The notes below the pieces were generated by a model, which saw only the letters and a list, made by a program, of their open reading frames with translations, did not search any database and was not told where the DNA came from. Of a stretch of 64,000 bases of DNA, positions 1 through 64,000 are shown piece after piece. How positions within the stretch are numbered: the first letter of the stretch is position 1; each line of letters opens with the position of its first letter. Made by a program: the position numbers and the translations under genes. Location of the stretch: positions 102,765 to 166,764 of the IMG/VR virus record IMGVR_UViG_3300023174_000057; one strand, written 5' to 3'. This DNA comes from a virus.

Positions 1-14
1 CGCAGTCCGCGAAC

Positions 15-1022
15 GTGAAGGTTCGCGCCGCGATGGACAAGGACAAGGGCAAGACTGTCTCCACCGAGGTCCAGCAGGACGAGACGTTCGTCGGAAGTGC
101 CCGCAAAGCGAGCACCACGGACGGGGTGAAGATCGAGTCCAAGAAGTTCAACGCGACGGTCGTGAAGGACACCGAGGGTGACGGTCGCACGGTGGGTCCG
201 TCCACCAAGAAGACTGTCCCCACGGGCGGGGAGTCCTCCGAGGGGGAGACTGTCGCCAAGCTCAAGACCGCCGCTAAGAAGAGCTTCACGCTGGATGGCA
301 GCACCAGCATGAACGCGGACAGCGACGCGGGCACTGACGTGACGGGCGTGGTCGAGCACCTCAAGGGGGTCACCCCCAAGGTTACTTCCAGCGCCGACGA
401 CGATGAGATTTCCCGTGAGGGTCAGTCCAGCGATGGTGGCAAGGTCATCGCCAACGTGAAGACCGCCGCGAAGCGGAAGGTCACCCTCACGGACGTGAAC
501 TCCGTGGACCGAGAGATCAACAACCTCGACAACCGCACGAGGGCGGCACTCGCCCCCAAGGGCAAGCGAGACATCGCGGCCCTTGCGGGGGACACCCTTG
601 AGGAAGTGGTCCCGGCGAATGAGCCCGAGAACCGTGGGCGGATGCTGGCCGAGCAAGCCAAGGCGCAGCGTCTCGCGGCCCTCAAGGCCAAGGAGGCCCT
701 TCCCGTCGCGGAGATCGAAGCTGATGCTCCCGAGGAGGGTGACATCCCCGAGAACCACTGGAAGGCCCCCGTGAAGGCGGCGAACGCGACCCCCCCGGCG
801 AAGGTGGCGGCGAAGCCCCCCAAGTCGGTCGAGGATTTCGCCGTGAACGGCGACGAACTGGAGCTCGCCCCGGGCGTGAGGTGGAACAAGAAGCTCCACT
901 GGAAGACCCGTGTGAAGGAAGCCCTCCAGTACAGGGACCGTCCCGAGGTGCTCAACCTCATCCGGGGTTACGAGGTGCCGTCTGTGACCAAGGCCATCGA
1001 CGACGCCCTCGTGGCGAAGTGA
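15..1022 (+). CDS. Hypothetical phage protein, probably head-associated; true start may lie upstream of the window
   Basis: 335-aa ORF with genome-typical codon usage; repeated KTAAK segments. Confidence 0.6.
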   Translation: MKVRAAMDKDKGKTVSTEVQQDETFVGSARKASTTDGVKIESKKFNATVVKDTEGDGRTVGPSTKKTVPTGGESSEGETVAKLKTAAKKSFTLDGSTSMNADSDAGTDVTGVVEHLKGVTPKVTSSADDDEISREGQSSDGGKVIANVKTAAKRKVTLTDVNSVDREINNLDNRTRAALAPKGKRDIAALAGDTLEEVVPANEPENRGRMLAEQAKAQRLAALKAKEALPVAEIEADAPEEGDIPENHWKAPVKAANATPPAKVAAKPPKSVEDFAVNGDELELAPGVRWNKKLHWKTRVKEALQYRDRPEVLNLIRGYEVPSVTKAIDDALVAK

Positions 1023-1058
1023 TCACCGTTTTCTAGCCTTTCACGCGGGGGTTGAGAG

Positions 1059-1784
1059 ATGTCCTCCCCTCGCAAAGCCTCCAGCCAAGTGTCGTGGTCG
1101 CTCCTCACCGAAGGGGTGACGCAAGCCCGCATCGAGGCGCACCGGGTCCGCCTGTTGGTGGACCGTGCGATGACCCTCGTGGAGACTTCTGTTGCCAAGG
1201 ATCACCTCTGGCAGGTGGGAGGGGACATCATCCAAGGGCTCCCGCAGCGCCTCTCCGAGCTTGAGCGCGCCCTCGACCGCACGAACTACGCCCTCGTCGT
1301 GATGGGCGAGGAGTTCTTGCGGGGGCGCATCGGCATCGACGACCGCACCGAGGTGGACGAGGCCATCAAGACGCACCCCTACGCGGGCGTTCGTGAGAAG
1401 CAGGACTCCGTCGCGGCCCGTGTCGCCACCCGCTACCTCCGGGCGCAGTTCGGTGCCGGGGCGGCTCCGAGCGCCGAGCACTGGTTCTTCGACAACCCCG
1501 AGAAGCGTGAGACTCGCGAGTTCGCGGAGACCGGGGCGCTCTCCAACCTCCCCCCCACGGCTGCGAAGGCCGTGAAGGAGTTCGCGGCTCCCGACCGTTC
1601 GGTGAGCGAGGCCAAGCAGGAGGCCAAGATCGCCCCGCCGCCGCCCCTCAAGATCGAGAAGAAGCCGGGGGGGAAACAGTTCAGCACCCTCAACCGTTTC
1701 CTCGTCGAGACCGAGCAGCCCAAGGCGGGCAAGAAGGTCCCGCAGGGGCGTGAGGACATCCCCAAGGCCAAGAAGGTGCTCTGA
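1059..1784 (+). CDS. Hypothetical virion-associated protein with internal ARVATRYLRA tag
   Basis: 241-aa ORF; TGATG overlap with next gene. Confidence 0.7.
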   Translation: MSSPRKASSQVSWSLLTEGVTQARIEAHRVRLLVDRAMTLVETSVAKDHLWQVGGDIIQGLPQRLSELERALDRTNYALVVMGEEFLRGRIGIDDRTEVDEAIKTHPYAGVREKQDSVAARVATRYLRAQFGAGAAPSAEHWFFDNPEKRETREFAETGALSNLPPTAAKAVKEFAAPDRSVSEAKQEAKIAPPPPLKIEKKPGGKQFSTLNRFLVETEQPKAGKKVPQGREDIPKAKKVL

Positions 1785-2353
1785 TGCCCTCCTCGTCTGG
1801 CGAGCCCGATGACCTGTACGTCATCAAAGCTGGGGACAAGCTCACGGCCACGGCGGGACCGCTCATGCGTGCGTCCGGGTGGCGCGCGGGGCAGTGGGTC
1901 CGTTACGTCGAGCCCCAAGTCCCGCCCGTGTCCGAGTACACCGTCGAGAAGTCGGACGGGGTGATGGCGGCTGGGATTCTCATGTACGGGTCGGAAAACT
2001 ACTCCAACCCCCGCGTCTCGACCTACCGCAACTACACCAGCTACCAGAACGCCTCGTCGTTCATGGCGGTGAGCGCGGGCTCCAGCGTGGTGACGATCCT
2101 CGTGAACGGTGGGCGTTACCTCACGCTCATGTACGAGACGATCTCTCTCGACGCCTTCGGTGTGAGGGCTGGGCCTCCAGCGGTGTACACGATCAACGAG
2201 TTCCTCAAGGTCAGCGAGAACGGGCTCCTGTGCAACGACCCCGACGCGCTGCTACTCATTGCCACAGGGGGAACCGACGTGATCACGGCGGGCGTGTGCT
2301 CGCGCATCCCAACCCCCAACAACGCCCAACTGGGTCTGGACCTCAAGTTCTGA
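1784..2353 (+). CDS. Putative structural protein (decoration/cement-like)
   Basis: 189-aa beta-rich ORF, translationally coupled on both sides (TGATG). Confidence 0.5.
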   Translation: MPSSSGEPDDLYVIKAGDKLTATAGPLMRASGWRAGQWVRYVEPQVPPVSEYTVEKSDGVMAAGILMYGSENYSNPRVSTYRNYTSYQNASSFMAVSAGSSVVTILVNGGRYLTLMYETISLDAFGVRAGPPAVYTINEFLKVSENGLLCNDPDALLLIATGGTDVITAGVCSRIPTPNNAQLGLDLKF

Positions 2354-3906
2354 TGGCACGCACCCCGGACACCACAGAGCTCGTTGACCGAATCCTCGCC
2401 CGTGCGCGGATCGCGGACTACCGCGCTCCCGTGAACGAGTTGTCGGGTGTTCGCACCTACCCGAGCGAGAAGCCCAGCAAGGGGATCGAGACGCCCAGCG
2501 GGGACTCGATCCATCACTCTCCCGGTGAGTCCCCAAGGGCCGACCGCGACCGTGCGGCCCCGATGCGCCCCGGCCAGAAGGACGAGCTCCTCCAGAAGAC
2601 CCCCGCCAACGTGGTCTTCAACACCCCCGGCCCGTCGAGCCAGAACGACGGGCAGAAGATCCACGTCCGCACCCCCGGCGAGCGCGGTGAGGACTACGGC
2701 CACCCCTTCAAGCTGAACGTCACCCCTCGACGGACGGCATCTGGGATCTACCCCTCCTACAGCGAGAAGCAGCGCGATCAGAGGGGCAAGGCCAAGGTCT
2801 ACTACAAGCGGTACTACAAGCGCAACCGTGGGAAAATCAAGGCTCGCGCCAAGCGCAACTACCTCCACAAGAAGAACAGCCCGAGCTTCAAGCGGAACAA
2901 GAAGTACCGCAACAGCAAGCAGTACGGCTGGCGGTTCAATCGCATCCCGTCCCGTGGGTACCGAGACCCTGCTGACCGCTCGCGGGACTACCGGGAGGTC
3001 AAGCGGGCTACGGTGGCCATCCCGTTCTACCACCCAAACTACGGGGAGGGCTTGGTCCTCGACGTGAGGGACCAAGACGTTCTCATTGAGCAGACGGACT
3101 CGATGGGCGGGGTGTATCTTGGAATCGGCACGGTGCCGTTCTTCACGTTCCTGCGCGGCGTTGAGTTCGACGACGAGGCGTCCATTGATGCCTTCTTCGA
3201 CCTCGCAGACGCGGACTTCGACCGTGACGGCGGGGACGACGGTGAGTCTCAGCGCCTCGCGACGTTCTACCGGGAGACGTTCCGGCCCGGGGACAACCTC
3301 GACCCGGGGCAGGGCGCTCAGAACTTGGGCGAGCCGTCTCCCGTGAACCCCTCCCTCCCGTACTACGACACGGATCACAACAGCCGCAAACCGGGCGAGG
3401 TGATGAACAACATCGGCCCGACCGACAACAACCCGGGCTCTGCCAAGGTGATCCCAGAGGGCCACGACTTTGAGAACCGCAAGGCCAGCGCCGTGCGTGT
3501 CGCCGCGAAGATGGCCGAGATCCTCCAAGGGATGGACCCGGGTATTCGGTCACGCGCGCGAGGTGTCACACCCAAGATCAAGCGCAGTGATCCGGGCAAC
3601 GTAGTCTACTCGTTCACGGTGCCGGGGAGCAAGGGGGAGTCCTACACCGTGAAGGTGAAGGGCGTCCCTTCGGGCAACGTGCGGACAATCAGCAAGATGG
3701 ACTTGCGCCTGTCCTGCACCTGTAATTTCTGGCAGTGGCAGGGACCGGAGCACTGGGCCAAGGCGGGCGACTACCTGTTTGGCAAGCCCCTTGGAACGGC
3801 TTCGCGCCCCACGGAGAAAGACCCGGACGGTCGCAACCGCCTGTGCAAGCACGCCGTGGCGGTGCTGGACCTGATCGGTCGCTGGCCCGCAGCGGGGAAG
3901 CGGTAA
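2353..3906 (+). CDS. Multi-segment protein with a basic region and C-terminal SWIM-like zinc finger
   Basis: Start reassigned to ATG 2353 (TGATG overlap); SCTCNFW...LCKH motif; K/R/Y-rich central stretch. Confidence 0.7.
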   Translation: MARTPDTTELVDRILARARIADYRAPVNELSGVRTYPSEKPSKGIETPSGDSIHHSPGESPRADRDRAAPMRPGQKDELLQKTPANVVFNTPGPSSQNDGQKIHVRTPGERGEDYGHPFKLNVTPRRTASGIYPSYSEKQRDQRGKAKVYYKRYYKRNRGKIKARAKRNYLHKKNSPSFKRNKKYRNSKQYGWRFNRIPSRGYRDPADRSRDYREVKRATVAIPFYHPNYGEGLVLDVRDQDVLIEQTDSMGGVYLGIGTVPFFTFLRGVEFDDEASIDAFFDLADADFDRDGGDDGESQRLATFYRETFRPGDNLDPGQGAQNLGEPSPVNPSLPYYDTDHNSRKPGEVMNNIGPTDNNPGSAKVIPEGHDFENRKASAVRVAAKMAEILQGMDPGIRSRARGVTPKIKRSDPGNVVYSFTVPGSKGESYTVKVKGVPSGNVRTISKMDLRLSCTCNFWQWQGPEHWAKAGDYLFGKPLGTASRPTEKDPDGRNRLCKHAVAVLDLIGRWPAAGKR

Positions 3907-3915
3907 GGTCGCACC

Positions 3916-4296
3916 ATGCCAACGTACACCTACGTCTGCACGTCCTGCGAGAGCCCCTTTGAGCGGTTTCTCTCCATTACCCGATGCGACGAAGCACAGT
4001 CCTGTGAGTCGTGCGGCGCACCGGGGCGGAAGACCATCTCGATGCCCAACTTCATCTTGAAGGGGGATGGCTGGACGGGCAAGAACATCAAGGTCGCGGG
4101 TCAGATGGCCGCGAAGAACCGTATCCTCGACAAGAAGCAGGAAGAGCGCAAGCGGGACGCTCCCGGTGTGCGCCTCGCGCCCAACGTGGACGGAGAGCGG
4201 GTGGACAACTGGGCCGACGCCCAGAAGCTCGCGGCGTCGAAGGGCAAGAACACCGAGAGCTACGACGCCAAGGTGCGTGAGGAGAAGGCCAAGTGA
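3916..4296 (+). CDS. FmdB-family zinc-ribbon protein
   Basis: MPTYTYVCTSC...FE...CESCG...ISMPNFILKGDGW matches the FmdB-type pattern. Confidence 0.75.
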   Translation: MPTYTYVCTSCESPFERFLSITRCDEAQSCESCGAPGRKTISMPNFILKGDGWTGKNIKVAGQMAAKNRILDKKQEERKRDAPGVRLAPNVDGERVDNWADAQKLAASKGKNTESYDAKVREEKAK

Positions 4297-5042
4297 CCCG
4301 TCAGCGAGAAATCCCTTCGGTCCTGTACCGACAGCCCAACTACATCAACATGACCTACCCGATCCTCCCCGGGGTGCCCAAGATCCGGGTGTCTGGGGCG
4401 GCGCGTCTGAACGACGCCTACGGGAACGTCGCTGGCGTCGGCGGTGGCGGTGCCCTCCCCATGTTCGAGGTTCTCTCGGGAGCCACCTTCGCTTCGCCCA
4501 GCGTGCGCGCCAAGAAGGTCCCGTTTGAGGACACGAACCGGGGCGTGACCCGGATGATCTTCGACCCGGATGACTTCGCCACCCCGGCACAACCACCCGG
4601 CACGAGCTACCTCCCCACGGACGACCAGACGCTCTTCCTACGGGTCGAGACGTGGAACCCGGCACTGGGCGTGTGGAACCCGCCCGGTCCGATCACGATC
4701 ATCCCCCCCTACGACTTCTTCACCACCAAGGAGCCCGTGTTCACCGTGACAGGGTTGGCTCCCAACATGGCCCTCGGCGCGTGGCCCGCTGGACTGCCCG
4801 ACTTCATGCCCCCCTTGGTGATGAACTTCATGCTCCCGGCGTACAGCCAGACCATCTCGGTCGGCAACCTAGACGCGGGAAAGGTGCTGTTCACGGCGTT
4901 CCATCCCGGTATGCCCCCCACGGTGATCCTGCCCAGTACGGACATGGGTCTCACCGGGTCGGGCGTGCCTGAGTTCTTCGTCGGGTGCCCGGACGGGAAC
5001 ATCTGGTTCACGATCCGCATCGCCGTGGTCAACAGCGCCTAA
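4293..5042 (+). CDS. Hypothetical structural protein
   Basis: 249-aa ORF; GTGA overlap with upstream gene. Confidence 0.65.
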   Translation: MTRQREIPSVLYRQPNYINMTYPILPGVPKIRVSGAARLNDAYGNVAGVGGGGALPMFEVLSGATFASPSVRAKKVPFEDTNRGVTRMIFDPDDFATPAQPPGTSYLPTDDQTLFLRVETWNPALGVWNPPGPITIIPPYDFFTTKEPVFTVTGLAPNMALGAWPAGLPDFMPPLVMNFMLPAYSQTISVGNLDAGKVLFTAFHPGMPPTVILPSTDMGLTGSGVPEFFVGCPDGNIWFTIRIAVVNSA

Positions 5043-5197
5043 GCCTCGGGGGCGGACCTCACCGTCATCTACGAGTGACCGTTCGCCCGCCCGTTTTCTC
5101 TTCTATCCCGTCACCGTAGGTAGGGCGGATTTCGTTCCCCCGCATGGATTGATCCCCGCCATGACAGGCGGAAACGAAACGAAACAGGAGACTCCCA

Positions 5198-5878
5198 ATG
5201 CCGTTCATCTGCCTCGCCCGTACCGACATCCCCGACAGCACCCTTCAGGTCACGGACCTCTGGCCCAACAAGAGCCAGACCAACCCCGTGATCGACCCCC
5301 CGGCGGTCGGCCCGCTGTACATCAACGCGGTGACGACCGCGACCGTGACCCTTAGCGGCGCGTTCGCCTTCACCAAGGCCATCGCGGGTCTCGCCGCTTA
5401 CCTCGTCGCCAACGTGCAAGCGTTGGGCGCGGGCGGCGCGGCCCTCACCCCGACGCAAGCCAACGCGGCGGCGGCGGCGATCATCACCCGGATGCGCTCG
5501 GGTCTCCCCCTTGCTCTCGCGAACATCAACACCGTCCTCGTGGCGGCGGCGGGCGCGCTCACGGAGCTCACCGATGCGGGCGGCTCCGCCTCGACGGGTG
5601 TCGTGTCGGATGTCCTTCGCATCCTCGCGGGCATCGCCTACACCGTCCCGGCGGGCACCGACGTTGAGACGGCGGGCGTGTTCGCTCCGCAAGCGGGTGC
5701 GGCGGCGTGGAACGCGGCGAACTTCGCGGACCACAAGGACATCCTTCCGACGGACTCGTCGTTCTACCAGAGCCTCGCCTACGGCAAGATCGCTGGCTTC
5801 AAGGCCGCGACCTTCTCGTACGTCGGCGTGACGGGTGCGGCGATCACCGTGTATGACGACGCGGGCGGCGCGTACTAA
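5198..5878 (+). CDS. Putative virion structural protein (Ala/Thr-rich)
   Basis: AGGAG RBS, strong codon bias, promoter-like motif upstream at 5092. Confidence 0.7.
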   Translation: MPFICLARTDIPDSTLQVTDLWPNKSQTNPVIDPPAVGPLYINAVTTATVTLSGAFAFTKAIAGLAAYLVANVQALGAGGAALTPTQANAAAAAIITRMRSGLPLALANINTVLVAAAGALTELTDAGGSASTGVVSDVLRILAGIAYTVPAGTDVETAGVFAPQAGAAAWNAANFADHKDILPTDSSFYQSLAYGKIAGFKAATFSYVGVTGAAITVYDDAGGAY

Positions 5879-5890
5879 GGAAACAAGACC

Positions 5891-6370
5891 ATGACCGTCT
5901 ACGCAGCCATCGGGGCTACAACCGCTTCCGCGCTCGGTTCCGCCGGGGCCTCCCCCGTAGCGGGACCCCGCGAGCTCCTTCACTTCGGACAGCCCAACAT
6001 CGCGTTTGGTGACAACGCCACCCCCGCGCTCTCCACCCCGGTGCAGATCCCGTTCTGCGGCGTCGCCGCCGTGACGGTGGGCGTCGCGGCGCTCCGTCCG
6101 GGTTCGCTGGTGGGCCTCTCGGTCAACCTCTCGGGTGCCGCTGCGGGTAGCAGCGCCATCTTCGGCGTGTACAAGAACGGCGTGATCTTCAACGCCGCCA
6201 CCATCGTGACCCTCATCGCCACGGACACCAAGGAGCACATCGCCTTCGAGGCGGGCTCCTACCCATTCGTGGCGGGTGACGTGATCGACGTTCGCGTCCG
6301 CACGGGCTCGGGCTGGTCGGCCACCACGGTGGACGCCGCCGTCCTCGTCGAGATCCAGACCTCCACCTGA
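5891..6370 (+). CDS. Putative virion structural protein (beta-sandwich-like)
   Basis: TAAGGA RBS; 159-aa ORF with strong codon bias. Confidence 0.65.
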   Translation: MTVYAAIGATTASALGSAGASPVAGPRELLHFGQPNIAFGDNATPALSTPVQIPFCGVAAVTVGVAALRPGSLVGLSVNLSGAAAGSSAIFGVYKNGVIFNAATIVTLIATDTKEHIAFEAGSYPFVAGDVIDVRVRTGSGWSATTVDAAVLVEIQTST

Positions 6371-6422
6371 GATCCCCCGCCCCGCGCCATCACGGTAGGA
6401 AGGCTTTTACCCGCCTACCGCG

Positions 6423-6779
6423 ATGTCCACCGATGCCTACATCGGGAGCCCTTTCGTGTTCCAAGTTGGGTACTTGGACGACGCGGGTCAACCCATCACC
6501 GTTACGGGCGTGAACCTCACCCTGTTCGTGTTCGACGCGAACACAGGCGTTCGCACCACTCTGGTTTCGGCGGCACCTATGGCTCCTATCGTGCCGCCGA
6601 TGCCCAGCCGCTACTACTACGCCTATACGATCCCGCCTACGTTGGAAGACGGCACCCCGCTCTACGCGGAGTACCGAGCTACGAGCGTTCTCACGGGATT
6701 CGACGTGGTGGTTTCAGATACGCTGAACCTACACGCGAAGCCATCAGACCTCGGCCTACGCTCCCGGTTCGTGAGGTGA
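6423..6779 (+). CDS. Hypothetical protein (Ig-like beta-rich)
   Basis: 118-aa ORF coupled to next gene. Confidence 0.55.
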   Translation: MSTDAYIGSPFVFQVGYLDDAGQPITVTGVNLTLFVFDANTGVRTTLVSAAPMAPIVPPMPSRYYYAYTIPPTLEDGTPLYAEYRATSVLTGFDVVVSDTLNLHAKPSDLGLRSRFVR

Positions 6780-7015
6780 ACCCCGTGATCTGGCTCAAAG
6801 ACTTTCGTATGGCAGGGTTTCTCATTTCTCGCGGGTTCCCCATGTCCGACATGAGGCTGGACGCGCGTGGGGACGTTGAGATTTCCTTCAACGACGAGGA
6901 CCGCAAGGTTTCCGACTCCCTTCGCGAGTATCCGCAATCCGTGGAGTTCAAGTACGATACGTCTTGCAAGGTCGTCCACGACCTCATTCGTCTCAAACTC
7001 AGGAATGGGCGATGA
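6776..7015 (+). CDS. Small hypothetical protein
   Basis: GTGA overlap with GAGG RBS; 79 aa. Confidence 0.5.
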   Translation: MNPVIWLKDFRMAGFLISRGFPMSDMRLDARGDVEISFNDEDRKVSDSLREYPQSVEFKYDTSCKVVHDLIRLKLRNGR

Positions 7016-7530
7016 ACCGCAAACAGCGCCGCGCGGCGGAAAAGTCCGCTCGCCGGTATCCATTCAAAACGCAACGCACAGGGGAAAGAAAAGTCATGTC
7101 TCTCGCTCGCATCGAAGCCGACATCCTCGCCGCTCAAGAAGAGGGCAAAGCCGCCATCGCCAAGTACAACGACTACGCGAAGTCGGTGACCGAAGAAGTA
7201 CACAACCTGCTTCGCCAAGCGGGCCTGTTCGATGCGATCAATGCCCTTGAGATGGATCGACTGGAAGTCCGCAAAGAACTTCAAGCCAAGATCGAAGGGG
7301 TCAACGCGAAGATCTCAGAGCTTCAGAAGGTACGTTCTTACCTCGCGGCCCCCGCTCCCGAAGCCCCCGCCCGCGAGGAAGTCTCCGAGGAAGCCCACGA
7401 GGACGCCCCGGAAGTCACCCTCGTCGAAGAGCCCGCCGCCGAGAAGAAGACCCGCAAGAAGAAGACGGCACCCGCTCCCGAGGCACCCGCCCCTGTCGTC
7501 GCCCGAAAGCTCGAACGCCCCCAGTTCTGA
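7012..7530 (+). CDS. Coiled-coil hypothetical protein (start 7012 or 7096)
   Basis: Heptad-like helical region and acidic/Pro-rich tail. Confidence 0.6.
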   Translation: MNRKQRRAAEKSARRYPFKTQRTGERKVMSLARIEADILAAQEEGKAAIAKYNDYAKSVTEEVHNLLRQAGLFDAINALEMDRLEVRKELQAKIEGVNAKISELQKVRSYLAAPAPEAPAREEVSEEAHEDAPEVTLVEEPAAEKKTRKKKTAPAPEAPAPVVARKLERPQF

Positions 7531-7605
7531 TTCTTTCGGTTCCGCGCCTATACGAGCCCCCCTAGTGTAGATCCGACCCCCCGCGCCTCTTCTCCTATCA
7601 GGCCG

Positions 7606-7699
7606 GGACCATCCTATCAGTATCCCCCATCGCCCGAATGCTTCGGGTGGGGCTGGTAACTGATCCGACTACGACCCCTTCGCGGGTCTAGGATGGTCC
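7606..7699 (+). promoter_or_regulatory. Structured 5' leader with a multi-stem fold sequestering the RBS of the 7703 gene
   Basis: GGACCATCCTA (7606-7616) is the exact reverse complement of TAGGATGGTCC (7689-7699); nested stems inside. Confidence 0.55.
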
Positions 7700-7702
7700 A
7701 TC

Positions 7703-10162
7703 ATGGCCTCGATTCAGTACAACAAGATCCTCGCAGTTCCCTCTTCGGGCCTCAAGAACCCGGCGGCTCCCAAGGCCGTTGACAGCCTCGCCCTGTCTCT
7801 CGCTGAGACGAGCATTCAGCTCGGCGCGAGCGGCTTCTTCAAGCTGCTCGACAGCGCGGGCGACAGCCTCCTCAACGCCCAGAACTCGGCCATCTCGTTC
7901 GCCCCGGACGCGAGCTTCTCGCAGGACCTCACGGTCAGCGGCGACACCATCCTCGCGGCCCTCTCGGCCACGAACGCCTCGTTCTCGGGCACGCTCGGCG
8001 TGACCGGGGCGTCCACCCTCGGCGTGCTCCACGCGGGCGCGACGGACGTGGACAGCCTCTCGGTGGACGTGGACGCCTCGGTGGGCGGCGAGCTCACGGT
8101 CAGCGGCGACTCGAACCTCGCGGACCTGTACGCGGCGGCGGCTTCGTTCTCGGGTGACGTGTCCGTCTCGGGCAACCTGACGGTCAACGGCAAGGTCACC
8201 ACGATCAACTCGGACCAGATCATGGTCCACGATCCGATCATGGTGCTGGCCGACGGCAACACGGCGGACACCTTCGACATCGGTTTCGTGGGCAAGCGCA
8301 AGAACGGCGCGGCCTTCGAGAACGTGTCGTTCTTCTACGACCAGTCGGCGGGCGAGTTCGCCGTCGCCAACGTCGGCACGACCTACGGTCAGGACGGCAG
8401 CAACAACTACCAGTCCCTCACCGTGGCGTCCTACATGGACCTCCACATCGCGGACCTCGCTGCGGCCAGCGCGGACTTCTCTGCGAACGTGGCGATCTCG
8501 GGCACCCTCTCGGCGGGCAACACCACCGTTGCCGACCTGACGGCTGAGGACGGCACGTTCTCGGGCGACATCGCAGCGGTCAACGCGACCCTCTCGGGCA
8601 ACATCTCCGCGGTGGACGGCACGTTCTCGGGCGACATCTCGGCGGACGACATCTCGGCGGCGACGGCGACCCTCTCGGGTGCCCTCTCGGCGGCTTCGGC
8701 CTCGATCTCTGGCGCGGCCACCATCGGCTCTACGCTCGACGTGACGGGTGCCCTCTCGGCGGCTTCGGCCAGCATCACGGGCGCGATGTCTTCGGGCTCC
8801 GTCTCGACGGGGAACATCAGCGCCACGGGCTCGGCCACCGTTGCCGGTGCGCTCTCGGCGGGCGCGACGGACGTGGACAGCCTCGCCGTGGACGGCAACG
8901 CCTCGGTGGGTGGGAACATCACCGCCGTCGATGCGACCCTCTCGGGTGACCTCGCCGCCGTGGACGCGGCCCTCTCGGGCGACCTCTCGGCGGTTGACGC
9001 CACCCTCTCGGGTGACCTCGCCGCCGTGGACGGCACGTTCTCGGGCAACCTCGCCGCTGTGGATGCGACCCTCTCGGGTGACCTCGCTGCGGTGGACGCC
9101 ACCCTCTCGGGCGACCTCGCCGCCGTCGATGCGACCCTCTCGGGTGACCTCTCGGCTGTGGACGCGGCCCTCTCGGGCAACGCCACCATCGCGGGTACGC
9201 TCGGCGTGACGGGAGCCCTCTCGGGCTCTTCGGCCTCGTTCAGCGCCAACATCGCTGCGGTTGACGCCACCCTCTCGGGCGACCTCGCTGCGGTTGACGC
9301 CACCCTCTCGGGCGACCTCACGGTCGCGGGTGCGGCGGACCTCGACGCCCTCACCGCTTCGGGCGCGGTTCACTTCACGGCGACTGACGATGTCCTCTCC
9401 ATCACCATCCCCGCGATGGCGGTCACCGAGAACTACGCTCTCGAAGTCGAGGGCGGCGTCCACATGGACGGCCACCTCTACCTCGCCAAGACGGGCGGCT
9501 CGCTCAACCTGAGCAGTTCTCCCGTCACCCCCGACTTCATGGTCGATGGCAAGTCGGTCTTCGCCGCGCGTCTGCAATCGGGCTCGGCGTCGAACCCCGA
9601 CTTCATGGTGAACGGTCACGCCCGGTTCAACTCGGGCTTCGCGGTGGACAGCGAGGAAGTGGCCTCGATCCGCGTCGGCAACGTGGCGGGCGACGCCATC
9701 TCGTTCTCGACGGGCACGGACGGCCACATCCACCTCGACGCTGCCAAGATCCTCCGTCTCTCGGCGGATCAGGGCATCGCGACGAACCACACCGCGAACG
9801 CCTCGGGCGCGGTGGCGGCGAACCTCGCCGTCTCGGTCAACGCCACGGGGGACTTCGTCGCCGTGCGCGCCAACGAGAAGAACGCCATCGTCCTCGGCGT
9901 GTCGCTCGCCAGCATCGCTGGTGCGTCGTCGGCCAAGGGCAAGGTTGCCGAGTTCGGCAAGGTGGAGATCGCCGTCGAAGGCGGGGCCAGCATCGCCATT
10001 GGCGACCTCCTGTACCTGTCGGCCAGCGAGGCGGGCAAGGTCACGAACGTCGTCCCGGTTGACGCGGACAGCACCGCGTACCTCATGGGCAAGGCCCTCC
10101 AAGCCCCCGTCGCGGGCAAGGTCAGCATCGCGCTGCACCGCCAGTTCCTCTACAACAACTGA
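7703..10162 (+). CDS. Fibre-like virion protein with 11-aa repeats and C-terminal capsid-cement-like (DUF2190-like) domain; putative head fibre
   Basis: AVDATLSGDLA repeats; GNLTVNGKVTTINS fibre-type segment; C-terminal GDLLYLS..EAGKVT...MGKA. Confidence 0.65.
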   Translation: MASIQYNKILAVPSSGLKNPAAPKAVDSLALSLAETSIQLGASGFFKLLDSAGDSLLNAQNSAISFAPDASFSQDLTVSGDTILAALSATNASFSGTLGVTGASTLGVLHAGATDVDSLSVDVDASVGGELTVSGDSNLADLYAAAASFSGDVSVSGNLTVNGKVTTINSDQIMVHDPIMVLADGNTADTFDIGFVGKRKNGAAFENVSFFYDQSAGEFAVANVGTTYGQDGSNNYQSLTVASYMDLHIADLAAASADFSANVAISGTLSAGNTTVADLTAEDGTFSGDIAAVNATLSGNISAVDGTFSGDISADDISAATATLSGALSAASASISGAATIGSTLDVTGALSAASASITGAMSSGSVSTGNISATGSATVAGALSAGATDVDSLAVDGNASVGGNITAVDATLSGDLAAVDAALSGDLSAVDATLSGDLAAVDGTFSGNLAAVDATLSGDLAAVDATLSGDLAAVDATLSGDLSAVDAALSGNATIAGTLGVTGALSGSSASFSANIAAVDATLSGDLAAVDATLSGDLTVAGAADLDALTASGAVHFTATDDVLSITIPAMAVTENYALEVEGGVHMDGHLYLAKTGGSLNLSSSPVTPDFMVDGKSVFAARLQSGSASNPDFMVNGHARFNSGFAVDSEEVASIRVGNVAGDAISFSTGTDGHIHLDAAKILRLSADQGIATNHTANASGAVAANLAVSVNATGDFVAVRANEKNAIVLGVSLASIAGASSAKGKVAEFGKVEIAVEGGASIAIGDLLYLSASEAGKVTNVVPVDADSTAYLMGKALQAPVAGKVSIALHRQFLYNN
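8924..9187 (+). repeat. In-frame 33-bp tandem repeat (8 units; further copies near 8540-8670 and 9257-9320)
   Basis: Encodes AVD(A/G)(T/A)(L/F)SG(D/N)L(A/S) units. Confidence 0.85.
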
Positions 10163-10203
10163 GTGACCCGGTAGCCCTCGCGCTACCGACACTCCCCTGC
10201 CGG

Positions 10204-10245
10204 AAAACCTCCCAGAGGCATCGCCCTCTGGGGGGTTTTCTTTTT
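10204..10245 (+). terminator. Rho-independent terminator
   Basis: AAAACCTCCCAGAGG-loop-CCTCTGGGGGGTTTT followed by CTTTTT. Confidence 0.8.
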
Positions 10246-10262
10246 ATAGGGCGGGGTGTTCG

Positions 10263-10673
10263 ATGTCCGACGAGAGCGCCCCGCAAGTCAACAAGTACCT
10301 TCACATGGGCCTCGGGGAAGCCGTGCGTAGGCTCCTCGACGTTGAGATCCAGTACCGGCACGGCCAGCGGGGGGAAGCCCTCGTGAAAGAACGCGACCTG
10401 ATTCTATCGGCCCTGAACCGGGTCGAGCTTCAGCTAGGGTTCGATTGCAACTCCGATGGGGTGCCCGACACCGTGGAGATTTTTCAGCAAGCTGCGGAAA
10501 CCTCCTGCTGCCGTATCACCTCGTTCGACCCTCCCGCCGCGCCCGCCCCCAAGGGGGAGTCCCTCATCGTTCTCGATTCCTCGCGGTCGCCCGACCCCCC
10601 CGCGACGGTCGAAACCGTCGCGGAGTCTGAAGGTCTATTCGCCCGACTGTTCGGAACAGGTAAGAAGAAATGA
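10263..10673 (+). CDS. Hypothetical protein with DxNxDG Ca-binding-like motif
   Basis: FDCNSDGVPD motif; ATGA overlap with next gene. Confidence 0.6.
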   Translation: MSDESAPQVNKYLHMGLGEAVRRLLDVEIQYRHGQRGEALVKERDLILSALNRVELQLGFDCNSDGVPDTVEIFQQAAETSCCRITSFDPPAAPAPKGESLIVLDSSRSPDPPATVETVAESEGLFARLFGTGKKK

Positions 10674-10954
10674 CCCCCTCGATCCCCTACCTCCTCGCAG
10701 CCTACGGGCTCACGTTCGGCCTGCAAAACAAGGCTCCGTTCCTTCGCGGGAAGTTTCGGTTCACCGATGCTCTGCTGAAGTGCAGCTATTGCACGGGGTT
10801 CCACGCAGGGTGGGTCACCTACCTCGCGTCCGTCCCGCTAGAACACTCGCACCTGACAAGGTGGTCCCTCGTCGCCGCCTTGGTGTGGGCGTTCGCCTCG
10901 TCGGCCTTCAGCTACTCCGTGGACACCGCCGTGCGACGCTTGGAGACTAAGTAG
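10670..10954 (+). CDS. Small membrane protein (DUF1360-like)
   Basis: Hydrophobic helices flanking LLKCSYCTGFHAGW. Confidence 0.55.
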   Translation: MTPSIPYLLAAYGLTFGLQNKAPFLRGKFRFTDALLKCSYCTGFHAGWVTYLASVPLEHSHLTRWSLVAALVWAFASSAFSYSVDTAVRRLETK

Positions 10955-10958
10955 CCTC

Positions 10959-11429
10959 GTGCCCCTCGTCGTCATCCCCCGTAACCCGTCTACGTCTACC
11001 TCGACGAACGTCGTCATCGACGGGGCCGTGTTCACGCCCCCCGGCGAACCCCCTATCTCGGGCGGCACGGGAACCCTTCGGTATCTGGGGATGGCCGTCG
11101 GTGCCCTCATGGACCCCGCAACGGGACAACTCAACCTGTTCCCCGTGAGCTCCCGCACGGAAGACAACCCGCAGATGTTCTACGGGTTCCTCACGGGCAT
11201 GGGCGGGTCGGGAATCATCGTCGCCACGGGGCGGGGTTCCATCGTCACCCCGCTGTCCGAGGACGAAGGACCCCTTGAACCGGGGAAAGACGTGTTTCTG
11301 TCTCTCGTACCCGGCTACGTCACCCAAGGGTACGAGATGGAAACCGAAGGCGGGGCGTACCTGCGGATCGGATACGCCCTCGACGGAACCCGCATCGTCC
11401 TCGCCACCGACACCCGCATTCAGTTCTGA
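10959..11429 (+). CDS. Capsid cement/decoration-like protein
   Basis: PGKDVFLSLVPGYVT...LRIGYA resembles the C-terminus of the 7703 protein. Confidence 0.5.
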   Translation: MPLVVIPRNPSTSTSTNVVIDGAVFTPPGEPPISGGTGTLRYLGMAVGALMDPATGQLNLFPVSSRTEDNPQMFYGFLTGMGGSGIIVATGRGSIVTPLSEDEGPLEPGKDVFLSLVPGYVTQGYEMETEGGAYLRIGYALDGTRIVLATDTRIQF

Positions 11430-11479
11430 GAGACTGCCATGACCCCCAGAACACCGCAGAGCCCCTGTAGGAGGAACCC

Positions 11480-12250
11480 ATGTCAGTAGTCTTCAACCCC
11501 GGACAGACCATCGGGCAGGGTGATCTAGACATCTTCCTGACCAACGCGGGCGGGTTCCCGGCGAACGCCTACAGCATCACCTACGCCATCTACTACGTCT
11601 CCCCCGGACCGCCTGAGACGGAGGTGCTCATCGGGTCCGCCACCCGCACGCCCGTCAACCCCACGGTGGGCGAGTACTACGCCTCCCTCACCGTGCCCGC
11701 GATGGCGACGCCCGGTGACTATCGCATCCGGTGGACGTTCCAGCAGTTCGCGGGTTCGCCCCCGCAACAAGTGGTGATGGAGTGGGGCGTCGTCTCGGCA
11801 GGGCTCATCGCCGTGGGTGCGTACAGCACCCTCACCCAAGGGATGATCGACAAGTTGCGGATTTTACTCCGCGACAACGCTCCAGATCGCAACTACCACT
11901 TCAGACCCCCGGAGGCCGAAGGCAACATTGGCGCTTACAACCGCGTCTTCGGTTACGTCTGGCAGGACAACGAGCTCTTCGAGTACCTAGAGCGCGGCAT
12001 GGACTGGTGGAACATGATGCCGCCCTCTACGGGCGGCTTCACCCTCGACCAGATGGTCCAGCAGAAGCCCGAGTGGCGCACGGCGGTCCTCTGGGACGCC
12101 ATCACCCACGCTTGCTTCGCCCTCGCGTGCAACTGGGTCGTTGACGAGTTCTCGGTGAGTTCTGTTACACTACTTCACCTATCCCTGCCCGATGGTAGGA
12201 AGGTCGAGGTACCCATTGGCGAGCTCTACGACATCTGCACCGACGAGTGA
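11480..12250 (+). CDS. Putative head-tail adaptor/neck protein, N-extein fused to a 32-aa split-intein N-fragment
   Basis: AGGAGG RBS; ends ...WVVDEF|SVSSVTLLHLSLPDGRKVEVPIGELYDICTDE*; neck role inferred from context only. Confidence 0.7.
   Translation: MSVVFNPGQTIGQGDLDIFLTNAGGFPANAYSITYAIYYVSPGPPETEVLIGSATRTPVNPTVGEYYASLTVPAMATPGDYRIRWTFQQFAGSPPQQVVMEWGVVSAGLIAVGAYSTLTQGMIDKLRILLRDNAPDRNYHFRPPEAEGNIGAYNRVFGYVWQDNELFEYLERGMDWWNMMPPSTGGFTLDQMVQQKPEWRTAVLWDAITHACFALACNWVVDEFSVSSVTLLHLSLPDGRKVEVPIGELYDICTDE
12152..12247 (+). mobile_element. Split intein N-fragment (Ser1, block A)
   Basis: S-V-x-x-x-T...PDG...V-P-I-G-E-L-Y resembles intein block A; codon usage turns more AT-rich at 12152. Confidence 0.7.
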
Positions 12251-13196
12251 CCTGTCTCCCCGTCAAGTGTCCGTTCGGTACGGGTTCAACACCCGCGCCG
12301 TGATGGAGCTCATCTATGACGGGGAGCTCGTCCTACAGGGCCGCAAGATCACCGCTGCGAGCCTCGCCTCCCTCGTCGAAGGGGAGCACTACGTTCGGTG
12401 CCGGGAGTGTGGGGCGTCCGCCGCGATGATCCACTCGGCACACCTGAAGGCGTGTTCCGGCTTGGTTTCGCTGGGCGAGTACCTAGCGAAGCATCCCGGT
12501 GCGCCCGTAATGTCGGAGCGGAACAAGGCCCGGAAAGCCAAGACCCCGGCACAGCGGGTGGCTCAATCACAGAAGCTCAAGGCCCGGTTCCAGACCGACG
12601 AGGGTGAACGCACCCGCCGACAAATTGCAGACGCCTCGCGGCAGATGCAGTCGTCGGAGTCCGGGCAACGCTGCAAGGACCACCTCCGCAAGATGAACGC
12701 GGACCCCGCCGTCAAAGCGCAACGTAGGGCCGACACCAAAGCCCGGTGGGAGTCGGGCAACCTTCGTGAGACGGTCGAAGGGTGGCATCGCGAGCACCGC
12801 GACGAGTCCCTGTCGTCGGCCCTCCACGCTAGGCGCTACATCCAGCGAAAGCGTACCAAGCTCCACCTTGGGTTCAAGGCCCTCATGGAGAGCAACGGCC
12901 TCACCGGGTTCATCACCGAGCACGAGGTCGGGTACTACGCCCTCGACGAAGCCCGCCCCGACTTGAAGATCGCTGTCGAGGTAGACGGCTGCTACTATCA
13001 CTCTTGTCTCCAATGCGGGCTCAAGGGTCCGGGAGGCACGCTCCGCACGGACAAGGCCAAGACCACCTACCTGACCCCTCGCGGGTGGACGGTGATCCGC
13101 ATTTGGGAGCACGACATCAACCGCGACCCTATGGCGTGCCTAGAACGTATCCGCCGACACATCGCGGACAAGGGACGTGAGAACCATGCTGGATGA
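12192..13196 (+). CDS. Free-standing Vsr/DUF559-like homing endonuclease (start uncertain)
   Basis: CRECG...HLKAC Zn finger; YALDEARPDLKIAVEVDGCYYH...DKAKT...GWTVIRIWEHD. Confidence 0.8.
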   Translation: MVGRSRYPLASSTTSAPTSDLSPRQVSVRYGFNTRAVMELIYDGELVLQGRKITAASLASLVEGEHYVRCRECGASAAMIHSAHLKACSGLVSLGEYLAKHPGAPVMSERNKARKAKTPAQRVAQSQKLKARFQTDEGERTRRQIADASRQMQSSESGQRCKDHLRKMNADPAVKAQRRADTKARWESGNLRETVEGWHREHRDESLSSALHARRYIQRKRTKLHLGFKALMESNGLTGFITEHEVGYYALDEARPDLKIAVEVDGCYYHSCLQCGLKGPGGTLRTDKAKTTYLTPRGWTVIRIWEHDINRDPMACLERIRRHIADKGRENHAG

Positions 13197-13815
13197 AGCA
13201 ACCCGAGCCGCAATCCGCGAAGCCTACCGAGCGGGCACCCTCAAGGTCGAAGCCGTGGACCCCGCGACGGGCGCGGCCTCCCTACAGACCGTCACCGCCG
13301 TCCTGAAACACAACACCCACCACAAAGACATGGTGCGGGTGACGCTGGCGGACGGTCGCTGGGTGGAATGCACCGTGGACCACAGCCTCTTCGCGATGGC
13401 CGGGGAAGGCGTCACGCCCGTCCTCGCCGGGGAACTCCGCGTCGGGTCTGTCATCGCCACGGTGTCCCAAGGGGTAGCCGCGGGCGTCGGAGTCGCTTCG
13501 GTGGTAGCCCTACCCCCCGAGGAACACACCTACGACCTGTCCGTGCCGGGACCGCAGAACTTCGTCCTCGCCAATGGAATCCTCGCCCACAACTCGTACT
13601 CCATCGGTGGCGTCTCGTTGGACATCGAGAAGAGCTCCAAGTACGAGAGCCTGAAGCAGAACGCTGAGTCACAGTTCGACAAAGCGGCGGAAGCCAAGGC
13701 CCGCACCGTCAAGTTCATCCGTGGCATCCAGCAGCCCAAGTACGGCATCGGTATCCGCTCCAGTTTCGGACCGTTTGTAGGTAGAGGGGTGTTGAGCCCC
13801 CGTAATTTCCTTTGA
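13186..13815 (+). CDS. Split intein C-fragment (136 aa) fused to the C-extein of the neck-like protein
   Basis: Block B ECTVDHSLF; block F/G YDLSVPGPQNFVLANGILAHN|SYSIGG (junction 13593/13594). Confidence 0.85.
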   Translation: MLDEATRAAIREAYRAGTLKVEAVDPATGAASLQTVTAVLKHNTHHKDMVRVTLADGRWVECTVDHSLFAMAGEGVTPVLAGELRVGSVIATVSQGVAAGVGVASVVALPPEEHTYDLSVPGPQNFVLANGILAHNSYSIGGVSLDIEKSSKYESLKQNAESQFDKAAEAKARTVKFIRGIQQPKYGIGIRSSFGPFVGRGVLSPRNFL

Positions 13816-13880
13816 ACCGTTCGTAGGCAGCGGGGTATTGACTCCTCGAATCAGAGCCCCCGCCCTCAACGAAAAGTATG

Positions 13881-13917
13881 GTATCGGGGTTGACTTCCCC
13901 GATACGGGGCTTACGAT
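13881..13917 (+). promoter_or_regulatory. Sigma70-like promoter with overlapping palindrome
   Basis: TTGACT-N16-TACGAT, 7 nt before ATG 13925; GTATCGGGG-N7-CCCCGATAC inverted repeat. Confidence 0.5.
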
Positions 13918-13924
13918 TCGGGTC

Positions 13925-15406
13925 ATGGAAGACCGACCCGAAGCCCCGTGCCCCGCCTGTAAACAATCCGTTCCCCTCAAGGGCCTCGCGAAGCACGCCT
14001 CGGGGTGTTCGCAATGGGGCACGCTAGGCGTGCCCGCGCTCCAGTTCAACTGGGACAGGTACTTCAAGCGCGGCGTCTACGCGGACGGGTTGACGGAGGG
14101 CACCGACTACGTTCGGTGCCTAGAGTGCCCGGACGGGGCGCGGGGAGACCGGGGCCTTCGCTTGATGGATCACGTCAAGAAGGTCCACGGCTTGACGAAA
14201 GAGGCGTACATCGAACGGCATCCGGGGGCTCTTCTCAACGTCCCCGGCACCCTAGAGCGCCGCAAGGCTACAGTATCGGAGCGGTACGACGGGGCGACCA
14301 ACGTGTTCCAAGTGCCCGACGTGAAGGATCGCATTCGGGACGTGATGGCCGAGAAGTACGGGGGCATGGGGGTGGGTTCCCCAGAGCTCCGAGCGAGGGT
14401 TGAGCAGACGAACGAGGTCCGGTATGGGAGTGCCAACCCGTTCGGGTCTGACAAGGTGCAGGAGAAGATTCGGGCGACGTGGCGGGAGAAGTACCAGTGC
14501 GACAACCCCAACCAGTCTCCAGAGATCATGGCGAAGCGTATTGCCACGAACCGCAAGACGCACGGCGCGGATCACTACGTCGAGACCGCCGAGTTCAAGG
14601 GGAAGTTCAAGGCGGCGAGCCAAGAGCGGTTCAAGGCGGACCATCCGATGCAATCGAAAGAGGGGCGCGAGTTGTGGGGTGCCGGATGCGTCGAGAAGCT
14701 GGGAGTAGATAACCCTCTCAAAGACCCGGACATCTATCAGAAGTCCTACGAGTCCAACCTCACCAACCACGGCGGGAAGCACTCGCAGCAGTGCCCGGAG
14801 GTGCTGGAGAAGGCACGGGCGACGTGGCGGGAGAAGTACAACACGGACAACCCGTCGAAGGTCGAAGCTGTCAAGCAGAAGATCAAGGACGTGTGGGAGG
14901 GGAAGTACGGGGTTCCGTTTCCGCCGCAGAGCTTGTGGCTGAACCAGACGCACTCGTCTCCCAACGGGCTGGAGCGGAAGGTTCAAGCGATGCTGCCCGT
15001 GTACGTCCTCTACACGGGTGACAAGACGTACAACGTGCGGTTGCCCGGTACGGCACGGGACAAGTACCCGGACTTCGTGGTGCTGGCCCCGGATCAGTTG
15101 CAAGCCTACCAGTCGGGGACGCCCTTGAAGTCCCTTCGGATTGAAGCCGCCATCGAGGCGTTTGGTTCGTACTGGCACGGCCCGGAGATGACCGGGGTAT
15201 CTCGCGAGGACCACTACAACGGGGTCATGGATTACTACGCCCGGTGCGGCCTTCGGTGTCTGATCCTGTGGGAGCACGACGTGGACAAGCGACCGGGCGA
15301 GGTGGCCGACCGGCTTCGGCGGTTCCTATCCGACGTGGCGGGGTCTGTAACCCATTCGGGCGTCGGGGCCGACCCGTCTGTTCTGGATTTTTTCCGAGGA
15401 GCTTGA
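13925..15406 (+). CDS. Vsr-like homing endonuclease with Zn fingers and KYG.DNP-type repeats
   Basis: CPAC...HASGC; repeats such as TWREKYxxDNP; YPDFV...IEAFGSYWHG...CLILWEHD. Confidence 0.8.
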   Translation: MEDRPEAPCPACKQSVPLKGLAKHASGCSQWGTLGVPALQFNWDRYFKRGVYADGLTEGTDYVRCLECPDGARGDRGLRLMDHVKKVHGLTKEAYIERHPGALLNVPGTLERRKATVSERYDGATNVFQVPDVKDRIRDVMAEKYGGMGVGSPELRARVEQTNEVRYGSANPFGSDKVQEKIRATWREKYQCDNPNQSPEIMAKRIATNRKTHGADHYVETAEFKGKFKAASQERFKADHPMQSKEGRELWGAGCVEKLGVDNPLKDPDIYQKSYESNLTNHGGKHSQQCPEVLEKARATWREKYNTDNPSKVEAVKQKIKDVWEGKYGVPFPPQSLWLNQTHSSPNGLERKVQAMLPVYVLYTGDKTYNVRLPGTARDKYPDFVVLAPDQLQAYQSGTPLKSLRIEAAIEAFGSYWHGPEMTGVSREDHYNGVMDYYARCGLRCLILWEHDVDKRPGEVADRLRRFLSDVAGSVTHSGVGADPSVLDFFRGA

Positions 15407-15409
15407 GAC

Positions 15410-15982
15410 ATGGATTCATTCATCCGTCCGTCACCAATTCGCGCGGTTCACTTCGCCAAGCAGAACGTCACCGAGACGCTTCGGGAGGTGTGGGACGAGG
15501 AGGGGGTGATGTACCAAGGGCAAATTCCATCCGGCGTCAAGGTGGGCGACCCGTTGGTGGTGCGACCCAGTGAGAGGGAGACGTGGTGGTTGGTCGTCGG
15601 GGGCACCGAGAGCGACCTCCGGGCTCGAAGGTGCCGCGCCCGGATCACCTTGATCCGTGACCGGGACGAGGTGGAGTACCTTCAGGGGGAGGTTGAGACG
15701 GCCCTGTTGCGGTTTGCTTCCCGCGAGTTCCCGTCGTATCGGGTAACGGTCGAACGGGACCGGGCTCCGCAGCGCGGGGCCACCCTGTTCGCCGTAGGCC
15801 CGGAGAAGCCTTTGCACTACGGGTCTGGGGGGAAGCTGTCGAAGGGGTGGGCGAACCTCGTTCTTGGGGACATCCCTCACGAGCGGGACGCGAAGCACCC
15901 TTACGTCAGTTCGATCAAAGTGGCCGACGTGGGCACCGAGGACGGTCTTCGGAAGTACCGGATTCGGGCCGATGTTCTCTGA
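15410..15982 (+). CDS. Hypothetical protein
   Basis: 190-aa ORF with GAGGAG RBS. Confidence 0.6.
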   Translation: MDSFIRPSPIRAVHFAKQNVTETLREVWDEEGVMYQGQIPSGVKVGDPLVVRPSERETWWLVVGGTESDLRARRCRARITLIRDRDEVEYLQGEVETALLRFASREFPSYRVTVERDRAPQRGATLFAVGPEKPLHYGSGGKLSKGWANLVLGDIPHERDAKHPYVSSIKVADVGTEDGLRKYRIRADVL

Positions 15983-16043
15983 CATCGGCATCCAGTGTTT
16001 GATCCTGTGGGAGTCCGAGGTGAAGACCGACCCCGAGGGTGTG
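15979..16043 (+). pseudogene. Stranded C-terminal remnant of a Vsr-like endonuclease (continues at 16657-16718)
   Basis: Translates DIGIQCLILWESEVKTDPEGV, similar to CGLRCLILWEHDVDKRPGEV of the 13925 gene. Confidence 0.6.
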
Positions 16044-16070
16044 GGCGATGGTCCAACCCTGTACGCCCGT

Positions 16071-16078
16071 GGGCGTAA
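16071..16078 (+). promoter_or_regulatory. Representative copy of GGGCGTAA promoter-like motif
   Basis: Also at 16711, 17293-17300(-), 22444, 54385-54392(-); 8-9 nt before the start codon in 4 of 5 cases. Confidence 0.6.
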
Positions 16079-16087
16079 CGTCTACCG

Positions 16088-16615
16088 ATGCCCACAAGGT
16101 TCCCAACTGGTGTCACGGTGTCCGAGGCGTGGTGGGGCACCCTCCCCGACTCATCTCGAAAGAACTGGCGGAGGGTGTTTCGGGCGTATGCTCGGTACGG
16201 GGTCAAGGTCATTGCGGACCCCTCCCACCGTGTTAATTTTCAGGGTTACGTCTACTCAGAGGGTGAGGCATCGCTCTTCACCGACGTGAAGGGCAACGAC
16301 CCCGCTCTCGCCCTCCACGATTTAGCACACTGGCGGGTGGCCCCCGTTGAGCGTAGGAACCTCCCCAACTGGGGTCTGGGGGATTTCCCCAACTACGACG
16401 ACAAAGCCCCCCGCACGGTGGACTATGAAGTCGCCTTAGAGGAGGAGTCTCTCGCATCCACATTGGGTGGTTTCATGGCGGGGGAGATCCTCGGTCTGGA
16501 ATACCGACGCTATGTGATGCGCGCCCTTGATGGGGGTGACACGGAGAGCATCCACATCTTGACTCAGCGGGGTCTGCTTGTGAAGCGGCCACGGAGTTAC
16601 CGGGTGGTGTGGTAG
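16088..16615 (+). CDS. Hypothetical protein with EpmC (EF-P hydroxylase)-like motif
   Basis: ALHDLAHWRVAPVERRNLPNWGLG...EEESLAS. Confidence 0.45.
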   Translation: MPTRFPTGVTVSEAWWGTLPDSSRKNWRRVFRAYARYGVKVIADPSHRVNFQGYVYSEGEASLFTDVKGNDPALALHDLAHWRVAPVERRNLPNWGLGDFPNYDDKAPRTVDYEVALEEESLASTLGGFMAGEILGLEYRRYVMRALDGGDTESIHILTQRGLLVKRPRSYRVVW

Positions 16616-16727
16616 AGGGTCACGTCGGGTTGTGGGTCCCTCCGGGTGCGGGCTGTAGGTGAAGACCGACCCGGAGGGTGTGCGGGCACTTCTCGCGGCG
16701 CACCTCGCCGGGGCGTAACGTGCCCCG

Positions 16728-17078
16728 GTGAACCTCCTTCACGTCGCCGCGCGCATCGCCACGGACCTTCGCGGGAAGCAGCGTCAGGGCTACTACCTCG
16801 CCGCCGTGGGCGTGCGTCGGGACGGTGCCCTCGTGCGCGCTACCAACAAAGCGAGGTTCGCGAACGGGTACCTCCCGGTGCCGTCTACTCACGCGGAGGC
16901 GCGACTGTGCCGCAAGCTCGACGCGAGTGCGGAGGTCTACGTTGCAAGGGTGGTGGGGGACGGATCTTGGGCGATGTCTCGCCCGTGTGAGCGATGCCGT
17001 CTGGCGCTGGGGGCTCGCCGGGTGCGGCGGGTCTACTACACCATCGGCCCCGGCGAGTACGGGGTGATGGACCTTTAG
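16728..17078 (+). CDS. Cytidine/deoxycytidylate deaminase-fold protein
   Basis: HAE and PCxxC Zn-binding motifs (STHAEARL; SRPCERC). Confidence 0.8.
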   Translation: MNLLHVAARIATDLRGKQRQGYYLAAVGVRRDGALVRATNKARFANGYLPVPSTHAEARLCRKLDASAEVYVARVVGDGSWAMSRPCERCRLALGARRVRRVYYTIGPGEYGVMDL

Positions 17079-17416
17079 ATTCGGTCACCGTTCCCGTTGA
17101 CGTGGAACGTCTCGGTGATCGTGACGGTGAATCCGTTAGTTCGGCGGTGGATGCGGACGGCCTTACCGGGGCACCGGGCTTTCCACGTCTCGGACATCTT
17201 GTCGATGTCGCTCTGTATGTAGTGCGAAGGCAGCAGGGACAGGTCGGGACGGAGGGCGTCCGCGGGGACGGTGGTGATCTTCATGCGGGGTGTTACGCCC
17301 GCACTGTGGGGGAGAACCTCTAGCGGGGCGTAGCGATGCCGTCTGGCGCTGGTGGCTCGTCGGGTGCGGCGCGTCTACTACACCATCGGCCCCGGCGAGT
17401 ACGGGGTGATGGACCT
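16990..17416 (+). repeat. 85-bp direct repeat (16990-17074 and 17332-17416): duplicated 3' end of the deaminase gene
   Basis: 3 mismatches in 85 bp; flanks the 17075-17284 gene. Confidence 0.9.
17075..17284 (-). CDS. Small hypothetical protein
   Basis: 69 aa; preceded by GGGCGTAA motif 8 nt upstream. Confidence 0.5.
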   Translation of the reverse strand: MKITTVPADALRPDLSLLPSHYIQSDIDKMSETWKARCPGKAVRIHRRTNGFTVTITETFHVNGNGDRI

Positions 17417-17421
17417 GTGAC

Positions 17422-17766
17422 TCAGAGCGAGGAGTCCTCGTCGGGGTCGTAGGGGCGCATCGGGAACGTCACCACGGCATCGGTGCCCCGGACAGAGAAC
17501 ATGGGGAGTCCGTCGATCTGGTAGTTCTCCATGTCGAGCGCCTCCGTCAGTCGCCTCTCAAAGGAGTACCGCTTGGCTTCCATGACGGTTCGCTCCAGAT
17601 CCCTCGCGGTTCCCGTCCAGTTCGGGAAGGTGAAGGTGAGGGCCGTGGGCGTGTAGGTCACTTCTGGGGTCCCCTTCAACCCGTGGTCGGCCATGAACTT
17701 TTTGGCTACCACAGAGACAGTCGCCGGGACGCTCAGGGCTCGTTTGATCAGTGTTGCGATGGTCAT
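17422..17766 (-). CDS. Hypothetical protein
   Basis: Start at TGATG overlap (MTIATLIKRA...). Confidence 0.6.
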   Translation of the reverse strand: MTIATLIKRALSVPATVSVVAKKFMADHGLKGTPEVTYTPTALTFTFPNWTGTARDLERTVMEAKRYSFERRLTEALDMENYQIDGLPMFSVRGTDAVVTFPMRPYDPDEDSSL

Positions 17767-18080
17767 CACGTCCTCCCGACGATGGCCTTCTTCATGGCGT
17801 CGTTCCACTCGCCCCAGATGGCGTCTCGGGAATCCGAGTCGGTGGTCCCGTAGTCGGAGTTCTTGGCAATCAGCCGCCCGATGGCCTGATAGGCGCTCGC
17901 CACGTTCACAGCGGTCATCGCGATCTCGGCTTGGATCTGCTCCGTGACCTCCTCGTGACCTTCGTAGAGGCTGTAGGGGTTGTCGTCCATCGCCGTCTTG
18001 GTGACCAGCGGGAGGAGTTGGGCGCGGAGTTCCGGGCGTTGGTGGGCCAGACGGATGATTTTGGAACGGAGGTCGCTCAT
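17766..18080 (-). CDS. Hypothetical protein with conserved LRSKIIRLAH leader
   Basis: MSDLRSKIIRLAHQRPELRAQLLPLVTKTA... Confidence 0.75.
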   Translation of the reverse strand: MSDLRSKIIRLAHQRPELRAQLLPLVTKTAMDDNPYSLYEGHEEVTEQIQAEIAMTAVNVASAYQAIGRLIAKNSDYGTTDSDSRDAIWGEWNDAMKKAIVGRT

Positions 18081-18145
18081 GTCCTGTGCCGTGGATAGGG
18101 AAGCTACCGTGACGGTGGCTTCTCTATCCACGGCACAGGGCATGA
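18077..18145. repeat. 34-bp-arm inverted repeat forming a divergent promoter pair
   Basis: Arms 18077-18110 and 18112-18145, 3 mismatches; each arm ends in a start codon. Confidence 0.85.
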
Positions 18146-19269
18146 CCCCTTGTGCTGTCCGTGTCGCCACCCGGTACCTCTCGGCCAAAGTGTGGGGCGA
18201 CCCCTCGGGGATGATCTCCGACTACCGGGGGGCGCTCACAGCCTTCCAGACGGGCCTCACCCGGGTCACCGAGTCCGCCACACAAACTTTCAGCCGCTAC
18301 ACTCCCTCGACCCCACGAGAGCAGGAGATGGTACAGAAGGCGGTGGCGAAGGCGACCCGTGGCGCTCTCTCTCACACGATGGTCCCGCTTATCCAGACGG
18401 CACGTCAGTTGTCCGAGTGGGTGCTCCAGACCCGTGTGATCCCCGCTGGCAAGGCCAAGGCGGTCGAGATGGCGGCACGCTCCGTTCAGAGCATGGCGCG
18501 GCTCCCGCAGGACATCCCCGATTGGTACGAGAAGAACGCTGCCCGTCTCAATCTCCTGCTGGAGGCGGCGTCGTGGCCAGAGAAGTCGGGGGAGGGGGAT
18601 GCCGCGTCACAGGTGGTGACCGTGGGGCCGTTCAAGGTCCACAACACCATCGGCGCGGACGCGAAGCAGTTCAAGGAGATCCAAGGGCTCGTCGAGAACG
18701 CGACTCGCGCTTTGTCCACCACGTTGGACTTCAAGAAAGTTCTCTACGGAGACGTGTACGTCGTCGGGCAACTGCGGCAGTCCCACACCCTCGCTTGGTA
18801 CAAGATTCAGTCGGACGACGTGTACGTTCGGTCCCTCGCCAAGAAGGGCGGGGACGATCTTCACTCTCTCGTCCACGAGCTCGGGCACCGCTACTGGTTC
18901 AAGTCCGCCACGAGCGACCAGAAGCGGAACATCAACATGCTCTTCATGGACCTCGGGACGGCACCCGCGCCGTCCGTGACACGTCCCACGGTCGGTGACG
19001 AGCTCCCTGTGTCCGTGAAGGGTGCCAAAGGCACCAAGTTCATCATCGTGAAGGACGACGGGATGTACTTCACGACGGAGCCCAAGGGCACCTTCCCTGT
19101 CCGTGAGGTCATGCGGCTCATCACCGAGAGGGCCAAGGGCACGGAGACTTTTCCCTCGCAGTACTCGATGACGGACAGTTCAGAGTTCTTTGCGGAGTGC
19201 TTCGCGTTCTACACCCTCGGGCGTCTCAAGCCCGACCTCGCCAAGAGGTTTGAGGAGGCTCTGTCGTGA
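18142..19269 (+). CDS. Zincin-like metallopeptidase with N-terminal RVATRYL tag
   Basis: VHELGHRYW (HExxH) and SQYSMTDSSEFFAECF third-ligand region. Confidence 0.7.
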   Translation: MTPCAVRVATRYLSAKVWGDPSGMISDYRGALTAFQTGLTRVTESATQTFSRYTPSTPREQEMVQKAVAKATRGALSHTMVPLIQTARQLSEWVLQTRVIPAGKAKAVEMAARSVQSMARLPQDIPDWYEKNAARLNLLLEAASWPEKSGEGDAASQVVTVGPFKVHNTIGADAKQFKEIQGLVENATRALSTTLDFKKVLYGDVYVVGQLRQSHTLAWYKIQSDDVYVRSLAKKGGDDLHSLVHELGHRYWFKSATSDQKRNINMLFMDLGTAPAPSVTRPTVGDELPVSVKGAKGTKFIIVKDDGMYFTTEPKGTFPVREVMRLITERAKGTETFPSQYSMTDSSEFFAECFAFYTLGRLKPDLAKRFEEALS

Positions 19270-20087
19270 GCCCGTCGATCAGCAGGGTCGCCACCCGGCA
19301 CCTCATCCGCGTCGCGGCTCGGGACGCTTGCCGCGCCACGTTCCGCACCCGCACGGCGTCGGTGGACCTCACGGAGCGGGTGCTGGTGGCGGTTGCGGAG
19401 GGGGCGTACCTGTCTCACGGCGGGAACGTCCGTGTGGCGAGTCTCCTCTCCAAGCTCGCAGAGCTCGCCACGGCCCTCAAGCGGTTCCCCAACCTCTGGG
19501 AGAAATTGAAAGATCTCCTCGGGATCGAGAGCCTGTCGGACCTCCCGGGCCGGATCAAGGCGCTCCTCCAAGACGCCTACGGGGCGCTCCGCAAGCTCCT
19601 CACCAAGGCGTTTGAGACGTGGCCCCTCAAGCTGTTCACCCTGCCCGAGAGCAAGCTGTTCTCGATCAACAAGCTGCTGGAGGCCCTCATGAAGAGGTAC
19701 CCGCAGTTCGGCAAGTGGCTGGAGGCCAACGTCAAGCCCCGGGTCGATCAGTTCGACAAGTGGCTCAAGCAGCACCTCCCCACGGTCAGCAAGGTGCTGA
19801 TGGTGGGCATCTACGTCTGGCTGTGGATGAACACCACGGAGTTTGAGTGGGACATCAACGGCATCCTCGACGCGGCCACGGGGAACCTGTCCCTCGCGGA
19901 CCTCTTGGCGGGGTTGCCCGGGACCGTCCTCGGCGCGCTCTTGGGTACGCTCAACCTCGGGACGTTCACACTTCTCCCTGCCGCCCTCGCGGCGCGGGTG
20001 CTCTTCCTCCTCGGCAAGCGGTACCTCGTGTGGACGGGTTCGGGCTTCCAGTTCGACGAGGAAGCCCTCAGCGCCGACTTCGGCTAG
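19266..20087 (+). CDS. Hypothetical helical/membrane-associated protein with RVATRHL tag
   Basis: GTGA overlap; hydrophobic C-terminal helices. Confidence 0.65.
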
Positions 20088-20119
20088 TGCGGTATCACCC
20101 CTATCTTTCTCGGGGGGGT

Positions 20120-20626
20120 ATGGCTGACCGCGCCTTGCTCGTTGGGGTCAACACCCCGGTGCCCCGCTCAACGGGTGCGTCTGATGGTCGCCCTGTCCTG
20201 TACTTCGGCTACGGGTCGAACTTGAACGTGCCCATGATGATGGGGCGCGTGCCGCACGCCAAGCTCCTCGTCCCTGCGTTTCTCCCCTACCATCGCGTCG
20301 GGTTCGCGGGGCACAGTCGTCATTGGGGCGGCGGAACGGCGACACTCATCCCAGCGATGAGTGTCGTGCCCGGTGTCCTGTACCTGATGACCCGTGACGA
20401 CCTTCACGAGCTCGACAGGTCTGAGAACACCCCCACGGGCAACCACCGCCACAACGAGTACGTCTACGGCTGGGACGGCACCCGTTACGAGGCGTTCATG
20501 TACCGACAGGGGTCGGGCACCCCGGTCAACCCCCCCGACCCTCGCTATCTCTCGACCGTCATCGAGGGGCGTAGGATGCACGGATTTCGTTACGAAGACA
20601 TCCTACGAGAGGCACGACGCACATGA
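20120..20626 (+). CDS. Gamma-glutamylcyclotransferase (AIG2/GGCT-like)
   Basis: [30 protein letters not shown] motifs. Confidence 0.8.
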
Positions 20627-21228
20627 CCCCCGGCACCCACAAGCTCCCGCCCCTGCCCTACGCCTACGATGCCCTTGAGCCGTGGATGGGCGCGGAGACG
20701 GCGCGGCTGCACCACGGCAAACACCACCAATCTTACGTTGACGGGCTGAACGAAGCTGAAGTCGAGCTCGCCAAGGCGCGGGCGTCGGGCGACATCAAGC
20801 TCGTCCCGTACTGGCAGACCCGGCGAGCGTTCAATGAGGGCGGGCACGTTCTGCACTCGATCTTCTGGCATTGTATGTCGCCCGACGGCGGCGGGCTTCC
20901 CACGGGCAACCTAGCCACCCTGATTGACCGGGACTTCGGCGGGTACAAGGCGTTCCGCCGTGAGTTCGTCGCCACGGCCAAGGGCGTCGAGGGGTCGGGC
21001 TGGGCGGTTCTCGTACTCAAGCGCGGGATGCGCGGTGGACGCCTAGAGGTGGCACCCGTTCACAATCACGAGAACCGTGCCCTGTGGCAGTCACAGGTGC
21101 TGCTCCCGATGGACGTGTGGGAGCACGCCTACTACCTCGACCACCAGAACGACCGGGAGGGCTGGGCCAACACCTTCCTCGATCACTTGGTCGATTGGTC
21201 CTACATCGAATCAAGGGTAAAAGCATGA
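20623..21228 (+). CDS. sod: Fe/Mn superoxide dismutase
   Basis: LPPLPYAYDALEP, HHGKHHQSYV, GGHVLHSIFW, GSGWA, DVWEHAYY. Confidence 0.93.
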   Translation: MTPGTHKLPPLPYAYDALEPWMGAETARLHHGKHHQSYVDGLNEAEVELAKARASGDIKLVPYWQTRRAFNEGGHVLHSIFWHCMSPDGGGLPTGNLATLIDRDFGGYKAFRREFVATAKGVEGSGWAVLVLKRGMRGGRLEVAPVHNHENRALWQSQVLLPMDVWEHAYYLDHQNDREGWANTFLDHLVDWSYIESRVKA

Positions 21229-21935
21229 GCACTCTTCGTTCTAAGGTCATTCGTCTGGCGCACCAGAACCCCGCCCTCCGTCCGCACCTTCTGCCCCTCC
21301 TTCGAGAGAAGCGCGCAGCGGGGCAATGGAGGGAGGTGTCCCCTCGGGGATTGTCTCAAGAGACCCTAGATAGGGTCTGGGACATGTACAAAAACAGCTA
21401 CGCCAAGATCGGTCTCAAGGTCTCGTCCATCGGTGAGATGGTGTCCGAGTATGATGCTTGGCGTCTGGCTTACGATGGAGAGGTGCCCGTAGCCTTTAGC
21501 GTGGGGACCAAGACCTCGTTCGGCGTCAAGAGCGGTCTCTCTGGATCGGATGGGACGCCAGCGGGAAAGGACTCGATCAAGAGCCTCCTTTCTACCATCT
21601 ACAAGCAGCCGGGTTTCTATTCGGAGGTGTCGCACGCCGTCGAGCACATCGCGGCTAAAGCGGGAGCCCCGGCAGTTTGCGCGGTCTACGTTCCCAACAT
21701 CATTAAGAAGCAGATCGAGCCCGCTGACGACGGCATTCACTACTCCAGAATTTTGGGGGGTGTGGGCAAGGTCACCAAAATTCTCGTCGGTCGTCCGAGA
21801 GGTATTCCTACGACGGACTACGACCATCCCGTTTGCCCCATCGGGGACCCATCTCTTCGCACCTCTGGAGAGGTAGAGCCCGACGATTCTGCGGACTACG
21901 CCGCCCACATCGCGTGCCTTCTCTTTCAAGGCTGA
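21225..21935 (+). CDS. Hypothetical protein with conserved LRSKVIRLAH leader
   Basis: ATGA overlap; MSTLRSKVIRLAHQNPALRPHLLPLLREKRA... Confidence 0.75.
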   Translation: MSTLRSKVIRLAHQNPALRPHLLPLLREKRAAGQWREVSPRGLSQETLDRVWDMYKNSYAKIGLKVSSIGEMVSEYDAWRLAYDGEVPVAFSVGTKTSFGVKSGLSGSDGTPAGKDSIKSLLSTIYKQPGFYSEVSHAVEHIAAKAGAPAVCAVYVPNIIKKQIEPADDGIHYSRILGGVGKVTKILVGRPRGIPTTDYDHPVCPIGDPSLRTSGEVEPDDSADYAAHIACLLFQG

Positions 21936-21941
21936 ACGCGA

Positions 21942-22310
21942 ATGCCCCCTCGAAAGAAGAAGCCGTCCACCGCCGCGAGAGGCGACTGCTACGAAGCGGC
22001 TGGGAAGTATATGTTCGAGAACTGTCTGATGGACCCCCAGTGCGGGCTGCGGGTCGTTCACGGAGAGGTCGCTGGGCAGGGGCCGCTAGAAGGCGTCACC
22101 TTCGGGCACGCTTGGGTTCTGGACGGCGACACGGTGATTGACCGCTCGAACGGTCGGAGCTTGCGGATGCCCAAGGTCGTGTACTACGCGCTGGGTTCCA
22201 TCGAGCGCATCGGGAACCTGCACACCTACACCTGGGACGAGGCCAAGAAGAAGATGCTTCAGTTTGGGCACTACGGCCCGTGGGACCTCAAGACCCGGAG
22301 CGGGCTATGA
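21942..22310 (+). CDS. Hypothetical protein, possible transglutaminase/papain-like fold
   Basis: GDCYEAA...HG...HAWV...VID. Confidence 0.5.
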   Translation: MPPRKKKPSTAARGDCYEAAGKYMFENCLMDPQCGLRVVHGEVAGQGPLEGVTFGHAWVLDGDTVIDRSNGRSLRMPKVVYYALGSIERIGNLHTYTWDEAKKKMLQFGHYGPWDLKTRSGL

Positions 22311-22435
22311 AGGAACTGTTCACCCTCCCTTCGGTGAAGCGCGAGCCCGTACCGGCGACGGTGCTGGACGTGCTCCGCGACGGCGGCGGGGAGCCTTCCG
22401 CCCGGAGGGTTGCCTCCCGATTTCTGGGGCGGTGA
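22307..22435 (+). CDS. 42-aa microprotein ending in SARRVASRFL tag (not in ORF track)
   Basis: ATGA overlap, GGAG upstream; MKELFTLPSVKREPVPATVLDVLRDGGGEPSARRVASRFLGR*. Confidence 0.55.
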   Translation: MKELFTLPSVKREPVPATVLDVLRDGGGEPSARRVASRFLGR

Positions 22436-22469
22436 CCCCCTCCGGGCGTAATAGCCCCCGGAGGCCACA

Positions 22470-24938
22470 ATGGCAACGAAGTCAAAGACCCAGACCAACA
22501 TCACCAAGTTCGCTCTCCGTAACTTCAAGGGCACCCCCACCCGCTACTTCCGCTGCGAGGCGGAAGACATCACCGCGAAGGCGACCGTCGAGGTTCGCAA
22601 GCCTTCGCACCACATCCTCGTGATCGACCGTTCGGGCTCGATGTACGGGGACATCGGGGACGTGAAGGGCACCGTCGAGAAGCTCCTCACCCTCTCCGAG
22701 TTCCGCGATCCGACGCTGAAGGTGTCCCTCATCTCCTACTCGTCGCAGGGCGACGTGAAGCTGCACTTCAGCAAGGTGACGGTGGAGGACGTGATGCGGG
22801 CGGGCTCCCCGTACCTCGGTGAGATCCGCAGCATTCACGCCACGGCCCTCACCTGCATCTCGCAGGGCCTCGCGATGGCAGAGACCATCGTGGACGATGC
22901 CGATACGACGTGCGTGACGCTTCACACGGACGGTTTCGCCAACGACCGGAGCCCCACGGCGGAGGCCCGCGACATCAAGGCAGCGGTCGCGAAGCTCAAG
23001 ACGCACCCCAACCTGTTCGCGAACGCCATCGGGTACCGGGACTACTGCGACTACAACCTGCTGGCGAGCATCAGCAACTCCCTCTCGGGCGTGTGCGTGC
23101 AAGCCAAGGGCATCAAGGCCGTGTACGAAGCGGTCTACAACACCACGAAGCTCCTCGCGGGCACCCTGTCCCCCGCCATCGAGGTGTCTCGTGGCAAGGC
23201 CGACTACGCCATGTTCGTGTCCCGCAGCGCCCGCAAGGTGCTGGGGATGACTGACACCTTCACGGTGCAGGGGCTCTCGCCCACGGACGACAAGACGGCG
23301 TACCGCCTGTTTGAGATCACGGCCAAGGACTACGCCGACCTCGACGCTCCCGTGAGCGGCGAGAACGCCCCGGTGGAGCCTGTCCTCGCCTTCGCCCGGA
23401 CGCAGATCTCGGCGGGCAACCTCAACGCGGCCAAGTACGCCCTCGTGTCCACCCGGTGCGGCGAGCTCCTCGGGAAGCACTCACGCGCCCTCGTGGCGAG
23501 TGACATCGCGGCGATGGCTGACGGCACGGAGGGGTACCTGTTCGACCGCGTCCCGTTCACCCCGTCGAACGGCTACGGGCTCGGTGCCACGGGGCCTTCG
23601 GTGCTCACGGTGCTCACCTACCTCAACGGGCACACGGACACCCTCTCGGTGGACCTCCCGACCTTCTCGTCGGGCTACAAGCGGCGCGGGGTCAAGCGCA
23701 TCCCCGGCACGCGCCTCGCGGACGGCACGGTGGAGGAGCCCACGGTGTCCTCCAAGGTGCGCGAGGGCGGGGACGGATGGGTGAAGGTCAACAGCTTCGA
23801 CCTCAACCGCAACACGGCCAGCATCAATATGCTGGTGAGCCAGCCCATCGACCTGTTCCCGAAGGGGTCGTCCCAGCGGGTGGCGAGCGTGGCGGGGGTG
23901 TCCCTCGACGATCTCAAGAGCTTCAACAACTACACGGTGGTGGGCGACGGGATGCTCAACGCCTCGTCTCTGCCCCTCCGCACGTCGGATCAGAAGGTGA
24001 TCGTCGGGCTCGCTTCCCTCGGGCTCCACCTCGCCAATGCCAAGGCGGGCCAGCCCTTCACGCTCGACCTGTCGGGCCTCCCGCTGGTGGACTACGACCT
24101 CAACGTGGGCGGGGTGGACCACACCACGGTGACGCGCCTCGCGCGCCTCACGGTGCTGTCCAAGATCCTCAACGGCATGGTGAAGGGCGACGCGAGCGGT
24201 CTCACCTCGGAGCAGGTGGACGAGCTCAAGAAGCACTACCTCACCCCGTCGATGTACTTTTCGCCGCCCACCACCACGGAGTACGCGGTTCTCGCGGACG
24301 CCATCGCCACGGGCAAGGTGGACACCAAGCTGTCCTACAAGGTGGACCTCGGGACGCCCGACATCACGGGCACGGGCAAGCTCAAGAGCGGCAACGAGTA
24401 CCTCCAGCGGCGCTTCACGCTCACCTTCATGGGCAAGGACGTGGAGAAGCCGACGCTGGACTACATCACCCTCACGGACTCGACGTGGGGCATCAAGAAG
24501 CTGTCGGCGCGGACGACCCTCGACGCTGTGGACGAGCTCTCCTACCCGATCTACGAAGGGATGCTCGGGCTGGGCGACGGCAAGGTGCTGAAGGATCTTC
24601 TGAAGGGCGTGGGGTGCGTGGACCCGGACCGTTTCCTCGCGGACCTCAAGGGAGTGAACGCCTCGGAGGCCGTGCGAGAGGCCATCCGGTTCGTGGAAGC
24701 AGCCATCGAGGCCGTGTATGAGACGGTTCGCCCGCTGGCGTTCTACGTCGGCGCGACGGGGCTGGTGCCCGACTCCCTCGGGGCCAAGGCGATGACCGCT
24801 GAGGAGTTCGCCACGGCGTACCCCAACGCCAAGCTCTCCAAGGCCGAGAAGGAGGAGGGCAGCTTCCACGTCCTGCCTGACAACACGGTGCTGACCGTGT
24901 ACGTCAAGGGCGAGTTGTTCAGCCCCTCGGCCCACTGA
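22470..24938 (+). CDS. von Willebrand factor A domain protein
   Basis: MIDAS motif VIDRSGSM, plus T and HTDG; GGAGG RBS. Confidence 0.8.
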   Translation: MATKSKTQTNITKFALRNFKGTPTRYFRCEAEDITAKATVEVRKPSHHILVIDRSGSMYGDIGDVKGTVEKLLTLSEFRDPTLKVSLISYSSQGDVKLHFSKVTVEDVMRAGSPYLGEIRSIHATALTCISQGLAMAETIVDDADTTCVTLHTDGFANDRSPTAEARDIKAAVAKLKTHPNLFANAIGYRDYCDYNLLASISNSLSGVCVQAKGIKAVYEAVYNTTKLLAGTLSPAIEVSRGKADYAMFVSRSARKVLGMTDTFTVQGLSPTDDKTAYRLFEITAKDYADLDAPVSGENAPVEPVLAFARTQISAGNLNAAKYALVSTRCGELLGKHSRALVASDIAAMADGTEGYLFDRVPFTPSNGYGLGATGPSVLTVLTYLNGHTDTLSVDLPTFSSGYKRRGVKRIPGTRLADGTVEEPTVSSKVREGGDGWVKVNSFDLNRNTASINMLVSQPIDLFPKGSSQRVASVAGVSLDDLKSFNNYTVVGDGMLNASSLPLRTSDQKVIVGLASLGLHLANAKAGQPFTLDLSGLPLVDYDLNVGGVDHTTVTRLARLTVLSKILNGMVKGDASGLTSEQVDELKKHYLTPSMYFSPPTTTEYAVLADAIATGKVDTKLSYKVDLGTPDITGTGKLKSGNEYLQRRFTLTFMGKDVEKPTLDYITLTDSTWGIKKLSARTTLDAVDELSYPIYEGMLGLGDGKVLKDLLKGVGCVDPDRFLADLKGVNASEAVREAIRFVEAAIEAVYETVRPLAFYVGATGLVPDSLGAKAMTAEEFATAYPNAKLSKAEKEEGSFHVLPDNTVLTVYVKGELFSPSAH

Positions 24939-24945
24939 CCCCTCT

Positions 24946-24961
24946 CGGTAGCCCCTTTATC
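24946..24961 (+). promoter_or_regulatory. Representative copy of putative phage late promoter CG(G/T)T-N6-YYTAT(C/A)
   Basis: Also at 5092, 7537, 18113, 18094-18109(-), 20090, 25719, 32515, 32501-32516(-), 37688, 37731. Confidence 0.65.
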
Positions 24962-24975
24962 CCCGCGAAGGGTGT

Positions 24976-25449
24976 ATGGGCACCCTTCGCACCTCCCTCA
25001 TCCGGCTGGCTCATCAGAACCCCAGCCTCCGTCCTCATCTTCTCCCCATCCTCAAGACGGCCCGGAACTCGTTTGAGTTCCTCCTGTCCGTAGGGGTGAA
25101 TCACGACATGGCGGATGCCGTGCGGATGGACCGGGGCGGGTCCACCGAGAGCAACGCCGACGAGAGCTACGTCGAGCTCGTCCAGTACTCCCACCATGGG
25201 ATCAAGAACTTCTTGGACGGCGAGCGGGTAGGACGCTCGGTTCTCAAGGTCAAGCGGATCGAGACCCAGCGTCGGAAGCTCACCCTGCTGATCGAAGCGT
25301 CCCCTCCCCCGGCGACAGAGGATGAAGAGGCCGTTCTCTACGGGGCCGAGAACCTCTTGGTGGAGGTCCTCCGTGAGGAGTTCAACCGCTACGGCGGCGA
25401 GTGGCTGTACCTCGACGTGTTGCCCGAAATCTCCGTCGAAGTCCTTTGA
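24976..25449 (+). CDS. Hypothetical protein with conserved LRTSLIRLAH leader
   Basis: MGTLRTSLIRLAHQNPSLRPHLLPILKTA... Confidence 0.75.
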   Translation: MGTLRTSLIRLAHQNPSLRPHLLPILKTARNSFEFLLSVGVNHDMADAVRMDRGGSTESNADESYVELVQYSHHGIKNFLDGERVGRSVLKVKRIETQRRKLTLLIEASPPPATEDEEAVLYGAENLLVEVLREEFNRYGGEWLYLDVLPEISVEVL

Positions 25450-25724
25450 CGGTGGGGGTCCGGGTCTCGGTGAAATTTAAGACCCACACGGACGACCGCC
25501 TCATCCCAGAGGGCTTCCTCGTGCGCGAGCACGACGAGGAAGCCCTCGACCCGGCCATCCGTGTCACGGGGTGCCGTTGGGTCGCACGCCACGAAGAAAT
25601 CCACTCTCCGTGCGAGTGGCACTCGTGGCATCAGTCCTACCCTGCTGCCGTACTTGCCGCCCGGATTCACGCGGGCCAGCCCTGCATCGGGACGGAGGGG
25701 CGACGGAAGCGCCGTGCGCGGTGA
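25446..25724 (+). CDS. Small hypothetical protein (start uncertain)
   Basis: Fills gap; TTGA overlap with upstream stop. Confidence 0.35.
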   Translation: MTVGVRVSVKFKTHTDDRLIPEGFLVREHDEEALDPAIRVTGCRWVARHEEIHSPCEWHSWHQSYPAAVLAARIHAGQPCIGTEGRRKRRAR

Positions 25725-25751
25725 CGCGCCTATCACCCGTGGAAGGTGGAC

Positions 25752-26051
25752 ATGGCAACGAGCAAAGCCGTAGATTGGTTGGAGACAGGGTGGAAGGTGC
25801 TGGCCGTTCTGGTCATCCCGCTCCTTGGGTTGGGCGTGTCCATGTACACGGACGCTTCTGTAACCCGCGAGAGGGTCATTCAGATCCAGCATCGTCTCGA
25901 CGAAGATCGCACACAGATCGAGTCGGTGAACACCCGGATCAACCAGATCGCGCTCACGGTGCAGGACACCAATGGGCAGATCCGCGAGCTCCGCACGGTG
26001 CTGGACGTGATCCGATCCCAAGTGACCCGTTCCTCGGAGGCTAGGCCATGA
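25752..26051 (+). CDS. Single-TM coiled-coil membrane protein (possible lysis accessory)
   Basis: VLAVLVIPLLGLGVSM followed by heptads. Confidence 0.55.
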   Translation: MATSKAVDWLETGWKVLAVLVIPLLGLGVSMYTDASVTRERVIQIQHRLDEDRTQIESVNTRINQIALTVQDTNGQIRELRTVLDVIRSQVTRSSEARP

Positions 26052-26338
26052 GTTCTCACCGTGTGCTGGAGGTGATCCTCGGCGTCGTCACCCTCGTTTC
26101 TGTCGTCTCTGTCCCGGTCCCGCGTCGGTCCCCTGTGATGGCCCCGTCCAAGGTCCATGTAGACGTTCAGCGTATCGAGGAGTTGCACCGGGTGTCCCAA
26201 GCGCAGCGCGCCGACGTTGCGCGTATCACCCGCGACACCCAAGCTCTCGCTGACCTCTTGCGGCAGCGCGACGGTGGTACGGTGCTGAGGCCCGACACCC
26301 GGGCACCGGAGAACGAAGAGTATGAGTGCAGCCAGTGA
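26048..26338 (+). CDS. Small protein with N-terminal hydrophobic segment
   Basis: ATGA overlap; VILGVVTLVSVV. Confidence 0.45.
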   Translation: MSSHRVLEVILGVVTLVSVVSVPVPRRSPVMAPSKVHVDVQRIEELHRVSQAQRADVARITRDTQALADLLRQRDGGTVLRPDTRAPENEEYECSQ

Positions 26339-26603
26339 CATCGCGAAGAAGCTGACCGACGACGAGAACAAGCAGATCACGGGGCTCCACCGACAGGCCC
26401 AAGAGATCGTCCACGCCATCGGCCAGACGGAGGTTCGCAAGGCGAAGCTCCTGTCCCAACTCGCGGACGTGGAAGAGCAAGCGCAGGGGGTGATGAACTC
26501 GGTGGGGGCACGGTTGGAGCTCCCGCAGGGCGTGCCGTGGCACATCACCCCGGATGGCAACGTCGTCGTCGTGGACCCCAAGACGGGCCAGCCCGCGCAG
26601 TGA
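26322..26603 (+). CDS. Small coiled-coil hypothetical protein
   Basis: 93 aa, good codon bias. Confidence 0.6.
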   Translation: MSAASDIAKKLTDDENKQITGLHRQAQEIVHAIGQTEVRKAKLLSQLADVEEQAQGVMNSVGARLELPQGVPWHITPDGNVVVVDPKTGQPAQ

Positions 26604-26612
26604 TGGTGACCG

Positions 26613-27071
26613 ATGGCGAAGTTCGCACAGCAAGAACTTGAGGCCATCGGCAAATCGTGGATCAAGTACATCAAGCAGGAAGCCAAGAAGGACGCGGCCA
26701 AGAGCAGCTACGTCCCGCGCTCGGGCGATTTCTACGAGAGCTTCTCGTTCACCGTAGACCGGGGGGTCATCATCCTCTACTCCACCTACGAGTGGCTTGA
26801 GATCATCACCAACGGCACGCGCGGCAAGTACAAGATGCCGTGGCTCACGCAGGAGCGTGGGGTCCACGTCGTGCCCATTTGTCAGCAGGACGGCACGATG
26901 GCCTTTCGCACCGCCCCGCTGACCGTGGGCAGGGCGTGGGTCCACCCCAAGATCGCAAAGCACACGTTCATCAACCGCGCCTATGAGCGCGCGGTGCAAG
27001 ACCACCTCGACGCCCTTGTCACACGGATCGTTGACGATGCCGCCACCACAGCAAGCAAACGGAAACGGTGA
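26613..27071 (+). CDS. Putative neck/tail-completion protein
   Basis: EIITNGT...WVHP...HTFINRA pattern reminiscent of HK97 gp10-like proteins; context. Confidence 0.45.
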   Translation: MAKFAQQELEAIGKSWIKYIKQEAKKDAAKSSYVPRSGDFYESFSFTVDRGVIILYSTYEWLEIITNGTRGKYKMPWLTQERGVHVVPICQQDGTMAFRTAPLTVGRAWVHPKIAKHTFINRAYERAVQDHLDALVTRIVDDAATTASKRKR

Positions 27072-27624
27072 GGTCACCATCGTGGCCCTGACGGACCTCG
27101 TGGTCCTCCCCGACCTCGGGCTGAGGTTGACGAGGGGGTCCAAGATCGTGGTCCCCATGTCTGCTGCGTTGAAGTCTCGGGATCTCTCCAAGGCCAAGGT
27201 GGACGGCATCGTGGCCACGCAGACCCTCCGCTCCGCTGCGATCCGCGCCCAAGAGAACGTGTCCTCGGACACGGTCACGTCTCAAGCTCCCCGGCACAAC
27301 CCGCTGGACCTGATCCCCCTTCTCGACGCTCTCGCAGTTCTCACGGAGGAAGTCCGTGGGCTGCGCCGAGACCTCGCCCGGGCACCTGCCCCAGCCCCCG
27401 CTCTCGACCTCGCCCCCTTGGTGGCGCAGTTGCAGACCGTGGCGGCGGCGAGCCCGGTGAGGGCGGCACCCTCCGTGGCGCTCCCCGACGAAGCCGTGTT
27501 CATCCCCTCCAACCTCACGGGTGGGGACCTGTCTGCGAGTCTCAACGTCACGTCGGAGAGCAGTGACGACCCCGGTCTCGCAGACGCAATGCGGGCGCTC
27601 AAGGCGGCAAAGAAGAATCGGTAG
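27037..27624 (+). CDS. Hypothetical protein
   Basis: About 195 aa, typical codon usage. Confidence 0.6.
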   Translation: MPPPQQANGNGEVTIVALTDLVVLPDLGLRLTRGSKIVVPMSAALKSRDLSKAKVDGIVATQTLRSAAIRAQENVSSDTVTSQAPRHNPLDLIPLLDALAVLTEEVRGLRRDLARAPAPAPALDLAPLVAQLQTVAAASPVRAAPSVALPDEAVFIPSNLTGGDLSASLNVTSESSDDPGLADAMRALKAAKKNR

Positions 27625-27715
27625 GGTATCGGGTACTTCGTCTCTGGGAACGTGACCTCAACGAAAACCGTGACCGCTGCGTGCAAGCAATCAAGACCGC
27701 ATTGGGAGTGCTGTG

Positions 27716-29926
27716 ATGGCCGGAAAAGACAAGCAAGATCAACAGGTTGGGGCGGGGTTGGACGTGGGTACCATGAATGTGGTCGCGGCGAGGAAGTCCT
27801 CGTCGGGGGTCGAGACCCGTCGTGTGCGCGACGCCTTCTTGGAGCTCCCCGTGGAATCCAAGAAGATGCTGAAGCTCTCGAACGTGAGCTACGTCGAGCG
27901 CGCGGACGAGCTTCTCATCCTCGGTGACGCCGCGATGGACACGGCGAACATCTTCGGACGGGAAGCGCGTCGTCCGTTGTCGGCGGGCTTGGTGAGCTCG
28001 TCGGATGTGGACGCGATGGAGATCCTCGGGCTGCTCATCAAGAACGTGCTGGGCGAGCCCAAGGTGCCCAACGAGCACTGCTATTTCTCGGTCCCCGCCG
28101 CCCCCGTGGACAAGCCCGGGCAGGACGTGATCTACCACCGTGGGGTGCTGGAGAAGATCGTCCGTGAGTGCGGGTACACCCCCACGGCGGGCAACGAGGC
28201 GATGGCGATTGTCTACGCTGAGACCGCCAAAGAGAACTTCTCGGGCATCGGCATCTCGTTCGGTAGCGGGATGACCAACTGCTTGTCGGGAGACACGAAG
28301 GTTCCTCTTCTTGATGGAACCGAGAAGACGATGGAGGAGTTGGCGAACGGGGCTGCGGGCGAGTCTTTCTGGGTCTACTCCAGCACTCCCGAAGGTCAAA
28401 TCGTTCCGGGTCTAGCACACCACCCCCGACAGACCGGAGTGCAACCCGTTCTCCGCGTCCACCTCGACGACGGGACGCATTTCGACTGCACCCGCGACCA
28501 CCGGGTGATGCTTCGGGATGGGAGTTTCCTTGAGGCGGGAGACCTCGCGCAGGGAACGAGCTTGATGCCCTTGTACCGTTATCGGACGAAGTTCCGCACC
28601 AATTCCTATCAGTTTGTCAAGGACAACTCGACGGGGAAGTGGGTCAGCGAACATCGTGCGGTTATGGAGCACGTTCTTGGTCGTCCTCTTCTGCCCGGAA
28701 AGCAGGACGAGGTGATTCATCACCGGAACTACTGCGGGACGGATAACCGCCCTGAAAACCTCCAAGTGATGTCCAATCGAGAGCACCGTGAACTCCATGA
28801 GAAGCTCGGAAAGGGAAACAGGGATCGGACTCTCGGGAAGACGTGGGAGACGTTGTACGGCCCGGAGCGAGCATCGCAAATGAAGGCGAAGCTCAAAGCA
28901 TCTCGGAACGAACCTGAAGCACGCGCTGCCATTCTGTCTGGAGCGGCGCGGGGGTCGGCGCGCATGGTGGAACTCCGCAGCGGGAAGACTTGGGGCGAGT
29001 ATTTCGGTCTAGAACGGGCAGAGGAGATCCGTGCCCAGATGTCGCTCCCCAATATTCGTGAGAAGATGCGGGTCGGGGCAGCGAAGGGTCGAGCCGCGTG
29101 GGCTGGAGAAATCACAGGAAAGAGACTCTCAGATATTTACGGTGACGAGAAGGCCGCAGGGATCAAGTCCAAGCAATCCGCCGCCAAGAAGGGACTCTCT
29201 CTCGCGGAGATCGTCGGGGACGAAGCGAAGGCCCTCGAAATCCGTAAAGGGCTGTCCGCATCCCGTATGGGGAAGGCTGGAAAGTACGAGAGGACTCCCG
29301 AAATCAGAGCGAAGATTGCGGCATCCCTGCGGGCTCGCAAAAACGTCCAGCTTGAAGCCCCCCACAACCACAAGGTTGTTAGCGTGGAAGACCTCGGAGT
29401 CACGGTGCCCGTGTACGATCTGACTGTTGACGAGCATCACAACTTCGCGTTGTCTTGCGGGGTTTTCGTCCACAACTGCGCCCTCGCGGTCAACACCATC
29501 GAGGGGCTGTCGTTCTCCGTGGGGCGCGGCGGCGATTGGATCGACGGCGGTGCGGCCAAGTCCATCGGCAGCACTGCCAGCCGCATCTGCGCCATCAAGG
29601 AGAAGGGTGTGGACCTGAACGCCCCGCAGGGGCGCGAGCAGGAAGCCCTCACGTTCTACTACAAGAACTTGATCGAGTACTCCATCGACCAGATCGCCCT
29701 TCAGTTCGCGAGCGTGCAGGGGAAGTTCACTCTCCCGAAGCCCGTTCCGATCATCGTGTCGGGGGGTACTTCCAAGGCGGGCGGGTTCTTGGAGCTCTTC
29801 AAGAGCGTGTTCGACCGCAAGCGCAAGCGGTTCCCGATTGAGGTGAGTGAGATCCGCGCCTCTACCGACCCGCTCAACGCGGTCGCGAACGGGTTGCTCA
29901 TCCAAGCGATGCAGGAGAGCGAGTGA
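27716..29926 (+). CDS. Actin-fold ATPase (MreB/FtsA/ParM superfamily) interrupted by an intein
   Basis: GLDVGTMN (phosphate 1), NEAMA, GISFGSGMTN|...|CAL (phosphate 2), GGDWID, IVSGGTS. Confidence 0.85.
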   Translation: MAGKDKQDQQVGAGLDVGTMNVVAARKSSSGVETRRVRDAFLELPVESKKMLKLSNVSYVERADELLILGDAAMDTANIFGREARRPLSAGLVSSSDVDAMEILGLLIKNVLGEPKVPNEHCYFSVPAAPVDKPGQDVIYHRGVLEKIVRECGYTPTAGNEAMAIVYAETAKENFSGIGISFGSGMTNCLSGDTKVPLLDGTEKTMEELANGAAGESFWVYSSTPEGQIVPGLAHHPRQTGVQPVLRVHLDDGTHFDCTRDHRVMLRDGSFLEAGDLAQGTSLMPLYRYRTKFRTNSYQFVKDNSTGKWVSEHRAVMEHVLGRPLLPGKQDEVIHHRNYCGTDNRPENLQVMSNREHRELHEKLGKGNRDRTLGKTWETLYGPERASQMKAKLKASRNEPEARAAILSGAARGSARMVELRSGKTWGEYFGLERAEEIRAQMSLPNIREKMRVGAAKGRAAWAGEITGKRLSDIYGDEKAAGIKSKQSAAKKGLSLAEIVGDEAKALEIRKGLSASRMGKAGKYERTPEIRAKIAASLRARKNVQLEAPHNHKVVSVEDLGVTVPVYDLTVDEHHNFALSCGVFVHNCALAVNTIEGLSFSVGRGGDWIDGGAAKSIGSTASRICAIKEKGVDLNAPQGREQEALTFYYKNLIEYSIDQIALQFASVQGKFTLPKPVPIIVSGGTSKAGGFLELFKSVFDRKRKRFPIEVSEIRASTDPLNAVANGLLIQAMQESE
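28280..29476 (+). mobile_element. Cis-splicing intein (399 aa) with HNH endonuclease and NUMOD-like repeats
   Basis: CLSGDTKV start; CTRDH block B; IHHRNYCGTDNRPENL; VYDLTVDEHHNFAL..GVFVHN|C. Confidence 0.93.
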
Positions 29927-30192
29927 TGGAGCCCGCCCCGTGCGACTACTCGGCCCTGTCCGACCGTGGCGACACCCCCCCATGCTGGGGTGAGGTCACC
30001 CTCGTCGAAGAGGTTGAGATGTCGGGCGGCGACCGTGTGGCCGTCCGAGCTTGCGGTGGGCACCGGGGGATCACACATCACGGGCACTACCTTGAGGAAG
30101 GAGCCCCGGTATCGCCCGAGGAGGTGGGGGTTCCCGAAGAATTGACCGCCCTGTGGGATGATGTCCCCGCCAGTTTCTTCACCGACCTCTGA
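29923..30192 (+). CDS. Small hypothetical protein
   Basis: 89 aa, GTGA overlap. Confidence 0.45.
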   Translation: MMEPAPCDYSALSDRGDTPPCWGEVTLVEEVEMSGGDRVAVRACGGHRGITHHGHYLEEGAPVSPEEVGVPEELTALWDDVPASFFTDL

Positions 30193-30198
30193 GGGCTC

Positions 30199-31317
30199 AT
30201 GTACTACTTCCTGACCACGGCACTGTCTCGGCGCGTTGTGCAGGAGCTCCGCGCGTTCTGGGCTACGCACCCTCGGTACCAAGACTTGGTGGACAACATC
30301 CAAGGGAAGTACTCGTTTGAGCAGCGGCCTCAGTACGGGATCGTCGTCAAGGTCGGCGCGGCCAACCAAGTGCAGCTATCCCCCGACAACTTCGTCGGGA
30401 CCGTCCAGAGCTACGTCACCCTCGCGCGCATCCCGGGCTACACGGGGCTGTCCTGCGAGTGGGTGCGTGAGGACAGCCTCGCGATCAAAGCCAATGGCGG
30501 GCGGTTCCCCACGCTTCCGGGCACCTACTACATTGAGATGACGGAAGACGATCAGTTCTACGTTGACCCGCTGCTGGAGATTCGCAACGAGCGCCTCACC
30601 ATGACCACCTCCAGTGAGGGGGTGCTCCAGCAGGTGCCCTACGAGAAGTCACTGCGACTGATCGAGGTTCCCGGTGGGCGGCTCTACGTCGAGGGGACCG
30701 ACTACACCATCGGAGACGACGGTGTGACCGTGTACCTGCGGGAGCCCCTTCTCATGGGCACGGCGCTGTCGGCCACCTACCGCTACACGGGGGAGACCAC
30801 CGGGCCGTGGGAGGCCAAAGCCCTGTACGGCTACAACAAGGCCATCCCGGGTTGTGTGCTGGTGTTCGGTCGGCGGGCCAAGAAGGGCGACCGCTTCGCG
30901 GTGCTCGTCACGGACACCCGTGAGGACTCCTACTTGGAGTACGGCGGTCGGTGGGACCTCACCGTGGACATTGATATCATCGCCCGTGACGTGTACGCCC
31001 AGCGGGAGATCGCGGACCTGACGGCGATGTACCTCTGGTCGTCTCTTCGGCCCAACGTCATCAACGAGGGCATCGACATCTCGGAGGTGTCGATGGGCGG
31101 GGAGACGGAAGAGGTGTTCGACGAGAACGCCGACGACTACTTCTACAACTCCACCATCTCGATGACGGCGCAGACGGATTGGTTCAGCTTCGTGCCCATC
31201 GTCCCGCGCATTCTCTCCGTGGCGCAGACGGTGACCGGGCTCCCCAAGGAGCTTGAGATCCGTGCCTTCCGCGACCCGTTCTTCGGTGCCAAGTTCTCTT
31301 ACGAGACGGTGTCCTGA
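30199..31317 (+). CDS. Putative tail terminator/completion protein
   Basis: 372 aa upstream of sheath; WDLTVDIDIIARD...REIADL pattern; function from context. Confidence 0.55.
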   Translation: MYYFLTTALSRRVVQELRAFWATHPRYQDLVDNIQGKYSFEQRPQYGIVVKVGAANQVQLSPDNFVGTVQSYVTLARIPGYTGLSCEWVREDSLAIKANGGRFPTLPGTYYIEMTEDDQFYVDPLLEIRNERLTMTTSSEGVLQQVPYEKSLRLIEVPGGRLYVEGTDYTIGDDGVTVYLREPLLMGTALSATYRYTGETTGPWEAKALYGYNKAIPGCVLVFGRRAKKGDRFAVLVTDTREDSYLEYGGRWDLTVDIDIIARDVYAQREIADLTAMYLWSSLRPNVINEGIDISEVSMGGETEEVFDENADDYFYNSTISMTAQTDWFSFVPIVPRILSVAQTVTGLPKELEIRAFRDPFFGAKFSYETVS

Positions 31318-31745
31318 TGCCCACCTATCGTTTCCAGTGCGACTCCTGCGGGTTGTCCTTCTCGGCGCGGGCGCGCATGGATTCCTTGGAGGCCCCCTGC
31401 GAGTGCGGCAAGCTCGGCAAGCGTACCCTCCCCCAAGGGGTGAACGTCACGGTGTCGGGAGGCGGGACGGACCTGCTGAAGGACACCGGGCTCACGGGGA
31501 TCGACTACAACTTCGACCGGGCGGTGGGGGAGTCGTCCAAGAAGAACTGGCAGGGCATCGCACAGCGCCAGCGGGAGAAGCTCGACCTCGTGCGTGCCAA
31601 CGGGGTCACGGGTTGGGATCTCTCCCGCACCCCGGACGGTGGTTACCGGGTGATGGACTCTGATGAGCGCGCCGCCAGCGAGCAATCTCGTGGGTTCCAT
31701 TTCAAGGTCATGAAGCACGCGAAAGACAAGGGCCTACTGAAGTAG
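31317..31745 (+). CDS. FmdB-family zinc-ribbon protein
   Basis: MPTYRFQCDSCG...CECG. Confidence 0.7.
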   Translation: MPTYRFQCDSCGLSFSARARMDSLEAPCECGKLGKRTLPQGVNVTVSGGGTDLLKDTGLTGIDYNFDRAVGESSKKNWQGIAQRQREKLDLVRANGVTGWDLSRTPDGGYRVMDSDERAASEQSRGFHFKVMKHAKDKGLLK

Positions 31746-31758
31746 ACCCCCGGTGGGG

Positions 31759-32478
31759 TCAGCGGTCGGTGCGGGCTCCGCCAGCGATGACCCAAGCAGC
31801 CCACTGGCTGATCACCTCCGGGGTGATCTTGGAGATGAGCTCCGCGTCCTTCATCTTCCACTTCTCGTCGCGGGGGTCGAACACGTTCAGCAGAACGTCG
31901 CGGTTCCCCAGCGCGATGGCGCGGTTGGGGGCTCCCCCCAGACCCATGCCACGAAGACGGCTGGGGTAGAAGAACTCACCAGCCTTCCCAGACCGATCAC
32001 CGACAGACACGAGACCAGCGTCCACGAGCATCTGCTTGATCTCGACGCGGCGATCCGACACGCGGGGCGCGGTGGGCTTCTGCCTTCCGGTCGCCGGGGG
32101 GCGGAGCATCAGTTCGCGGAGAATGTCCTTGTGGCGCATGACATCCCCCACGGTGGTGGCGTGGAGGAGGTCCGGTGCCTGTTCCAGCATCGCTTCCAGA
32201 AATGCCTTGGCATCCGCGAGGGTCTTCGGTCGGGTCGTCACGGCTTGGCCCGAGGGCGTGAAGGTGACGGTCCACCCGCTGCGATCCAAGCTCTTGTAGA
32301 TCGACCACGGCCCGACCACCATCGCATCGAGCTCTTGGGAGCCTCCGCCCGTGATCGGGATCGTGATCTTCTCCCTGCGGAAGTTCAAGTCCGCCGTCTT
32401 GAGCAGCGGGAGGATGTGCGGGCGAAGTGCGGGTTGGGCATGGGCCAGACGGATGATCTTGGAACGGAGAGTGTTCAT
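31759..32478 (-). CDS. Hypothetical protein with conserved LRSKIIRLAH leader
   Basis: MNTLRSKIIRLAHAQPALRPHILPLLKTA...; GAGG RBS. Confidence 0.75.
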   Translation of the reverse strand: MNTLRSKIIRLAHAQPALRPHILPLLKTADLNFRREKITIPITGGGSQELDAMVVGPWSIYKSLDRSGWTVTFTPSGQAVTTRPKTLADAKAFLEAMLEQAPDLLHATTVGDVMRHKDILRELMLRPPATGRQKPTAPRVSDRRVEIKQMLVDAGLVSVGDRSGKAGEFFYPSRLRGMGLGGAPNRAIALGNRDVLLNVFDPRDEKWKMKDAELISKITPEVISQWAAWVIAGGARTDR

Positions 32479-32630
32479 TCGTACCTCACACCTCCCCAGC
32501 GATAAACTTTCAAACGGTTCCCGCCCTATACGACGGGCTTTCGTGTAGCGCCCACGACTTCTCTGTGAGCTTTCGCGCCGGGGTGGTCCCGCCGTGTCCG
32601 TCAGCTTCGGGGGTGCTGCACGGAGTCTTC

Positions 32631-35600
32631 ATGCCCAGCATCCTCACGGGCGGCTACGCCCCGCCGGGGGTCTACACTCAGACCTTCTTCGGCGCGACCC
32701 AACTCCCTCCCTCGATCCCGCCCCTCGTCCCGACGTTCATCGGCACGGGCTCGGAGATCCTCGTCCAGAGCAACCTCGCCGTGGTGCGTGGGAGCTCGGC
32801 TTCGGTCGATCAGCAGATCGTCCGTGAGGACGAGGCTGGCCGTGCGGTGGTGAGCATCGCTCCCAGCGGCGCGATCAGCCTCGGGGCGTTCGACGGGACC
32901 ATCAACCGCTTCCGCGTCAAGAACTACCCCATCGTCAACGGGGATGGCTCGGGCACGACTGCGACCGACTCCTCGTCCATCTCCGTGACCGTCAACGGTG
33001 AGCCCACCGTGGTGCTGGGCCTCAACGGCGCGACGGGTGTGGTCGAGATCTCGGACTTCCCCGCTGCCACGGACGTGGTGCTCTGCACCTACTACTTCAA
33101 GCGCACCGACACTCGGGTGACCGACAACGTGTCGGCGCAGGTGACGGCCACCCCTGCGTCCATCAACGGGAGCGTCGGGCAGAACTTCACCTTCGCCTCG
33201 GGCACCAACCAGTTCAAGCTCTCGGTGGACGGGCTGGCCCAAGTGACCGTGAGCTTCCCCATCGGGACGTTCGCCGCTGCGGTGGTTGCGGCGACCCTCA
33301 ACGGGACGGTCGGCATCGGTTCTCTGGTCGCCAGCACGTTCATCAACAACCTCGGTGAGACGTGCGTCCGTCTGTCCGCTGACAAGTCCCTCACCATCGG
33401 TGATGGGACGGCCAACGGTGTGCTCGGCTTCGTGGCGGGCGCGGCGACATCCCGCAACCGCACGTTCTACACGTTCAACGGCCCCATCGTGAACGGCAAC
33501 AACGGTGGCGTCACCACCACCAACCCCGCCGACGTGGTGGTGCTGGTGGACGGCGTGGCGGTGACCCCCACCTCGGTCAACGGTCGCACCCGTGCGGTGA
33601 CCCTTCCCTACGCCCCCAAGCTCGGGAGCACGGTCACCGTCCAGTACTACTTCAACGCTTGGCAGGACACGTTCGACTACCTCGCCAACACGGGCGTGAC
33701 TGCCATCACCCGTGCGGCTGTGACCCCTAACAGCAACGGCGCGGGTCTGTACGTCAACGGCGCGGACTACATCCTCAAGAACGACACCATCGTGTGGGGC
33801 ACGGCGGTGCTGGTGAACTCGGGCCTCCACACGGAGGGCTTCGCTACCTTCGGTAGCTCGCAGGTCTCGGCGCTGCTGGTGGACAACGAGGCGTTCATGG
33901 CCGAGTGCGCCCGCGTGGTGGACACCTCGGGCACCGTGTCGGTCGCCAGCAAGACGCAGTTCCAGCTTCCGTTCCAGCCCACGACGGGCAACGGGCGCGG
34001 GAACCCGCTGGGCAGCACCCAGTACCAGATCATCTCCAACGGGCGCATCGACCTCCCCACGGATCAGCCGGAACTGGTCACGGCCTACTGGGGCTTCAGC
34101 GTGCAGGACGCTCTGGAGCGCGGCTCGGTCACCGTCACCAAGGTGGACAGCACCACCAGCACGATCACCCTCGCGGTGGAAGTGCCGGAAGGGGCGACCG
34201 TCTACGCCAACTTCTACTACAACACCCTGACCGATCAGGCGTTCATCGGCTCGTCTCGTGGATTCACGGTTACGACCGTCACGGCGGGTACGTCGGGTGT
34301 CGGAACCTACTCGATCACGGACGGCAACAACCTGCCCGTGTACGGGGTGACCTACCTCGGCAAGGGTGCGGGTCTCACGGGCATCGAGATCGTGTTCCCC
34401 TCGGGCTCGGAGTTCCTCTCTGACGCCCGCATCGAGGGTGGCGCACCGACGCTGGAGACGGTGTCGGTCCAGTTCGCCACGTCGGACACGACCCCGGCCC
34501 GCTTCACCGCCCCCGGTGCGGGTCCCTACAACACCGTTGCGGGTCAGTCGAGCAACCTCGCGCTGGAGATCGACGGCGCGGCTCTCGCGGGTGGCACCAT
34601 CAACCTCACGGTGCCCTCGGGCGGCACGCGCGGCGGTGCCTTCGCGCACGTTCTCAGCAACGAGATCCCCTACGACGCGGCGTCGGGCGACACGTCCTAC
34701 GTCATCACGGCGGGTGTCAACGACACCGTGTCCCTTCTCGTGGACGGCGTGAGCCTCACGGCCACGGCGGGCGCGGGCGGCACCCAAGACGCTGCCGACT
34801 TCGTAACCGCCATCAACGCGGCGGCGGTCGCGGGCGGCGCGGCGAACCCCTACTACGATTCGGCGGGGACGTTCTCGTCGGGTTTCACGGTCTTCGTGAA
34901 CAAGTACGACCGGATCGTCTTCCACTATCGTGGCGACGTGTCGGGCGCGTCGGGCAACCTCACGGCGACTCTCACCCCCGGTGTCTACGCCTCGGCGGCG
35001 ACCCTCGCGACGGAAATCGACACCCAACTGGGGGCGCAGATCGGCACCCTTGGGGCACCCTTCGCGGGTCTGGCCCTCACGGTCACGGCGACGGCTACGG
35101 GTGCGCTGCGCTTCACGCTCACCAAGGCCACGGGCGATGCCTCGGGCTTTTTGGAGTTCGTGACGGGGGGCACCCCGGCGCGGGACTTCTGCATCGTCGC
35201 GGGTATCGACACGGGCACGGTTTCCGGCAACGGCACCAAGCTCTACAGCGGTCCCATCGCGGCGCACTACACGGTGACGACCACGGGGCTTCGCACCCCC
35301 TACGACCGCATCCTCCTCCGCAACCGCATCTTCCCCGGCGCGGGTTCCATCGCCCCGTTCCACGCCCTGTCCTTGTGCGTCCTGCAATCGCAGGGGGGTA
35401 ACGGCGCGGCGCTGGCGGGTCTGCCCTCGACCCTCTCGGGCTCGGCGGCGTACACTGGCTGCGCCCTCGGCCCGACGCTCACGGCTGACCCCGGGTTTTC
35501 CGGGCAGTTGAACACCTTCGGTGACGCCCGCGACGGCCAGCCCACGGTGACCTTCTACGACGGGTCAGACCCCCTCTACCCGGCGAACAACGTCTTCAAG

Positions 35601-37574
35601 CTCACGGTGAACGGCACCCTCATCACGGTGAACTTCACGGCGAGCTCGTCGGGGACGGTCACGGCCATCGGCCCTGCGGGTGTCGGTGCTTCGGTGCTCG
35701 GGCAGATCAACGCCGCTCTCGCGGCGGCACCGGGCACTGTCGCGGCGTCGCAGGAAGGTGCAACCATCCGCATCTACGCCTCGGGCACTGCGAACCTCGC
35801 GCAGAGCTCGGCGCTCATCGTCGGTGACGGCAACGCGAACACAATCCTCGGGTTCGCGGGCGGCACCATCGCCACGGTGAACTCGATCACCCCCAAGCAA
35901 CTCGCTTCGGCGCTTCAGTCGAACGTGGACAACACGGACTTCGTGAACTGGATGCTCGATCCCGCCACGCTGCTCATCACGCCGGGGTACTTCCAAGGTG
36001 AGGCTCTCGCCAGCACGGCGACGAGTGCCACGAACCAAGAGTACCTGTACGTTCAGAGCCGCTCGCTGGGCACTGCGTCCAGCATCCTGTTCGATGACGC
36101 GGCCACCAATAACGCCCTCCGCACGGGGAGCGGTCTGGGAGTGGTCGCGGGCAACGGGTCGAACGGCGAAGCCGCCATCAACGGCTTCTTCGTCACGTCG
36201 TCGGACCCCGCCAGCGGGTCGGGCTCCGCGAACACCTCGGTGCTCAACTTGGGTACCGGGCAGGACGGCATCATCGGCCAGACCTACGTTGACGATGTCA
36301 CCGGGCTGACCTTCACCATCCTCCCGCGCGCGGGCGGACTTCTGTACCCCACTGGCGGCACGGCGACCCTCTCGTTCCGGGTCTCCACGACCTTCGTGAC
36401 GGACTCCAACATCCCGACGCTGGCGATCCCCGGCGTCGAGCTCACCGTGGCCAACACGGCGGGCGTGGCGGTGGGCGACACGGCGCTGGTCGAGACGTTC
36501 AAGCGTGGTGGGGCAGAGCCCGCCATCGGTGAGCTCTACTACGTCAGCTACAACTACACCAAGACGGACTTCTCGGCCAAGCTCTTCGCCCGCATCCAAG
36601 ACGTGGTGAACGAGTACGGCGCGGTGTCGCCCGACAACCCCCTGTCGCTGGCGGCGTACCTCGCCTTCCTCAACGGGGCGGCGGTCATCGGCTGCATCCA
36701 AGTGCCGAAGACCCCGGGTCTGGCGACGGCGAGCGAGGCGGCGTACCTCGCGGCCATCGACGCCTCGTCGGGGACCTCCCTCCCGGGCTTCGTGTCCCCT
36801 GCGGTGCTGGTGGTCCTCACCCCGGCCACGCAGTCCCTCGTCCGGTACATGACGATCCACTGCGACACGCAGAGCTCCATCCGCTTCAAGTCGGAGCGGA
36901 CGGCGATCTTCGGCTTCGCGGCGGGCACCCGTCCTGACCAAGCCATCGCCTTCGCCCAAGTGGCGGGTGACACCCGGGTGCGCTTCGTGTACCCGGACAT
37001 CACCTCCATCTCCCTCACGGACGTTCTCGGTGCCACGAGGACCTACCTCGTGGACGGGCGCTACCTCGCGGCGGCAGTGGCGGCGAGCACGACCGCTGCG
37101 ACCATCGACCCGGCGACCCCGTGGGAGTCCCGGCAGTTGACGGGCTTCACCTCCCTCAACCGTCGCCTCGACGCGGTGACGATGAACCAGTTGGCCGTGG
37201 GTGGCATCACGGTGCTGGAGAACCGCCCGCCCTTCATTCGCATCCGGCACGGTCTGACCTCGGACACGACCAACATCCTGACGAAGACCCCGACCGTGAT
37301 CCAGATCGCGGACGAGATCCAGAAGCGGGTGCGGGCGACGTGCGACCCCTTCATCGGGGCCAAGTTCTTGCCTCAGATCATCGGCCAGATCGAAGGGCGT
37401 CTCAGCGAGATGTTCAAGGCGGCGGTGCAGGAGCAGATCATCTCCAGCTTCACGGGCATCTCCGTGACCACGGACCCGACCGACCCCACGGCGGTGATCG
37501 TGAACGCCTACTACCAGCCCGTGTTCCCGCTTCTCTATGTGCAGATTACCCTGCGCGTCTCTTCTACCCAGTGA
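32631..37574 (+). CDS. Contractile tail sheath protein (about 1647 aa, many inserted domains)
   Basis: N-terminal YAPPGVYTQT; C-terminal sheath core ending YYQPVFPLLYVQITL; upstream of tube. Confidence 0.88.
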   Translation: MPSILTGGYAPPGVYTQTFFGATQLPPSIPPLVPTFIGTGSEILVQSNLAVVRGSSASVDQQIVREDEAGRAVVSIAPSGAISLGAFDGTINRFRVKNYPIVNGDGSGTTATDSSSISVTVNGEPTVVLGLNGATGVVEISDFPAATDVVLCTYYFKRTDTRVTDNVSAQVTATPASINGSVGQNFTFASGTNQFKLSVDGLAQVTVSFPIGTFAAAVVAATLNGTVGIGSLVASTFINNLGETCVRLSADKSLTIGDGTANGVLGFVAGAATSRNRTFYTFNGPIVNGNNGGVTTTNPADVVVLVDGVAVTPTSVNGRTRAVTLPYAPKLGSTVTVQYYFNAWQDTFDYLANTGVTAITRAAVTPNSNGAGLYVNGADYILKNDTIVWGTAVLVNSGLHTEGFATFGSSQVSALLVDNEAFMAECARVVDTSGTVSVASKTQFQLPFQPTTGNGRGNPLGSTQYQIISNGRIDLPTDQPELVTAYWGFSVQDALERGSVTVTKVDSTTSTITLAVEVPEGATVYANFYYNTLTDQAFIGSSRGFTVTTVTAGTSGVGTYSITDGNNLPVYGVTYLGKGAGLTGIEIVFPSGSEFLSDARIEGGAPTLETVSVQFATSDTTPARFTAPGAGPYNTVAGQSSNLALEIDGAALAGGTINLTVPSGGTRGGAFAHVLSNEIPYDAASGDTSYVITAGVNDTVSLLVDGVSLTATAGAGGTQDAADFVTAINAAAVAGGAANPYYDSAGTFSSGFTVFVNKYDRIVFHYRGDVSGASGNLTATLTPGVYASAATLATEIDTQLGAQIGTLGAPFAGLALTVTATATGALRFTLTKATGDASGFLEFVTGGTPARDFCIVAGIDTGTVSGNGTKLYSGPIAAHYTVTTTGLRTPYDRILLRNRIFPGAGSIAPFHALSLCVLQSQGGNGAALAGLPSTLSGSAAYTGCALGPTLTADPGFSGQLNTFGDARDGQPTVTFYDGSDPLYPANNVFKLTVNGTLITVNFTASSSGTVTAIGPAGVGASVLGQINAALAAAPGTVAASQEGATIRIYASGTANLAQSSALIVGDGNANTILGFAGGTIATVNSITPKQLASALQSNVDNTDFVNWMLDPATLLITPGYFQGEALASTATSATNQEYLYVQSRSLGTASSILFDDAATNNALRTGSGLGVVAGNGSNGEAAINGFFVTSSDPASGSGSANTSVLNLGTGQDGIIGQTYVDDVTGLTFTILPRAGGLLYPTGGTATLSFRVSTTFVTDSNIPTLAIPGVELTVANTAGVAVGDTALVETFKRGGAEPAIGELYYVSYNYTKTDFSAKLFARIQDVVNEYGAVSPDNPLSLAAYLAFLNGAAVIGCIQVPKTPGLATASEAAYLAAIDASSGTSLPGFVSPAVLVVLTPATQSLVRYMTIHCDTQSSIRFKSERTAIFGFAAGTRPDQAIAFAQVAGDTRVRFVYPDITSISLTDVLGATRTYLVDGRYLAAAVAASTTAATIDPATPWESRQLTGFTSLNRRLDAVTMNQLAVGGITVLENRPPFIRIRHGLTSDTTNILTKTPTVIQIADEIQKRVRATCDPFIGAKFLPQIIGQIEGRLSEMFKAAVQEQIISSFTGISVTTDPTDPTAVIVNAYYQPVFPLLYVQITLRVSSTQ

Positions 37575-37609
37575 TTTCGCGGGGTTAGACCACCTCTTCG
37601 ATCACGGTT

Positions 37610-37672
37610 GACGGGGGGTGGGGTTCGTAGTGAGGTGAGTAACCCTCTACTACGAACCCCGCCTGTCCCGTC
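37610..37672 (+). other. Long hairpin between sheath and tube genes
   Basis: GGGGTTCGTAGT-GAGG...CCTC-T-ACTACGAACCCC extended by GACGGG/CCCGTC. Confidence 0.65.
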
Positions 37673-37766
37673 TGTGCCCCGCCGCCACGTTTCCCCGCCT
37701 ATACCTCTGCTATCTTGACCGGGTTGGGGGCGTTAGTCGCCCTATCACTCCGCGAGAGGTAGACCA

Positions 37767-38570
37767 ATGGCAAACCTAGACCGCACCCCGCAGAACGGCA
37801 CGCAGGGCAGTTCGTACCTGTACGACTTCGGCACGTCGCCCAACACTCGGACGGCGGTGAGCCAGAAGGTCCGCATTCTCGCTCCCGTCTTCGGGGCAGA
37901 GACCAAAGCCCTCTACCAGATGGGCGTGGTGAGCAACTTCACCCCGAACGCTTCGACGCGGGCAGCGGAAGAAGTCCGTGGCATCGGCTTCGGTGACATG
38001 ATCGCGGAGCTCGTGCCCACGGTCACGGCGGCGCACACGGCGACCATCGAGCGCGCCCTGCTGTACTTGTCGAACATCTGCCAAGCCGTGGGCTACGCGG
38101 CGGGTGTGGACGGTCCGGTGCGTACCCTCGCGCACCACCGCTGGCCCTTCGACGTGGAGCACCAGTTGGTCTTCTCGTCCCTCGCGGACCAAGACCTCGG
38201 CGTGGCGAACACTGGCACCAGCCTCCCTGCAAGTGGTGGTTTCGGACAGGGTGTGAAGCCCGTCCGTTATCCCGTGGTCGCGAACGGTCAACCCGTGGCT
38301 CCGGGTACCCCCCTCCCTCCTGCTCCCGGGCACTCGGCCATCATCACGATCTACGAGGCTTGCTGGATGACCTCGTGGACCTACGGAGCGGCCACCAAGG
38401 ACGCGGGGCAGATGGCCGAGACGGCAGAGATCACGATCTCTGACGTTCACGACTTCGCCAGCACCTACGGCGAGTTCCTCCCCACGGGCAACGATCCCAC
38501 GTCGGGTCAGCTTGGCTCGATCCGCTTCGGCATCGGCACGCGCGGCGGCGCACAGCCTCTCGCGGCCTGA
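37767..38570 (+). CDS. Tail tube protein
   Basis: Follows sheath; VRGIGFGD..AELVP, TIYEACWMTSW pattern. Confidence 0.75.
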   Translation: MANLDRTPQNGTQGSSYLYDFGTSPNTRTAVSQKVRILAPVFGAETKALYQMGVVSNFTPNASTRAAEEVRGIGFGDMIAELVPTVTAAHTATIERALLYLSNICQAVGYAAGVDGPVRTLAHHRWPFDVEHQLVFSSLADQDLGVANTGTSLPASGGFGQGVKPVRYPVVANGQPVAPGTPLPPAPGHSAIITIYEACWMTSWTYGAATKDAGQMAETAEITISDVHDFASTYGEFLPTGNDPTSGQLGSIRFGIGTRGGAQPLAA

Positions 38571-38595
38571 TCTCCCACTCCCAACGCTGGTATCA

Positions 38596-38636
38596 TGAGG
38601 GCGCGGTGGGTTTACCTACCGCGCCCTCACTCTTTT
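38596..38636 (+). terminator. Terminator-like hairpin after tube gene
   Basis: TGAGGGCGCGGTGGG-TTTA-CCTACCGCGCCCTCA-CTCTTTT. Confidence 0.7.
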
Positions 38637-38648
38637 CGGAGACGCACC

Positions 38649-39809
38649 GTGGCACTTTCGCTCAAAGACCTCCAAGAAGTCATGCAGCCCCTCTCGGACC
38701 TTGGAAAGGGCGAGGAGACCTTTGAGGTCAACGGGCTCCAGATCACCCTCCGCAACCTCACCCCGGAGGAGGAAATCGCCACCCAGCGGTACGCCCGCTC
38801 GGCCCTGCTGGAGGGCGATGCGAACGACCAGATCAGCGCCCTCGACTACCTCGACAAGTTCCGCGCCGCGTGCCTTGGCTACGCCATCGTCCAGATCGGG
38901 AAGCTGGACTTCCGTGCCGTGAGCACCGTCGAGACGGGCGAGAAGCTCCCCAACGGCGTCGCCGTGAAGGTCAAGAAGCACGAGGCCATCATCAAGGTGA
39001 TGGAGGGCTGGACCCGGACGATGGTCACGGCCATCTTCCAGCGGTTCACGGCGCTCTCTGATCGCCTTGACTCCCTCGTGGACAAGAACATTCAGTACGA
39101 CGACGACCACATCGACGGCGAGGTCGCTCGGTTGGAAGAGAAGATCGCGGAGCTCAAGGCCACGAAGGCGAAGCGCGTCGCCGGGGAGACCGATCCCCGC
39201 AAGGACGCGAACAATCTCGCCGCGAACCGGGCCAAGAAGTCGGAGCCCCAGCCCGAACCGGAGACGGAGGCCCAGCCCGAGAAGGAGACGTGGGAGACCG
39301 CACGGAAGAACCGCGTCGCCAAGGAGGAGCCCTACGCCGTCGAGGTGCCTGACACGGTGCCCAAGGCTGTGGCCGTGGAGAGCGCCCCGGTGGAGGAGAG
39401 CGCCGCGCCCACGGAAGTCCCTCCCCAGCAAGCTCGGAAGTCCGTCTTCGGTGAGCGTCCCCCGGTGCGGGAGACTCCCAAGGTCGAGCCCGCCAAGGTC
39501 GAGAGCTCGTTCGACCAGATTGAGTCGTCCTTGGTGGACACGGACGACCCCGGGGTGATCGAAGCCGAGAACCGACGCATCATGGCCGAGAGGGCCAAGA
39601 GAATGGCTTCCCACCTGTCGGCGCGCGAGGTGGCCCAAGCCGTGGAGAAGACCACGAACGAGATCAAGCAGACGGGGGAAATCGGGGGCGTGCCTGTGTT
39701 CTCCATGCCCGTCCAGAACCTCACCCCGGAGACGGCCAAGCCGGTGCGTCAGCCACCTCCGGTGACGAAGTCGAACGTCAACCCCAACTTTCGCCCCGCG
39801 AAGGGTTGA
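38649..39809 (+). CDS. Putative tail assembly chaperone
   Basis: Between tube and tape measure; ITLRNLTPEEE; GGAG RBS before GTG. Confidence 0.6.
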   Translation: MALSLKDLQEVMQPLSDLGKGEETFEVNGLQITLRNLTPEEEIATQRYARSALLEGDANDQISALDYLDKFRAACLGYAIVQIGKLDFRAVSTVETGEKLPNGVAVKVKKHEAIIKVMEGWTRTMVTAIFQRFTALSDRLDSLVDKNIQYDDDHIDGEVARLEEKIAELKATKAKRVAGETDPRKDANNLAANRAKKSEPQPEPETEAQPEKETWETARKNRVAKEEPYAVEVPDTVPKAVAVESAPVEESAAPTEVPPQQARKSVFGERPPVRETPKVEPAKVESSFDQIESSLVDTDDPGVIEAENRRIMAERAKRMASHLSAREVAQAVEKTTNEIKQTGEIGGVPVFSMPVQNLTPETAKPVRQPPPVTKSNVNPNFRPAKG

Positions 39810-41003
39810 TTGAGTGCCCCCGACACCACGTCCATGTACGGGGACCTCCTGCGGCTCCTCGTACCGGGGTTCCTCACGACCACCATCGAGCTAGAGGGAC
39901 ACCGCTTCGGGCTGCGTTCTCTGTCGCAGCCTGATCTCGACTTTTTGCGCCACTGCGTGCGGGAGGGTGATCCGGCGTGGCGGTATCACCTCGTGGCTCA
40001 CAGCCTGTGGATGGTGGACGGCCTCCCCCTGCTGGAGTCCAAAGGTATCGCCCACAAGGTGGCCCTCGACCACATCATGAAGGCGAGCAGGACGCTGGTC
40101 CGCGCGATGCTCGGCACCGCCTACGGGTTCTACACCCGGATGCGGGAGGCCAACTTCTACCTTGAGGCGTACCTGTACGAGGACGAGTCCCGGCGCTTGT
40201 GGCGGGGCCTCTCCAACGGGCAGTACCCCCTGCACACCAAGGCGGCGATCCCCGGAATCGAGCGGTTGGGCCAGAACTCTATTCAGTCGTCGTGGGTGTC
40301 TTGGAACCGTCTGGAGGACGAGAGAGACGCTCAGTCCTTCCACTGGTCGAACACCAAGGTGCTGGTGTCCCTTCAGTCCTACAAGGGCTACGAGAAGCTC
40401 CACGGGCGGGACCAGAGCCGGGAGCAGAGCGAGGACGCCCGTCGTCAGAGCGTGATCGAGAAGGCTCGGCAACGGTTCCGCCACGGCCCGGAGAAGACCA
40501 CCACGGGAGTCTCGCAGAGGTCGGACGTACAGCGGGTGAAGACACCCGAAGAACTTGAAGACGAGATGCGTCGGTGGATCGCGGGCGAGTTCGACGACCA
40601 CGACCAGATCGTGGAGGCGTACAAGAACCGCCTTCGCGACGAGCAGTTGGAGCGGGAGCGCCAGAAGGAAGCCTTTCTGGAAGATCTCCGCGCGCAACGG
40701 GCACAGGAGGAGGAGACCTTTGGGGTGTCCAAGCCCCTGCTGCGCCCCATCACCCCAGAGCAGATGGCCGTGCTGCGAGCGGGGCAACCCTCGTCCGGGG
40801 CGAAGTTCATCGCGGAGGCAGACCCCGTTTCTCGTACTTTCAACCGCTATCTACGACCGACCGTCGAGGCCGGGAACTTGAGCGTAGACGAAGCGGGCCG
40901 CATCATCGAGAGACCCCCCACCGTCGCGGCTCCTGCCCCGTCTCTCAACGAGCGGATAGCATCCCGAAAGGTCGTCCTCGATGCCGATGAAACTCAAGGT
41001 TGA
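39810..41003 (+). CDS. Putative second tail assembly chaperone-like protein
   Basis: FGLRSLSQPD resembles ITLRNLTPEE; same frame as upstream ORF. Confidence 0.55.
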   Translation: MSAPDTTSMYGDLLRLLVPGFLTTTIELEGHRFGLRSLSQPDLDFLRHCVREGDPAWRYHLVAHSLWMVDGLPLLESKGIAHKVALDHIMKASRTLVRAMLGTAYGFYTRMREANFYLEAYLYEDESRRLWRGLSNGQYPLHTKAAIPGIERLGQNSIQSSWVSWNRLEDERDAQSFHWSNTKVLVSLQSYKGYEKLHGRDQSREQSEDARRQSVIEKARQRFRHGPEKTTTGVSQRSDVQRVKTPEELEDEMRRWIAGEFDDHDQIVEAYKNRLRDEQLERERQKEAFLEDLRAQRAQEEETFGVSKPLLRPITPEQMAVLRAGQPSSGAKFIAEADPVSRTFNRYLRPTVEAGNLSVDEAGRIIERPPTVAAPAPSLNERIASRKVVLDADETQG

Positions 41004-44000
41004 GCTCGACTTCGACACCGCCAAGAGGGCGGCGAACAAGGCCAGCAAGGACATCGCTGAGGGTTTCAAGACCGCGATGGAGAGCGCCTTGGCCAACAAG
41101 GCGTTCCTCGGCCAGCGTCTCCGCGCGAACGAAGCGGTCATCCTCAAGTTCCAGAAGGACCTTGCCAACAAACAAATAGCACTGGAGGAGCGGGAGCGCG
41201 TCCGCAAGGAGAAGGCCGACAACCAGACCGCCGCCAAGCTCCACGCCCTTCGCACCAAGTACTTGGAGGATGAAGCCGCCGTTCAGGCAGAAACGGACGA
41301 GGATCGGAAAACCGCTCTCAAGGACCAGTTCGCTGAGACCAAGAGGCTCCGCGACCTGTACGAGGAGATCGAGCAGAGCTCTGAGCGGTTCAACGACAAC
41401 ACCCAAGGGATCGTCCGTGGGCTCCTCGCCAGCGCGAAGACCACCGAGAAGCTGACCAAGCGGATGGAGGCTGCGGCTGAGGCTGCGGATGACATCCAGA
41501 AGACGTTCGACAACCTGTCGGTTCAGAACCTCGGTGAGAACCTCACCGACGTGGCCGACAAGTTTGGCGACGCCCTCAAGAACGGCATCGACCTTGAGTC
41601 CATGTCGAAGGACCTCGGCAAGGGGATCGGCAAGGCCCTCGGCCAAGGGATGAAAGCCCTCGGGGGTGGTGGCGCGGGGATGATGGCGGCGGCGGGGGCT
41701 GTCGCTGGGGCCGTTGCGGGTCTCGGGCTACTCCTCGCGGCGTTTGTCGCCGTGGACAAGAAGGTCAAGGAGTTCAACAAGGACATCATCAAGACTCACG
41801 GCGCTCTGTCTCTCATGCGGATGGGTGGTGGAAACCTCAACCGAAGCCTTCAAGTCATCAAGCACACCGTCTCGGATCTGTCGGCCAACTTCGGCGTGAG
41901 CGAAACTGACGCCAAGGCTCTGTTCGACACGCTGGACAAGGGTGGCATCACCCTTGATCGTCTGACGCATGGGGCAAGAGACGCGGCGGATCAGCAGAGG
42001 GTGCTGAACCAAGCCCTGCGGGATATGCACTCCATCGCCAACGTCTTGGGGGTGGGTCTGTCGGACTATGCGAATGACCTCACAAACTACGTCAACGATC
42101 TCGCCTCGTCCACGCAGACGGTAAACGACTCGTTCGCTCAGATCGCGAAGATGGCCAGTGAGAGCGCCTTCGGAACCCGGCGGTTCTACTCAATGGTGAC
42201 TCAAGCCACGACGGGGCAGGCGGCGCTGAACGTGAGCCTAGAGCAGACAGGAGACCTCCTCCTACGGATGTCCAAGATCATGGGTGCAAAGAAGGCTGTG
42301 GAGGCTCTCGGTGCCGCTGCTGGGGACATGGGAGCTCTCTCTGCTCAAGACCGCATCAAGCACGTCATCCTTGGTGGCGCTAGAGGGCGACGGCGTGTCG
42401 GTGTCGAGGCTCGGCAACAAGCCTCGACGCTGGCCGGGGACGTGACCCGTGCGGGTAACGAGGGGATGAAAAATGCCCTCACTCAAGCACTGACTTCTGC
42501 GGGACTCACGGACAAGGGCATCTCAGAGGCCGTAAACGCTCGTGATCCGACGCGGCTGGTGAACGCTCTTGGGAAGCTGAACCAGAGCCAGCAAACCCGT
42601 CTCGTCGCACACCTCCGCGACCAAGGTACGGATGAGGCGAACGCTCTGGCTCGGAGACTCGACCAACAGGTCAGCCTCTCACGCGCCGCTGGTGGGAGTC
42701 TATCCGCGACCGTGAACGCAATGGAGACGTTCAGTGCGGGAGGGTCCATCGCCTACAAGCTGGACGAGGTAGAGAACCTTCTCGGTGGTCGCTTGGAGAA
42801 CCTCAACGCGACACAACGCGCCGCCGCCGAGAACCTCACGGGGATGTCGGGACATCAGTACGATGCCATGCGGGACTACTCTCGCGCTTTGCAGGGGAGC
42901 TTCGGCATCCTTGAGAGTCACATGGGGGAGAACGTCGAAGCGAATGCGGAGCTCGATAAGCACCTCGTGAAGATGTACGGGGCTACGATTAGAGACGGAA
43001 AGATCGTGTCCGCCCATTTGGATGCGAACGGGAACGTCGCCCGCGAGACGGGAGAGGAGATCACACGCGCCAACGACCTCTCCCAAGCCTACACACGGGC
43101 CACGGGCGACGACATCACAAAGCTCCGCGAGGAGACCACCTCCATCGCCTACCAGACGATGGACGCCACAACCTCCGTGGCAGACATCCTAGAAAACAAG
43201 GTCGCCATGTACATCCAACGTCTGTACGAGTGGGCAGACGGATGGCTGGGGCCGTTGTTGGCGAGGCTCCTCGAAGGGAGCGAGCGGGAGGCTTTTGAGC
43301 AGAAGAGGGCTACAGCGACCGTTTTTGAGAAAGAGATCGAAAAGCTCCAGAAGCAGAACGAGACAGAGCGGACGCAGATGGCCCGCCTGTCCGTGACCGC
43401 GACGAGTTCCACCAACTCAGAGGAGAGGGCGCGGGCCAATCAGGAGCTTCAACAACTCCAGCAACGGCAAACTCGACGCACCCAGCAGATCCAAGGCTAT
43501 CGCGAAGCCACTCAACGGGTCCGTGAGGGTAACACCTACGACACCCGCAATGTGGCGGTTCAGTACGATGACAAACAGTCTCAGCGGGAAGAGGCTCAAG
43601 TACGAGGCCCACGCGGAGAAGGTGGTGCGGGGGCTTTTGCCGCTGGTAGGTCCACGAGCGGTCAAACTATCAAACGGACGATGAACTTTGCCTCTCACGA
43701 GGAGGCTCAGGCTTACATCCGCGCGCATCCAGAACAGAAAGCCCGGATTATCGGGGAAACTCAGATTTCCGCTGCGGATGCTCTACGCCGTGTTCAAGAA
43801 CGCATGGGCATGACCGCTGAAGAGCGTGCAGGTGTCGCAGCGCCCGCTGCGGGGGCTGCGCCCGCTGCTGCCCCGACGACCCCCACTGCACCCACTCCAG
43901 CGAGGCCGACGCCCACCGCGCCTACCACCACGACGGCGGCACCCACGGCTACACCTACACCTGCTCGCCCAGCGCCCACCGCCCCCGCTGCACCCGCGAC

Positions 44001-44616
44001 CCCCGCCCAACAAGCTCGCGATCCCGGTGCCGTGGCCACACAGGACGCAGCGGACGAACAGCGCCAGCGGGATGATCGGGACCGACGTGAACGGCAACGC
44101 ACCGAGCAACAGCGCCAGCGCGATGCCGAGAGACTCCTCAAGGGCAAAGACCTTGGGGACGGGCTGGCAACGAGCCGTCTCCCTGACGCCATCGCGGAGG
44201 CCGACGCCAAGATGCGCCTCACGGAGGCCCTCTTCAAGGAGGGCAAGAGCGAGGATGACATCGCCCGAATTCTCAGGGGTGAGAACCTTTCGGACACAGA
44301 CCGAGCGGGCACAGAGTCGGGCAACCTCGTGAAGTCACTGGGCCTTCGCCGCTCACAGGTCCACCAAGCCCAAGAGGACTTCATCTACCAGAACCGTGGT
44401 GGCCAATCCATCGTCACCCCGATCAGTTCGCAGGACAGCGTCATCGGGGCCAAGCCCGGTGGTGCCCTGTCCAACCTTGCGGGGCGCGCGGGAGGTGCCG
44501 GGAACGTGAACATCCACATCAACGGTGGCGACGAGCGCCGGGTGTTTGAGGTGGTCAAGCGGGCCATCCAGCAAGCCGGGATCACCCCGAACCGTGTCCC
44601 GGCGGGAGGCACCTGA
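40981..44616 (+). CDS. Tape measure protein
   Basis: 1211 aa, helical Ala/Leu-rich with hydrophobic segment; canonical position. Confidence 0.75.
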   Translation: MPMKLKVELDFDTAKRAANKASKDIAEGFKTAMESALANKAFLGQRLRANEAVILKFQKDLANKQIALEERERVRKEKADNQTAAKLHALRTKYLEDEAAVQAETDEDRKTALKDQFAETKRLRDLYEEIEQSSERFNDNTQGIVRGLLASAKTTEKLTKRMEAAAEAADDIQKTFDNLSVQNLGENLTDVADKFGDALKNGIDLESMSKDLGKGIGKALGQGMKALGGGGAGMMAAAGAVAGAVAGLGLLLAAFVAVDKKVKEFNKDIIKTHGALSLMRMGGGNLNRSLQVIKHTVSDLSANFGVSETDAKALFDTLDKGGITLDRLTHGARDAADQQRVLNQALRDMHSIANVLGVGLSDYANDLTNYVNDLASSTQTVNDSFAQIAKMASESAFGTRRFYSMVTQATTGQAALNVSLEQTGDLLLRMSKIMGAKKAVEALGAAAGDMGALSAQDRIKHVILGGARGRRRVGVEARQQASTLAGDVTRAGNEGMKNALTQALTSAGLTDKGISEAVNARDPTRLVNALGKLNQSQQTRLVAHLRDQGTDEANALARRLDQQVSLSRAAGGSLSATVNAMETFSAGGSIAYKLDEVENLLGGRLENLNATQRAAAENLTGMSGHQYDAMRDYSRALQGSFGILESHMGENVEANAELDKHLVKMYGATIRDGKIVSAHLDANGNVARETGEEITRANDLSQAYTRATGDDITKLREETTSIAYQTMDATTSVADILENKVAMYIQRLYEWADGWLGPLLARLLEGSEREAFEQKRATATVFEKEIEKLQKQNETERTQMARLSVTATSSTNSEERARANQELQQLQQRQTRRTQQIQGYREATQRVREGNTYDTRNVAVQYDDKQSQREEAQVRGPRGEGGAGAFAAGRSTSGQTIKRTMNFASHEEAQAYIRAHPEQKARIIGETQISAADALRRVQERMGMTAEERAGVAAPAAGAAPAAAPTTPTAPTPARPTPTAPTTTTAAPTATPTPARPAPTAPAAPATPAQQARDPGAVATQDAADEQRQRDDRDRRERQRTEQQRQRDAERLLKGKDLGDGLATSRLPDAIAEADAKMRLTEALFKEGKSEDDIARILRGENLSDTDRAGTESGNLVKSLGLRRSQVHQAQEDFIYQNRGGQSIVTPISSQDSVIGAKPGGALSNLAGRAGGAGNVNIHINGGDERRVFEVVKRAIQQAGITPNRVPAGGT

Positions 44617-45692
44617 TGCCCAGCCAGTACATGATCAAGTCGGCGTTTCAGTCGCCCCTCGACGCCTACGACGGGAGCGGGAAGCGCCCGGTGGTGTTCG
44701 ACATCATCGGCCCCGACCGGGTGACTTCTCTGCTCCCCGACGACCTCCGTCTGGTCCTCCACGCCAACCCTCAGTCAATGGCGTTCACCTACGCCAAGAC
44801 GATCTCGCGTCAGCAGACCCTCGCGGGCTACGTCGAGACGCACTGGGGGAGCAACCCCACGGAGATCTCCTTCACGATGACCACGGGCGGCTTCATGCGC
44901 CTGTACTCGGGCCTGTCCTACACGACGGGGCCGACGCCCTCCAACGACCTGATCCAGCCCGCCAGCATGAAGGCTGTGGACGTGCGGGGCACCCGCCGGG
45001 ACACCATCGCCTACGACAAATTCTTGGATATGCTGGCCCTGTTTCACAACAACGGGGCCGTCTACGACAGCCGTGGGACCATCGCCTTCCAAGGGCAAAT
45101 CCTCTGCACCTACGACGAGGGGTCGTGGTGGGGGTGGTTCACGAGCTTCTCCGTGGACGAGACCGCCGACAAGCCCTACCAGTTCACCCTCAACGCGAGC
45201 TTCACGGTCGAGCGAGAGCTCCACCGCACCAAGAGCGTCTACGTCCCACGGGACGTGACGCGTGGCCCGACCTCCCAAGGACCGAGTGCCGGGACGACGG
45301 GCGGGGGCACGGCGCAAGATCCAGACTTCCTCCGTCAGGTCACGGGTAGCGATTTGGACTTCCTCGACCAAGAAGAGAACTTGACAGGGGACGCCAACCA
45401 GCAGGTGCCGACGCCCGCCAACCGTGAACGGGGTACTTCTCGCACGCCCGGGACGGGTGGTCGCGCCACCAGTGGTCGCACTAGCACTAGCAGCAGTGGT
45501 GGCGGTAGCGGCACCCGAAGTAGCAATCGAGGGACGACCAACACGGGTGGTCCCTCCTATTCGGGGGGTGCTTCAGCGAGCACCTCGCGCCCCAACCCGT
45601 CACCGCAAGCGCCCAACGGTGGGCAAGCTACGTTCTCTTCTTCCTCTTCCGCCCCCTCTGAAAACCAATCACGGGCGCTAACCAGCGGTTGA
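44616..45692 (+). CDS. Baseplate/tail tube initiator-like protein
   Basis: LHANPQSM...ETHWG...WGWFTSFSVDETADKPY tube-like fold; position after TMP. Confidence 0.55.
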   Translation: MPSQYMIKSAFQSPLDAYDGSGKRPVVFDIIGPDRVTSLLPDDLRLVLHANPQSMAFTYAKTISRQQTLAGYVETHWGSNPTEISFTMTTGGFMRLYSGLSYTTGPTPSNDLIQPASMKAVDVRGTRRDTIAYDKFLDMLALFHNNGAVYDSRGTIAFQGQILCTYDEGSWWGWFTSFSVDETADKPYQFTLNASFTVERELHRTKSVYVPRDVTRGPTSQGPSAGTTGGGTAQDPDFLRQVTGSDLDFLDQEENLTGDANQQVPTPANRERGTSRTPGTGGRATSGRTSTSSSGGGSGTRSSNRGTTNTGGPSYSGGASASTSRPNPSPQAPNGGQATFSSSSSAPSENQSRALTSG

Positions 45693-45699
45693 GAAGCAC

Positions 45700-47004
45700 A
45701 TGGCGAAACAAGTCCACCAGCCCGCCGCGCTCTTCGCAGGTATCCCTGATGTCGTCGGCACCTCCACGGGGGTCACCTTTGGTCGCGCCATCGACGTGCA
45801 GGAGGGCATCCCCCTCTACGGGTCGAGGTCGTACCTCCGCACCTACTCGCCGTTCGTCATCCGGGTGGTGCTCCCCAGCATCATCGGTGGCGACCAGAGC
45901 ACCCTGCTCCAGACGCAGCTTGCCCCCGAACGGCAACCTCCCGCTCCCGAGGCCCCCACGGTGCGGTCGAGTAATCGCGCCGTCACCTACTCACAGGCCA
46001 TGCAGGGTCCGCGTGTGGACCCCACGGGCATCGGCGCGTACCAGAGGTTGGTGCGGAGCGGGGAGGCCCTCCCCGGCCTCTCGGAGGCGTCTGAGGGGTC
46101 GCTGGAGGACGCCTACAACCAAGCCCTCTTCCAGCAACAGTTCTCGGAGCAGCAACGGAATGTCAGCACCGCGCCCGCGTCCACCCGCAACGGTGGTGAG
46201 ACCCCGGCGCTCACCAACGACACGACGGCGCTGTCTCTAGCCCTCCAGATCAAGCGCCTGTCGAAGATCCCACCTCTCCTCATGCTCGTCAACCCGTCGA
46301 GCATGAAGGTGGCCTACGCCAAGATCGCCCAGTTTCAGAACCGCAATCGGTACGGGTACGTCTACGAGGCGTGGGGCGAGGAGATGCCCAAGCTCTCCTT
46401 CACGTTCAAGATCGGGGCGTACATCGCAGGGCTGAACAGCCCCACCCAACAGGGCTCCGTGGTGTCGGGCCTCCAGCGGGCGTCCCGCAACGACAGCGCC
46501 TCGTGGCAGCAACTCATGAACCTCCTCGCCCTCTTCCAAGGCGGGACGTACTTGCAGGACACGGAGCAGAACACCCGCGCCTTCCCAATGGTCGGTAACC
46601 TCGCCATCGAGTACGACCAGATGGTGTACGTCGGGCACATGGAGAACTTCACCTTCACCGACGACGAGGGCCACCCTCACGGCGGCATCGAAGTGGGCAT
46701 CGAGTTCGTGGCCAACAAGGTCTTCGACCTCGCGCCCCAGCCCGGGGAAATCGGCCCTCTCCGTGCGCCGTCCAATCCCGAACCGAGGGACCACGGTGGC
46801 CGAGGCTTCCTCGCCCGCACGGGATCGGGGTCGAGCTTGTCCCTGTTCCGTATGCCCGGTATTGGTGGGGACTCGTCAATCACTACGGACATCAACCGCG
46901 CGTGGGTGAGCGCCACTCAAGAAGCTCCAGCAGTCGCCCCCGGCACGGTGTCAGGTCTCGGCGGTGGTAACTCCGAGTCCATTGTGTTCTCGCGGAGGCG
47001 TTGA
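45700..47004 (+). CDS. Second baseplate/tube initiator-like protein
   Basis: MLVNPSSM...YEAWGEE...YVGHMENFTF, paralogous to upstream gene. Confidence 0.55.
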   Translation: MAKQVHQPAALFAGIPDVVGTSTGVTFGRAIDVQEGIPLYGSRSYLRTYSPFVIRVVLPSIIGGDQSTLLQTQLAPERQPPAPEAPTVRSSNRAVTYSQAMQGPRVDPTGIGAYQRLVRSGEALPGLSEASEGSLEDAYNQALFQQQFSEQQRNVSTAPASTRNGGETPALTNDTTALSLALQIKRLSKIPPLLMLVNPSSMKVAYAKIAQFQNRNRYGYVYEAWGEEMPKLSFTFKIGAYIAGLNSPTQQGSVVSGLQRASRNDSASWQQLMNLLALFQGGTYLQDTEQNTRAFPMVGNLAIEYDQMVYVGHMENFTFTDDEGHPHGGIEVGIEFVANKVFDLAPQPGEIGPLRAPSNPEPRDHGGRGFLARTGSGSSLSLFRMPGIGGDSSITTDINRAWVSATQEAPAVAPGTVSGLGGGNSESIVFSRRR

Positions 47005-47005
47005 C

Positions 47006-50000
47006 GTGTCCATTCAAAATCGCCCTTACGTTGGCACTTGGGCCGCGAACAAGCGCAACGTCGTCCAGTGGACGCCTGACTTTTTGGTGTACCTCAACGG
47101 AGACACCTCCCTCCCGGGGTGCAACGTCTGCCACCACAACATCAACCTCAACGAGTTCATCAACTCGATCTCCGTGGACTTCTCGACGGAGCCCGGTGCG
47201 TCGAACTGCTCGTTGGCCTTGGCGATCCCGCGCCATTACGGGGACTCGATCTTCCGCGACGGCAACACCCTGCTGCGACCGGGGCTGGAGGTCCACGTCT
47301 ACTTCCGGGGCTACTTCCCGATGAAGGGGCTCCCTTCGCCCAACTCGCAGCCCGTGGCGGGGATCAACCTCTCGGACATCCCCCAGTACCCGTACTACCC
47401 CGTGTTCCACGGCGTCGTCACGAACGTCACCCAGAGCTACTCCGGGGGATTCTACACGGCGAATATGTCCTGCAACGGGATGCTGCACTTCTGGGAGTTC
47501 CAGAAGCTATCCGGCGCAGAGGGCGGCTCCTTCTTCGGCGCGCGGCCCGACAACAGCGGCATCCGCACCACCATCAGCGGTCACCCCATGACGGGCATGA
47601 CCCCCTACGCGATCATCTACAACCTCTACCGGGACACCGCTGGCATCGCGGATGGCGTGGGCTTCGCTCTCTCGTCGCGCACGAACTACGGCGCGGTCAA
47701 CAGCACCACGAATGACCCCCTGTACGCCCTCACCCTGCGCTACTGGGAGCAGCGGTTCCGCAACAAGATCTACGGACTGCGGATGCACGGTGCTTCGGGG
47801 CAGTTGTTCACGGCCTCGCAGCAAGCCTACCTGTCCATGTACAACACCAACAGCTATGGTGGGTCGGCGGGCACGGCGAACATCAGCGGGTCGGCGGCGA
47901 CGCCCAACACCAACATCTGGGCGCAGGACCCCGCCCTCCTCCTTGGGCTGCGCGTCCGGGGTGCAGACGGACGGGTGCTCCGTCAAGCTGACACCCGACT
48001 GCTCGCGTCGGGCAACGGTCGCGACCAGATCGGTCTGGACGTGTCCAACCTCCAAGCGTACCCGACGAACGTCGGCAGCTACGGCAACGTCAACCTCTGG
48101 GAGTCCACCTACGAGACCAAGATGGCCGTCGCCGGGGCGGTGACGCAGGTCAGCGGCTACGAGTTCTTTCAAGACTGCGACGGTGACCTCGTCTTCAAGC
48201 CGCCGCTGTACAACCTCGACACCTCTTCGTCCCGGGTCTACCGCATCGAGCCCGAGGACATCGTCTCCCTCACGCTCACGGAGGCAGAGCCCCAAGCCAC
48301 CTACTGCATCGTGAAAGGCGGGGCGTTCAGCAACATCCAAGGGGTGATGGACGAGTCCCAGTTTGGGATGCGGTCCACTTACGTTGACTACAAGCTCGTG
48401 GCGCAGTTTGGCTGGAAGGAAGCCAGCGTCGAGAGCCACTACTTCACCGACCCCAAGGCCGCGTTCTTCTTCGCGATCAACCACTTGGACCGCACGAACG
48501 CCGGGACGAACTCTGGCAACGTGGTGATCCCGCTGCGCCCTGAGATCCGTGTGGGCTACCCGGTGTACATCGCCCACATCGACTGCTTCTACTACGTCAC
48601 GGCGGTGGCCCACTCGTTCAACCTTGGCGGGGAATGCACCACCACCCTCACGCTCACGGCGCGGCGCAGGAAGTTCTTGGCCCCGGCGTCGGAGTCATCC
48701 GTGAGAAACGGTGCCACGGCGTCGGATGCCACCCTCTCGCAGATCGACCTCTCCAAGACGGCCAACCCGGTGCTGGCCCTTCAGAAGTTGGACGAGAGCG
48801 GTGTCCCGCGACTGATTGGGTTCCCGAACGTGGTGATGGCTATCGACCCGACCACCATCAACCCGCTCTTCTCTGTCTCGGGCTTCCAAGCCTTGGACCG
48901 GGAGCTCCGGGGGACAGGTCGAAATGGTGCGCGCACGGAAGCGGACAATGACCGACGACGACTGTTCGTCTGGCAGTTCATCCAGCAGATGCTCACGCGC
49001 CGACCCCCGCTGCTCTCGCCCGCCGATCAGGTGCAGGAACCCTCAAACCAACCGCCCCCCACGACGGACTTCCTCGCTCGGAATCAGTCCCAGACGTACG
49101 TCGTTGCGGGCCTCCCCGGCGGCGCGAACGGTGCCACGGTATCCACGGGTTTCGTCGTGTCCGTGTCGGACATCCAGACCGCCCTTGAGGTCTACCAGAC
49201 CACACGATCTCGCGCCCGTGAAGCCCGATCCGAACTCCAGCGGCGGATCATCGCCCAGCAGCAAATTCTCCGTGCGAGGAACAGCACGCCTCAAGCACAA
49301 GAACAAGCTCGGATCGAAACGGGGAGGCTTCAGGGGCGAATCACAACCCTCAACTCCAACTTCGACTTCGTGTCGGCACAGCCCGCCAACGACGTGGTCC
49401 GTTCGTACTACAGCAGCTACAACACCCTTGCGGGGGTGGTCAACGAGGTCACGACCAACCAGCCGAATCGCTTGCAAACGACGGCGGTGTCCAACCGTCT
49501 GAGCATCACGGACAACGCCGGGAAGGTCATCCTCATGTCCTACCTGATCGGGCAGTTCCGCGTGCCCCAAGGTAGCTCCGGGGACATCCAGACGGACCCT
49601 TCGGGCACGGTCAACCAGAGTGCCAACCTCCTCCAGCACCTCTCTGACCGCAAGGCGAGCCTCAACCTCACGGTGCCGGGGTACTACAGGTACTACTCGG
49701 CGTCGCATCCCAATCCCGACCAGCAGGGCTACCTCCCCATCTCCCGCGAGGTGCTTCTTGGTGGTCAAGCCGAGACGATTCAGTCCGTCCCTGTGGGAGC
49801 GTCGGTCAGCCGCGAGGGCAGGATCATCGGGCGAACCTCACGCGAGGTGGCCTACCAAGAGACCCACCTCACGGGCCAACAGGCAGCGGCGTACATCATC
49901 CAAGCGTGGCGGCAACTCCACAACGGGCAGAGCCCACCGAATGGTGTCGCGCAACTTCTGGTGTCTCAGTGGGCACTGGAGACGGGCACCGGACGGCGGA

Positions 50001-52372
50001 TGATCAACTACAACTTCGGGGGCATCAAAGCCGTGCGAGGCGGGCTCCGTACCCGGTATGGGACCACCGAGGGTGCCGTCTCCACGGGAAACTTCCAGCG
50101 CGCTCGTCTGTGGTTCCAAGCCTATGGGTCGCCCGAGGAAGGTGCCCTGCACTTCGTCCGAATTCTCTCCGCAGGGATGCACCGCGAAGGTCTCGCCCAG
50201 TACATCCGTGCCTTGGAGGGGGGCACAGAGCGCGCTGTCGCAGCGGCCAACTACGTCCGTCAGCTTCGGCGCACCAACTACTTCACGGGCGATGTCGAGG
50301 ACTACGCCAGCAACGTCAGCCGCATTTCCACGGGGGTCGCCAACACTTGGGTGCAGAACGCTTCCACGAGCGGCACGCCCCAAGGCACGGGGGCGGTCCC
50401 CGTGGACCCCGCCGCGCAGACCAACGAGCCCCCGCAGACGGTCCGTATCCCAGAGACGGAGCTCTCCACCAACGTGGTGCGCCCTGCCACGCAGACGCCG
50501 GGGGTGCCAGAGTCTCGTCGGGGTGAGTATGTGGACGTGCTCCCCGGGCACACCGCAGAGAAGGGTCTGAAGGTGCGGGTCATCACGGACTCGTCTCCGC
50601 GCGTGGTCCCGACGAACCTCATCTACTCGATGACGTTTGAGGTGCGGGGGACACAGGCCCTCACCAACACGTCGGTCATCGCCTTCAACCCGGCGCAGCC
50701 CCGGCAGTTCACGGACTTCGTGAACGCTTGTCTCGCGAACGGCGGGCCAAGGGAGTTCGTGCGTGCCCTCGCCAACAGGTTCAAGGCTCAAGCGGGACAG
50801 GGTGCCACGACCGTCACCCGCCCCGACGAAGCCTCCGTGCGGTCCCTCATCGACGCCGCCGTGGCCGGGATCGAGGGTCTGTCCTCCGCACGGGGATTGA
50901 TCCCCACCCCAGCCGACCTGTCCCTCGTGGATCGCGGCACCCCGGGTCGAGCCGTGGTGCCACGGCAGACGGCCCAAGACTTGGGCCAATCGGCCTTCAT
51001 CCCCATCCAGAACATCACGGGCGGGAGGCCCAATGACTACAACCCCTCGCCGTTCCGACCCATCCGAAACAACGGTGAAGGGGCATCGATGCAGGTGCTC
51101 CACGCCAAGGCGGCAGCACTGATCCGCGAGGTCACCAAGTGCAACGAGCCGGAACTGCGCGAGGCGCAGACTCTATTGGCACCGCTACGCACCATTCAGA
51201 GCGTCCCCCCGGAGGTGATCCGTCTCATCGCGCCTTGGGAGGACTGTCTCAAGAAGCTCTTCCGACAACCGACGCTCCCGCAGTTTGGGCCGTTTCGGCC
51301 CCAGACATCACTGCAACTCACGGAGACCAACCTCGACGATTTCTCGCCTGTGTTCCCCGTGTCCGACGCACAGGGCTACGAGCACTACGGCTCCTACCAA
51401 TACGGGCGTGGGCTGACCATCGAACCGGGAGGAAACTACGAACGGTTGATGGCCACGGACCCCTTCCAGTACATCTCCGACGAGGCGCGGGAGAGGTTTC
51501 TCCAAGCCCTCCGTAGCAGTGCTGATGGGCGCGCTGCGCGTGTCGCACGGGTCATCCGCGAGATCGCCAACGACGAGAACTTCCGCAACAGCCCCGGTGC
51601 CCAGATCGCCCTCGACTACGCTCGCAGGGCGGGGCAGAGCGGTTCCGACCGCACGGCGATGCTCGCCTTCGGGATGCGGAACTACATCATGTCCGACCGG
51701 GACGCGGTCATGAAGATCCCGGTCAACAACGCGGCTTTCCAGTTGTCGGAGCTCCGACCGTTGGGCCAGCAGGACACCTGCGCGTGCCGGGGGGCCGAGA
51801 GCGACCTTCTCCTCGCGGCGTACATGGCGGGGTCAGAGGGGTTCACCCAGATCGTCCAGACGGAGGACGAGGCCACGAACTGGGTGCGGGGACAGATGGT
51901 CCAAGCCGCAGCGTCGTGGTCGCAAGCTCAGTCGCGGATGCGTGGGATGGCCACGGAGCAGGGGCGGCGGTCTCTCTTGGACTCCGTGGACGGGTGGCAG
52001 GGCTTGGTCAACAGTTTCCGCGAGACCAACACCACCTTGGCGAACAACCTCACACAGGGGGTCTCCCAAGCGGTCGAGCGCCGAGACGCCAACTTCAACC
52101 AAGTGATCGAGAACACTCGCCGTTCCTTGGGCATCACGGATGCGCCCACCACGACAGCGCCACCCACGCCACCCAGAGCTTCGATCACCACCACGCCTCT
52201 GACAAACCCGGTGATCTCCCCCACGACTCCGACCGTGCGAGCGGCACCGAATCCGCTCGCCATCGTCACCCCAACAACGGTGCCGAACATCGTTCCGTCA
52301 CAGAGAAACGTACCGGAGCCGCCGATTGCCCCGCCCGCGACCACCCCACCCGTGCCCCCGCGCCGTCAGTAA
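47006..52372 (+). CDS. Baseplate hub-like protein with inserted GH73/FlgJ-like muramidase domain
   Basis: YEFFQDCDGDLVFKPP and LRPEIRVGYPV..YYVTAVAHSF hub motifs; QWALETG..NYNFGGIKA..FQAYGS..NYFT. Confidence 0.7.
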   Translation: MSIQNRPYVGTWAANKRNVVQWTPDFLVYLNGDTSLPGCNVCHHNINLNEFINSISVDFSTEPGASNCSLALAIPRHYGDSIFRDGNTLLRPGLEVHVYFRGYFPMKGLPSPNSQPVAGINLSDIPQYPYYPVFHGVVTNVTQSYSGGFYTANMSCNGMLHFWEFQKLSGAEGGSFFGARPDNSGIRTTISGHPMTGMTPYAIIYNLYRDTAGIADGVGFALSSRTNYGAVNSTTNDPLYALTLRYWEQRFRNKIYGLRMHGASGQLFTASQQAYLSMYNTNSYGGSAGTANISGSAATPNTNIWAQDPALLLGLRVRGADGRVLRQADTRLLASGNGRDQIGLDVSNLQAYPTNVGSYGNVNLWESTYETKMAVAGAVTQVSGYEFFQDCDGDLVFKPPLYNLDTSSSRVYRIEPEDIVSLTLTEAEPQATYCIVKGGAFSNIQGVMDESQFGMRSTYVDYKLVAQFGWKEASVESHYFTDPKAAFFFAINHLDRTNAGTNSGNVVIPLRPEIRVGYPVYIAHIDCFYYVTAVAHSFNLGGECTTTLTLTARRRKFLAPASESSVRNGATASDATLSQIDLSKTANPVLALQKLDESGVPRLIGFPNVVMAIDPTTINPLFSVSGFQALDRELRGTGRNGARTEADNDRRRLFVWQFIQQMLTRRPPLLSPADQVQEPSNQPPPTTDFLARNQSQTYVVAGLPGGANGATVSTGFVVSVSDIQTALEVYQTTRSRAREARSELQRRIIAQQQILRARNSTPQAQEQARIETGRLQGRITTLNSNFDFVSAQPANDVVRSYYSSYNTLAGVVNEVTTNQPNRLQTTAVSNRLSITDNAGKVILMSYLIGQFRVPQGSSGDIQTDPSGTVNQSANLLQHLSDRKASLNLTVPGYYRYYSASHPNPDQQGYLPISREVLLGGQAETIQSVPVGASVSREGRIIGRTSREVAYQETHLTGQQAAAYIIQAWRQLHNGQSPPNGVAQLLVSQWALETGTGRRMINYNFGGIKAVRGGLRTRYGTTEGAVSTGNFQRARLWFQAYGSPEEGALHFVRILSAGMHREGLAQYIRALEGGTERAVAAANYVRQLRRTNYFTGDVEDYASNVSRISTGVANTWVQNASTSGTPQGTGAVPVDPAAQTNEPPQTVRIPETELSTNVVRPATQTPGVPESRRGEYVDVLPGHTAEKGLKVRVITDSSPRVVPTNLIYSMTFEVRGTQALTNTSVIAFNPAQPRQFTDFVNACLANGGPREFVRALANRFKAQAGQGATTVTRPDEASVRSLIDAAVAGIEGLSSARGLIPTPADLSLVDRGTPGRAVVPRQTAQDLGQSAFIPIQNITGGRPNDYNPSPFRPIRNNGEGASMQVLHAKAAALIREVTKCNEPELREAQTLLAPLRTIQSVPPEVIRLIAPWEDCLKKLFRQPTLPQFGPFRPQTSLQLTETNLDDFSPVFPVSDAQGYEHYGSYQYGRGLTIEPGGNYERLMATDPFQYISDEARERFLQALRSSADGRAARVARVIREIANDENFRNSPGAQIALDYARRAGQSGSDRTAMLAFGMRNYIMSDRDAVMKIPVNNAAFQLSELRPLGQQDTCACRGAESDLLLAAYMAGSEGFTQIVQTEDEATNWVRGQMVQAAASWSQAQSRMRGMATEQGRRSLLDSVDGWQGLVNSFRETNTTLANNLTQGVSQAVERRDANFNQVIENTRRSLGITDAPTTTAPPTPPRASITTTPLTNPVISPTTPTVRAAPNPLAIVTPTTVPNIVPSQRNVPEPPIAPPATTPPVPPRRQ

Positions 52373-52938
52373 GGGCGAGGGGTCACCCACGGGGCGCACT
52401 CCTCGTGGAGAAATCCAAGATTCCCGCCGCACCAGACCCCGGGCTTTCGCGACCCGCCGAACGGGTGCATCGGCTCCTCGCAGCGTGGACACGTCGTCAG
52501 CGTGCGCTTGACCTCCAGCGTCTCAGGCTTCTTCTTCCAGACCCCGTCCCCGCCCTTTTCGCGGAGGTAGTTCCAGTAGGGCGCGGCGAGGTACGGGGGG
52601 TCGAAGAGCGGGCAGTCAGGGAAGTGCTCGGACAGCGAGAGCCCGATACGGGGGTCTTCCTCAAAGAGCTTGTAGGCCATCTTCCGGGCGATCTCGTAGT
52701 AGCTGCGCCAGATCCCCCGCTCCAAGTCCTCCTGCGGGACCTTCTTGGTGTAGAACACCTCACGGATCGTGTGGCCCTGCACCGACCCTATGCTCACGGT
52801 CAAGCCCAGCACGGTCTGCTGCGCGAACGGGTGTGGCTCGTGGATCACCGTCACGGACAGGTGGGGGTGTTTCTGCGGGGTCACGTCCCCCAGCACGATG
52901 CTGGTGATGAACTCCGGGTCGATATCAACTCTTGGCAT
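52366..52938 (-). CDS. Hypothetical protein with C-terminal Zn ribbon
   Basis: CPRCEE...HEEC; good codon bias on - strand. Confidence 0.6.
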   Translation of the reverse strand: MPRVDIDPEFITSIVLGDVTPQKHPHLSVTVIHEPHPFAQQTVLGLTVSIGSVQGHTIREVFYTKKVPQEDLERGIWRSYYEIARKMAYKLFEEDPRIGLSLSEHFPDCPLFDPPYLAAPYWNYLREKGGDGVWKKKPETLEVKRTLTTCPRCEEPMHPFGGSRKPGVWCGGNLGFLHEECAPWVTPRPY

Positions 52939-53100
52939 CGTCTAGCCACGACAGGTCAAGGGTCCATTGGTGCTGTGACCGCTCCCGCCACACACGGAAC
53001 GCTTCCGTGACGTGCGCCGTGGTCTGCTCTGGTGTCCACCCGTTCACTCGGTCGAGATGGATCATCGCCCGATCACCGTTGCCGTGACTGACCTCGTTGC
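52925..53100 (-). pseudogene. Stranded original 3' end of the HNH-like gene at 53935-54375
   Basis: HLDRVNGW...AFRVWRERSQHQWTLDLSWL aligns with HLMKVNDW...SFDQWRKRSNVTWTLDLTWL. Confidence 0.75.
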
Positions 53101-53132
53101 TTCCCGGACACACATAGGGTAAGCCCCTATTC

Positions 53133-54017
53133 ATGTCGAAGCCTTTCGGTGAGATCTACGTCATTCGGAACCGTGTCAACGGAAAACTCTACGTCGGTCA
53201 AACCACCCAAGGCGTGGCCTACCGATGGAAGGGTCACATCAAAGGGTTGGGGAACGGTAGGACGTATCATGGGTTGAAGGGGGCGATGGAGAAGTACGGG
53301 GTTGAGAATTTTTCGTTGGATGTACTGGACACGGCGGATACCCGAGAGGGTCTGGATGCGAAGGAACGTGCATGGATCGCATCCCTTGGTAGTTTGGTGC
53401 CGGGAGGGTACAACCTCAAAGACGGGGGGCAGGAAGGTTCTGCGTACTCTGCCGAATCCAGAGAACGGAATCGGCAAACCCAGCTAGGTAAGAAACACAC
53501 CGCCGAGTCCAAGGCCAAGATGAGTGCCGCACGAAAAGGGAAGCCCAAGTCGCCCGAACACGTTGCGAAGGTTCGCGCGGCACTTCTAGGTCGCAGACCT
53601 TCGGACGCCGCTATGGCCCGATCCCGCGAAGTTTGTACGGGACGCAAGATGTCTGATGAGTTCAAGGAAAACAACAGGCGAAAGCATCTTGGGAAAAAAG
53701 ACTCGGATGCCACACGGGAAAAGAAACGTCTAGCCCTTCTGGGTAGGAAGTTCTCAGATGCGTCTATCGCGAAGATGAAGGCCACCAAGAACACCCCTGA
53801 AGCCTTGGAAGCTGCTCGGCTCCGTTCTACGGGCAAGAGGCACAGCCCCGAAACGAAGGCGAAGATCGGTGCAGCTAGTCGGAACAGGAAGCCGACCTTC
53901 GGAAGATCTCCGAAGGTGTTGTTGCCCGATGCCGTCAACGGAAATCCTTCAACCACGTCAAATCCAGAGTCCACGTCACGTTCGACCGTTTTCGCCACTG
54001 ATCAAATGACTGACTGA
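53133..54017 (+). CDS. GIY-YIG homing endonuclease with NUMOD3 repeats
   Basis: GEIYVIRNRVNGKLYVGQT...GYNL; repeated GKKHTAESKAKMS; lower GC than flanks. Confidence 0.9.
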   Translation: MSKPFGEIYVIRNRVNGKLYVGQTTQGVAYRWKGHIKGLGNGRTYHGLKGAMEKYGVENFSLDVLDTADTREGLDAKERAWIASLGSLVPGGYNLKDGGQEGSAYSAESRERNRQTQLGKKHTAESKAKMSAARKGKPKSPEHVAKVRAALLGRRPSDAAMARSREVCTGRKMSDEFKENNRRKHLGKKDSDATREKKRLALLGRKFSDASIAKMKATKNTPEALEAARLRSTGKRHSPETKAKIGAASRNRKPTFGRSPKVLLPDAVNGNPSTTSNPESTSRSTVFATDQMTD

Positions 54018-54375
54018 TGTGGTCGTCTGCCGTATCCCCCGACCAGTCGTTCACCTTCATCAAGTGCGCCCTACTAACGTGGGCTAGTCCTACCTGTACG
54101 GCGAACCCAAAATGCTTCGTTTTATGGCACGGGGGGCATAGGGCTTCCAGCCCGACGAGCTTCTGGACGTGGTTCACGTCATCGTACTCCCACCGCTCGT
54201 GGCACTCCACGGGGTGCTTTCGCCCCCGCCCGCCGCAGACCTCGCACTTGTGACCCGCCCGCGCGTAGGTAGCCTTACGGAGCCGGTCCCATTCCGAGGG
54301 GCGCAACTCGGAACGGAGATTCCAGCCCCAAGTCGATTGCGGGACGAGTTCGACGATCAATTTCGCGGGCGGCAT
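53935..54375 (-). CDS. HNH-like nuclease-fold protein
   Basis: WDRLRK...CEVCG...ECHERW...LCPPCHKTKH. Confidence 0.75.
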   Translation of the reverse strand: MPPAKLIVELVPQSTWGWNLRSELRPSEWDRLRKATYARAGHKCEVCGGRGRKHPVECHERWEYDDVNHVQKLVGLEALCPPCHKTKHFGFAVQVGLAHVSRAHLMKVNDWSGDTADDHISQSFDQWRKRSNVTWTLDLTWLKDFR

Positions 54376-54428
54376 CGGTGAACCTTACGCCCGCGACCCT
54401 ATCCCTTCTATCCCCCACGGTGGTAGCG

Positions 54429-57400
54429 ATGCCCACGGACCTGAACATTCTCAAAAAGGCGTTTCAGAACGCGACGGCCACCTACGAGACGGTGACGCCG
54501 GGGAACGAGCCCCTCACTCGTAGGGAGTCCGTACAGGCCGAACAGGTCTTCGGTGCTCCAGCGATCCCCAACGAGGTGGGCGGATGGGTGGCCTCGGGCG
54601 GGTTCCCGTACCAATCCACGGAGTACCTCGTGGGCTCTACCGCCTTCCCGATCCAGACCGGGGTGATGCCCCCGGCGCGAGGGTACAGCGAGACGAATCC
54701 CGGCGCGGCGGGCTACGCCGACGTGGACTTCGTCCCGTACAACTGGGGCACCAACCGCTTCGGCAACAAGGGCGGCGCGCTCCTCGGGCACCCGATTTCT
54801 TGGGAGGTCGTCGGCCCCACGGCGAAGTCCCCGTACCTCCACTGGCAGTGGGCGGTGAATGGCAACACCATCTCTCTGGAATTCGGAGCGACTACCGTTG
54901 CGCTCACGGGTGGTGGCGGGTCCGTCCCCACGGTAAAAGACGCCTACAACCTGTCGGCGGGCGGCATCGGTGACTACAACGGGGGCCTGTACGTCCTCGT
55001 GACCCTCACGGGCGGCGAGGCAGACGCCACGGGCGCGGGGGCGCTCCTTGGCCCCGCCAGCCCTCTCACCCCGACCAACCCCGGCACTTCCTCGTTTGAG
55101 GTGTTCCGTGTCAAGAGCTACGCGGGGCAGACGATCACTCTGGAGACCGGCAAGCTCTTATCGGGCTACTTCACGGTGCCGCTACTGACTCCCAAGATCA
55201 AATCGATCACCCTCATCCGCCCCAAGGTTACACGTCTGGCGGCGTTTCCGTTGGTGGTCGGTGGGGCACAGCGCAACCAAGTGTTCACCTTCCTCCCGCC
55301 CGAGACGGCGGCGCGCTCGGAGCTTCTCCCCCCGTACATCGGTGCTGGCACCTGTCCCGATTGGTCGGTGAACGGCATCGGCACCATCGTGAGTGACGGG
55401 AACTACGGGGAAGACACACCCCTCCCGGTGCCGCTGCCCCTGTACCGACTCGACGGGTACATCGACGCTTCGTTGAACGTCCTCAACCAGATGCAGGTGA
55501 ACGTCACCCTTGGTGCGGGTCAGTCCATCACCCAAGGGCAGATCGTTCGTGTCACGTCTCACGCCCGAGATGCGGTCACTTCTTCCCAAGAGCCCAGCGT
55601 ATTCGGTTACTTCGAGTCTCTCACCAACCTCTTTGGCTCAGGCACGCTCGACCTCCGTCGCATCCCAGAGGTGAATCCTGCCACGGGGGAGGTTTTCTAC
55701 GGTCCCGGACCTTCGGGCGGGGTGACCGACTTCGTGTCTGTCGAGGTGTACGACCCGATCAGCACGGTCTTCACCGACCCGGTGCTGAACGTCGCGAAGG
55801 TGGCGGCGACAAGGCTCGACCACCTCATCGACCCCCGCAACGCCCCGTACACGTTTCAGCGGTTCTCTGGGACAGACTCGCCCGTTGGTACCGCCACCCC
55901 GCCGGGGGCTTCGATCTTCGACACGGTGACGGATTCCCCCAACCCCGGCAACCTCACGGAGCTCGGGTTCCGCGTGGTGCTGTTCCCGGCCAAGGAGGTG
56001 TCGGGGGACGCCGTACCCGACTTCGACAACCCGATCATCAGCGAACGGGTGGTGCTGGACCCCTCGCTGCCCGCGACGACGGTGCAGACCATCGAGGTTG
56101 ACTACGCCGCAGGCGTCCTCTACCTGTCGCACCAGCCCGTGCCGGGACCGGGCTGCACGGTGGCTACGGGCATCTACGGCACTAGCGGGAACAACCCTCG
56201 GGGTGAGATCGTCCTGTTCGCCTCGTGCGTGCCGTACTCCCGCGAGGAGACGCAGCGCGGCGGCGGCATCCGGGTGAAGGCCACGCGCCCGGTGAGTGAC
56301 CTCAACCCCTTCGGAGAGCACGACGCCTTCGACGTGTACGGGAAGCGGTGTCTCGCCACCCCATCGCCCGTGGGACCATTTTCCTCGGGGTCGAACCTGA
56401 CCATCACCCTAGATACGGGTGAGTTCCCACCGCAGACGGGATGGTTCTACTTCGTCGAGGTCACGGGAGGGACCGTCTCCTTGGTCTCCCGACCGAACTA
56501 CTATTCTTGGTACGACGGCGCGAGCCCCGGCGTTCTCTACTCGGTGTCCGTGAACGGTGGTCCGTACACCATCACGGCGGACACCAAGGTGGTGTTCATC
56601 AAGGGGCCGTGGAACCAAGTCCCGACGACGGATCTCTGGTACGCGGGCACCACGCGGGGCTCTTCCAAGCGCGCGGACTCCCTCAACTTCAAGGGTGCGA
56701 ACGTCTCCCTCGGTGCGGACGGCTCGGTCACGGTCCAGACCGTCGCCACTCTCGACGAAGCCTATCGGGCGGGTGATACCTCTACCCCCGGTGCGGGACG
56801 GGTCATCACCGTGGACGGCGGGGCGGTCGAGGCACAGCCCGATGCCGCGGACAACAACGACACCTTCCGGTCCAGCTTTCGGGTGTCCGTGGCCGACGTT
56901 TCCGGGGCGAAGTCCCTCACGGGCTTCGACTTCAAGTCGAACGCTTCTGCCCTCATCGCCACGGCTGACCCCTACGCGGGGTTCAGCGACCGACGTGTGT
57001 TCGCCCCGACCTCTACGAGCACCACACTCCCCCCCGGCTTCACGGTGGACGTGACGGGGGATGTGGTAACGGCGACGGGCCAGTTCTTTTGGCTCGCGGG
57101 CACCTATGCGAGAACCCTGCTGATCTTCACCGTGGACCTCATCGAGATCGAGGGCGTCACCTACGTCATCGAAACCTACGGTGGGTCGGGAACCCAAGTC
57201 GTCATCCGCAACCTCGACGGGACCGCCCCCGTTCTCGCTCTCGTGGGCGTACAAGCGACGGTCTACCGCCCAAGGCTGATCACGAACCGTGGTGCGACGG
57301 GCACCCCCGCCGACAACTACAACACTTGGATCACGGCACAGGAGCAGAGCGAGGCGGTCGCGGGTCAGCCCTTCGGCGCACTGAACCTCTTCGCGGGTTC

Positions 57401-58838
57401 GTCTACCGCCATCGCCCCCGGTGACGATGGTGGGAGCACGGCGGCGCTGGCCTTCTGGTCCCGGTACAACTTCTTGGGCGTTGAGGTGAACGCCACACTC
57501 AACTGGCACGACACCTTCGGGCGCTTCAACTCCATCATGAGCACGACGTTCATGACGGGCGGTGCCTACCCCGACTACCTGTACCGGGGGGATTTCGCCA
57601 CCCGTGCGGTGAAGGACACGATCTTCCCGACAGCGCCCGCCTTCGGGCACATCGTCGAGGAGTATTCCGACGTAGAAGCTCGGTACGACTACCTGTCCCT
57701 CGTGCCTCTCATCCCCGGTGGTGCCACCTACAACGCCACGGCGACGGACGTACTTACGGGTGAGGTGACCGTCACCTCGGCGCTCTTGGCCGACCTGATC
57801 CCCTACGGGTCAGCGATCTTCGAGCTCACCAGCGTCAACGGAGACCCCGCCAAGCGGGGTCTGTTCCTCATCACTTCGGGTGCGGCGGCACTGCCGTTCC
57901 CAAACACGTCTTTCTGGCTGCGTGACCTCAACGGCACCGTGGGCACACTGACCCTCGCCCCGTTGTCCGTGGTCAACGGGAACACCCTCACCTTCCGGCT
58001 GCACTTCTCGACCTCCATCGGGAAGCGCAAGGACACCCTATACCTCGACACGGCGCTCGCGGCGGTGTCCCACACCGCATCCCAATCTCTCGGCGTGGGG
58101 CTCGAAACCAACGCCGTAGGTCTGGTCATCAGCGCGCCCATTCGGTATGTCGGTGCCCTCAATGAGGACCGCCACGCCTACCGGGTGACTACTGCCACCA
58201 CTCCCGGCTCGGGGGTATCCCCGTCGAACATCGAGACGGCGGCGCTCGACGTAGAGGGCTACCACAAGGCCGAGGACTACCTGTACCTGTCGTCGCGGAC
58301 CATCACCAAGCAGATCAACAGCCAGCTAGGGCAGAGCTTCGGGTCCACGAACAACCCAGAGTGGCACTGGATCGACGGGAGCCATTACTGGCAGGGGGCG
58401 GGCAACGTCAAGAAGATCAAGTTCCCCCTAGACCTCCCTCGGTCCAGCACCCGTACAAACAGCGCGGCGGCACTCACACACCGCACCCGTCTCACGTCCG
58501 TGATCGTGACGGGCACCTTCGGCGCGGGAGTGACCCCGGCCTACGCGGAGCTTCACAAGATCACGGTGAACCCCGCCGCCGTGCCCACGTCTACGCCTAT
58601 CTATCTCGGTCCTGCCGTGACTCCCATCGCAACGACGTACAACCTCGCCGCCCTCGGTGACACCCAATACACCATTGGTGTGTGGGCCGACAACGCGGGC
58701 ACGGTCCCCGTCTACGTCGATAACACTTCGACGGACTACTACTACCTCACGATCACATCGAGCAACAACACGGGCACAAACGACCGCATCTACGGTGTTT
58801 CTATGGTCTACACCGACCCCGGCCCGCGCAACTACTGA
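54429..58838 (+). CDS. Large virion structural protein (baseplate/tail fibre-like)
   Basis: About 1470 aa, G/T/S-rich beta composition within tail module. Confidence 0.65.
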   Translation: MPTDLNILKKAFQNATATYETVTPGNEPLTRRESVQAEQVFGAPAIPNEVGGWVASGGFPYQSTEYLVGSTAFPIQTGVMPPARGYSETNPGAAGYADVDFVPYNWGTNRFGNKGGALLGHPISWEVVGPTAKSPYLHWQWAVNGNTISLEFGATTVALTGGGGSVPTVKDAYNLSAGGIGDYNGGLYVLVTLTGGEADATGAGALLGPASPLTPTNPGTSSFEVFRVKSYAGQTITLETGKLLSGYFTVPLLTPKIKSITLIRPKVTRLAAFPLVVGGAQRNQVFTFLPPETAARSELLPPYIGAGTCPDWSVNGIGTIVSDGNYGEDTPLPVPLPLYRLDGYIDASLNVLNQMQVNVTLGAGQSITQGQIVRVTSHARDAVTSSQEPSVFGYFESLTNLFGSGTLDLRRIPEVNPATGEVFYGPGPSGGVTDFVSVEVYDPISTVFTDPVLNVAKVAATRLDHLIDPRNAPYTFQRFSGTDSPVGTATPPGASIFDTVTDSPNPGNLTELGFRVVLFPAKEVSGDAVPDFDNPIISERVVLDPSLPATTVQTIEVDYAAGVLYLSHQPVPGPGCTVATGIYGTSGNNPRGEIVLFASCVPYSREETQRGGGIRVKATRPVSDLNPFGEHDAFDVYGKRCLATPSPVGPFSSGSNLTITLDTGEFPPQTGWFYFVEVTGGTVSLVSRPNYYSWYDGASPGVLYSVSVNGGPYTITADTKVVFIKGPWNQVPTTDLWYAGTTRGSSKRADSLNFKGANVSLGADGSVTVQTVATLDEAYRAGDTSTPGAGRVITVDGGAVEAQPDAADNNDTFRSSFRVSVADVSGAKSLTGFDFKSNASALIATADPYAGFSDRRVFAPTSTSTTLPPGFTVDVTGDVVTATGQFFWLAGTYARTLLIFTVDLIEIEGVTYVIETYGGSGTQVVIRNLDGTAPVLALVGVQATVYRPRLITNRGATGTPADNYNTWITAQEQSEAVAGQPFGALNLFAGSSTAIAPGDDGGSTAALAFWSRYNFLGVEVNATLNWHDTFGRFNSIMSTTFMTGGAYPDYLYRGDFATRAVKDTIFPTAPAFGHIVEEYSDVEARYDYLSLVPLIPGGATYNATATDVLTGEVTVTSALLADLIPYGSAIFELTSVNGDPAKRGLFLITSGAAALPFPNTSFWLRDLNGTVGTLTLAPLSVVNGNTLTFRLHFSTSIGKRKDTLYLDTALAAVSHTASQSLGVGLETNAVGLVISAPIRYVGALNEDRHAYRVTTATTPGSGVSPSNIETAALDVEGYHKAEDYLYLSSRTITKQINSQLGQSFGSTNNPEWHWIDGSHYWQGAGNVKKIKFPLDLPRSSTRTNSAAALTHRTRLTSVIVTGTFGAGVTPAYAELHKITVNPAAVPTSTPIYLGPAVTPIATTYNLAALGDTQYTIGVWADNAGTVPVYVDNTSTDYYYLTITSSNNTGTNDRIYGVSMVYTDPGPRNY

Positions 58839-58841
58839 CCA

Positions 58842-59360
58842 ATGGACGGCACCATGAACCCGCTGGACATCATCTACGCTTGGCAGTCGGCCCTTCTCGC
58901 CGTGGTGATCGTCGGCCTCACCCAAGGAGCGAAGGCTGGCATCGAGGCGTACCTCCTCATCAAGAACAAGGGCACCACCAAGACGGGCAAGGAGCTTCGT
59001 GGCGAGGTAGCCATCCTCGACCGGGCGGTGCTCCCCCTCGTGCCCCTCGTGTCGGGTGCCCTCATGGGCGCGTTCATCCCGATGCGCCCGGAGGTGCTGG
59101 TGCAGTACGTCAACGAGCACGGTGGTGGTTCCCGCCTCGCCTACGCCATGTGGGGCGCGGCCATCGGGCAGTTCTCGGACTACCTGTATCAGCGGTTCAA
59201 GCGGATGCTCCCGGCGCAGCCCACCGCGCCCCCGGTAGCAACGGGCACCTACTCCGTGACACCCCCCGCGGAAGAAGCGGCACCCGCGCCCGCCCGCGAC
59301 GACAGCGAGGGCCGGGAAACCATCCCGCCCGCGTCGATTGACGCCCCCCGACAAGACTGA
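58842..59360 (+). CDS. Multi-pass membrane protein (holin-like)
   Basis: 2-3 hydrophobic helices with polar C-tail. Confidence 0.5.
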   Translation: MDGTMNPLDIIYAWQSALLAVVIVGLTQGAKAGIEAYLLIKNKGTTKTGKELRGEVAILDRAVLPLVPLVSGALMGAFIPMRPEVLVQYVNEHGGGSRLAYAMWGAAIGQFSDYLYQRFKRMLPAQPTAPPVATGTYSVTPPAEEAAPAPARDDSEGRETIPPASIDAPRQD

Positions 59361-59380
59361 CCTCGTAGAGTAGGACGCCC

Positions 59381-60166
59381 ATGAGAATCTACGCGGACGT
59401 GAACCGTCTCCCGGACCTCCCGGTCAACGAGACGGACTCGGTCATCATCCAAGTGTCCCCGACGCCTCCTGTGGGCACCTACACGCCCGTCAACGGCAAG
59501 TTCGTCGTGGACATCCCTGACGGGGTCGTTCCGCCGACGATCAACGAGACATCGCGGCTGATCAACCCGCTCAACAACGTGGTGGACTCGATCTTCCAAG
59601 GGCTCCTGCGGGCGTTCCCCGGCTATCGGAACGCCTCTTACAACCCCCTGCTCACCTCGACGGACCTCGCGCTCCTCGACACGACGGCGACGTTCCCGTT
59701 CAATCCCGGCCCCCCCGTGCAGTTCTGGTCCACGAGGGCGCAGACCGGGAGGGTGGGTGTTCCCGCTGGAGTCGCGCCGAACTCCGTGGCGATGCTCGCG
59801 GAGAACCCGCACCCCAACCCGCCGCGACCGGGGCTCCTCATCACGGACACCATCGACATCGGTCCCGCCACGGGCGGTGTGGGCGCGAACAACTTTCTCG
59901 TGTACTGGAAGGTGTACACGATGATGGTGACCGAAGACGTGATGGACTACTCGACCGGAATCAACAGCCCCGCGCTCAAGAACCTCGTCGAAGTCCAGCA
60001 GGACATCGTGGATGTGTACCTCTCGGTCAACGACGGAGGGGGGTATACGCCCGTAACCCGTCTATCCCCCTGCGTAACGTGTGACCCCGGCACGCTGGTT
60101 CGTCTGGCGTTCGTGAACCACAACCCGACCAAGGTCTACCTCGCCGCCTACGCGGTTCTGTTCTGA
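59381..60166 (+). CDS. Hypothetical structural protein
   Basis: 261 aa; AGGA RBS. Confidence 0.6.
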   Translation: MRIYADVNRLPDLPVNETDSVIIQVSPTPPVGTYTPVNGKFVVDIPDGVVPPTINETSRLINPLNNVVDSIFQGLLRAFPGYRNASYNPLLTSTDLALLDTTATFPFNPGPPVQFWSTRAQTGRVGVPAGVAPNSVAMLAENPHPNPPRPGLLITDTIDIGPATGGVGANNFLVYWKVYTMMVTEDVMDYSTGINSPALKNLVEVQQDIVDVYLSVNDGGGYTPVTRLSPCVTCDPGTLVRLAFVNHNPTKVYLAAYAVLF

Positions 60167-60176
60167 AAGGTGCCCC

Positions 60177-63100
60177 ATGCCTGAGAGTTTCGGCCCCGGA
60201 GTCTCCCGCACCCTCTCGGCCCTCGCCCGACAGTTCGCTGCCGTGGTGTGGCAAGCCGACAAGCCCCCGCTGGACAGTGAGCTCAACCTCATGTCGCAGA
60301 TGGAGTGGGAGAACCTCTCGCAGATGGTGCGAGCACAGGTTCACTCGGGATTCTACCTCGATCCGACGCGCTGCGAGGCCGACTACGTCACCGACCCGCT
60401 GAACGCCAACCAGTTCCTCATCACCCCGCCCGTGGACGTTCTTGGGAACGTCGAGGACTCGTCCCCCCTGTACGCGGTGGTGAACGGCTGGGTGATCCCC
60501 GTCGCGGGCACCAGTATGCCGGAAGGCGGTGGCGCGGACACGACGGCCAATCGTGTGCGGCTGTACCCCCCGCCGACGACAGACGCCCGGACGGACCTCG
60601 TCTTCGTGGAAGTGTGGCGCACGCTGGTGTCGCCCACCCCCTCGACGGTCAACAAGCCCTCGTCCACGGATCTCTGGCGGTACGGCAACACCCTGTACGG
60701 GGGGACCAACGTCCCGGACCAGATGGAAGATCCCTCCATCGGGTTTGAGACCACGAAGCGGGTTCAGCTTCAGTACCGCATCCGCGTGGTGGGCAGCGGT
60801 GACTCGGCGGGCGTGTCGATTGACTTGGTCACCTACCCGGACGGGCTCACGGACCCGCAGGTGCTCGCGCAGGGGACGGCAGCGAGCCCCCTCGGTGGCT
60901 TCACCTTCGCGAATATGCGGGACCAGCTTGGCGATCCCTCTCTCTGGCGCGCGGGTGACGGTGCCCCCACCAACGCTCTCGGGACCATCGACGGCTACGT
61001 CTACGCGATCCCGATCTGCGGTGTGTTCCGTCGCAACACGGCGGCGTTCACGGCCATTGCCACGGGCGGTAACCCGAACCAGAACGGTGCGGACGAGCGG
61101 ACCCCAAGTTCTCATGGGCTCGTGGACCCTCTGGCGGGTGCGAGGCTCCTTGGCCAAGCCACCCTCGCGTCCTCCCTCTCGGAGACTCTCACGGGTTGGG
61201 TGACCCTCAACAATTACTCGGCCTCGGCCCTCAACGACCCCAATATGTTCCCGGTGGGCGTCCTGCGGCGCTACCTCGTGCTGGGGTCTGGGATCAATCG
61301 TGAGATCATCGCGATCAACCTCAACACCGATCCGGTGGGGCACCCGAACGACATCTTCATCGACCTCGCAGGACGTGGGCGCGGCGGCACGATGGCTCGG
61401 CAGCACCCGGCGGGCACGACGGTGTCCCTGTACAACAGCCGCCCGGACGGGCTGTACGCCGACCAGATCGCCCCGACCGACATCCTCGACATGAGGCGCT
61501 CGGTCAACTTCGGGGATTGGGACTACACCCGACTTCTCCAGAAGGGCATCTCGGCCCTCGTCCAGAACAACCTCCGCACGGCGTTCAAGCAGTCGGGCAC
61601 GGGCGGTGACTCGGTGGGTCCCGTGACCACGGAGGTCAGCTACTTCAGCGCGACCGTCTCGCCCCCGAACCACGTCGCCCAAGTGGACGGGGCGAACGGC
61701 ATCCGCAACGTGTGGAGCGACAGCGCAGCGTTGCAGAGCGATGTCACTGTCATCCTTGACGACCAAGCCGCACTGAACACCAACAACTACACGACGACGA
61801 CCTTCAACGCGACCATCGCCGCGCAGTGGACCGTTGGGGCGGATTTCCAGCCCAACGGGTTCATGAACAAGGGCACCGGACCGAAAGGTTGGACCAACGG
61901 CTCGGTGGTCTTCGTGGACATCGGTGGGGCGAGCGGGCTCCAAGGGGCTCGCGCGGGCATCCTCAACAACCAACAGGCGGTGAGGTTCCTGTCGCCCAAA
62001 GAAGTCTGGCGATCTGGGGACAACGAGTTCGCCTCCCACCACCCGTGGACCCTGCGCTTCGTCGGCGGGGTGAGCCTCAATGCCCCCACGGCGGTCCCTC
62101 CCACGGTCGATACGAACGCCTACCGTGCGGGGTACATGACCTCGCCGCAACCCACCAACGTATCCCCGACCTACGGGGACAACCCCGGCCCGATGTTCCC
62201 GTTGGCCTCGGCCAACTTTGAGCGCCCCTTCATCGTCCTCGGTGGGGTTCTCAACCCCGCCCTTCGGTTCACGGGCCTCGTGGCGACCGGCACGCTCATC
62301 AACAACATCATCAGCGGGCAGTACGAGATCGTGATCCCCACGATTGATTGGGACACCTTCGCGCTCACGCTCGGCAGGGGCGGAAACCTCCGGGGGTACC
62401 TGTCCAACAACGGCGCGGACTTCACGGGTCTGTCGTCCAAGATCTACGTCGTCGTCTACGGCGACAAGGACTATCGGGACAACAACGGCGCGTTCCAAGT
62501 GATCGGCGCGGGCACTTCTGCCGTCACGGGGGGTGCATACACCCAGAACGTGACGAGCAACGTACACCGTATCGTCGTCCGACCGCTCTCGTCGGACTTC
62601 GATGATTTTGCTGCGTCCGCGAACACGGTCACCATCGAGTTCCGTTCGATGGACATCAACGCGGAGGACGACAACGGCCTCGCCAACCCGCCGCACGGCC
62701 TCGCCGTGGTGCTCACGGACCTCCAAGGCACCAACACCACTCGGTACAGCAACACGACCCCGTGGGGGGATGTTTCCCAACCGCTGGAGGAAGACGGTTC
62801 TTCCCCGGCCAAGCTCGTCCCTGTGGCGTCCAAGGCCACGCTCACGATGGACCTGATGTGGTCGCCCAATCACGGGTCGTCTCCTCGGGTGCCCGACCAG
62901 ATCACTCGCTTCGCGGTGGCGAGCGCCCCCGCAGAATTCGTGCGGACCCCGGCCTCGGTGACGGACTCGCAGTTCATCTTCGACACGGGTTACCCGAACG
63001 GCACCCCGGTGTACGAGTCCACGCAGGTTCAACTCTGGAACCGACTCCCCAGCCGTGGCATCGCCGCACCCTACGCCCCCTACACGAGCTTCGGCGGCGC

Positions 63101-64000
63101 GGTGGTTGGCCTCACGGAGCAGGACCGCGAGGCAGAGCTCTTCGTGGACCCCGGCTCCAAGACGGTGGTCTTCCGTCCTTTCACGGCGAAGACCTCGATC
63201 ATGAAGGGGTTCAGCGTCGTCCCGGTGCCCGGACCCACGCTCGTCGGTACCTCCGACTACCCGAACCTTAACCCCAAGAACGCTCTCGGTATCTTCGTCT
63301 CGTCGATGACAGCGGCCTACGCGGTGCCCCCGGAGTTCATGCCGCGCTTCGGTCGGCAGGACATCCCGTACCACGTCCGCACGGGCACGACCGACCCCGT
63401 GTACCCGGGGATCAACCACCTGTTCGCGGACGGACCCACAGCGACCGATCAGGTGTTCTACATCATCGGGGGCTTGGACAACGGCTCGGCACCGGGCGTC
63501 TTGTCGGTGCTCATGAACACCCTCACCTCGACGCTCAATCCCAACAACTACGGCACCAACGTCACCGTGGGTGGCCTTGCCCACGGGGGCTACGCGGCCC
63601 GGAAGGTGACCCTCACGGACGTGGTGAGCTCGGACCTCGGCGTGGGGTTGAAGGGCATCGAGCTCCCCCCCTACCTTGGGATCGCCCGCCTGTACGGGGT
63701 GTACGAGCAGTCGAACTTCGTCGCCACGATGGTGGGCAACGGCAACGTCGGGGCGTTCCAGAACAGCGACCGGATCACGCCCATCAACAACCCCCCGGTC
63801 AACCTCCTCCGCGAGGATGCCACCAAGCAGACGCTCTTCATCCGTCAGGGAGGTGCCAACACCTTCACGAACCAGAGCGACTCGCACACCTACATCGTCC
63901 CTGACACGGCCTTCGACATCACCCGCATCCCCAGCTACGCCGCGGGGCAGACTTTTGACGACTTTGATTACGTCGTCGAGTGCGTGGTCTTCGGGTTTGG
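60177..64000 (+). CDS. Very large baseplate wedge/tail structural protein, truncated by window end (absent from ORF track)
   Basis: MPESFGPGVSRTL...VVWQADKPPLDSELNL...; + strand codon bias continues to 64000. Confidence 0.7.
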   Translation, partial: MPESFGPGVSRTLSALARQFAAVVWQADKPPLDSELNLMSQMEWENLSQMVRAQVHSGFYLDPTRCEADYVTDPLNANQFLITPPVDVLGNVEDSSPLYAVVNGWVIPVAGTSMPEGGGADTTANRVRLYPPPTTDARTDLVFVEVWRTLVSPTPSTVNKPSSTDLWRYGNTLYGGTNVPDQMEDPSIGFETTKRVQLQYRIRVVGSGDSAGVSIDLVTYPDGLTDPQVLAQGTAASPLGGFTFANMRDQLGDPSLWRAGDGAPTNALGTIDGYVYAIPICGVFRRNTAAFTAIATGGNPNQNGADERTPSSHGLVDPLAGARLLGQATLASSLSETLTGWVTLNNYSASALNDPNMFPVGVLRRYLVLGSGINREIIAINLNTDPVGHPNDIFIDLAGRGRGGTMARQHPAGTTVSLYNSRPDGLYADQIAPTDILDMRRSVNFGDWDYTRLLQKGISALVQNNLRTAFKQSGTGGDSVGPVTTEVSYFSATVSPPNHVAQVDGANGIRNVWSDSAALQSDVTVILDDQAALNTNNYTTTTFNATIAAQWTVGADFQPNGFMNKGTGPKGWTNGSVVFVDIGGASGLQGARAGILNNQQAVRFLSPKEVWRSGDNEFASHHPWTLRFVGGVSLNAPTAVPPTVDTNAYRAGYMTSPQPTNVSPTYGDNPGPMFPLASANFERPFIVLGGVLNPALRFTGLVATGTLINNIISGQYEIVIPTIDWDTFALTLGRGGNLRGYLSNNGADFTGLSSKIYVVVYGDKDYRDNNGAFQVIGAGTSAVTGGAYTQNVTSNVHRIVVRPLSSDFDDFAASANTVTIEFRSMDINAEDDNGLANPPHGLAVVLTDLQGTNTTRYSNTTPWGDVSQPLEEDGSSPAKLVPVASKATLTMDLMWSPNHGSSPRVPDQITRFAVASAPAEFVRTPASVTDSQFIFDTGYPNGTPVYESTQVQLWNRLPSRGIAAPYAPYTSFGGAVVGLTEQDREAELFVDPGSKTVVFRPFTAKTSIMKGFSVVPVPGPTLVGTSDYPNLNPKNALGIFVSSMTAAYAVPPEFMPRFGRQDIPYHVRTGTTDPVYPGINHLFADGPTATDQVFYIIGGLDNGSAPGVLSVLMNTLTSTLNPNNYGTNVTVGGLAHGGYAARKVTLTDVVSSDLGVGLKGIELPPYLGIARLYGVYEQSNFVATMVGNGNVGAFQNSDRITPINNPPVNLLREDATKQTLFIRQGGANTFTNQSDSHTYIVPDTAFDITRIPSYAAGQTFDDFDYVVECVVFGF

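Follow-up and report, generated by a model that had tools for sequence, protein, structure and literature searches.

A Gene Cut in Two by a Homing Endonuclease Gene

Can a phage gene that is cut in two by a homing endonuclease gene still yield one protein? This question is raised by positions 11480–13815 of the DNA stretch analyzed here (64,000 nt of viral sequence, in the following called the window), where three ORFs (11480–12250, 12192–13196, and 13186–13815) had been described in an earlier reading of the sequence as a fractured gene with a free-standing Vsr-like nuclease between the halves of a split intein. We found the ORF coordinates and the fractured layout as described. The best explanation, which we hold at a probability of about 0.88, is a fractured gene with a serine mini-intein that is interrupted by a Vsr-like endonuclease gene and whose halves trans-splice. 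The locus comprises the following features:

11469–11474, + strand: Shine-Dalgarno sequence AGGAGG, 5 nt upstream of the N-half ATG (direct sequence reading)
11480–12151, + strand: N-extein, 224 codons, C-terminal NWVVDEF (colinear with intein-free homologues and Tunturi_5 gp319)
12152–12250, + strand: IntN, 32 codons from Ser1 plus TGA stop (alignment to contiguous same-site inteins)
12192–13196, + strand: free-standing homing endonuclease ORF (Pfam DUF559, PHROG homing endonuclease families, orthologue profile)
13186–13593, + strand: IntC, 136 codons (Pfam PF14890, PDB mini-inteins, invariance among 117 homologues)
13594–13815, + strand: C-extein, 73 codons from Ser+1 (SYSIGGVSLDIEK) plus stop (colinear with intein-free residues 225–297)
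13594–13623, + strand: 30-nt patch, 12 positions of which are unlike the co-occurring empty allele (run X3 contig)

The N-half ORF encodes 256 aa, with the C-terminal NWVVDEF followed by SVSSVTLLHLSLPDGRKVEVPIGELYDICTDE and the stop codon, and the intein part of the C-half ORF (13177/13186–13815) closes with GILAHN, followed by SYSIGGVSLDIEK. The three ORFs are located in three different frames, whereby the endonuclease ORF overlaps both of its neighbors (12192–12250, if the ATG is used, and 13186–13196, a stretch of 11 nt from the IntC ATG to the endonuclease stop). The translation starts of the three proteins are predicted ones: ATG 13186 is the C-half start conserved among relatives, and the conserved N-terminus of the endonuclease, at which there is no ATG, GTG, or TTG before GTG 12267, probably places its true start at 12252–12267. 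Only a weak ribosome-binding site (AAGGGA at about -15) precedes the C-half ATG, and the C-half may therefore need coupling to the endonuclease ORF for its expression. We also considered whether a programmed frameshift might fuse IntN to the endonuclease, but rejected this idea, because the long frame overlap of the window (open from 12159) does not recur in relatives. A chance origin of the split layout is excluded, because more than 100 independent metagenomic relatives are split alike and two further studies assembled the split.

The Intein Halves and Their Predicted Fold

The IntN (SVSSVTLL..ELYDICTDE), which comprises 32 aa here and 31–35 aa in relatives, corresponds in alignments to the N-terminal ~32 residues of same-site contiguous inteins. 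Its Ser1 (12152, after DEF) occurs in every split N-half as well as in every contiguous homologue, and the LPDG motif and I.EL are likewise conserved in all split N-halves. In the IntC ORF, which matches Pfam Intein_splicing (PF14890, 4.9e-13), H42 is the NX His, T63 and H66 belong to block B, D117 to block F, and H135 and N136 to block G. Alignments of PDB mini-inteins to IntC begin only at about residue 40–75 of the mini-inteins and continue to their end, which means that block A is absent from the C-half ORF. In 117 of 117 C-halves (54–96% identity) the residues H42, T63, D65, H66, D117, H135, and N136 are invariant, and intein halves at only 38–55% identity still retain all catalytic residues. 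The +1 residue of these C-halves is Ser (104) or Thr (13) and never Cys. The residue before H42 is R/K in 83 and Q in 27 of the 117 sequences, with K-H in the window, in line with the NX motif of cysteine-independent Ser1/Ser(Thr)+1 inteins (Pasch et al. 2023; a His ~25–40 residues upstream of block B, with Arg/Lys before it). Altogether, Ser1, TxxH, the block F Asp, the terminal HN, and Ser/Thr+1 make up the sequence features of a class 1 intein. The original prediction of a short 32-aa IntN starting with Ser at 12152 is thus supported by the alignment to contiguous inteins, that of a C-half with blocks B, F, and G but without block A, and with HN followed by Ser, by Pfam and the PDB mini-inteins, and that of a Ser1/Ser+1 chemistry by the universal Ser1 and the Ser or Thr at +1. 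A fully cysteine-less status of the window intein was ruled out by Cys29 (IntN) and Cys62 (IntC), both of which are non-catalytic; 15 of the 117 related IntC halves contain no Cys.

For the contiguous homologue P0123, AF2 modeling gave the intein a block-mean pLDDT of 73–96, with at least 82 over residues 231–370. Foldseek matched the P0123 intein to 7oec (6e-12, TMt 0.82), 1mi8 (TMt 0.89), and 9hth, the cysteine-less Aes123 PolB1 intein (6e-11), with TMt values of 0.75–0.89 for mini-intein matches of the model. By proxy of contiguous P0123, which is 58% identical, and of the colinear alignment, IntN and IntC are predicted to give a complete HINT fold. The split maps to the P0123 loop 255–259, between alpha1 (246–254) and an extra helix, and in the Pho RadA intein the corresponding position likewise follows the alpha1-equivalent. 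With an IntN within 15–37 aa and the break in the loop after helix alpha1, the split corresponds to the S2 site in the nomenclature of PMC13014065, and the atypical short-IntN split that had been proposed from the sequence is confirmed.

The Endonuclease Between the Halves

The ORF between the halves has a Pfam DUF559 match (1.6e-6, 28.4 bits vs. a cut-off of 20.6) and matches homing endonuclease families in PHROG. From the N- to the C-terminus, its product consists of an HTH-like segment, a CCHC zinc finger, a basic helical stretch, and a Vsr-like/EDxHD nuclease. A PDB profile search with seven endonuclease orthologues yielded 3hrl (4.5e-6), I-Bth0305I (3r3p, 4.1e-4), and Vsr (0.08–0.14), and phmmer against PDB with the single endonuclease yielded 3hrl only (0.019). 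The free-standing Vsr-like nuclease named in the original prediction was thereby identified by the DUF559, PHROG, and 3r3p profile matches. Among the Vsr-like catalytic positions, D227, E238, H245, and D262 do not vary between the orthologues, whereas either D or N occupies position 240. I-Bth0305I, the EDxHD prototype (PMC3239194, PDB 3r3p), has the Vsr-like catalytic domain in common with the window endonuclease, and its catalytic positions align to residues that are invariant or conservatively replaced in the orthologues; it is, however, intron-encoded with NUMOD/HTH N-terminal repeats, whereas the window enzyme has a CCHC zinc finger and is encoded between intein halves. An intact orthologue, 42–53% identical to that of the window, is present in 8 of 8 split IMG/VR loci. 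In the six split loci with a placeable IntC ATG, i.e., all but L037 and L039, the endonuclease stop overlaps or abuts this ATG.

Empty, Contiguous, and Split Alleles at One Insertion Site

Intein-free homologues run contiguously across the predicted junction, reading NWV(V/A)DEF and then DYSIGGVSLSIEK (DEF/DYSIGG), and the two exteins are therefore parts of one protein. The N-extein is colinear with residues 1–224 and the C-extein with residues 225–297 of these homologues. The contiguous DEF/DYSIGG that had been expected from joining the exteins was thus found, with P0005 (93% identical) as nearest homologue. In one IMG/VR search, whose loci also served to compare gene neighborhoods, 63 of 80 loci were empty by pattern, and L051 and L052 also read DEF/DYSIGG. 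Contiguous inteins of 159–185 aa are present at the same site in at least 18 proteins and in locus L014, all with Ser1 and all with Ser/Thr+1. Over its full length, the IntN plus IntC of the window (168 aa) can be aligned with these inteins at 36–58% identity, whereby the split break coincides with a length-variable loop of the contiguous-intein alignment. The split arrangement occurs with a common layout in 8 IMG/VR loci, and an intact C-half is found in more than 100 further protein clusters. Roughly one in five of the best homologue clusters carries the split arrangement, which is thus not rare within this phage clade.

It might be that the insertion is dead and that the inactivated gene is not required, or that another copy, located in the 60% of the genome that is unsequenced, takes its place, since the record is 39% complete and the gene family has no experimentally established function. 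However, the three ORFs are undisrupted both here and in 8 of 8 split IMG/VR loci, the C-half is likewise intact in the further clusters, and intein halves keep their catalytic residues even at low identity. The exteins of split alleles are conserved as well as those of empty ones (C-extein 70–82%), and a second gene copy was not found in the 166.8-kb record. We regard a dead insertion as very improbable.

The extein positions +1/+10 after an intein are S/D (117), T/D (15), S/E (3), or S/S (1); in empty alleles they are D/S, D/T, D/N, or E/S (92) and S/D or N/D (10). In the sequences compared, this pair covaries with intein presence. The pair also bears on the idea that the intein fragments only dock the halves non-covalently and that the protein works unspliced, like the fragmented NrdA of Aeromonas phage Aeh1. 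Phages are known to have split proteins that assemble without splicing (PMC3045599), and in the AF2 model the insertion site is located in a low-confidence hairpin that is probably at the surface. Yet T63, H66, H42, D117, H135, and N136, which are invariant in the 117 C-halves, are residues needed for chemistry and not for docking, Ser1 in all N-halves and Ser/Thr at +1 are retained, and the compensating +1/+10 pair is kept, which would be relevant only if the hairpin re-forms. Docking without splicing is thus a very unlikely explanation.

Split and empty allele were found on nearly identical backgrounds within one lake metagenome (run X3), which contains an empty-allele contig (depth 10.8) as well as insert contigs with 100% identity. 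The empty contig joins 12151 to 13623 with 29 replaced letters, followed by 305 nt with 0 differences. The 30-nt patch contains the change from D/S to S/D at +1/+10; judged from the sequence, it is likely to be the endonuclease target or a co-conversion tract. Such an “empty” junction could also point to removal of the insert at the nucleic acid level, by DNA excision or inversion or by a group I/II intron, and group I introns harbor Vsr-like endonucleases as well (PMC2677866, PMC3239194). Because the recoded patch differs, however, the contig represents the other allele and no excision product. In addition, an Rfam search over positions 10500–16500 gave no intron match at E ≤ 1, and the insert edges match the intein edges, Ser1 and HN/S, exactly. 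A further variant, in which an assembly or frameshift error only makes a contiguous intein with an endonuclease look split, is at odds with the three frames and with the conserved stop after IntN and Met at IntC, which recur in independent assemblies from at least three studies as well as in more than 100 clusters; in run X4, which belongs to a third study, the same split was assembled with 96% identity. Nucleic acid-level removal and artefact together are extremely unlikely. Because the junction is colinear, contiguous inteins occupy the same site, the catalytic residues are invariant, and an empty allele co-occurs, these comparisons suggest that trans-splicing is very likely.

At least five contiguous inteins are closer to a split intein (70–84% identity) than to other contiguous ones (≤63%). 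Since these contiguous inteins are thus closest to split ones, either the endonuclease may have been lost repeatedly with in-frame re-fusion or it may have homed repeatedly into the intein loop. We tentatively suggest, at somewhat less than even odds, that empty, contiguous-intein, and split-intein-plus-endonuclease alleles interconvert repeatedly at one site and that the split is no dead end, an argument that is based on pairwise identities and not on the FastTree topology. If true, the clade would present a natural time series of intein splitting and re-joining and a ready library of more than 100 serine-only, thiol-independent short-IntN split inteins.

Host Gene

The N-half and the extein family gave no match in Pfam and PHROGs, and a protein atlas search with the extein family returned unnamed viral clusters only. 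Against PDB, Foldseek matches of the intein-free model were confined to its Ig-like N-domain. For the helical domain (116–220), the portal-tail chains 8i4m_G (Z 7.9) and 9k09_d (Z 7.2) were obtained, with scores in the noise range for helical folds, and the BFVD matches, which are weak fold matches, lean to BppU_N, tail, or neck-passage proteins. Tunturi_5 gp319 (28% identical) has an adaptor/virion label from Phold annotation only. We consider the product of the host gene a probable virion part in a huge freshwater phage. Of the original prediction of a split virion protein, the assignment of both exteins to one protein therefore stands, and the virion label is based on Phold and weak fold matches.

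Proposed Mechanism and Known Systems

The mobile cassette would consist of a class 1 serine-dependent mini-intein whose coding sequence is broken in the loop after alpha1 by the endonuclease gene. Three proteins would be produced, namely N-extein-IntN (256 aa), the endonuclease, and IntC-C-extein (209 aa). The 32-aa IntN would dock on the 136-aa IntC and complete the HINT fold, whereupon an N-O acyl shift at Ser1, trans-esterification by Ser+1, and cyclization of Asn136 would follow, so that the spliced product would be a 297-aa protein joined as NWVVDEF-SYSIGGVSLDIEK. The endonuclease would most likely cut intein-free alleles around DEF/DYSIGGVSLS, leading to copying of the whole cassette, and a patch of ~30 nt would be co-copied, which supplies Ser+1 and the compensating Asp+10.

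Fractured genes have been described by Dassa et al. 2009 (PMC2677866), who found gp41-1, gp41-8, NrdJ-1, IMPDH-1, and others around free-standing GIY-YIG or Vsr-like endonucleases in GOS phage-like contigs. As in these cases, colinear extein ORFs with intein halves flank a free-standing endonuclease, with the same three-ORF layout, the Vsr-like endonuclease family, overlapping frames, and a phage setting in common. Their hosts, however, are DNA synthesis/repair enzymes and terminase, whereas here a probable virion protein of huge phages is concerned, and the five inteins detailed by Dassa et al. are canonically split (PMC13014065), whereas the window intein is split after alpha1 with Ser1/Ser+1. 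AceL-TerL and GOS-TerL (Thiel 2014; Bachmann and Mootz 2015; summarized in PMC13014065) have a natural S2 split with an IntN of 25 and 37 aa, compared to 32 aa here, and a metagenomic phage origin, but they are assigned to the cysteine-dependent class in PMC13014065 and reside in the terminase large subunit, a different host gene; in the window intein both nucleophiles are Ser. According to the title of Bachmann and Mootz (2015), GOS-TerL pairs a serine with a cysteine nucleophile. PolB16 OarG (Pasch et al. 2023, PMC10189870) resembles the window intein as an atypical natural split with Ser1/Ser+1, NX histidine, and non-catalytic cysteines. It comes from a PolB polymerase of a sheep-gut metagenome and is split at S1 after beta2, with an IntN of 15 aa, whereas the window family is split at S2 with 31–35 aa and, set against PolB16 OarG, retains the invariant block B His. 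According to PMC13014065 (March 2026), no cysteine-less intein other than PolB16 is known to be naturally and atypically split. Aes123 PolB1/CL (PDB 9hth) is a Ser1/Ser+1 class 1 intein with an extra element after alpha1, like the window family (against contiguous P0123: Foldseek 6e-11, TMt 0.75; phmmer 0.0077), but its natural split is canonical, its host is a DNA polymerase, and its short-IntN form is man-made. The layout itself is thus known since Dassa et al. 2009; new are the host gene, the huge-phage setting, and the combination of Ser1/Ser+1 chemistry with an S2 split.

The locus extends fractured genes beyond replication enzymes and terminase to a probable huge-phage virion component, and if this is correct, particle assembly would rely on post-translational ligation. 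Protein engineers explicitly look for serine-only split inteins whose N-fragment is short, and PolB16 is listed as the sole natural one (PMC13014065); Ser1 inteins characterized to date are frequently slow or inefficient (PMC13014065, PMC10189870). The family supplies more than 100 diverged natural variants plus matched contiguous relatives, with an IntN of 31–35 aa that exceeds the ~25 aa convenient for peptide synthesis. Furthermore, empty, contiguous, and split states can be compared at one insertion site, even in one lake sample, and the origin and turnover of split inteins are therefore directly testable.

Gene Layout of the Fractured Gene

The window originates from a 166.8-kb IMG/VR virus record with an estimated completeness of 39% (CheckV), a size and completeness that point to a huge phage as the source. 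The GC content of the window is about 64%, and several studies of lake and freshwater metagenomes contain this stretch again. The locus consists of three successive plus-strand ORFs, each in a different frame, the last of which contains the C-terminal intein half (IntC):

11480-12250, +, N-half ORF: 256 aa, AGGAGG upstream, C-terminus ..ACNWVVDEF followed by SVSSVTLLHLSLPDGRKVEVPIGELYDICTDE and the stop
12192-13196, +, endonuclease ORF: Pfam DUF559 (1.6e-6, over the family cut-off), PHROG homing-endonuclease families
13177/13186-13815, +, C-half ORF: Pfam Intein_splicing (4.9e-13), ..TVDHSLF..YDLSVPGPQNFVLANGILAHN/SYSIGGVSLDIEK.. (slash, end of intein)
13186-13593, +, IntC: 136 aa, start ATG 13186 set by homologues

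The remaining part of the C-half ORF is a C-extein of 73 aa. PDB mini-inteins (Tvo VMA, Pho CDC21, Pho RadA) begin to cover the C-half ORF only at their residue ~40-75 and continue to the terminal HN, so that the N-terminal ~30-40 residues expected for a HINT domain are absent from the ORF; the last 32 residues of the N-half ORF fit this missing piece in length and pattern. Both halves are thus present as the original prediction had described them, with an N-half ending in a 32-residue piece that starts with Ser1 at 12152, and a C-half that carries blocks B, F and G ending in HN/S but no block A.

The Two Exteins Belong to One Protein

With the N-half as query, a search across 5.8 billion proteins yielded 1039 matches, and most of the 120 matches listed are proteins of 295-301 aa that read ..NWV(V/A)DEF-DYSIGGVSLSIEK... 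The nearest among those listed, P0005, is intein-free and 93% identical. Tunturi_5 gp319 from a jumbo myovirus (283 aa) is also uninterrupted, with ..EADQF-DYSLNGVSL.. (tblastn). The predicted junction of the joined exteins, DEF-(S/D)YSIGG, is exactly what the intein-free homologues show. Among 80 IMG/VR loci, 63 are empty at the site, two more (L051 and L052) likewise have the junction DEF/DYSIGG, eight are split exactly like the window (inserts of 1449-1506 nt compared to 1442 nt in the window), and one carries a contiguous 165-aa intein. Judged from these alignments, the two exteins are one protein. A second copy of the gene was not found in the 166.8-kb, 39% complete record. An intron is disfavoured, as the insert ends are those of the intein and no Rfam match was obtained (E<=1, 10500-16500).

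Conservation and Fold of the Split Intein

The C-half search led to 982 matches, and conservation was counted over 117 listed C-halves (200-240 aa, 54-96% identity), whose starts all lie within a few residues of one point. In these, T63, D65 and H66 (block B), D117 (block F) as well as H135 and N136 (block G) are invariant, and the +1 residue is Ser in 104 and Thr in 13. His42 is also invariant, follows an Arg/Lys in 83 of the 117, and matches the "NX" motif. According to Pasch et al. (2023, PMC10189870), this motif is specific for inteins of the Ser1/Ser(Thr)+1 type, and three of these require it for splicing. Ser1, the LPDG motif and I.EL are retained in every split N-half. Residues needed only for the chemistry are invariant and the ORFs are intact over deep divergence, which contradicts both a docking of the intein halves without splicing and a dead gene. 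On the basis of its sequence, the split intein is real and well conserved, and it is very probably functional. Its non-catalytic cysteines are Cys29 (IntN) and Cys62 (IntC); 15 of the 117 listed relatives have a Cys-free IntC.

At least 18 of 25 longer homologues carry contiguous mini-inteins of 159-185 aa at the window's site, all with Ser1 and Ser/Thr+1. The joined IntN and IntC of the window (168 aa) align to these end to end with 36-58% identity, whereby the break falls into a variable-length loop between ..ELYDIC.. and ..IREAYxxGxLxV... In the AF2 model of P0123, a homologue with a contiguous intein, the 10-residue pLDDT block means of the intein are 73-96 (at least 82 over residues 231-370), and the split point corresponds to loop 255-259 between helices 246-254 and 260-267. 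Foldseek matched this model to mini-inteins with E-values down to 6e-12 and TMt of 0.75-0.89, including the cysteine-less Aes123 PolB1 intein (9hth) and VidaL (6vgv), and the Pho RadA intein aligned to P0123 from residue 11 to the end (phmmer).

By the PMC13014065 nomenclature, the split is of the atypical S2 type (after helix alpha1), as in AceL-TerL and GOS-TerL. Known natural atypical splits are S1 (after beta2; VidaL, PolB16) or S2 (AceL-TerL, GOS-TerL), with an IntN of 15-37 aa, and as of March 2026 PolB16 (S1, 15 aa) was described as the only natural cysteine-less one (PMC13014065). The other Ser/Ser split inteins named in the literature consulted are split canonically; those with a stated host (Aes123, CP21, LCGC14 and GOM-OPS-1) reside in PolB-type polymerases. 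New in the present case are the host gene and the combination of an S2 split with Ser1/Ser+1. A full-text literature search in a library of limited coverage did not turn up any split intein described for a huge-phage virion gene.

The Endonuclease Between the Halves

An intact orthologue of the endonuclease (HEG) is present in 8 of 8 IMG/VR split loci (317-346 aa, 42-53% identity to that of the window). Its divergence is similar to that of the exteins (54-61% identity) and of IntC (38-55%). In the window, the endonuclease ORF overlaps ATG 13186 of the C-half with its stop (13194-13196). Likewise, the six split loci with a placeable IntC ATG (all but L037 and L039) have an HEG stop that overlaps or directly adjoins this ATG. 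Candidate starts of the window HEG are ATG 12192, which lies within IntN, and those at the conserved N-terminus from ~12252-12267.

In the orthologue alignment, an HTH-like N-terminus is followed by a zinc finger with invariant C-x2-C..H-x3-C and by a basic helical region, and the nuclease at the C-terminus has the motif ..IDEA..E(V/I)(D/N)GCYWH..DK.K... A profile of seven orthologues matched the DUF559 structure 3hrl at 4.5e-6, the catalytic domain of I-Bth0305I (3r3p) at 4.1e-4 and Vsr at 0.08-0.14, with the catalytic positions aligned, which places the HEG in the Vsr-like/EDxHD homing endonucleases characterised by Taylor et al. (2011) and bears out the Vsr-like nuclease gene proposed from the sequence. 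Such endonucleases occur in half of the fractured genes described by Dassa et al. (2009, PMC2677866), which have the same arrangement as the window and whose hosts are DNA-metabolism enzymes and terminase.

A second free-standing homing endonuclease gene (13838-15406; DUF7487, 1.2e-48) lies directly downstream of the C-half. It is a paralogue of the HEG with a common zinc finger and Vsr-like C-terminus (BLASTP 1e-5, 3e-6). Further downstream, at ~15975-16050 (ORF 15864-16289), 25 residues (..GIQCLILWESEVKTDPEGV..) resemble its nuclease C-terminus (E 1e-4, single comparison) and could be what is left of an endonuclease gene that has decayed.

Natural Alleles and Proposed Interconversion of Split and Contiguous Inteins

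The natural alleles found alongside the split intein form an unusually complete series. Contigs from four public metagenome runs were compared with the window stretch. Run X4, from a different study, shows the same split in a 6-kb contig (96% identity), and run X3, from another study, has contigs over the insert with 100% identity; this recurrence in independent assemblies excludes an artefact. In a 1255-nt contig of X3 (depth 10.8), position 12151 is joined directly to 13623 with 29 other letters in between that code for DYSIGGVSLS. This contig is an intein-free allele, and the same form is seen in X15 as loose ends. Compared to the window, the X3 empty allele has 12 differences in 852 nt upstream, none in 305 nt downstream, and 12 in the 30 nt with which the C-extein begins, seven of these 12 being synonymous. 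A cassette with a ~30-nt patch is thus present or absent on a near-identical background, as expected if homing took along a short co-conversion tract or if the target site is recoded and immune. A contig of X4 with 96% identity has 1597 extra letters at window position 11449/11450, just upstream of the N-half start, which may be another mobile insert in a close relative.

The C-extein positions +1/+10 covary with the presence of an intein. After an intein they are S/D (117), T/D (15), S/E (3) or S/S (1), and in empty alleles D/S (67), D/T (21), D/N (3) or E/S (1); ten more empty alleles have S/D or N/D and may be candidates for precise intein loss. Both positions flank a GG turn, where AF2 models show a small low-confidence hairpin. 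From this we infer a putative cross-strand Asp-Ser pair, which would be swapped so that +1 can hold the nucleophile. Such a swap is sensible only if the hairpin is rebuilt, and thus points to splicing.

In a tree of the IntC-equivalent region (topology without support values), contiguous inteins are scattered among split ones. Irrespective of this topology, five contiguous inteins have 70-84% identity to a split intein but 55-63% to the nearest contiguous one, which suggests that the two states interconverted several times. This could have happened by endonuclease loss and re-fusion or by repeated homing into the loop.

Contiguous inteins and their nearest split inteins (pairwise identity)
P0123, nearest split P0162, 84%
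P0126, nearest split P0213, 77%
P0129, nearest split P0167, 77%
P0139, nearest split P0266, 71%
P0124, nearest split P0191, 70%

Three homologues of 604-616 aa (P0132, P0134, P0140) carry two contiguous inteins per gene, one at each of two insertion sites.

Host Protein and Further Mobile Elements

Pfam and PHROGs gave no match for the extein family, and its protein atlas clusters are viral and unnamed. In the AF2 model of P0005 (pLDDT 71), residues 1-110 form an Ig/macroglobulin-like sandwich (Z up to 9.2) and residues 116-220 a helical domain with weak similarity, within the noise range, to cyanophage portal-tail chains (8i4m_G, Z 7.9; 9k09_d, Z 7.2). BFVD matches are mainly uncharacterised phage proteins and some BppU_N, tail and neck-passage proteins, and Tunturi_5 gp319 owes its "head-tail connector" label to Phold rather than to an experiment. 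From these models and matches, it is plausible that the host is a virion protein. Upstream of the N-half, 7703-10162 encodes an 819-aa repeat-rich fibre-like protein with bactofilin-like repeats (2.1e-8) and PHROG tail-fibre matches; the mirror ORF on its opposite strand is probably a compositional artefact.

In L002 (LR745208.1 352000-360000, from a 485-kb uncultured phage) the same gene is uninterrupted at the window's site and fractured at another one (minus strand 4582-5079, 3508-4551, 2705-3598). The junctions are ..LLRDQ/CLGGEE.. and ..TGHN/CPDRDYHF.., with Cys1/Cys+1 and an IntN of 33 aa that is also split after alpha1, and the halves flank a TnsA-like nuclease ORF (PF08722, 1.2e-9). 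L002 also has a same-position counterpart (1143-2576) of the 13838-15406 endonuclease. Elsewhere in the window, a Volactin-family gene (27713-29926; PF25216, 5e-69) is broken by a contiguous maxi-intein with an HNH domain (PF14890, 3.3e-15; PF13392), and the record contains two further intein matches (G000 C1:44984-45919 and C1:83728-85053).

Follow-up and report, generated by a model that had tools for sequence, protein, structure and literature searches.

Tagged genes of the window

The stretch of DNA analysed (the window) covers 64,000 nt of the IMG/VR record IMGVR_UViG_3300023174_000057 (record positions 102,765 to 166,764), and all coordinates given here refer to it. Four of its genes begin with copies of one peptide, termed tag 1. 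Copy A (17991-18080, minus strand; profile E 6e-21) is the N-terminus of a 104-aa protein (gene 17766-18080), copy B (21225-21317, plus strand) of a 236-aa protein (gene 21225-21935), copy C (24976-25062, plus strand) of a 157-aa protein (gene 24976-25449) and copy D (32392-32478, minus strand) of a 239-aa protein (gene 31759-32478); copies B, C and D are likewise profile matches. All four leaders of the original prediction are found at these coordinates, and a profile built from them scores each with an E of about 1e-20. No other stretch in the rest of the window scored better than an E of about 1. That the proteins diverge beyond the tag also holds: pairwise similarity outside the tag is absent, the cargos are unrelated and full-length homology was not found.

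The cargo of copy A is helical and had no family match in Pfam and PHROG searches. In the AF2 model of the copy B protein (pLDDT 84) the tag forms helices at residues 4-14 and 16-27, followed by coil at 28-33. Its cargo is predicted to have a GNAT acetyltransferase fold: Foldseek returned 59 PDB matches at E<=1e-3 and all among the matches listed belong to the GNAT superfamily. In the model of the copy D protein, tag helices at residues 2-14 and 16-26 (pLDDT 58-69) are followed by a 7-aa linker and a two-domain cargo (pLDDT 85-90). This cargo fold found no PDB match with Foldseek at E<=1e-3, its best VIA Z score of 5.9 is below the noise level stated by the tool itself, and in BFVD only small uncharacterised phage proteins matched, with no convincing fold. 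The tag is retained in 16 of 17 homologues of the copy D protein.

Next to copy A lies a 34-nt inverted repeat with 91% complementarity (18077-18145), which spans the start codons of the copy A gene on the minus strand and of a plus-strand gene starting at 18142. It looks like a divergent twin control region with a YTATNCC-type motif in each arm. The gene at 18142 opens an operon that includes a superoxide dismutase-like gene (20623-21228, plus strand; named from its translation only), and the copy B gene, whose ATG overlaps the stop codon of this gene, is translationally coupled to it. Upstream of the ATG of the copy C gene there is no Shine-Dalgarno sequence. A promoter-like motif with hairpin potential, TTATCCCCG (24957-24975, plus strand), is found 19 nt upstream of this ATG. 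The original prediction had placed each of the four genes behind such a motif, directly or within an operon. Copies A and C do lie directly behind a YTATNCC-type motif and copy B is in an operon behind one, but copy D has only a weaker version.

Sequence, structure and conservation of tag 1

Tag 1 has a consensus of about 26 residues, LRSKVIRLAHQNPxLRPHLLPLLKxA, in which Arg5, Arg10, His13 and Arg19 are invariant. Both AF2 models contain two tag helices, a coil linker of 6-7 residues and an independently folded cargo; the tag itself appears in both as a lone hairpin of moderate confidence. Tag 1 is most likely a small, basic, amphipathic helix-Pro-helix docking module. In Pfam and PHROG searches of the four tagged proteins the tag was not covered by any family at E<=1, and DUF6193 gave sub-threshold matches only, on some relatives. 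A literature search on the IRLAH core of the tag returned nothing relevant, and the motif was not described in any paper found.

Selection acts on the peptide. Conservation at the protein level, as originally proposed, is borne out by the codon positions: positions 1 and 2 are 87% identical between copies against 44% for position 3. DNA differences fall mostly at third codon positions, with a pS of 0.56, a pN of 0.15 and a pN/pS ratio of 0.27. Tag sequences are very highly conserved even between phages whose base composition differs widely.

Number, spread and position of copies

The original set of four proved too small. A profile search found 15 copies of tag 1 on the 167-kb contig, which represents about 39% of a huge phage, and two of these copies are internal to long ORFs. 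Scanning beyond the window, which the original prediction expected to uncover many unrelated cargos, did so: the profile matched 3,371 representative protein clusters, nearly all of them viral. The tag occurs at 74 IMG/VR loci and in 6-14 copies in each of five phages of 250-485 kb; the contigs concerned derive from freshwater samples. Tblastn of the tag against deposited phages found one uncultured 485-kb phage and no cultured phage, and the region itself had no megablast match among deposited phages. On the cellular side, the scan of 185,579 species genomes turned up the tag on 4 short MAG contigs only. The tag is confined to viruses.

Across the clusters tag sites are found at N-termini, at C-termini and internally, often 2-5 per protein. 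N-terminal copies make up about 80%, but internal ones, C-terminal ones and several in one protein are common too; the tag therefore cannot be described strictly as an N-terminal leader, and such copies are at odds with a simple leader that is cleaved off. As a rule, tagged proteins have 90-450 aa and a single cargo domain. Others are little more than tags, such as a 63-aa protein consisting of two of them, and where a protein has several tags, charged linkers of low complexity lie between them. Selection on the peptide, unrelated cargos, tag turnover within cargo families and restriction to viruses give good support to the proposal of a portable address for interchangeable cargo; what falls is its description as a strict N-terminal leader.

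A Lys-x-Ala sequence had been noted at the end of all four original leaders. It directly follows the tag in 10 of the 15 copies on the contig and is shifted by 1-4 residues in four more. Among 458 tags, Lys is found at position +1 in 44-61% and Ala at position +3 in 44-54%. The frame, as K-x-A-S, also occurs upstream of internal and C-terminal tags, and one tag-less homologue begins exactly after K-T-A. At most, this sequence pattern suggests cleavage at the Lys-x-Ala frame flanking the tag.

A second tag

A second peptide, tag 2 (RVA[ST]R[YF]L), occurs 11 times on the contig against 0.12 expected, and the stretch from the portal to the capsid gene holds six of the 11 copies. Two cargo families have homologues in which tag 2 stands in for tag 1. 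Tag 2 is most likely an alternative label of the same system.

The first gene of the operon described above (18142-19269, plus strand) encodes a 375-aa protein with tag 2 (RVATRYL) at residues 7-13 (18160-18180). This protein contains HELGH and EFFAE motifs, typical of lethal-factor/M90-type zincin metallopeptidases; the atlas pointed to ATLF and Peptidase_M90 with scores of 0.88-0.92, to be read as leads only, and comparison with PDB sequences gave no match. By these motifs the zincin-like protein is a candidate processing protease or effector. A 273-aa protein of the same operon (19266-20087, plus strand) has a related sequence, RVATRHL, at the same residues 7-13 (19284-19304). Elsewhere in the window, a 51-aa ORF (22280-22435, plus strand) ends in RVASRFL (22406-22426) two residues before the stop codon, and a 241-aa protein (1059-1784, plus strand) has an internal RVATRYL (1419-1439).

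Relation to head genes

In some genomes tag genes are part of head operons. A complete 437-kb relative has five tag-1 ORFs within the portal-to-capsid cluster or directly behind the capsid gene, and in a 485-kb relative one tag-1 gene lies between a scaffold-like gene and a capsid-proximal gene. None of the contig's 15 tag-1 genes is inside its own head module, head core genes are present at 10 of the 74 tag loci, and enrichment near head genes is not significant (8 of 68 tag-1 genes within 5 kb of the portal-capsid region, about 5.5 expected). A 47-aa block of the top multi-tag protein recurs in a head-module protein (49% identity, E 3e-12); this partner is rich in Lys, Glu and Ala and is encoded between the portal and capsid genes of the contig.

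The promoter-like motif precedes five tag-1 genes and two tag-2 genes, one of the latter in the head module. It also precedes a scaffold-like head gene and a structural-looking gene of 1,486 aa. As a 9-mer it is not over-represented genome-wide (24 matches, 21 expected), and what departs from chance is solely its position in front of start codons.

Capsid and portal genes were detected through PHROGs only; the Pfam S77, S78 and HK97-type capsid models had no match on the contig. In genome rather than window coordinates, the portal is at 87138-88823, the capsid protein at 98757-99638, and two scaffold-like proteins are encoded at 93558-94265 and 96260-97843. On the five relatives the S77 (gp21-type) and S78 models also had no match, and S77 gave no above-threshold match in the control genomes either. 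A conserved head-module protein of 469 aa (genome coordinates 94836-96245), for which more than 1,154 homologues were found, carries a Cys/His cluster together with His, Ser and Asp residues that are invariant. It had no Pfam or PDB sequence match, so its putative label as a protease comes from position only. Descent of the tag from the C-terminal helix of this protein (..TLIRLG/A..), or covariation with it, was considered and rejected: hhalign aligned five residues with an E of 0.19, and the Ala/Gly difference fails to track between tags and helix across genomes.

Cargo repertoire

Recognisable cargo families are ART-PolyVal (3 members), 2H-SAK, RelA_SpoT, WGR, pentapeptide, RNA ligase, DUF5710 and GNAT. 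Some cargos are cytoskeleton-like solenoids, and some, the bactofilin-like solenoid for one, would not readily be taken for virion proteins, a point against head loading. Polyvalent proteins of phages include ART, 2H phosphoesterase, RelA/SpoT, GNAT and zincin peptidase domains and are predicted to be packaged and injected with the phage DNA (PMC5512222). By their domain families, the recognisable tag cargos match this predicted-injected repertoire, a correspondence that is new here.

Interpretation

Tag 1 is most likely a docking label, and the reading favoured here, with a probability of roughly one half, is that it loads accessory and effector proteins into the phage head. Indirect support for the capsid as destination comes from the cargo domains, the copies in head operons, the clustering of tag 2 and the promoter-like motif. 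A clade of uncultured huge phages joins tag 1, by way of a linker that is short and flexible, to a wide range of unrelated accessory and effector proteins. Under this model, the tag would bind one common receptor inside the assembling procapsid, which might be the lumen side of the capsid protein, the scaffold core or the portal region, and the tagged proteins would thereby be built into the head during its assembly and delivered afterwards together with the DNA. Lysine- and glutamate-rich multi-tag proteins may act as scaffold-like connectors, and the Lys-x-Ala frame on both sides of the tag is a possible site at which a maturation protease frees the cargo.

The strongest competing explanation, itself unlikely, has a conserved hub of the host as binding partner, for example RNA polymerase, a chaperone like DnaK, a sliding clamp or a protease adaptor, to which the tag would recruit effectors. 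A conserved host partner could account for the very strong conservation between divergent phages, short linear motifs typically occupy both terminal and internal positions, and a Leu-rich core with basic flanks resembles generic chaperone-binding motifs. However, no host target common to the unrelated enzymatic cargos is obvious, the clade may have diverse hosts, and both the block shared by Lys/Glu-rich multi-tag proteins with the head-module protein and the tag genes inside head operons argue against a host partner.

Docking onto another phage-built structure, either a Volactin-family actin filament or a replication or assembly compartment, with multi-tag proteins as cross-linkers, is unlikely and ranks next. 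Each tag-bearing genome examined encodes exactly one Volactin-family actin, and in the window its gene (27713-29926), which includes an intein, is located among the four tag genes. Short amphipathic helices are the usual form of actin-cleft binders, and the cytoskeleton-like solenoids among the cargos would suit such a role. Only tag-bearing genomes were compared, though, and the actin gene may merely mark the clade; its linkage to tag genes is loose in most genomes, and the cargo repertoire and the head-operon copies point away from it. Closely related, and a little less probable again, is the proposal that tags 1 and 2 are interchangeable zip codes for cytoplasmic sorting of dozens of effectors and enzymes onto a phage-built structure (the Volactin cytoskeleton or a compartment it organises) instead of head loading. 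If true, bacterial viruses would have an equivalent of the signals that target proteins to organelles in eukaryotes.

It is improbable that the tags bind each other, so that multi-tag proteins build a network or condensate which single-tag proteins join as clients. The many proteins with 2-5 tags, some with little else, would be expected from such a network, but the lone hairpin of moderate confidence in both single-chain AF2 models speaks against it; self-binding would also be compatible with head loading if it formed a scaffold's core. Less probable still is a degron or stability signal timing the turnover of accessory proteins. Mostly terminal positions and Ala-rich junctions behind the tag would agree with a degron, and they are set against internal and multiple copies, a structured module of 26 residues and a second, swappable tag concentrated in the head module. 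That the repeat acts as a DNA or RNA element (a recombination cassette or a translation-start element) can practically be dismissed: two neighbouring tag-1 copies do have 96% identical DNA, but the codon pattern (87% vs 44%, pN/pS 0.27) contradicts this, and copies also lie inside ORFs and at ORF ends.

Should tag 1 indeed load proteins into the head, sequence alone could reveal the injected proteins of a whole clade of 0.25-0.5-Mb phages. There would be thousands of them, for the most part without a known function; ADP-ribosyltransferases, alarmone synthetases, acetyltransferases and DNA-mimic-like repeat proteins would be among them. One address on many small effectors would then contrast with the route of giant polyvalent-protein fusions, and the tag would be a short peptide with which proteins of choice could be packed into large capsids. 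Having two interchangeable tags and a Lys-x-Ala frame makes the receptor and the maturation protease directly testable. New in this analysis are tag 2, the tag-1 genes in head blocks of relatives, the two-sided Lys-x-Ala frame and a promoter-like motif common to tag genes and head or structural genes.

Comparison with known systems

The closest precedent in T4 is the capsid targeting sequence (CTS) on the internal proteins IPI-III and on Alt, a short peptide which directs unrelated proteins, including an ADP-ribosyltransferase, into the prohead and has an adjacent cleavage site. Tag 1 resembles it as a short peptide common to unrelated proteins. The T4 CTS is about 10 residues long, strictly N-terminal and cut after Glu by gp21, whereas tag 1 has about 26 residues in two helices, also occurs internally, C-terminally and in tandem, and has a Lys-x-Ala junction instead of x-x-Glu.

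The scaffolding protein of phage P22 has a C-terminal helix-turn-helix that binds coat protein, and the HK97 protease has a C-terminal targeting tail; both are small, basic helical elements at a protein end that attach to the procapsid interior and are able to bring foreign cargo along. In both AF2 models the tag is, like the P22 element, a basic two-helix structure, and by analogy it may bind coat protein. The charged multi-tag proteins that share the head-module block also look scaffold-like. Unlike the P22 and HK97 elements, which occur once per phage on a scaffold or protease, the tag is present on 6-16 genes per genome.

Encapsulin cargo-loading peptides are found on unrelated cargos behind a flexible linker, at either terminus or internally and sometimes repeated, and are read by an HK97-fold shell. 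Tag 1 is similar in being a short peptide joined to unrelated cargos by a coil linker. Encapsulin peptides, however, are shorter, extended, of Gly/Ser/Leu type, cellular and encoded beside the shell gene, while the tag is helical, restricted to viruses and dispersed over the genome.

Packaging of T4 Alt has been described together with the polyvalent proteins and MuF effectors (Iyer et al. 2017, PMC5512222), which are similar to the tagged proteins in their ART, 2H, RelA/SpoT, zincin and GNAT domains and in their predicted fate. Polyvalent proteins combine two to fifteen disparate domains in one polypeptide or are fused to a MuF or portal virion domain (PMC5512222). The tagged cargos, in contrast, are mostly separate, small, single-domain proteins that have a common peptide.

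Tag 1 in the window and the contig

The four leaders of the original prediction are present in the window at 17991-18080 (-; copy A), 21225-21317 (+; copy B), 24976-25062 (+; copy C) and 32392-32478 (-; copy D). Each stands at the start of an ORF (17766-18080 (-), 21225-21935 (+), 24976-25449 (+) and 31759-32478 (-), respectively) and scores about 1e-20 against a profile made from the four. No further stretch in the six-frame translation of the window matched this profile better than E ~1, and no matching Pfam or PHROG family covers the ~26-residue peptide, here called tag 1 (the protein part beyond it is the cargo).

The window forms the final 64 kb of a viral contig of 166,764 bp, a genome fragment (CheckV completeness ~39%) with crude, GC3-based gene calls. 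A profile scan of the whole contig, proposed with the original prediction, found 15 tag-1 copies. Thirteen are N-terminal, two of these with GTG starts, and two are internal to long ORFs: one follows an N-terminal domain and precedes a bactofilin-like beta-solenoid, the other is 330 residues into a 432-aa protein. Mean column identity of the 15 tags is 72%, with L4, R5, I9, R10, L11, A12, H13, P16, R19, L23 and P24 invariant. Outside the tag the proteins are unrelated, as predicted: all-against-all BLASTP with the tag masked gave no similarity except a weak repeat match between two proteins matching the DUF5710 model, one above its threshold and one below.

Bactofilin-like beta-solenoid repeats occur in two proteins (window 7703-10162 (+) and L001:5914-7119), one of which has an internal tag 1. 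The PHROG summary of the contig also includes two sigma-factor-like proteins, a GroEL-like chaperonin and ribonucleotide reductase, and the large-terminase family is matched by two separate proteins. A UvsX-like recombinase, a clamp loader and an intein-bearing ThyX are present as well.

Conservation and distribution of tag 1

Among 105 pairs of tags, DNA identity is 87% at codon positions 1+2 and 44% at position 3 (pS 0.56, pN 0.15). Since positions 1+2 are conserved far above position 3, selection conserves the peptide rather than the DNA, which bears out the protein-level conservation claimed for the leaders. A DNA-level role of the tag is contradicted by the same pattern. Recent copying is apparent in only one neighbouring pair (96% nucleotide identity).

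Among 1.84 billion representative proteins the profile found 3,371 matches at E<=1e-3, of which 529 reach E<=1e-10; proteins with 2-6 copies of the tag are numerous. In the best 150 matches, the tag is at both ends in 33 and 55 tags lie <=8 residues from the C-terminus. IMG/VR contains 74 tag-1 loci, and five genomes of 248-485 kb have 6-14 tagged ORFs apiece. In 185,579 prokaryotic species genomes matches were found only on four short MAG contigs, and among 50,697 deposited phages the sole match is one uncultured 485-kb record. Of 142 tags at the viral loci, 108 lie <=6 residues behind a Met and 7 are C-terminal; the remainder are internal or behind alternative starts. These counts indicate that tag 1 is virus-restricted, abundant and preferentially N-terminal. 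The description as an N-terminal leader therefore holds as a preference, but not as a rule, since internal and C-terminal copies occur. Tag 1 is a portable, selected, position-independent, virus-only two-helix module, and no description of it was found in the literature searched.

Predicted structure and cargo

In the AlphaFold2 model of the copy-D family the tag forms helices 2-14 and 16-26 (pLDDT 58-69); a coil of 7 residues leads to a cargo of two domains that is folded with confidence. In the copy-B family model the helices are 4-14 and 16-27, residues 28-33 are coil and the cargo reaches pLDDT ~90. As both models agree, tag 1 looks like a helix-Pro-helix element tied to its cargo by a short coil. 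The modelled copy-B cargo has a GNAT fold: Foldseek gave 59 PDB matches at E<=1e-3, and those listed are all of the GNAT superfamily, protein N-acetyltransferases included. No convincing fold match was found for the copy-D cargo.

The 122 tagged ORFs of viral contigs contain the Pfam domains ART-PolyVal (3), DUF2958 (2), RNA ligase, pentapeptide repeats, 2H-SAK, DUF7007, DUF7717, DUF3846, WGR, SH3, RelA_SpoT and DUF5710. RelA_SpoT, pentapeptide, WGR and LRV domains are also found in the best 112 database matches.

A second tag and the Lys-x-Ala flanks

Tag 1 is retained in 16 of 17 copy-D homologues. In five, a domain of ~90 aa separates the tag from the cargo, and a second K-T-A immediately precedes the latter. 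The homologue that diverges most is without tag 1, begins exactly after K-T-A and has ..VASRYL.. at its C-terminal end. Of the copy-B family members, four have tag 1, one has two copies, one has none and two have a RVARRYL/RVARLY-type peptide at the same N-terminal place. This second peptide, tag 2 ([RK]VA[STA]R[YFH]L), occurs 11 times in the called genes of the contig vs 0.12 expected by shuffling, at N-termini, C-termini and domain junctions, and is also found in other tag-bearing contigs. The two independent swaps suggest that the tags are alternative labels of one system.

One tag-2 protein (window 18142-19269 (+), 375 aa, tag N-terminal) has HELGH and EFFAE motifs, as in zincin metallopeptidases of the lethal-factor/M90 type. 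For the zincin assignment there are protein-atlas leads only, and no Pfam or PDB confirmation was found; the protein is possibly a processing enzyme or an effector.

Lys-x-Ala stands on both sides of tag 1, judging from residue frequencies. After LLPLL, 458 tags have K at +1 in 44-61%, A at +3 in 44-54% and A at +4 in 31-38%; before internal and C-terminal tags, K (-4) reaches 35-49%, A (-2) 34-45% and S (-1) 38-47%. At -1, such a residue also commonly serves as a helix cap. The two-sided pattern would fit excision or release by a protease and is not proof of it. Units of the K-x-[AS] type are also seen repeatedly in the charged scaffold-like proteins, and the capsid protein has I-K-T-A-A-G at residues 19-24 in three genomes; because these proteins are K- and A-rich, both are leads only. 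The symmetric frame and the homologue that begins right after Lys-x-Ala suggest the predicted cleavage there tentatively, at odds well below even.

The head module

Genome and L005 coordinates denote other stretches of the same contig. PHROG models identify a portal (genome 87138-88823) and, just upstream of the window, a 293-aa major head protein (genome 98757-99638; L005:18757-19635). The block between them first holds two proteins with C-terminal tag 2 and a 1,248-aa topoisomerase-IB polyprotein (genome 89812-93558; L005:9812-13558). Tag 2 lies at residues 79, 405 and 1235 of the latter: on either side of the eukaryotic-type topoisomerase IB domain and at the C-terminus, an arrangement which suggests that the topoisomerase is virion-associated and made as a polyprotein. 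A K/E/A-rich protein, another tag-2 protein and a 469-aa protein (genome 94836-96245; L005:14836-16242) follow, and an acidic scaffold-like protein and a 232-aa protein end the block.

The 469-aa protein is highly conserved, with invariant His, Ser, Asp and Cys residues and a Cys/His cluster; behind these, an acidic variable linker leads to a conserved helix at the C-terminus. Homologues number >1,154, on contigs of up to 536 kb, and neither Pfam nor PDB sequences gave a match. The protein is a candidate prohead protease of a novel kind. Conservation of the major head protein far exceeds that of its neighbours: it is 94% identical to its counterpart in the uncultured 485-kb relative and 78% to that in the 437-kb one (portal: 76% and 53%; 469-aa protein: 56% and 34%).

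The gene order from portal to capsid is maintained in both relatives. The 485-kb phage has one tag-1 gene between the scaffold-like and capsid-proximal genes. The complete 437-kb phage has three tag-1 ORFs directly upstream of the 469-aa homologue (one degenerate, one with a C-terminal tag) and two more directly downstream of the capsid gene. Overall, tag-1 genes are dispersed: 8 of 68 lie within 5 kb of the portal-capsid block (~5.5 expected), and head core genes are present at 10 of the 74 tag loci. The linkage is thus recurrent without statistical enrichment near head genes.

The K/E/A-rich protein and the top multi-tag protein of the database search have a block of 47 residues in common (49% identity, E 3e-12). 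The lysine/glutamate-rich multi-tag proteins P0001, P0004, P0005, P0010 and P0112 have recurring inter-tag motifs (GCEKLPEGPMRDNC, MSPEDKKKW, GEVPEAFKKQW, P[FY]M.G.FT), which suggest a wider kit of short peptide motifs. P0076 (63 aa) consists of two tags and nothing else.

Regulation of tagged genes

The motif YTATNCC[CAG][CG] is not over-represented genome-wide (24 matches vs 21 expected). In 11 of these matches, the motif stands on the coding strand with a start codon 9-30 nt downstream. The genes so preceded are five with tag 1, two with tag 2 (one of the latter belonging to the head module), three with no tag and the scaffold-like gene of the head. The window has a further copy, ahead of a structural-looking gene of 1,486 aa. 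Motifs of this type are at window 24957 and 54408 and at genome 15783, 16176, 17561, 18540, 19063, 27366, 34321, 67936, 88826 and 93537. The motif ends at the start codon, often with a GC-rich hairpin after it and no Shine-Dalgarno, and looks like a phage-specific promoter whose leaders would be very short or absent.

Copy A and the zincin-like gene diverge from a 34-nt inverted repeat covering both start codons. Copy B is the last gene of the zincin-like gene's operon, its ATG overlapping the stop codon of a superoxide dismutase-like gene. That operon also has a gamma-glutamyl cyclotransferase-like ORF (20108-20626 (+); sequence pattern only) between the tag-2 genes and the dismutase gene. 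Given the motif placement and this operon, the claim of a late-promoter motif before tagged genes was largely right, with the addition that head and structural genes also have it. The shared motif hints that tagged genes may be expressed late.

Destination of the tagged proteins

Loading into the head is the best-fitting destination, with a probability of about one half. It is favoured by the cargo repertoire, by tag genes that lie within head operons, by the clustering of tag 2 in the head module and by the relation of multi-tag proteins to a scaffold-like protein of the head. Alternatively, the tag may dock on the Volactin-family actin of the clade, which was found in all six genomes and has one copy apiece in the five tag-bearing huge phages tested. 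The homologue in the window (27713-29926 (+)) is split by an intein with an HNH endonuclease, and its N-terminal part is 56% identical to the Volactin (PF25216) of the 437-kb relative, which lacks an intein. Other alternatives are that the tag binds a conserved host hub, that tags associate with each other or that the tag is a degron.

For head loading, polyvalent proteins are a known comparison. Their domains include ART, 2H phosphoesterase, RelA/SpoT, GNAT and zincin peptidase, the lethal-factor/M90-type zincin being the commonest, hub domain, and Iyer et al. predict that they are packaged in virions and injected with DNA (PMC5512222). In the contig and its relatives, tag 1, together with the exchangeable tag 2, is joined to a set of effectors of polyvalent type. 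The domains of the two sets overlap, but here there is mostly one domain per small protein, joined to a shared tag.
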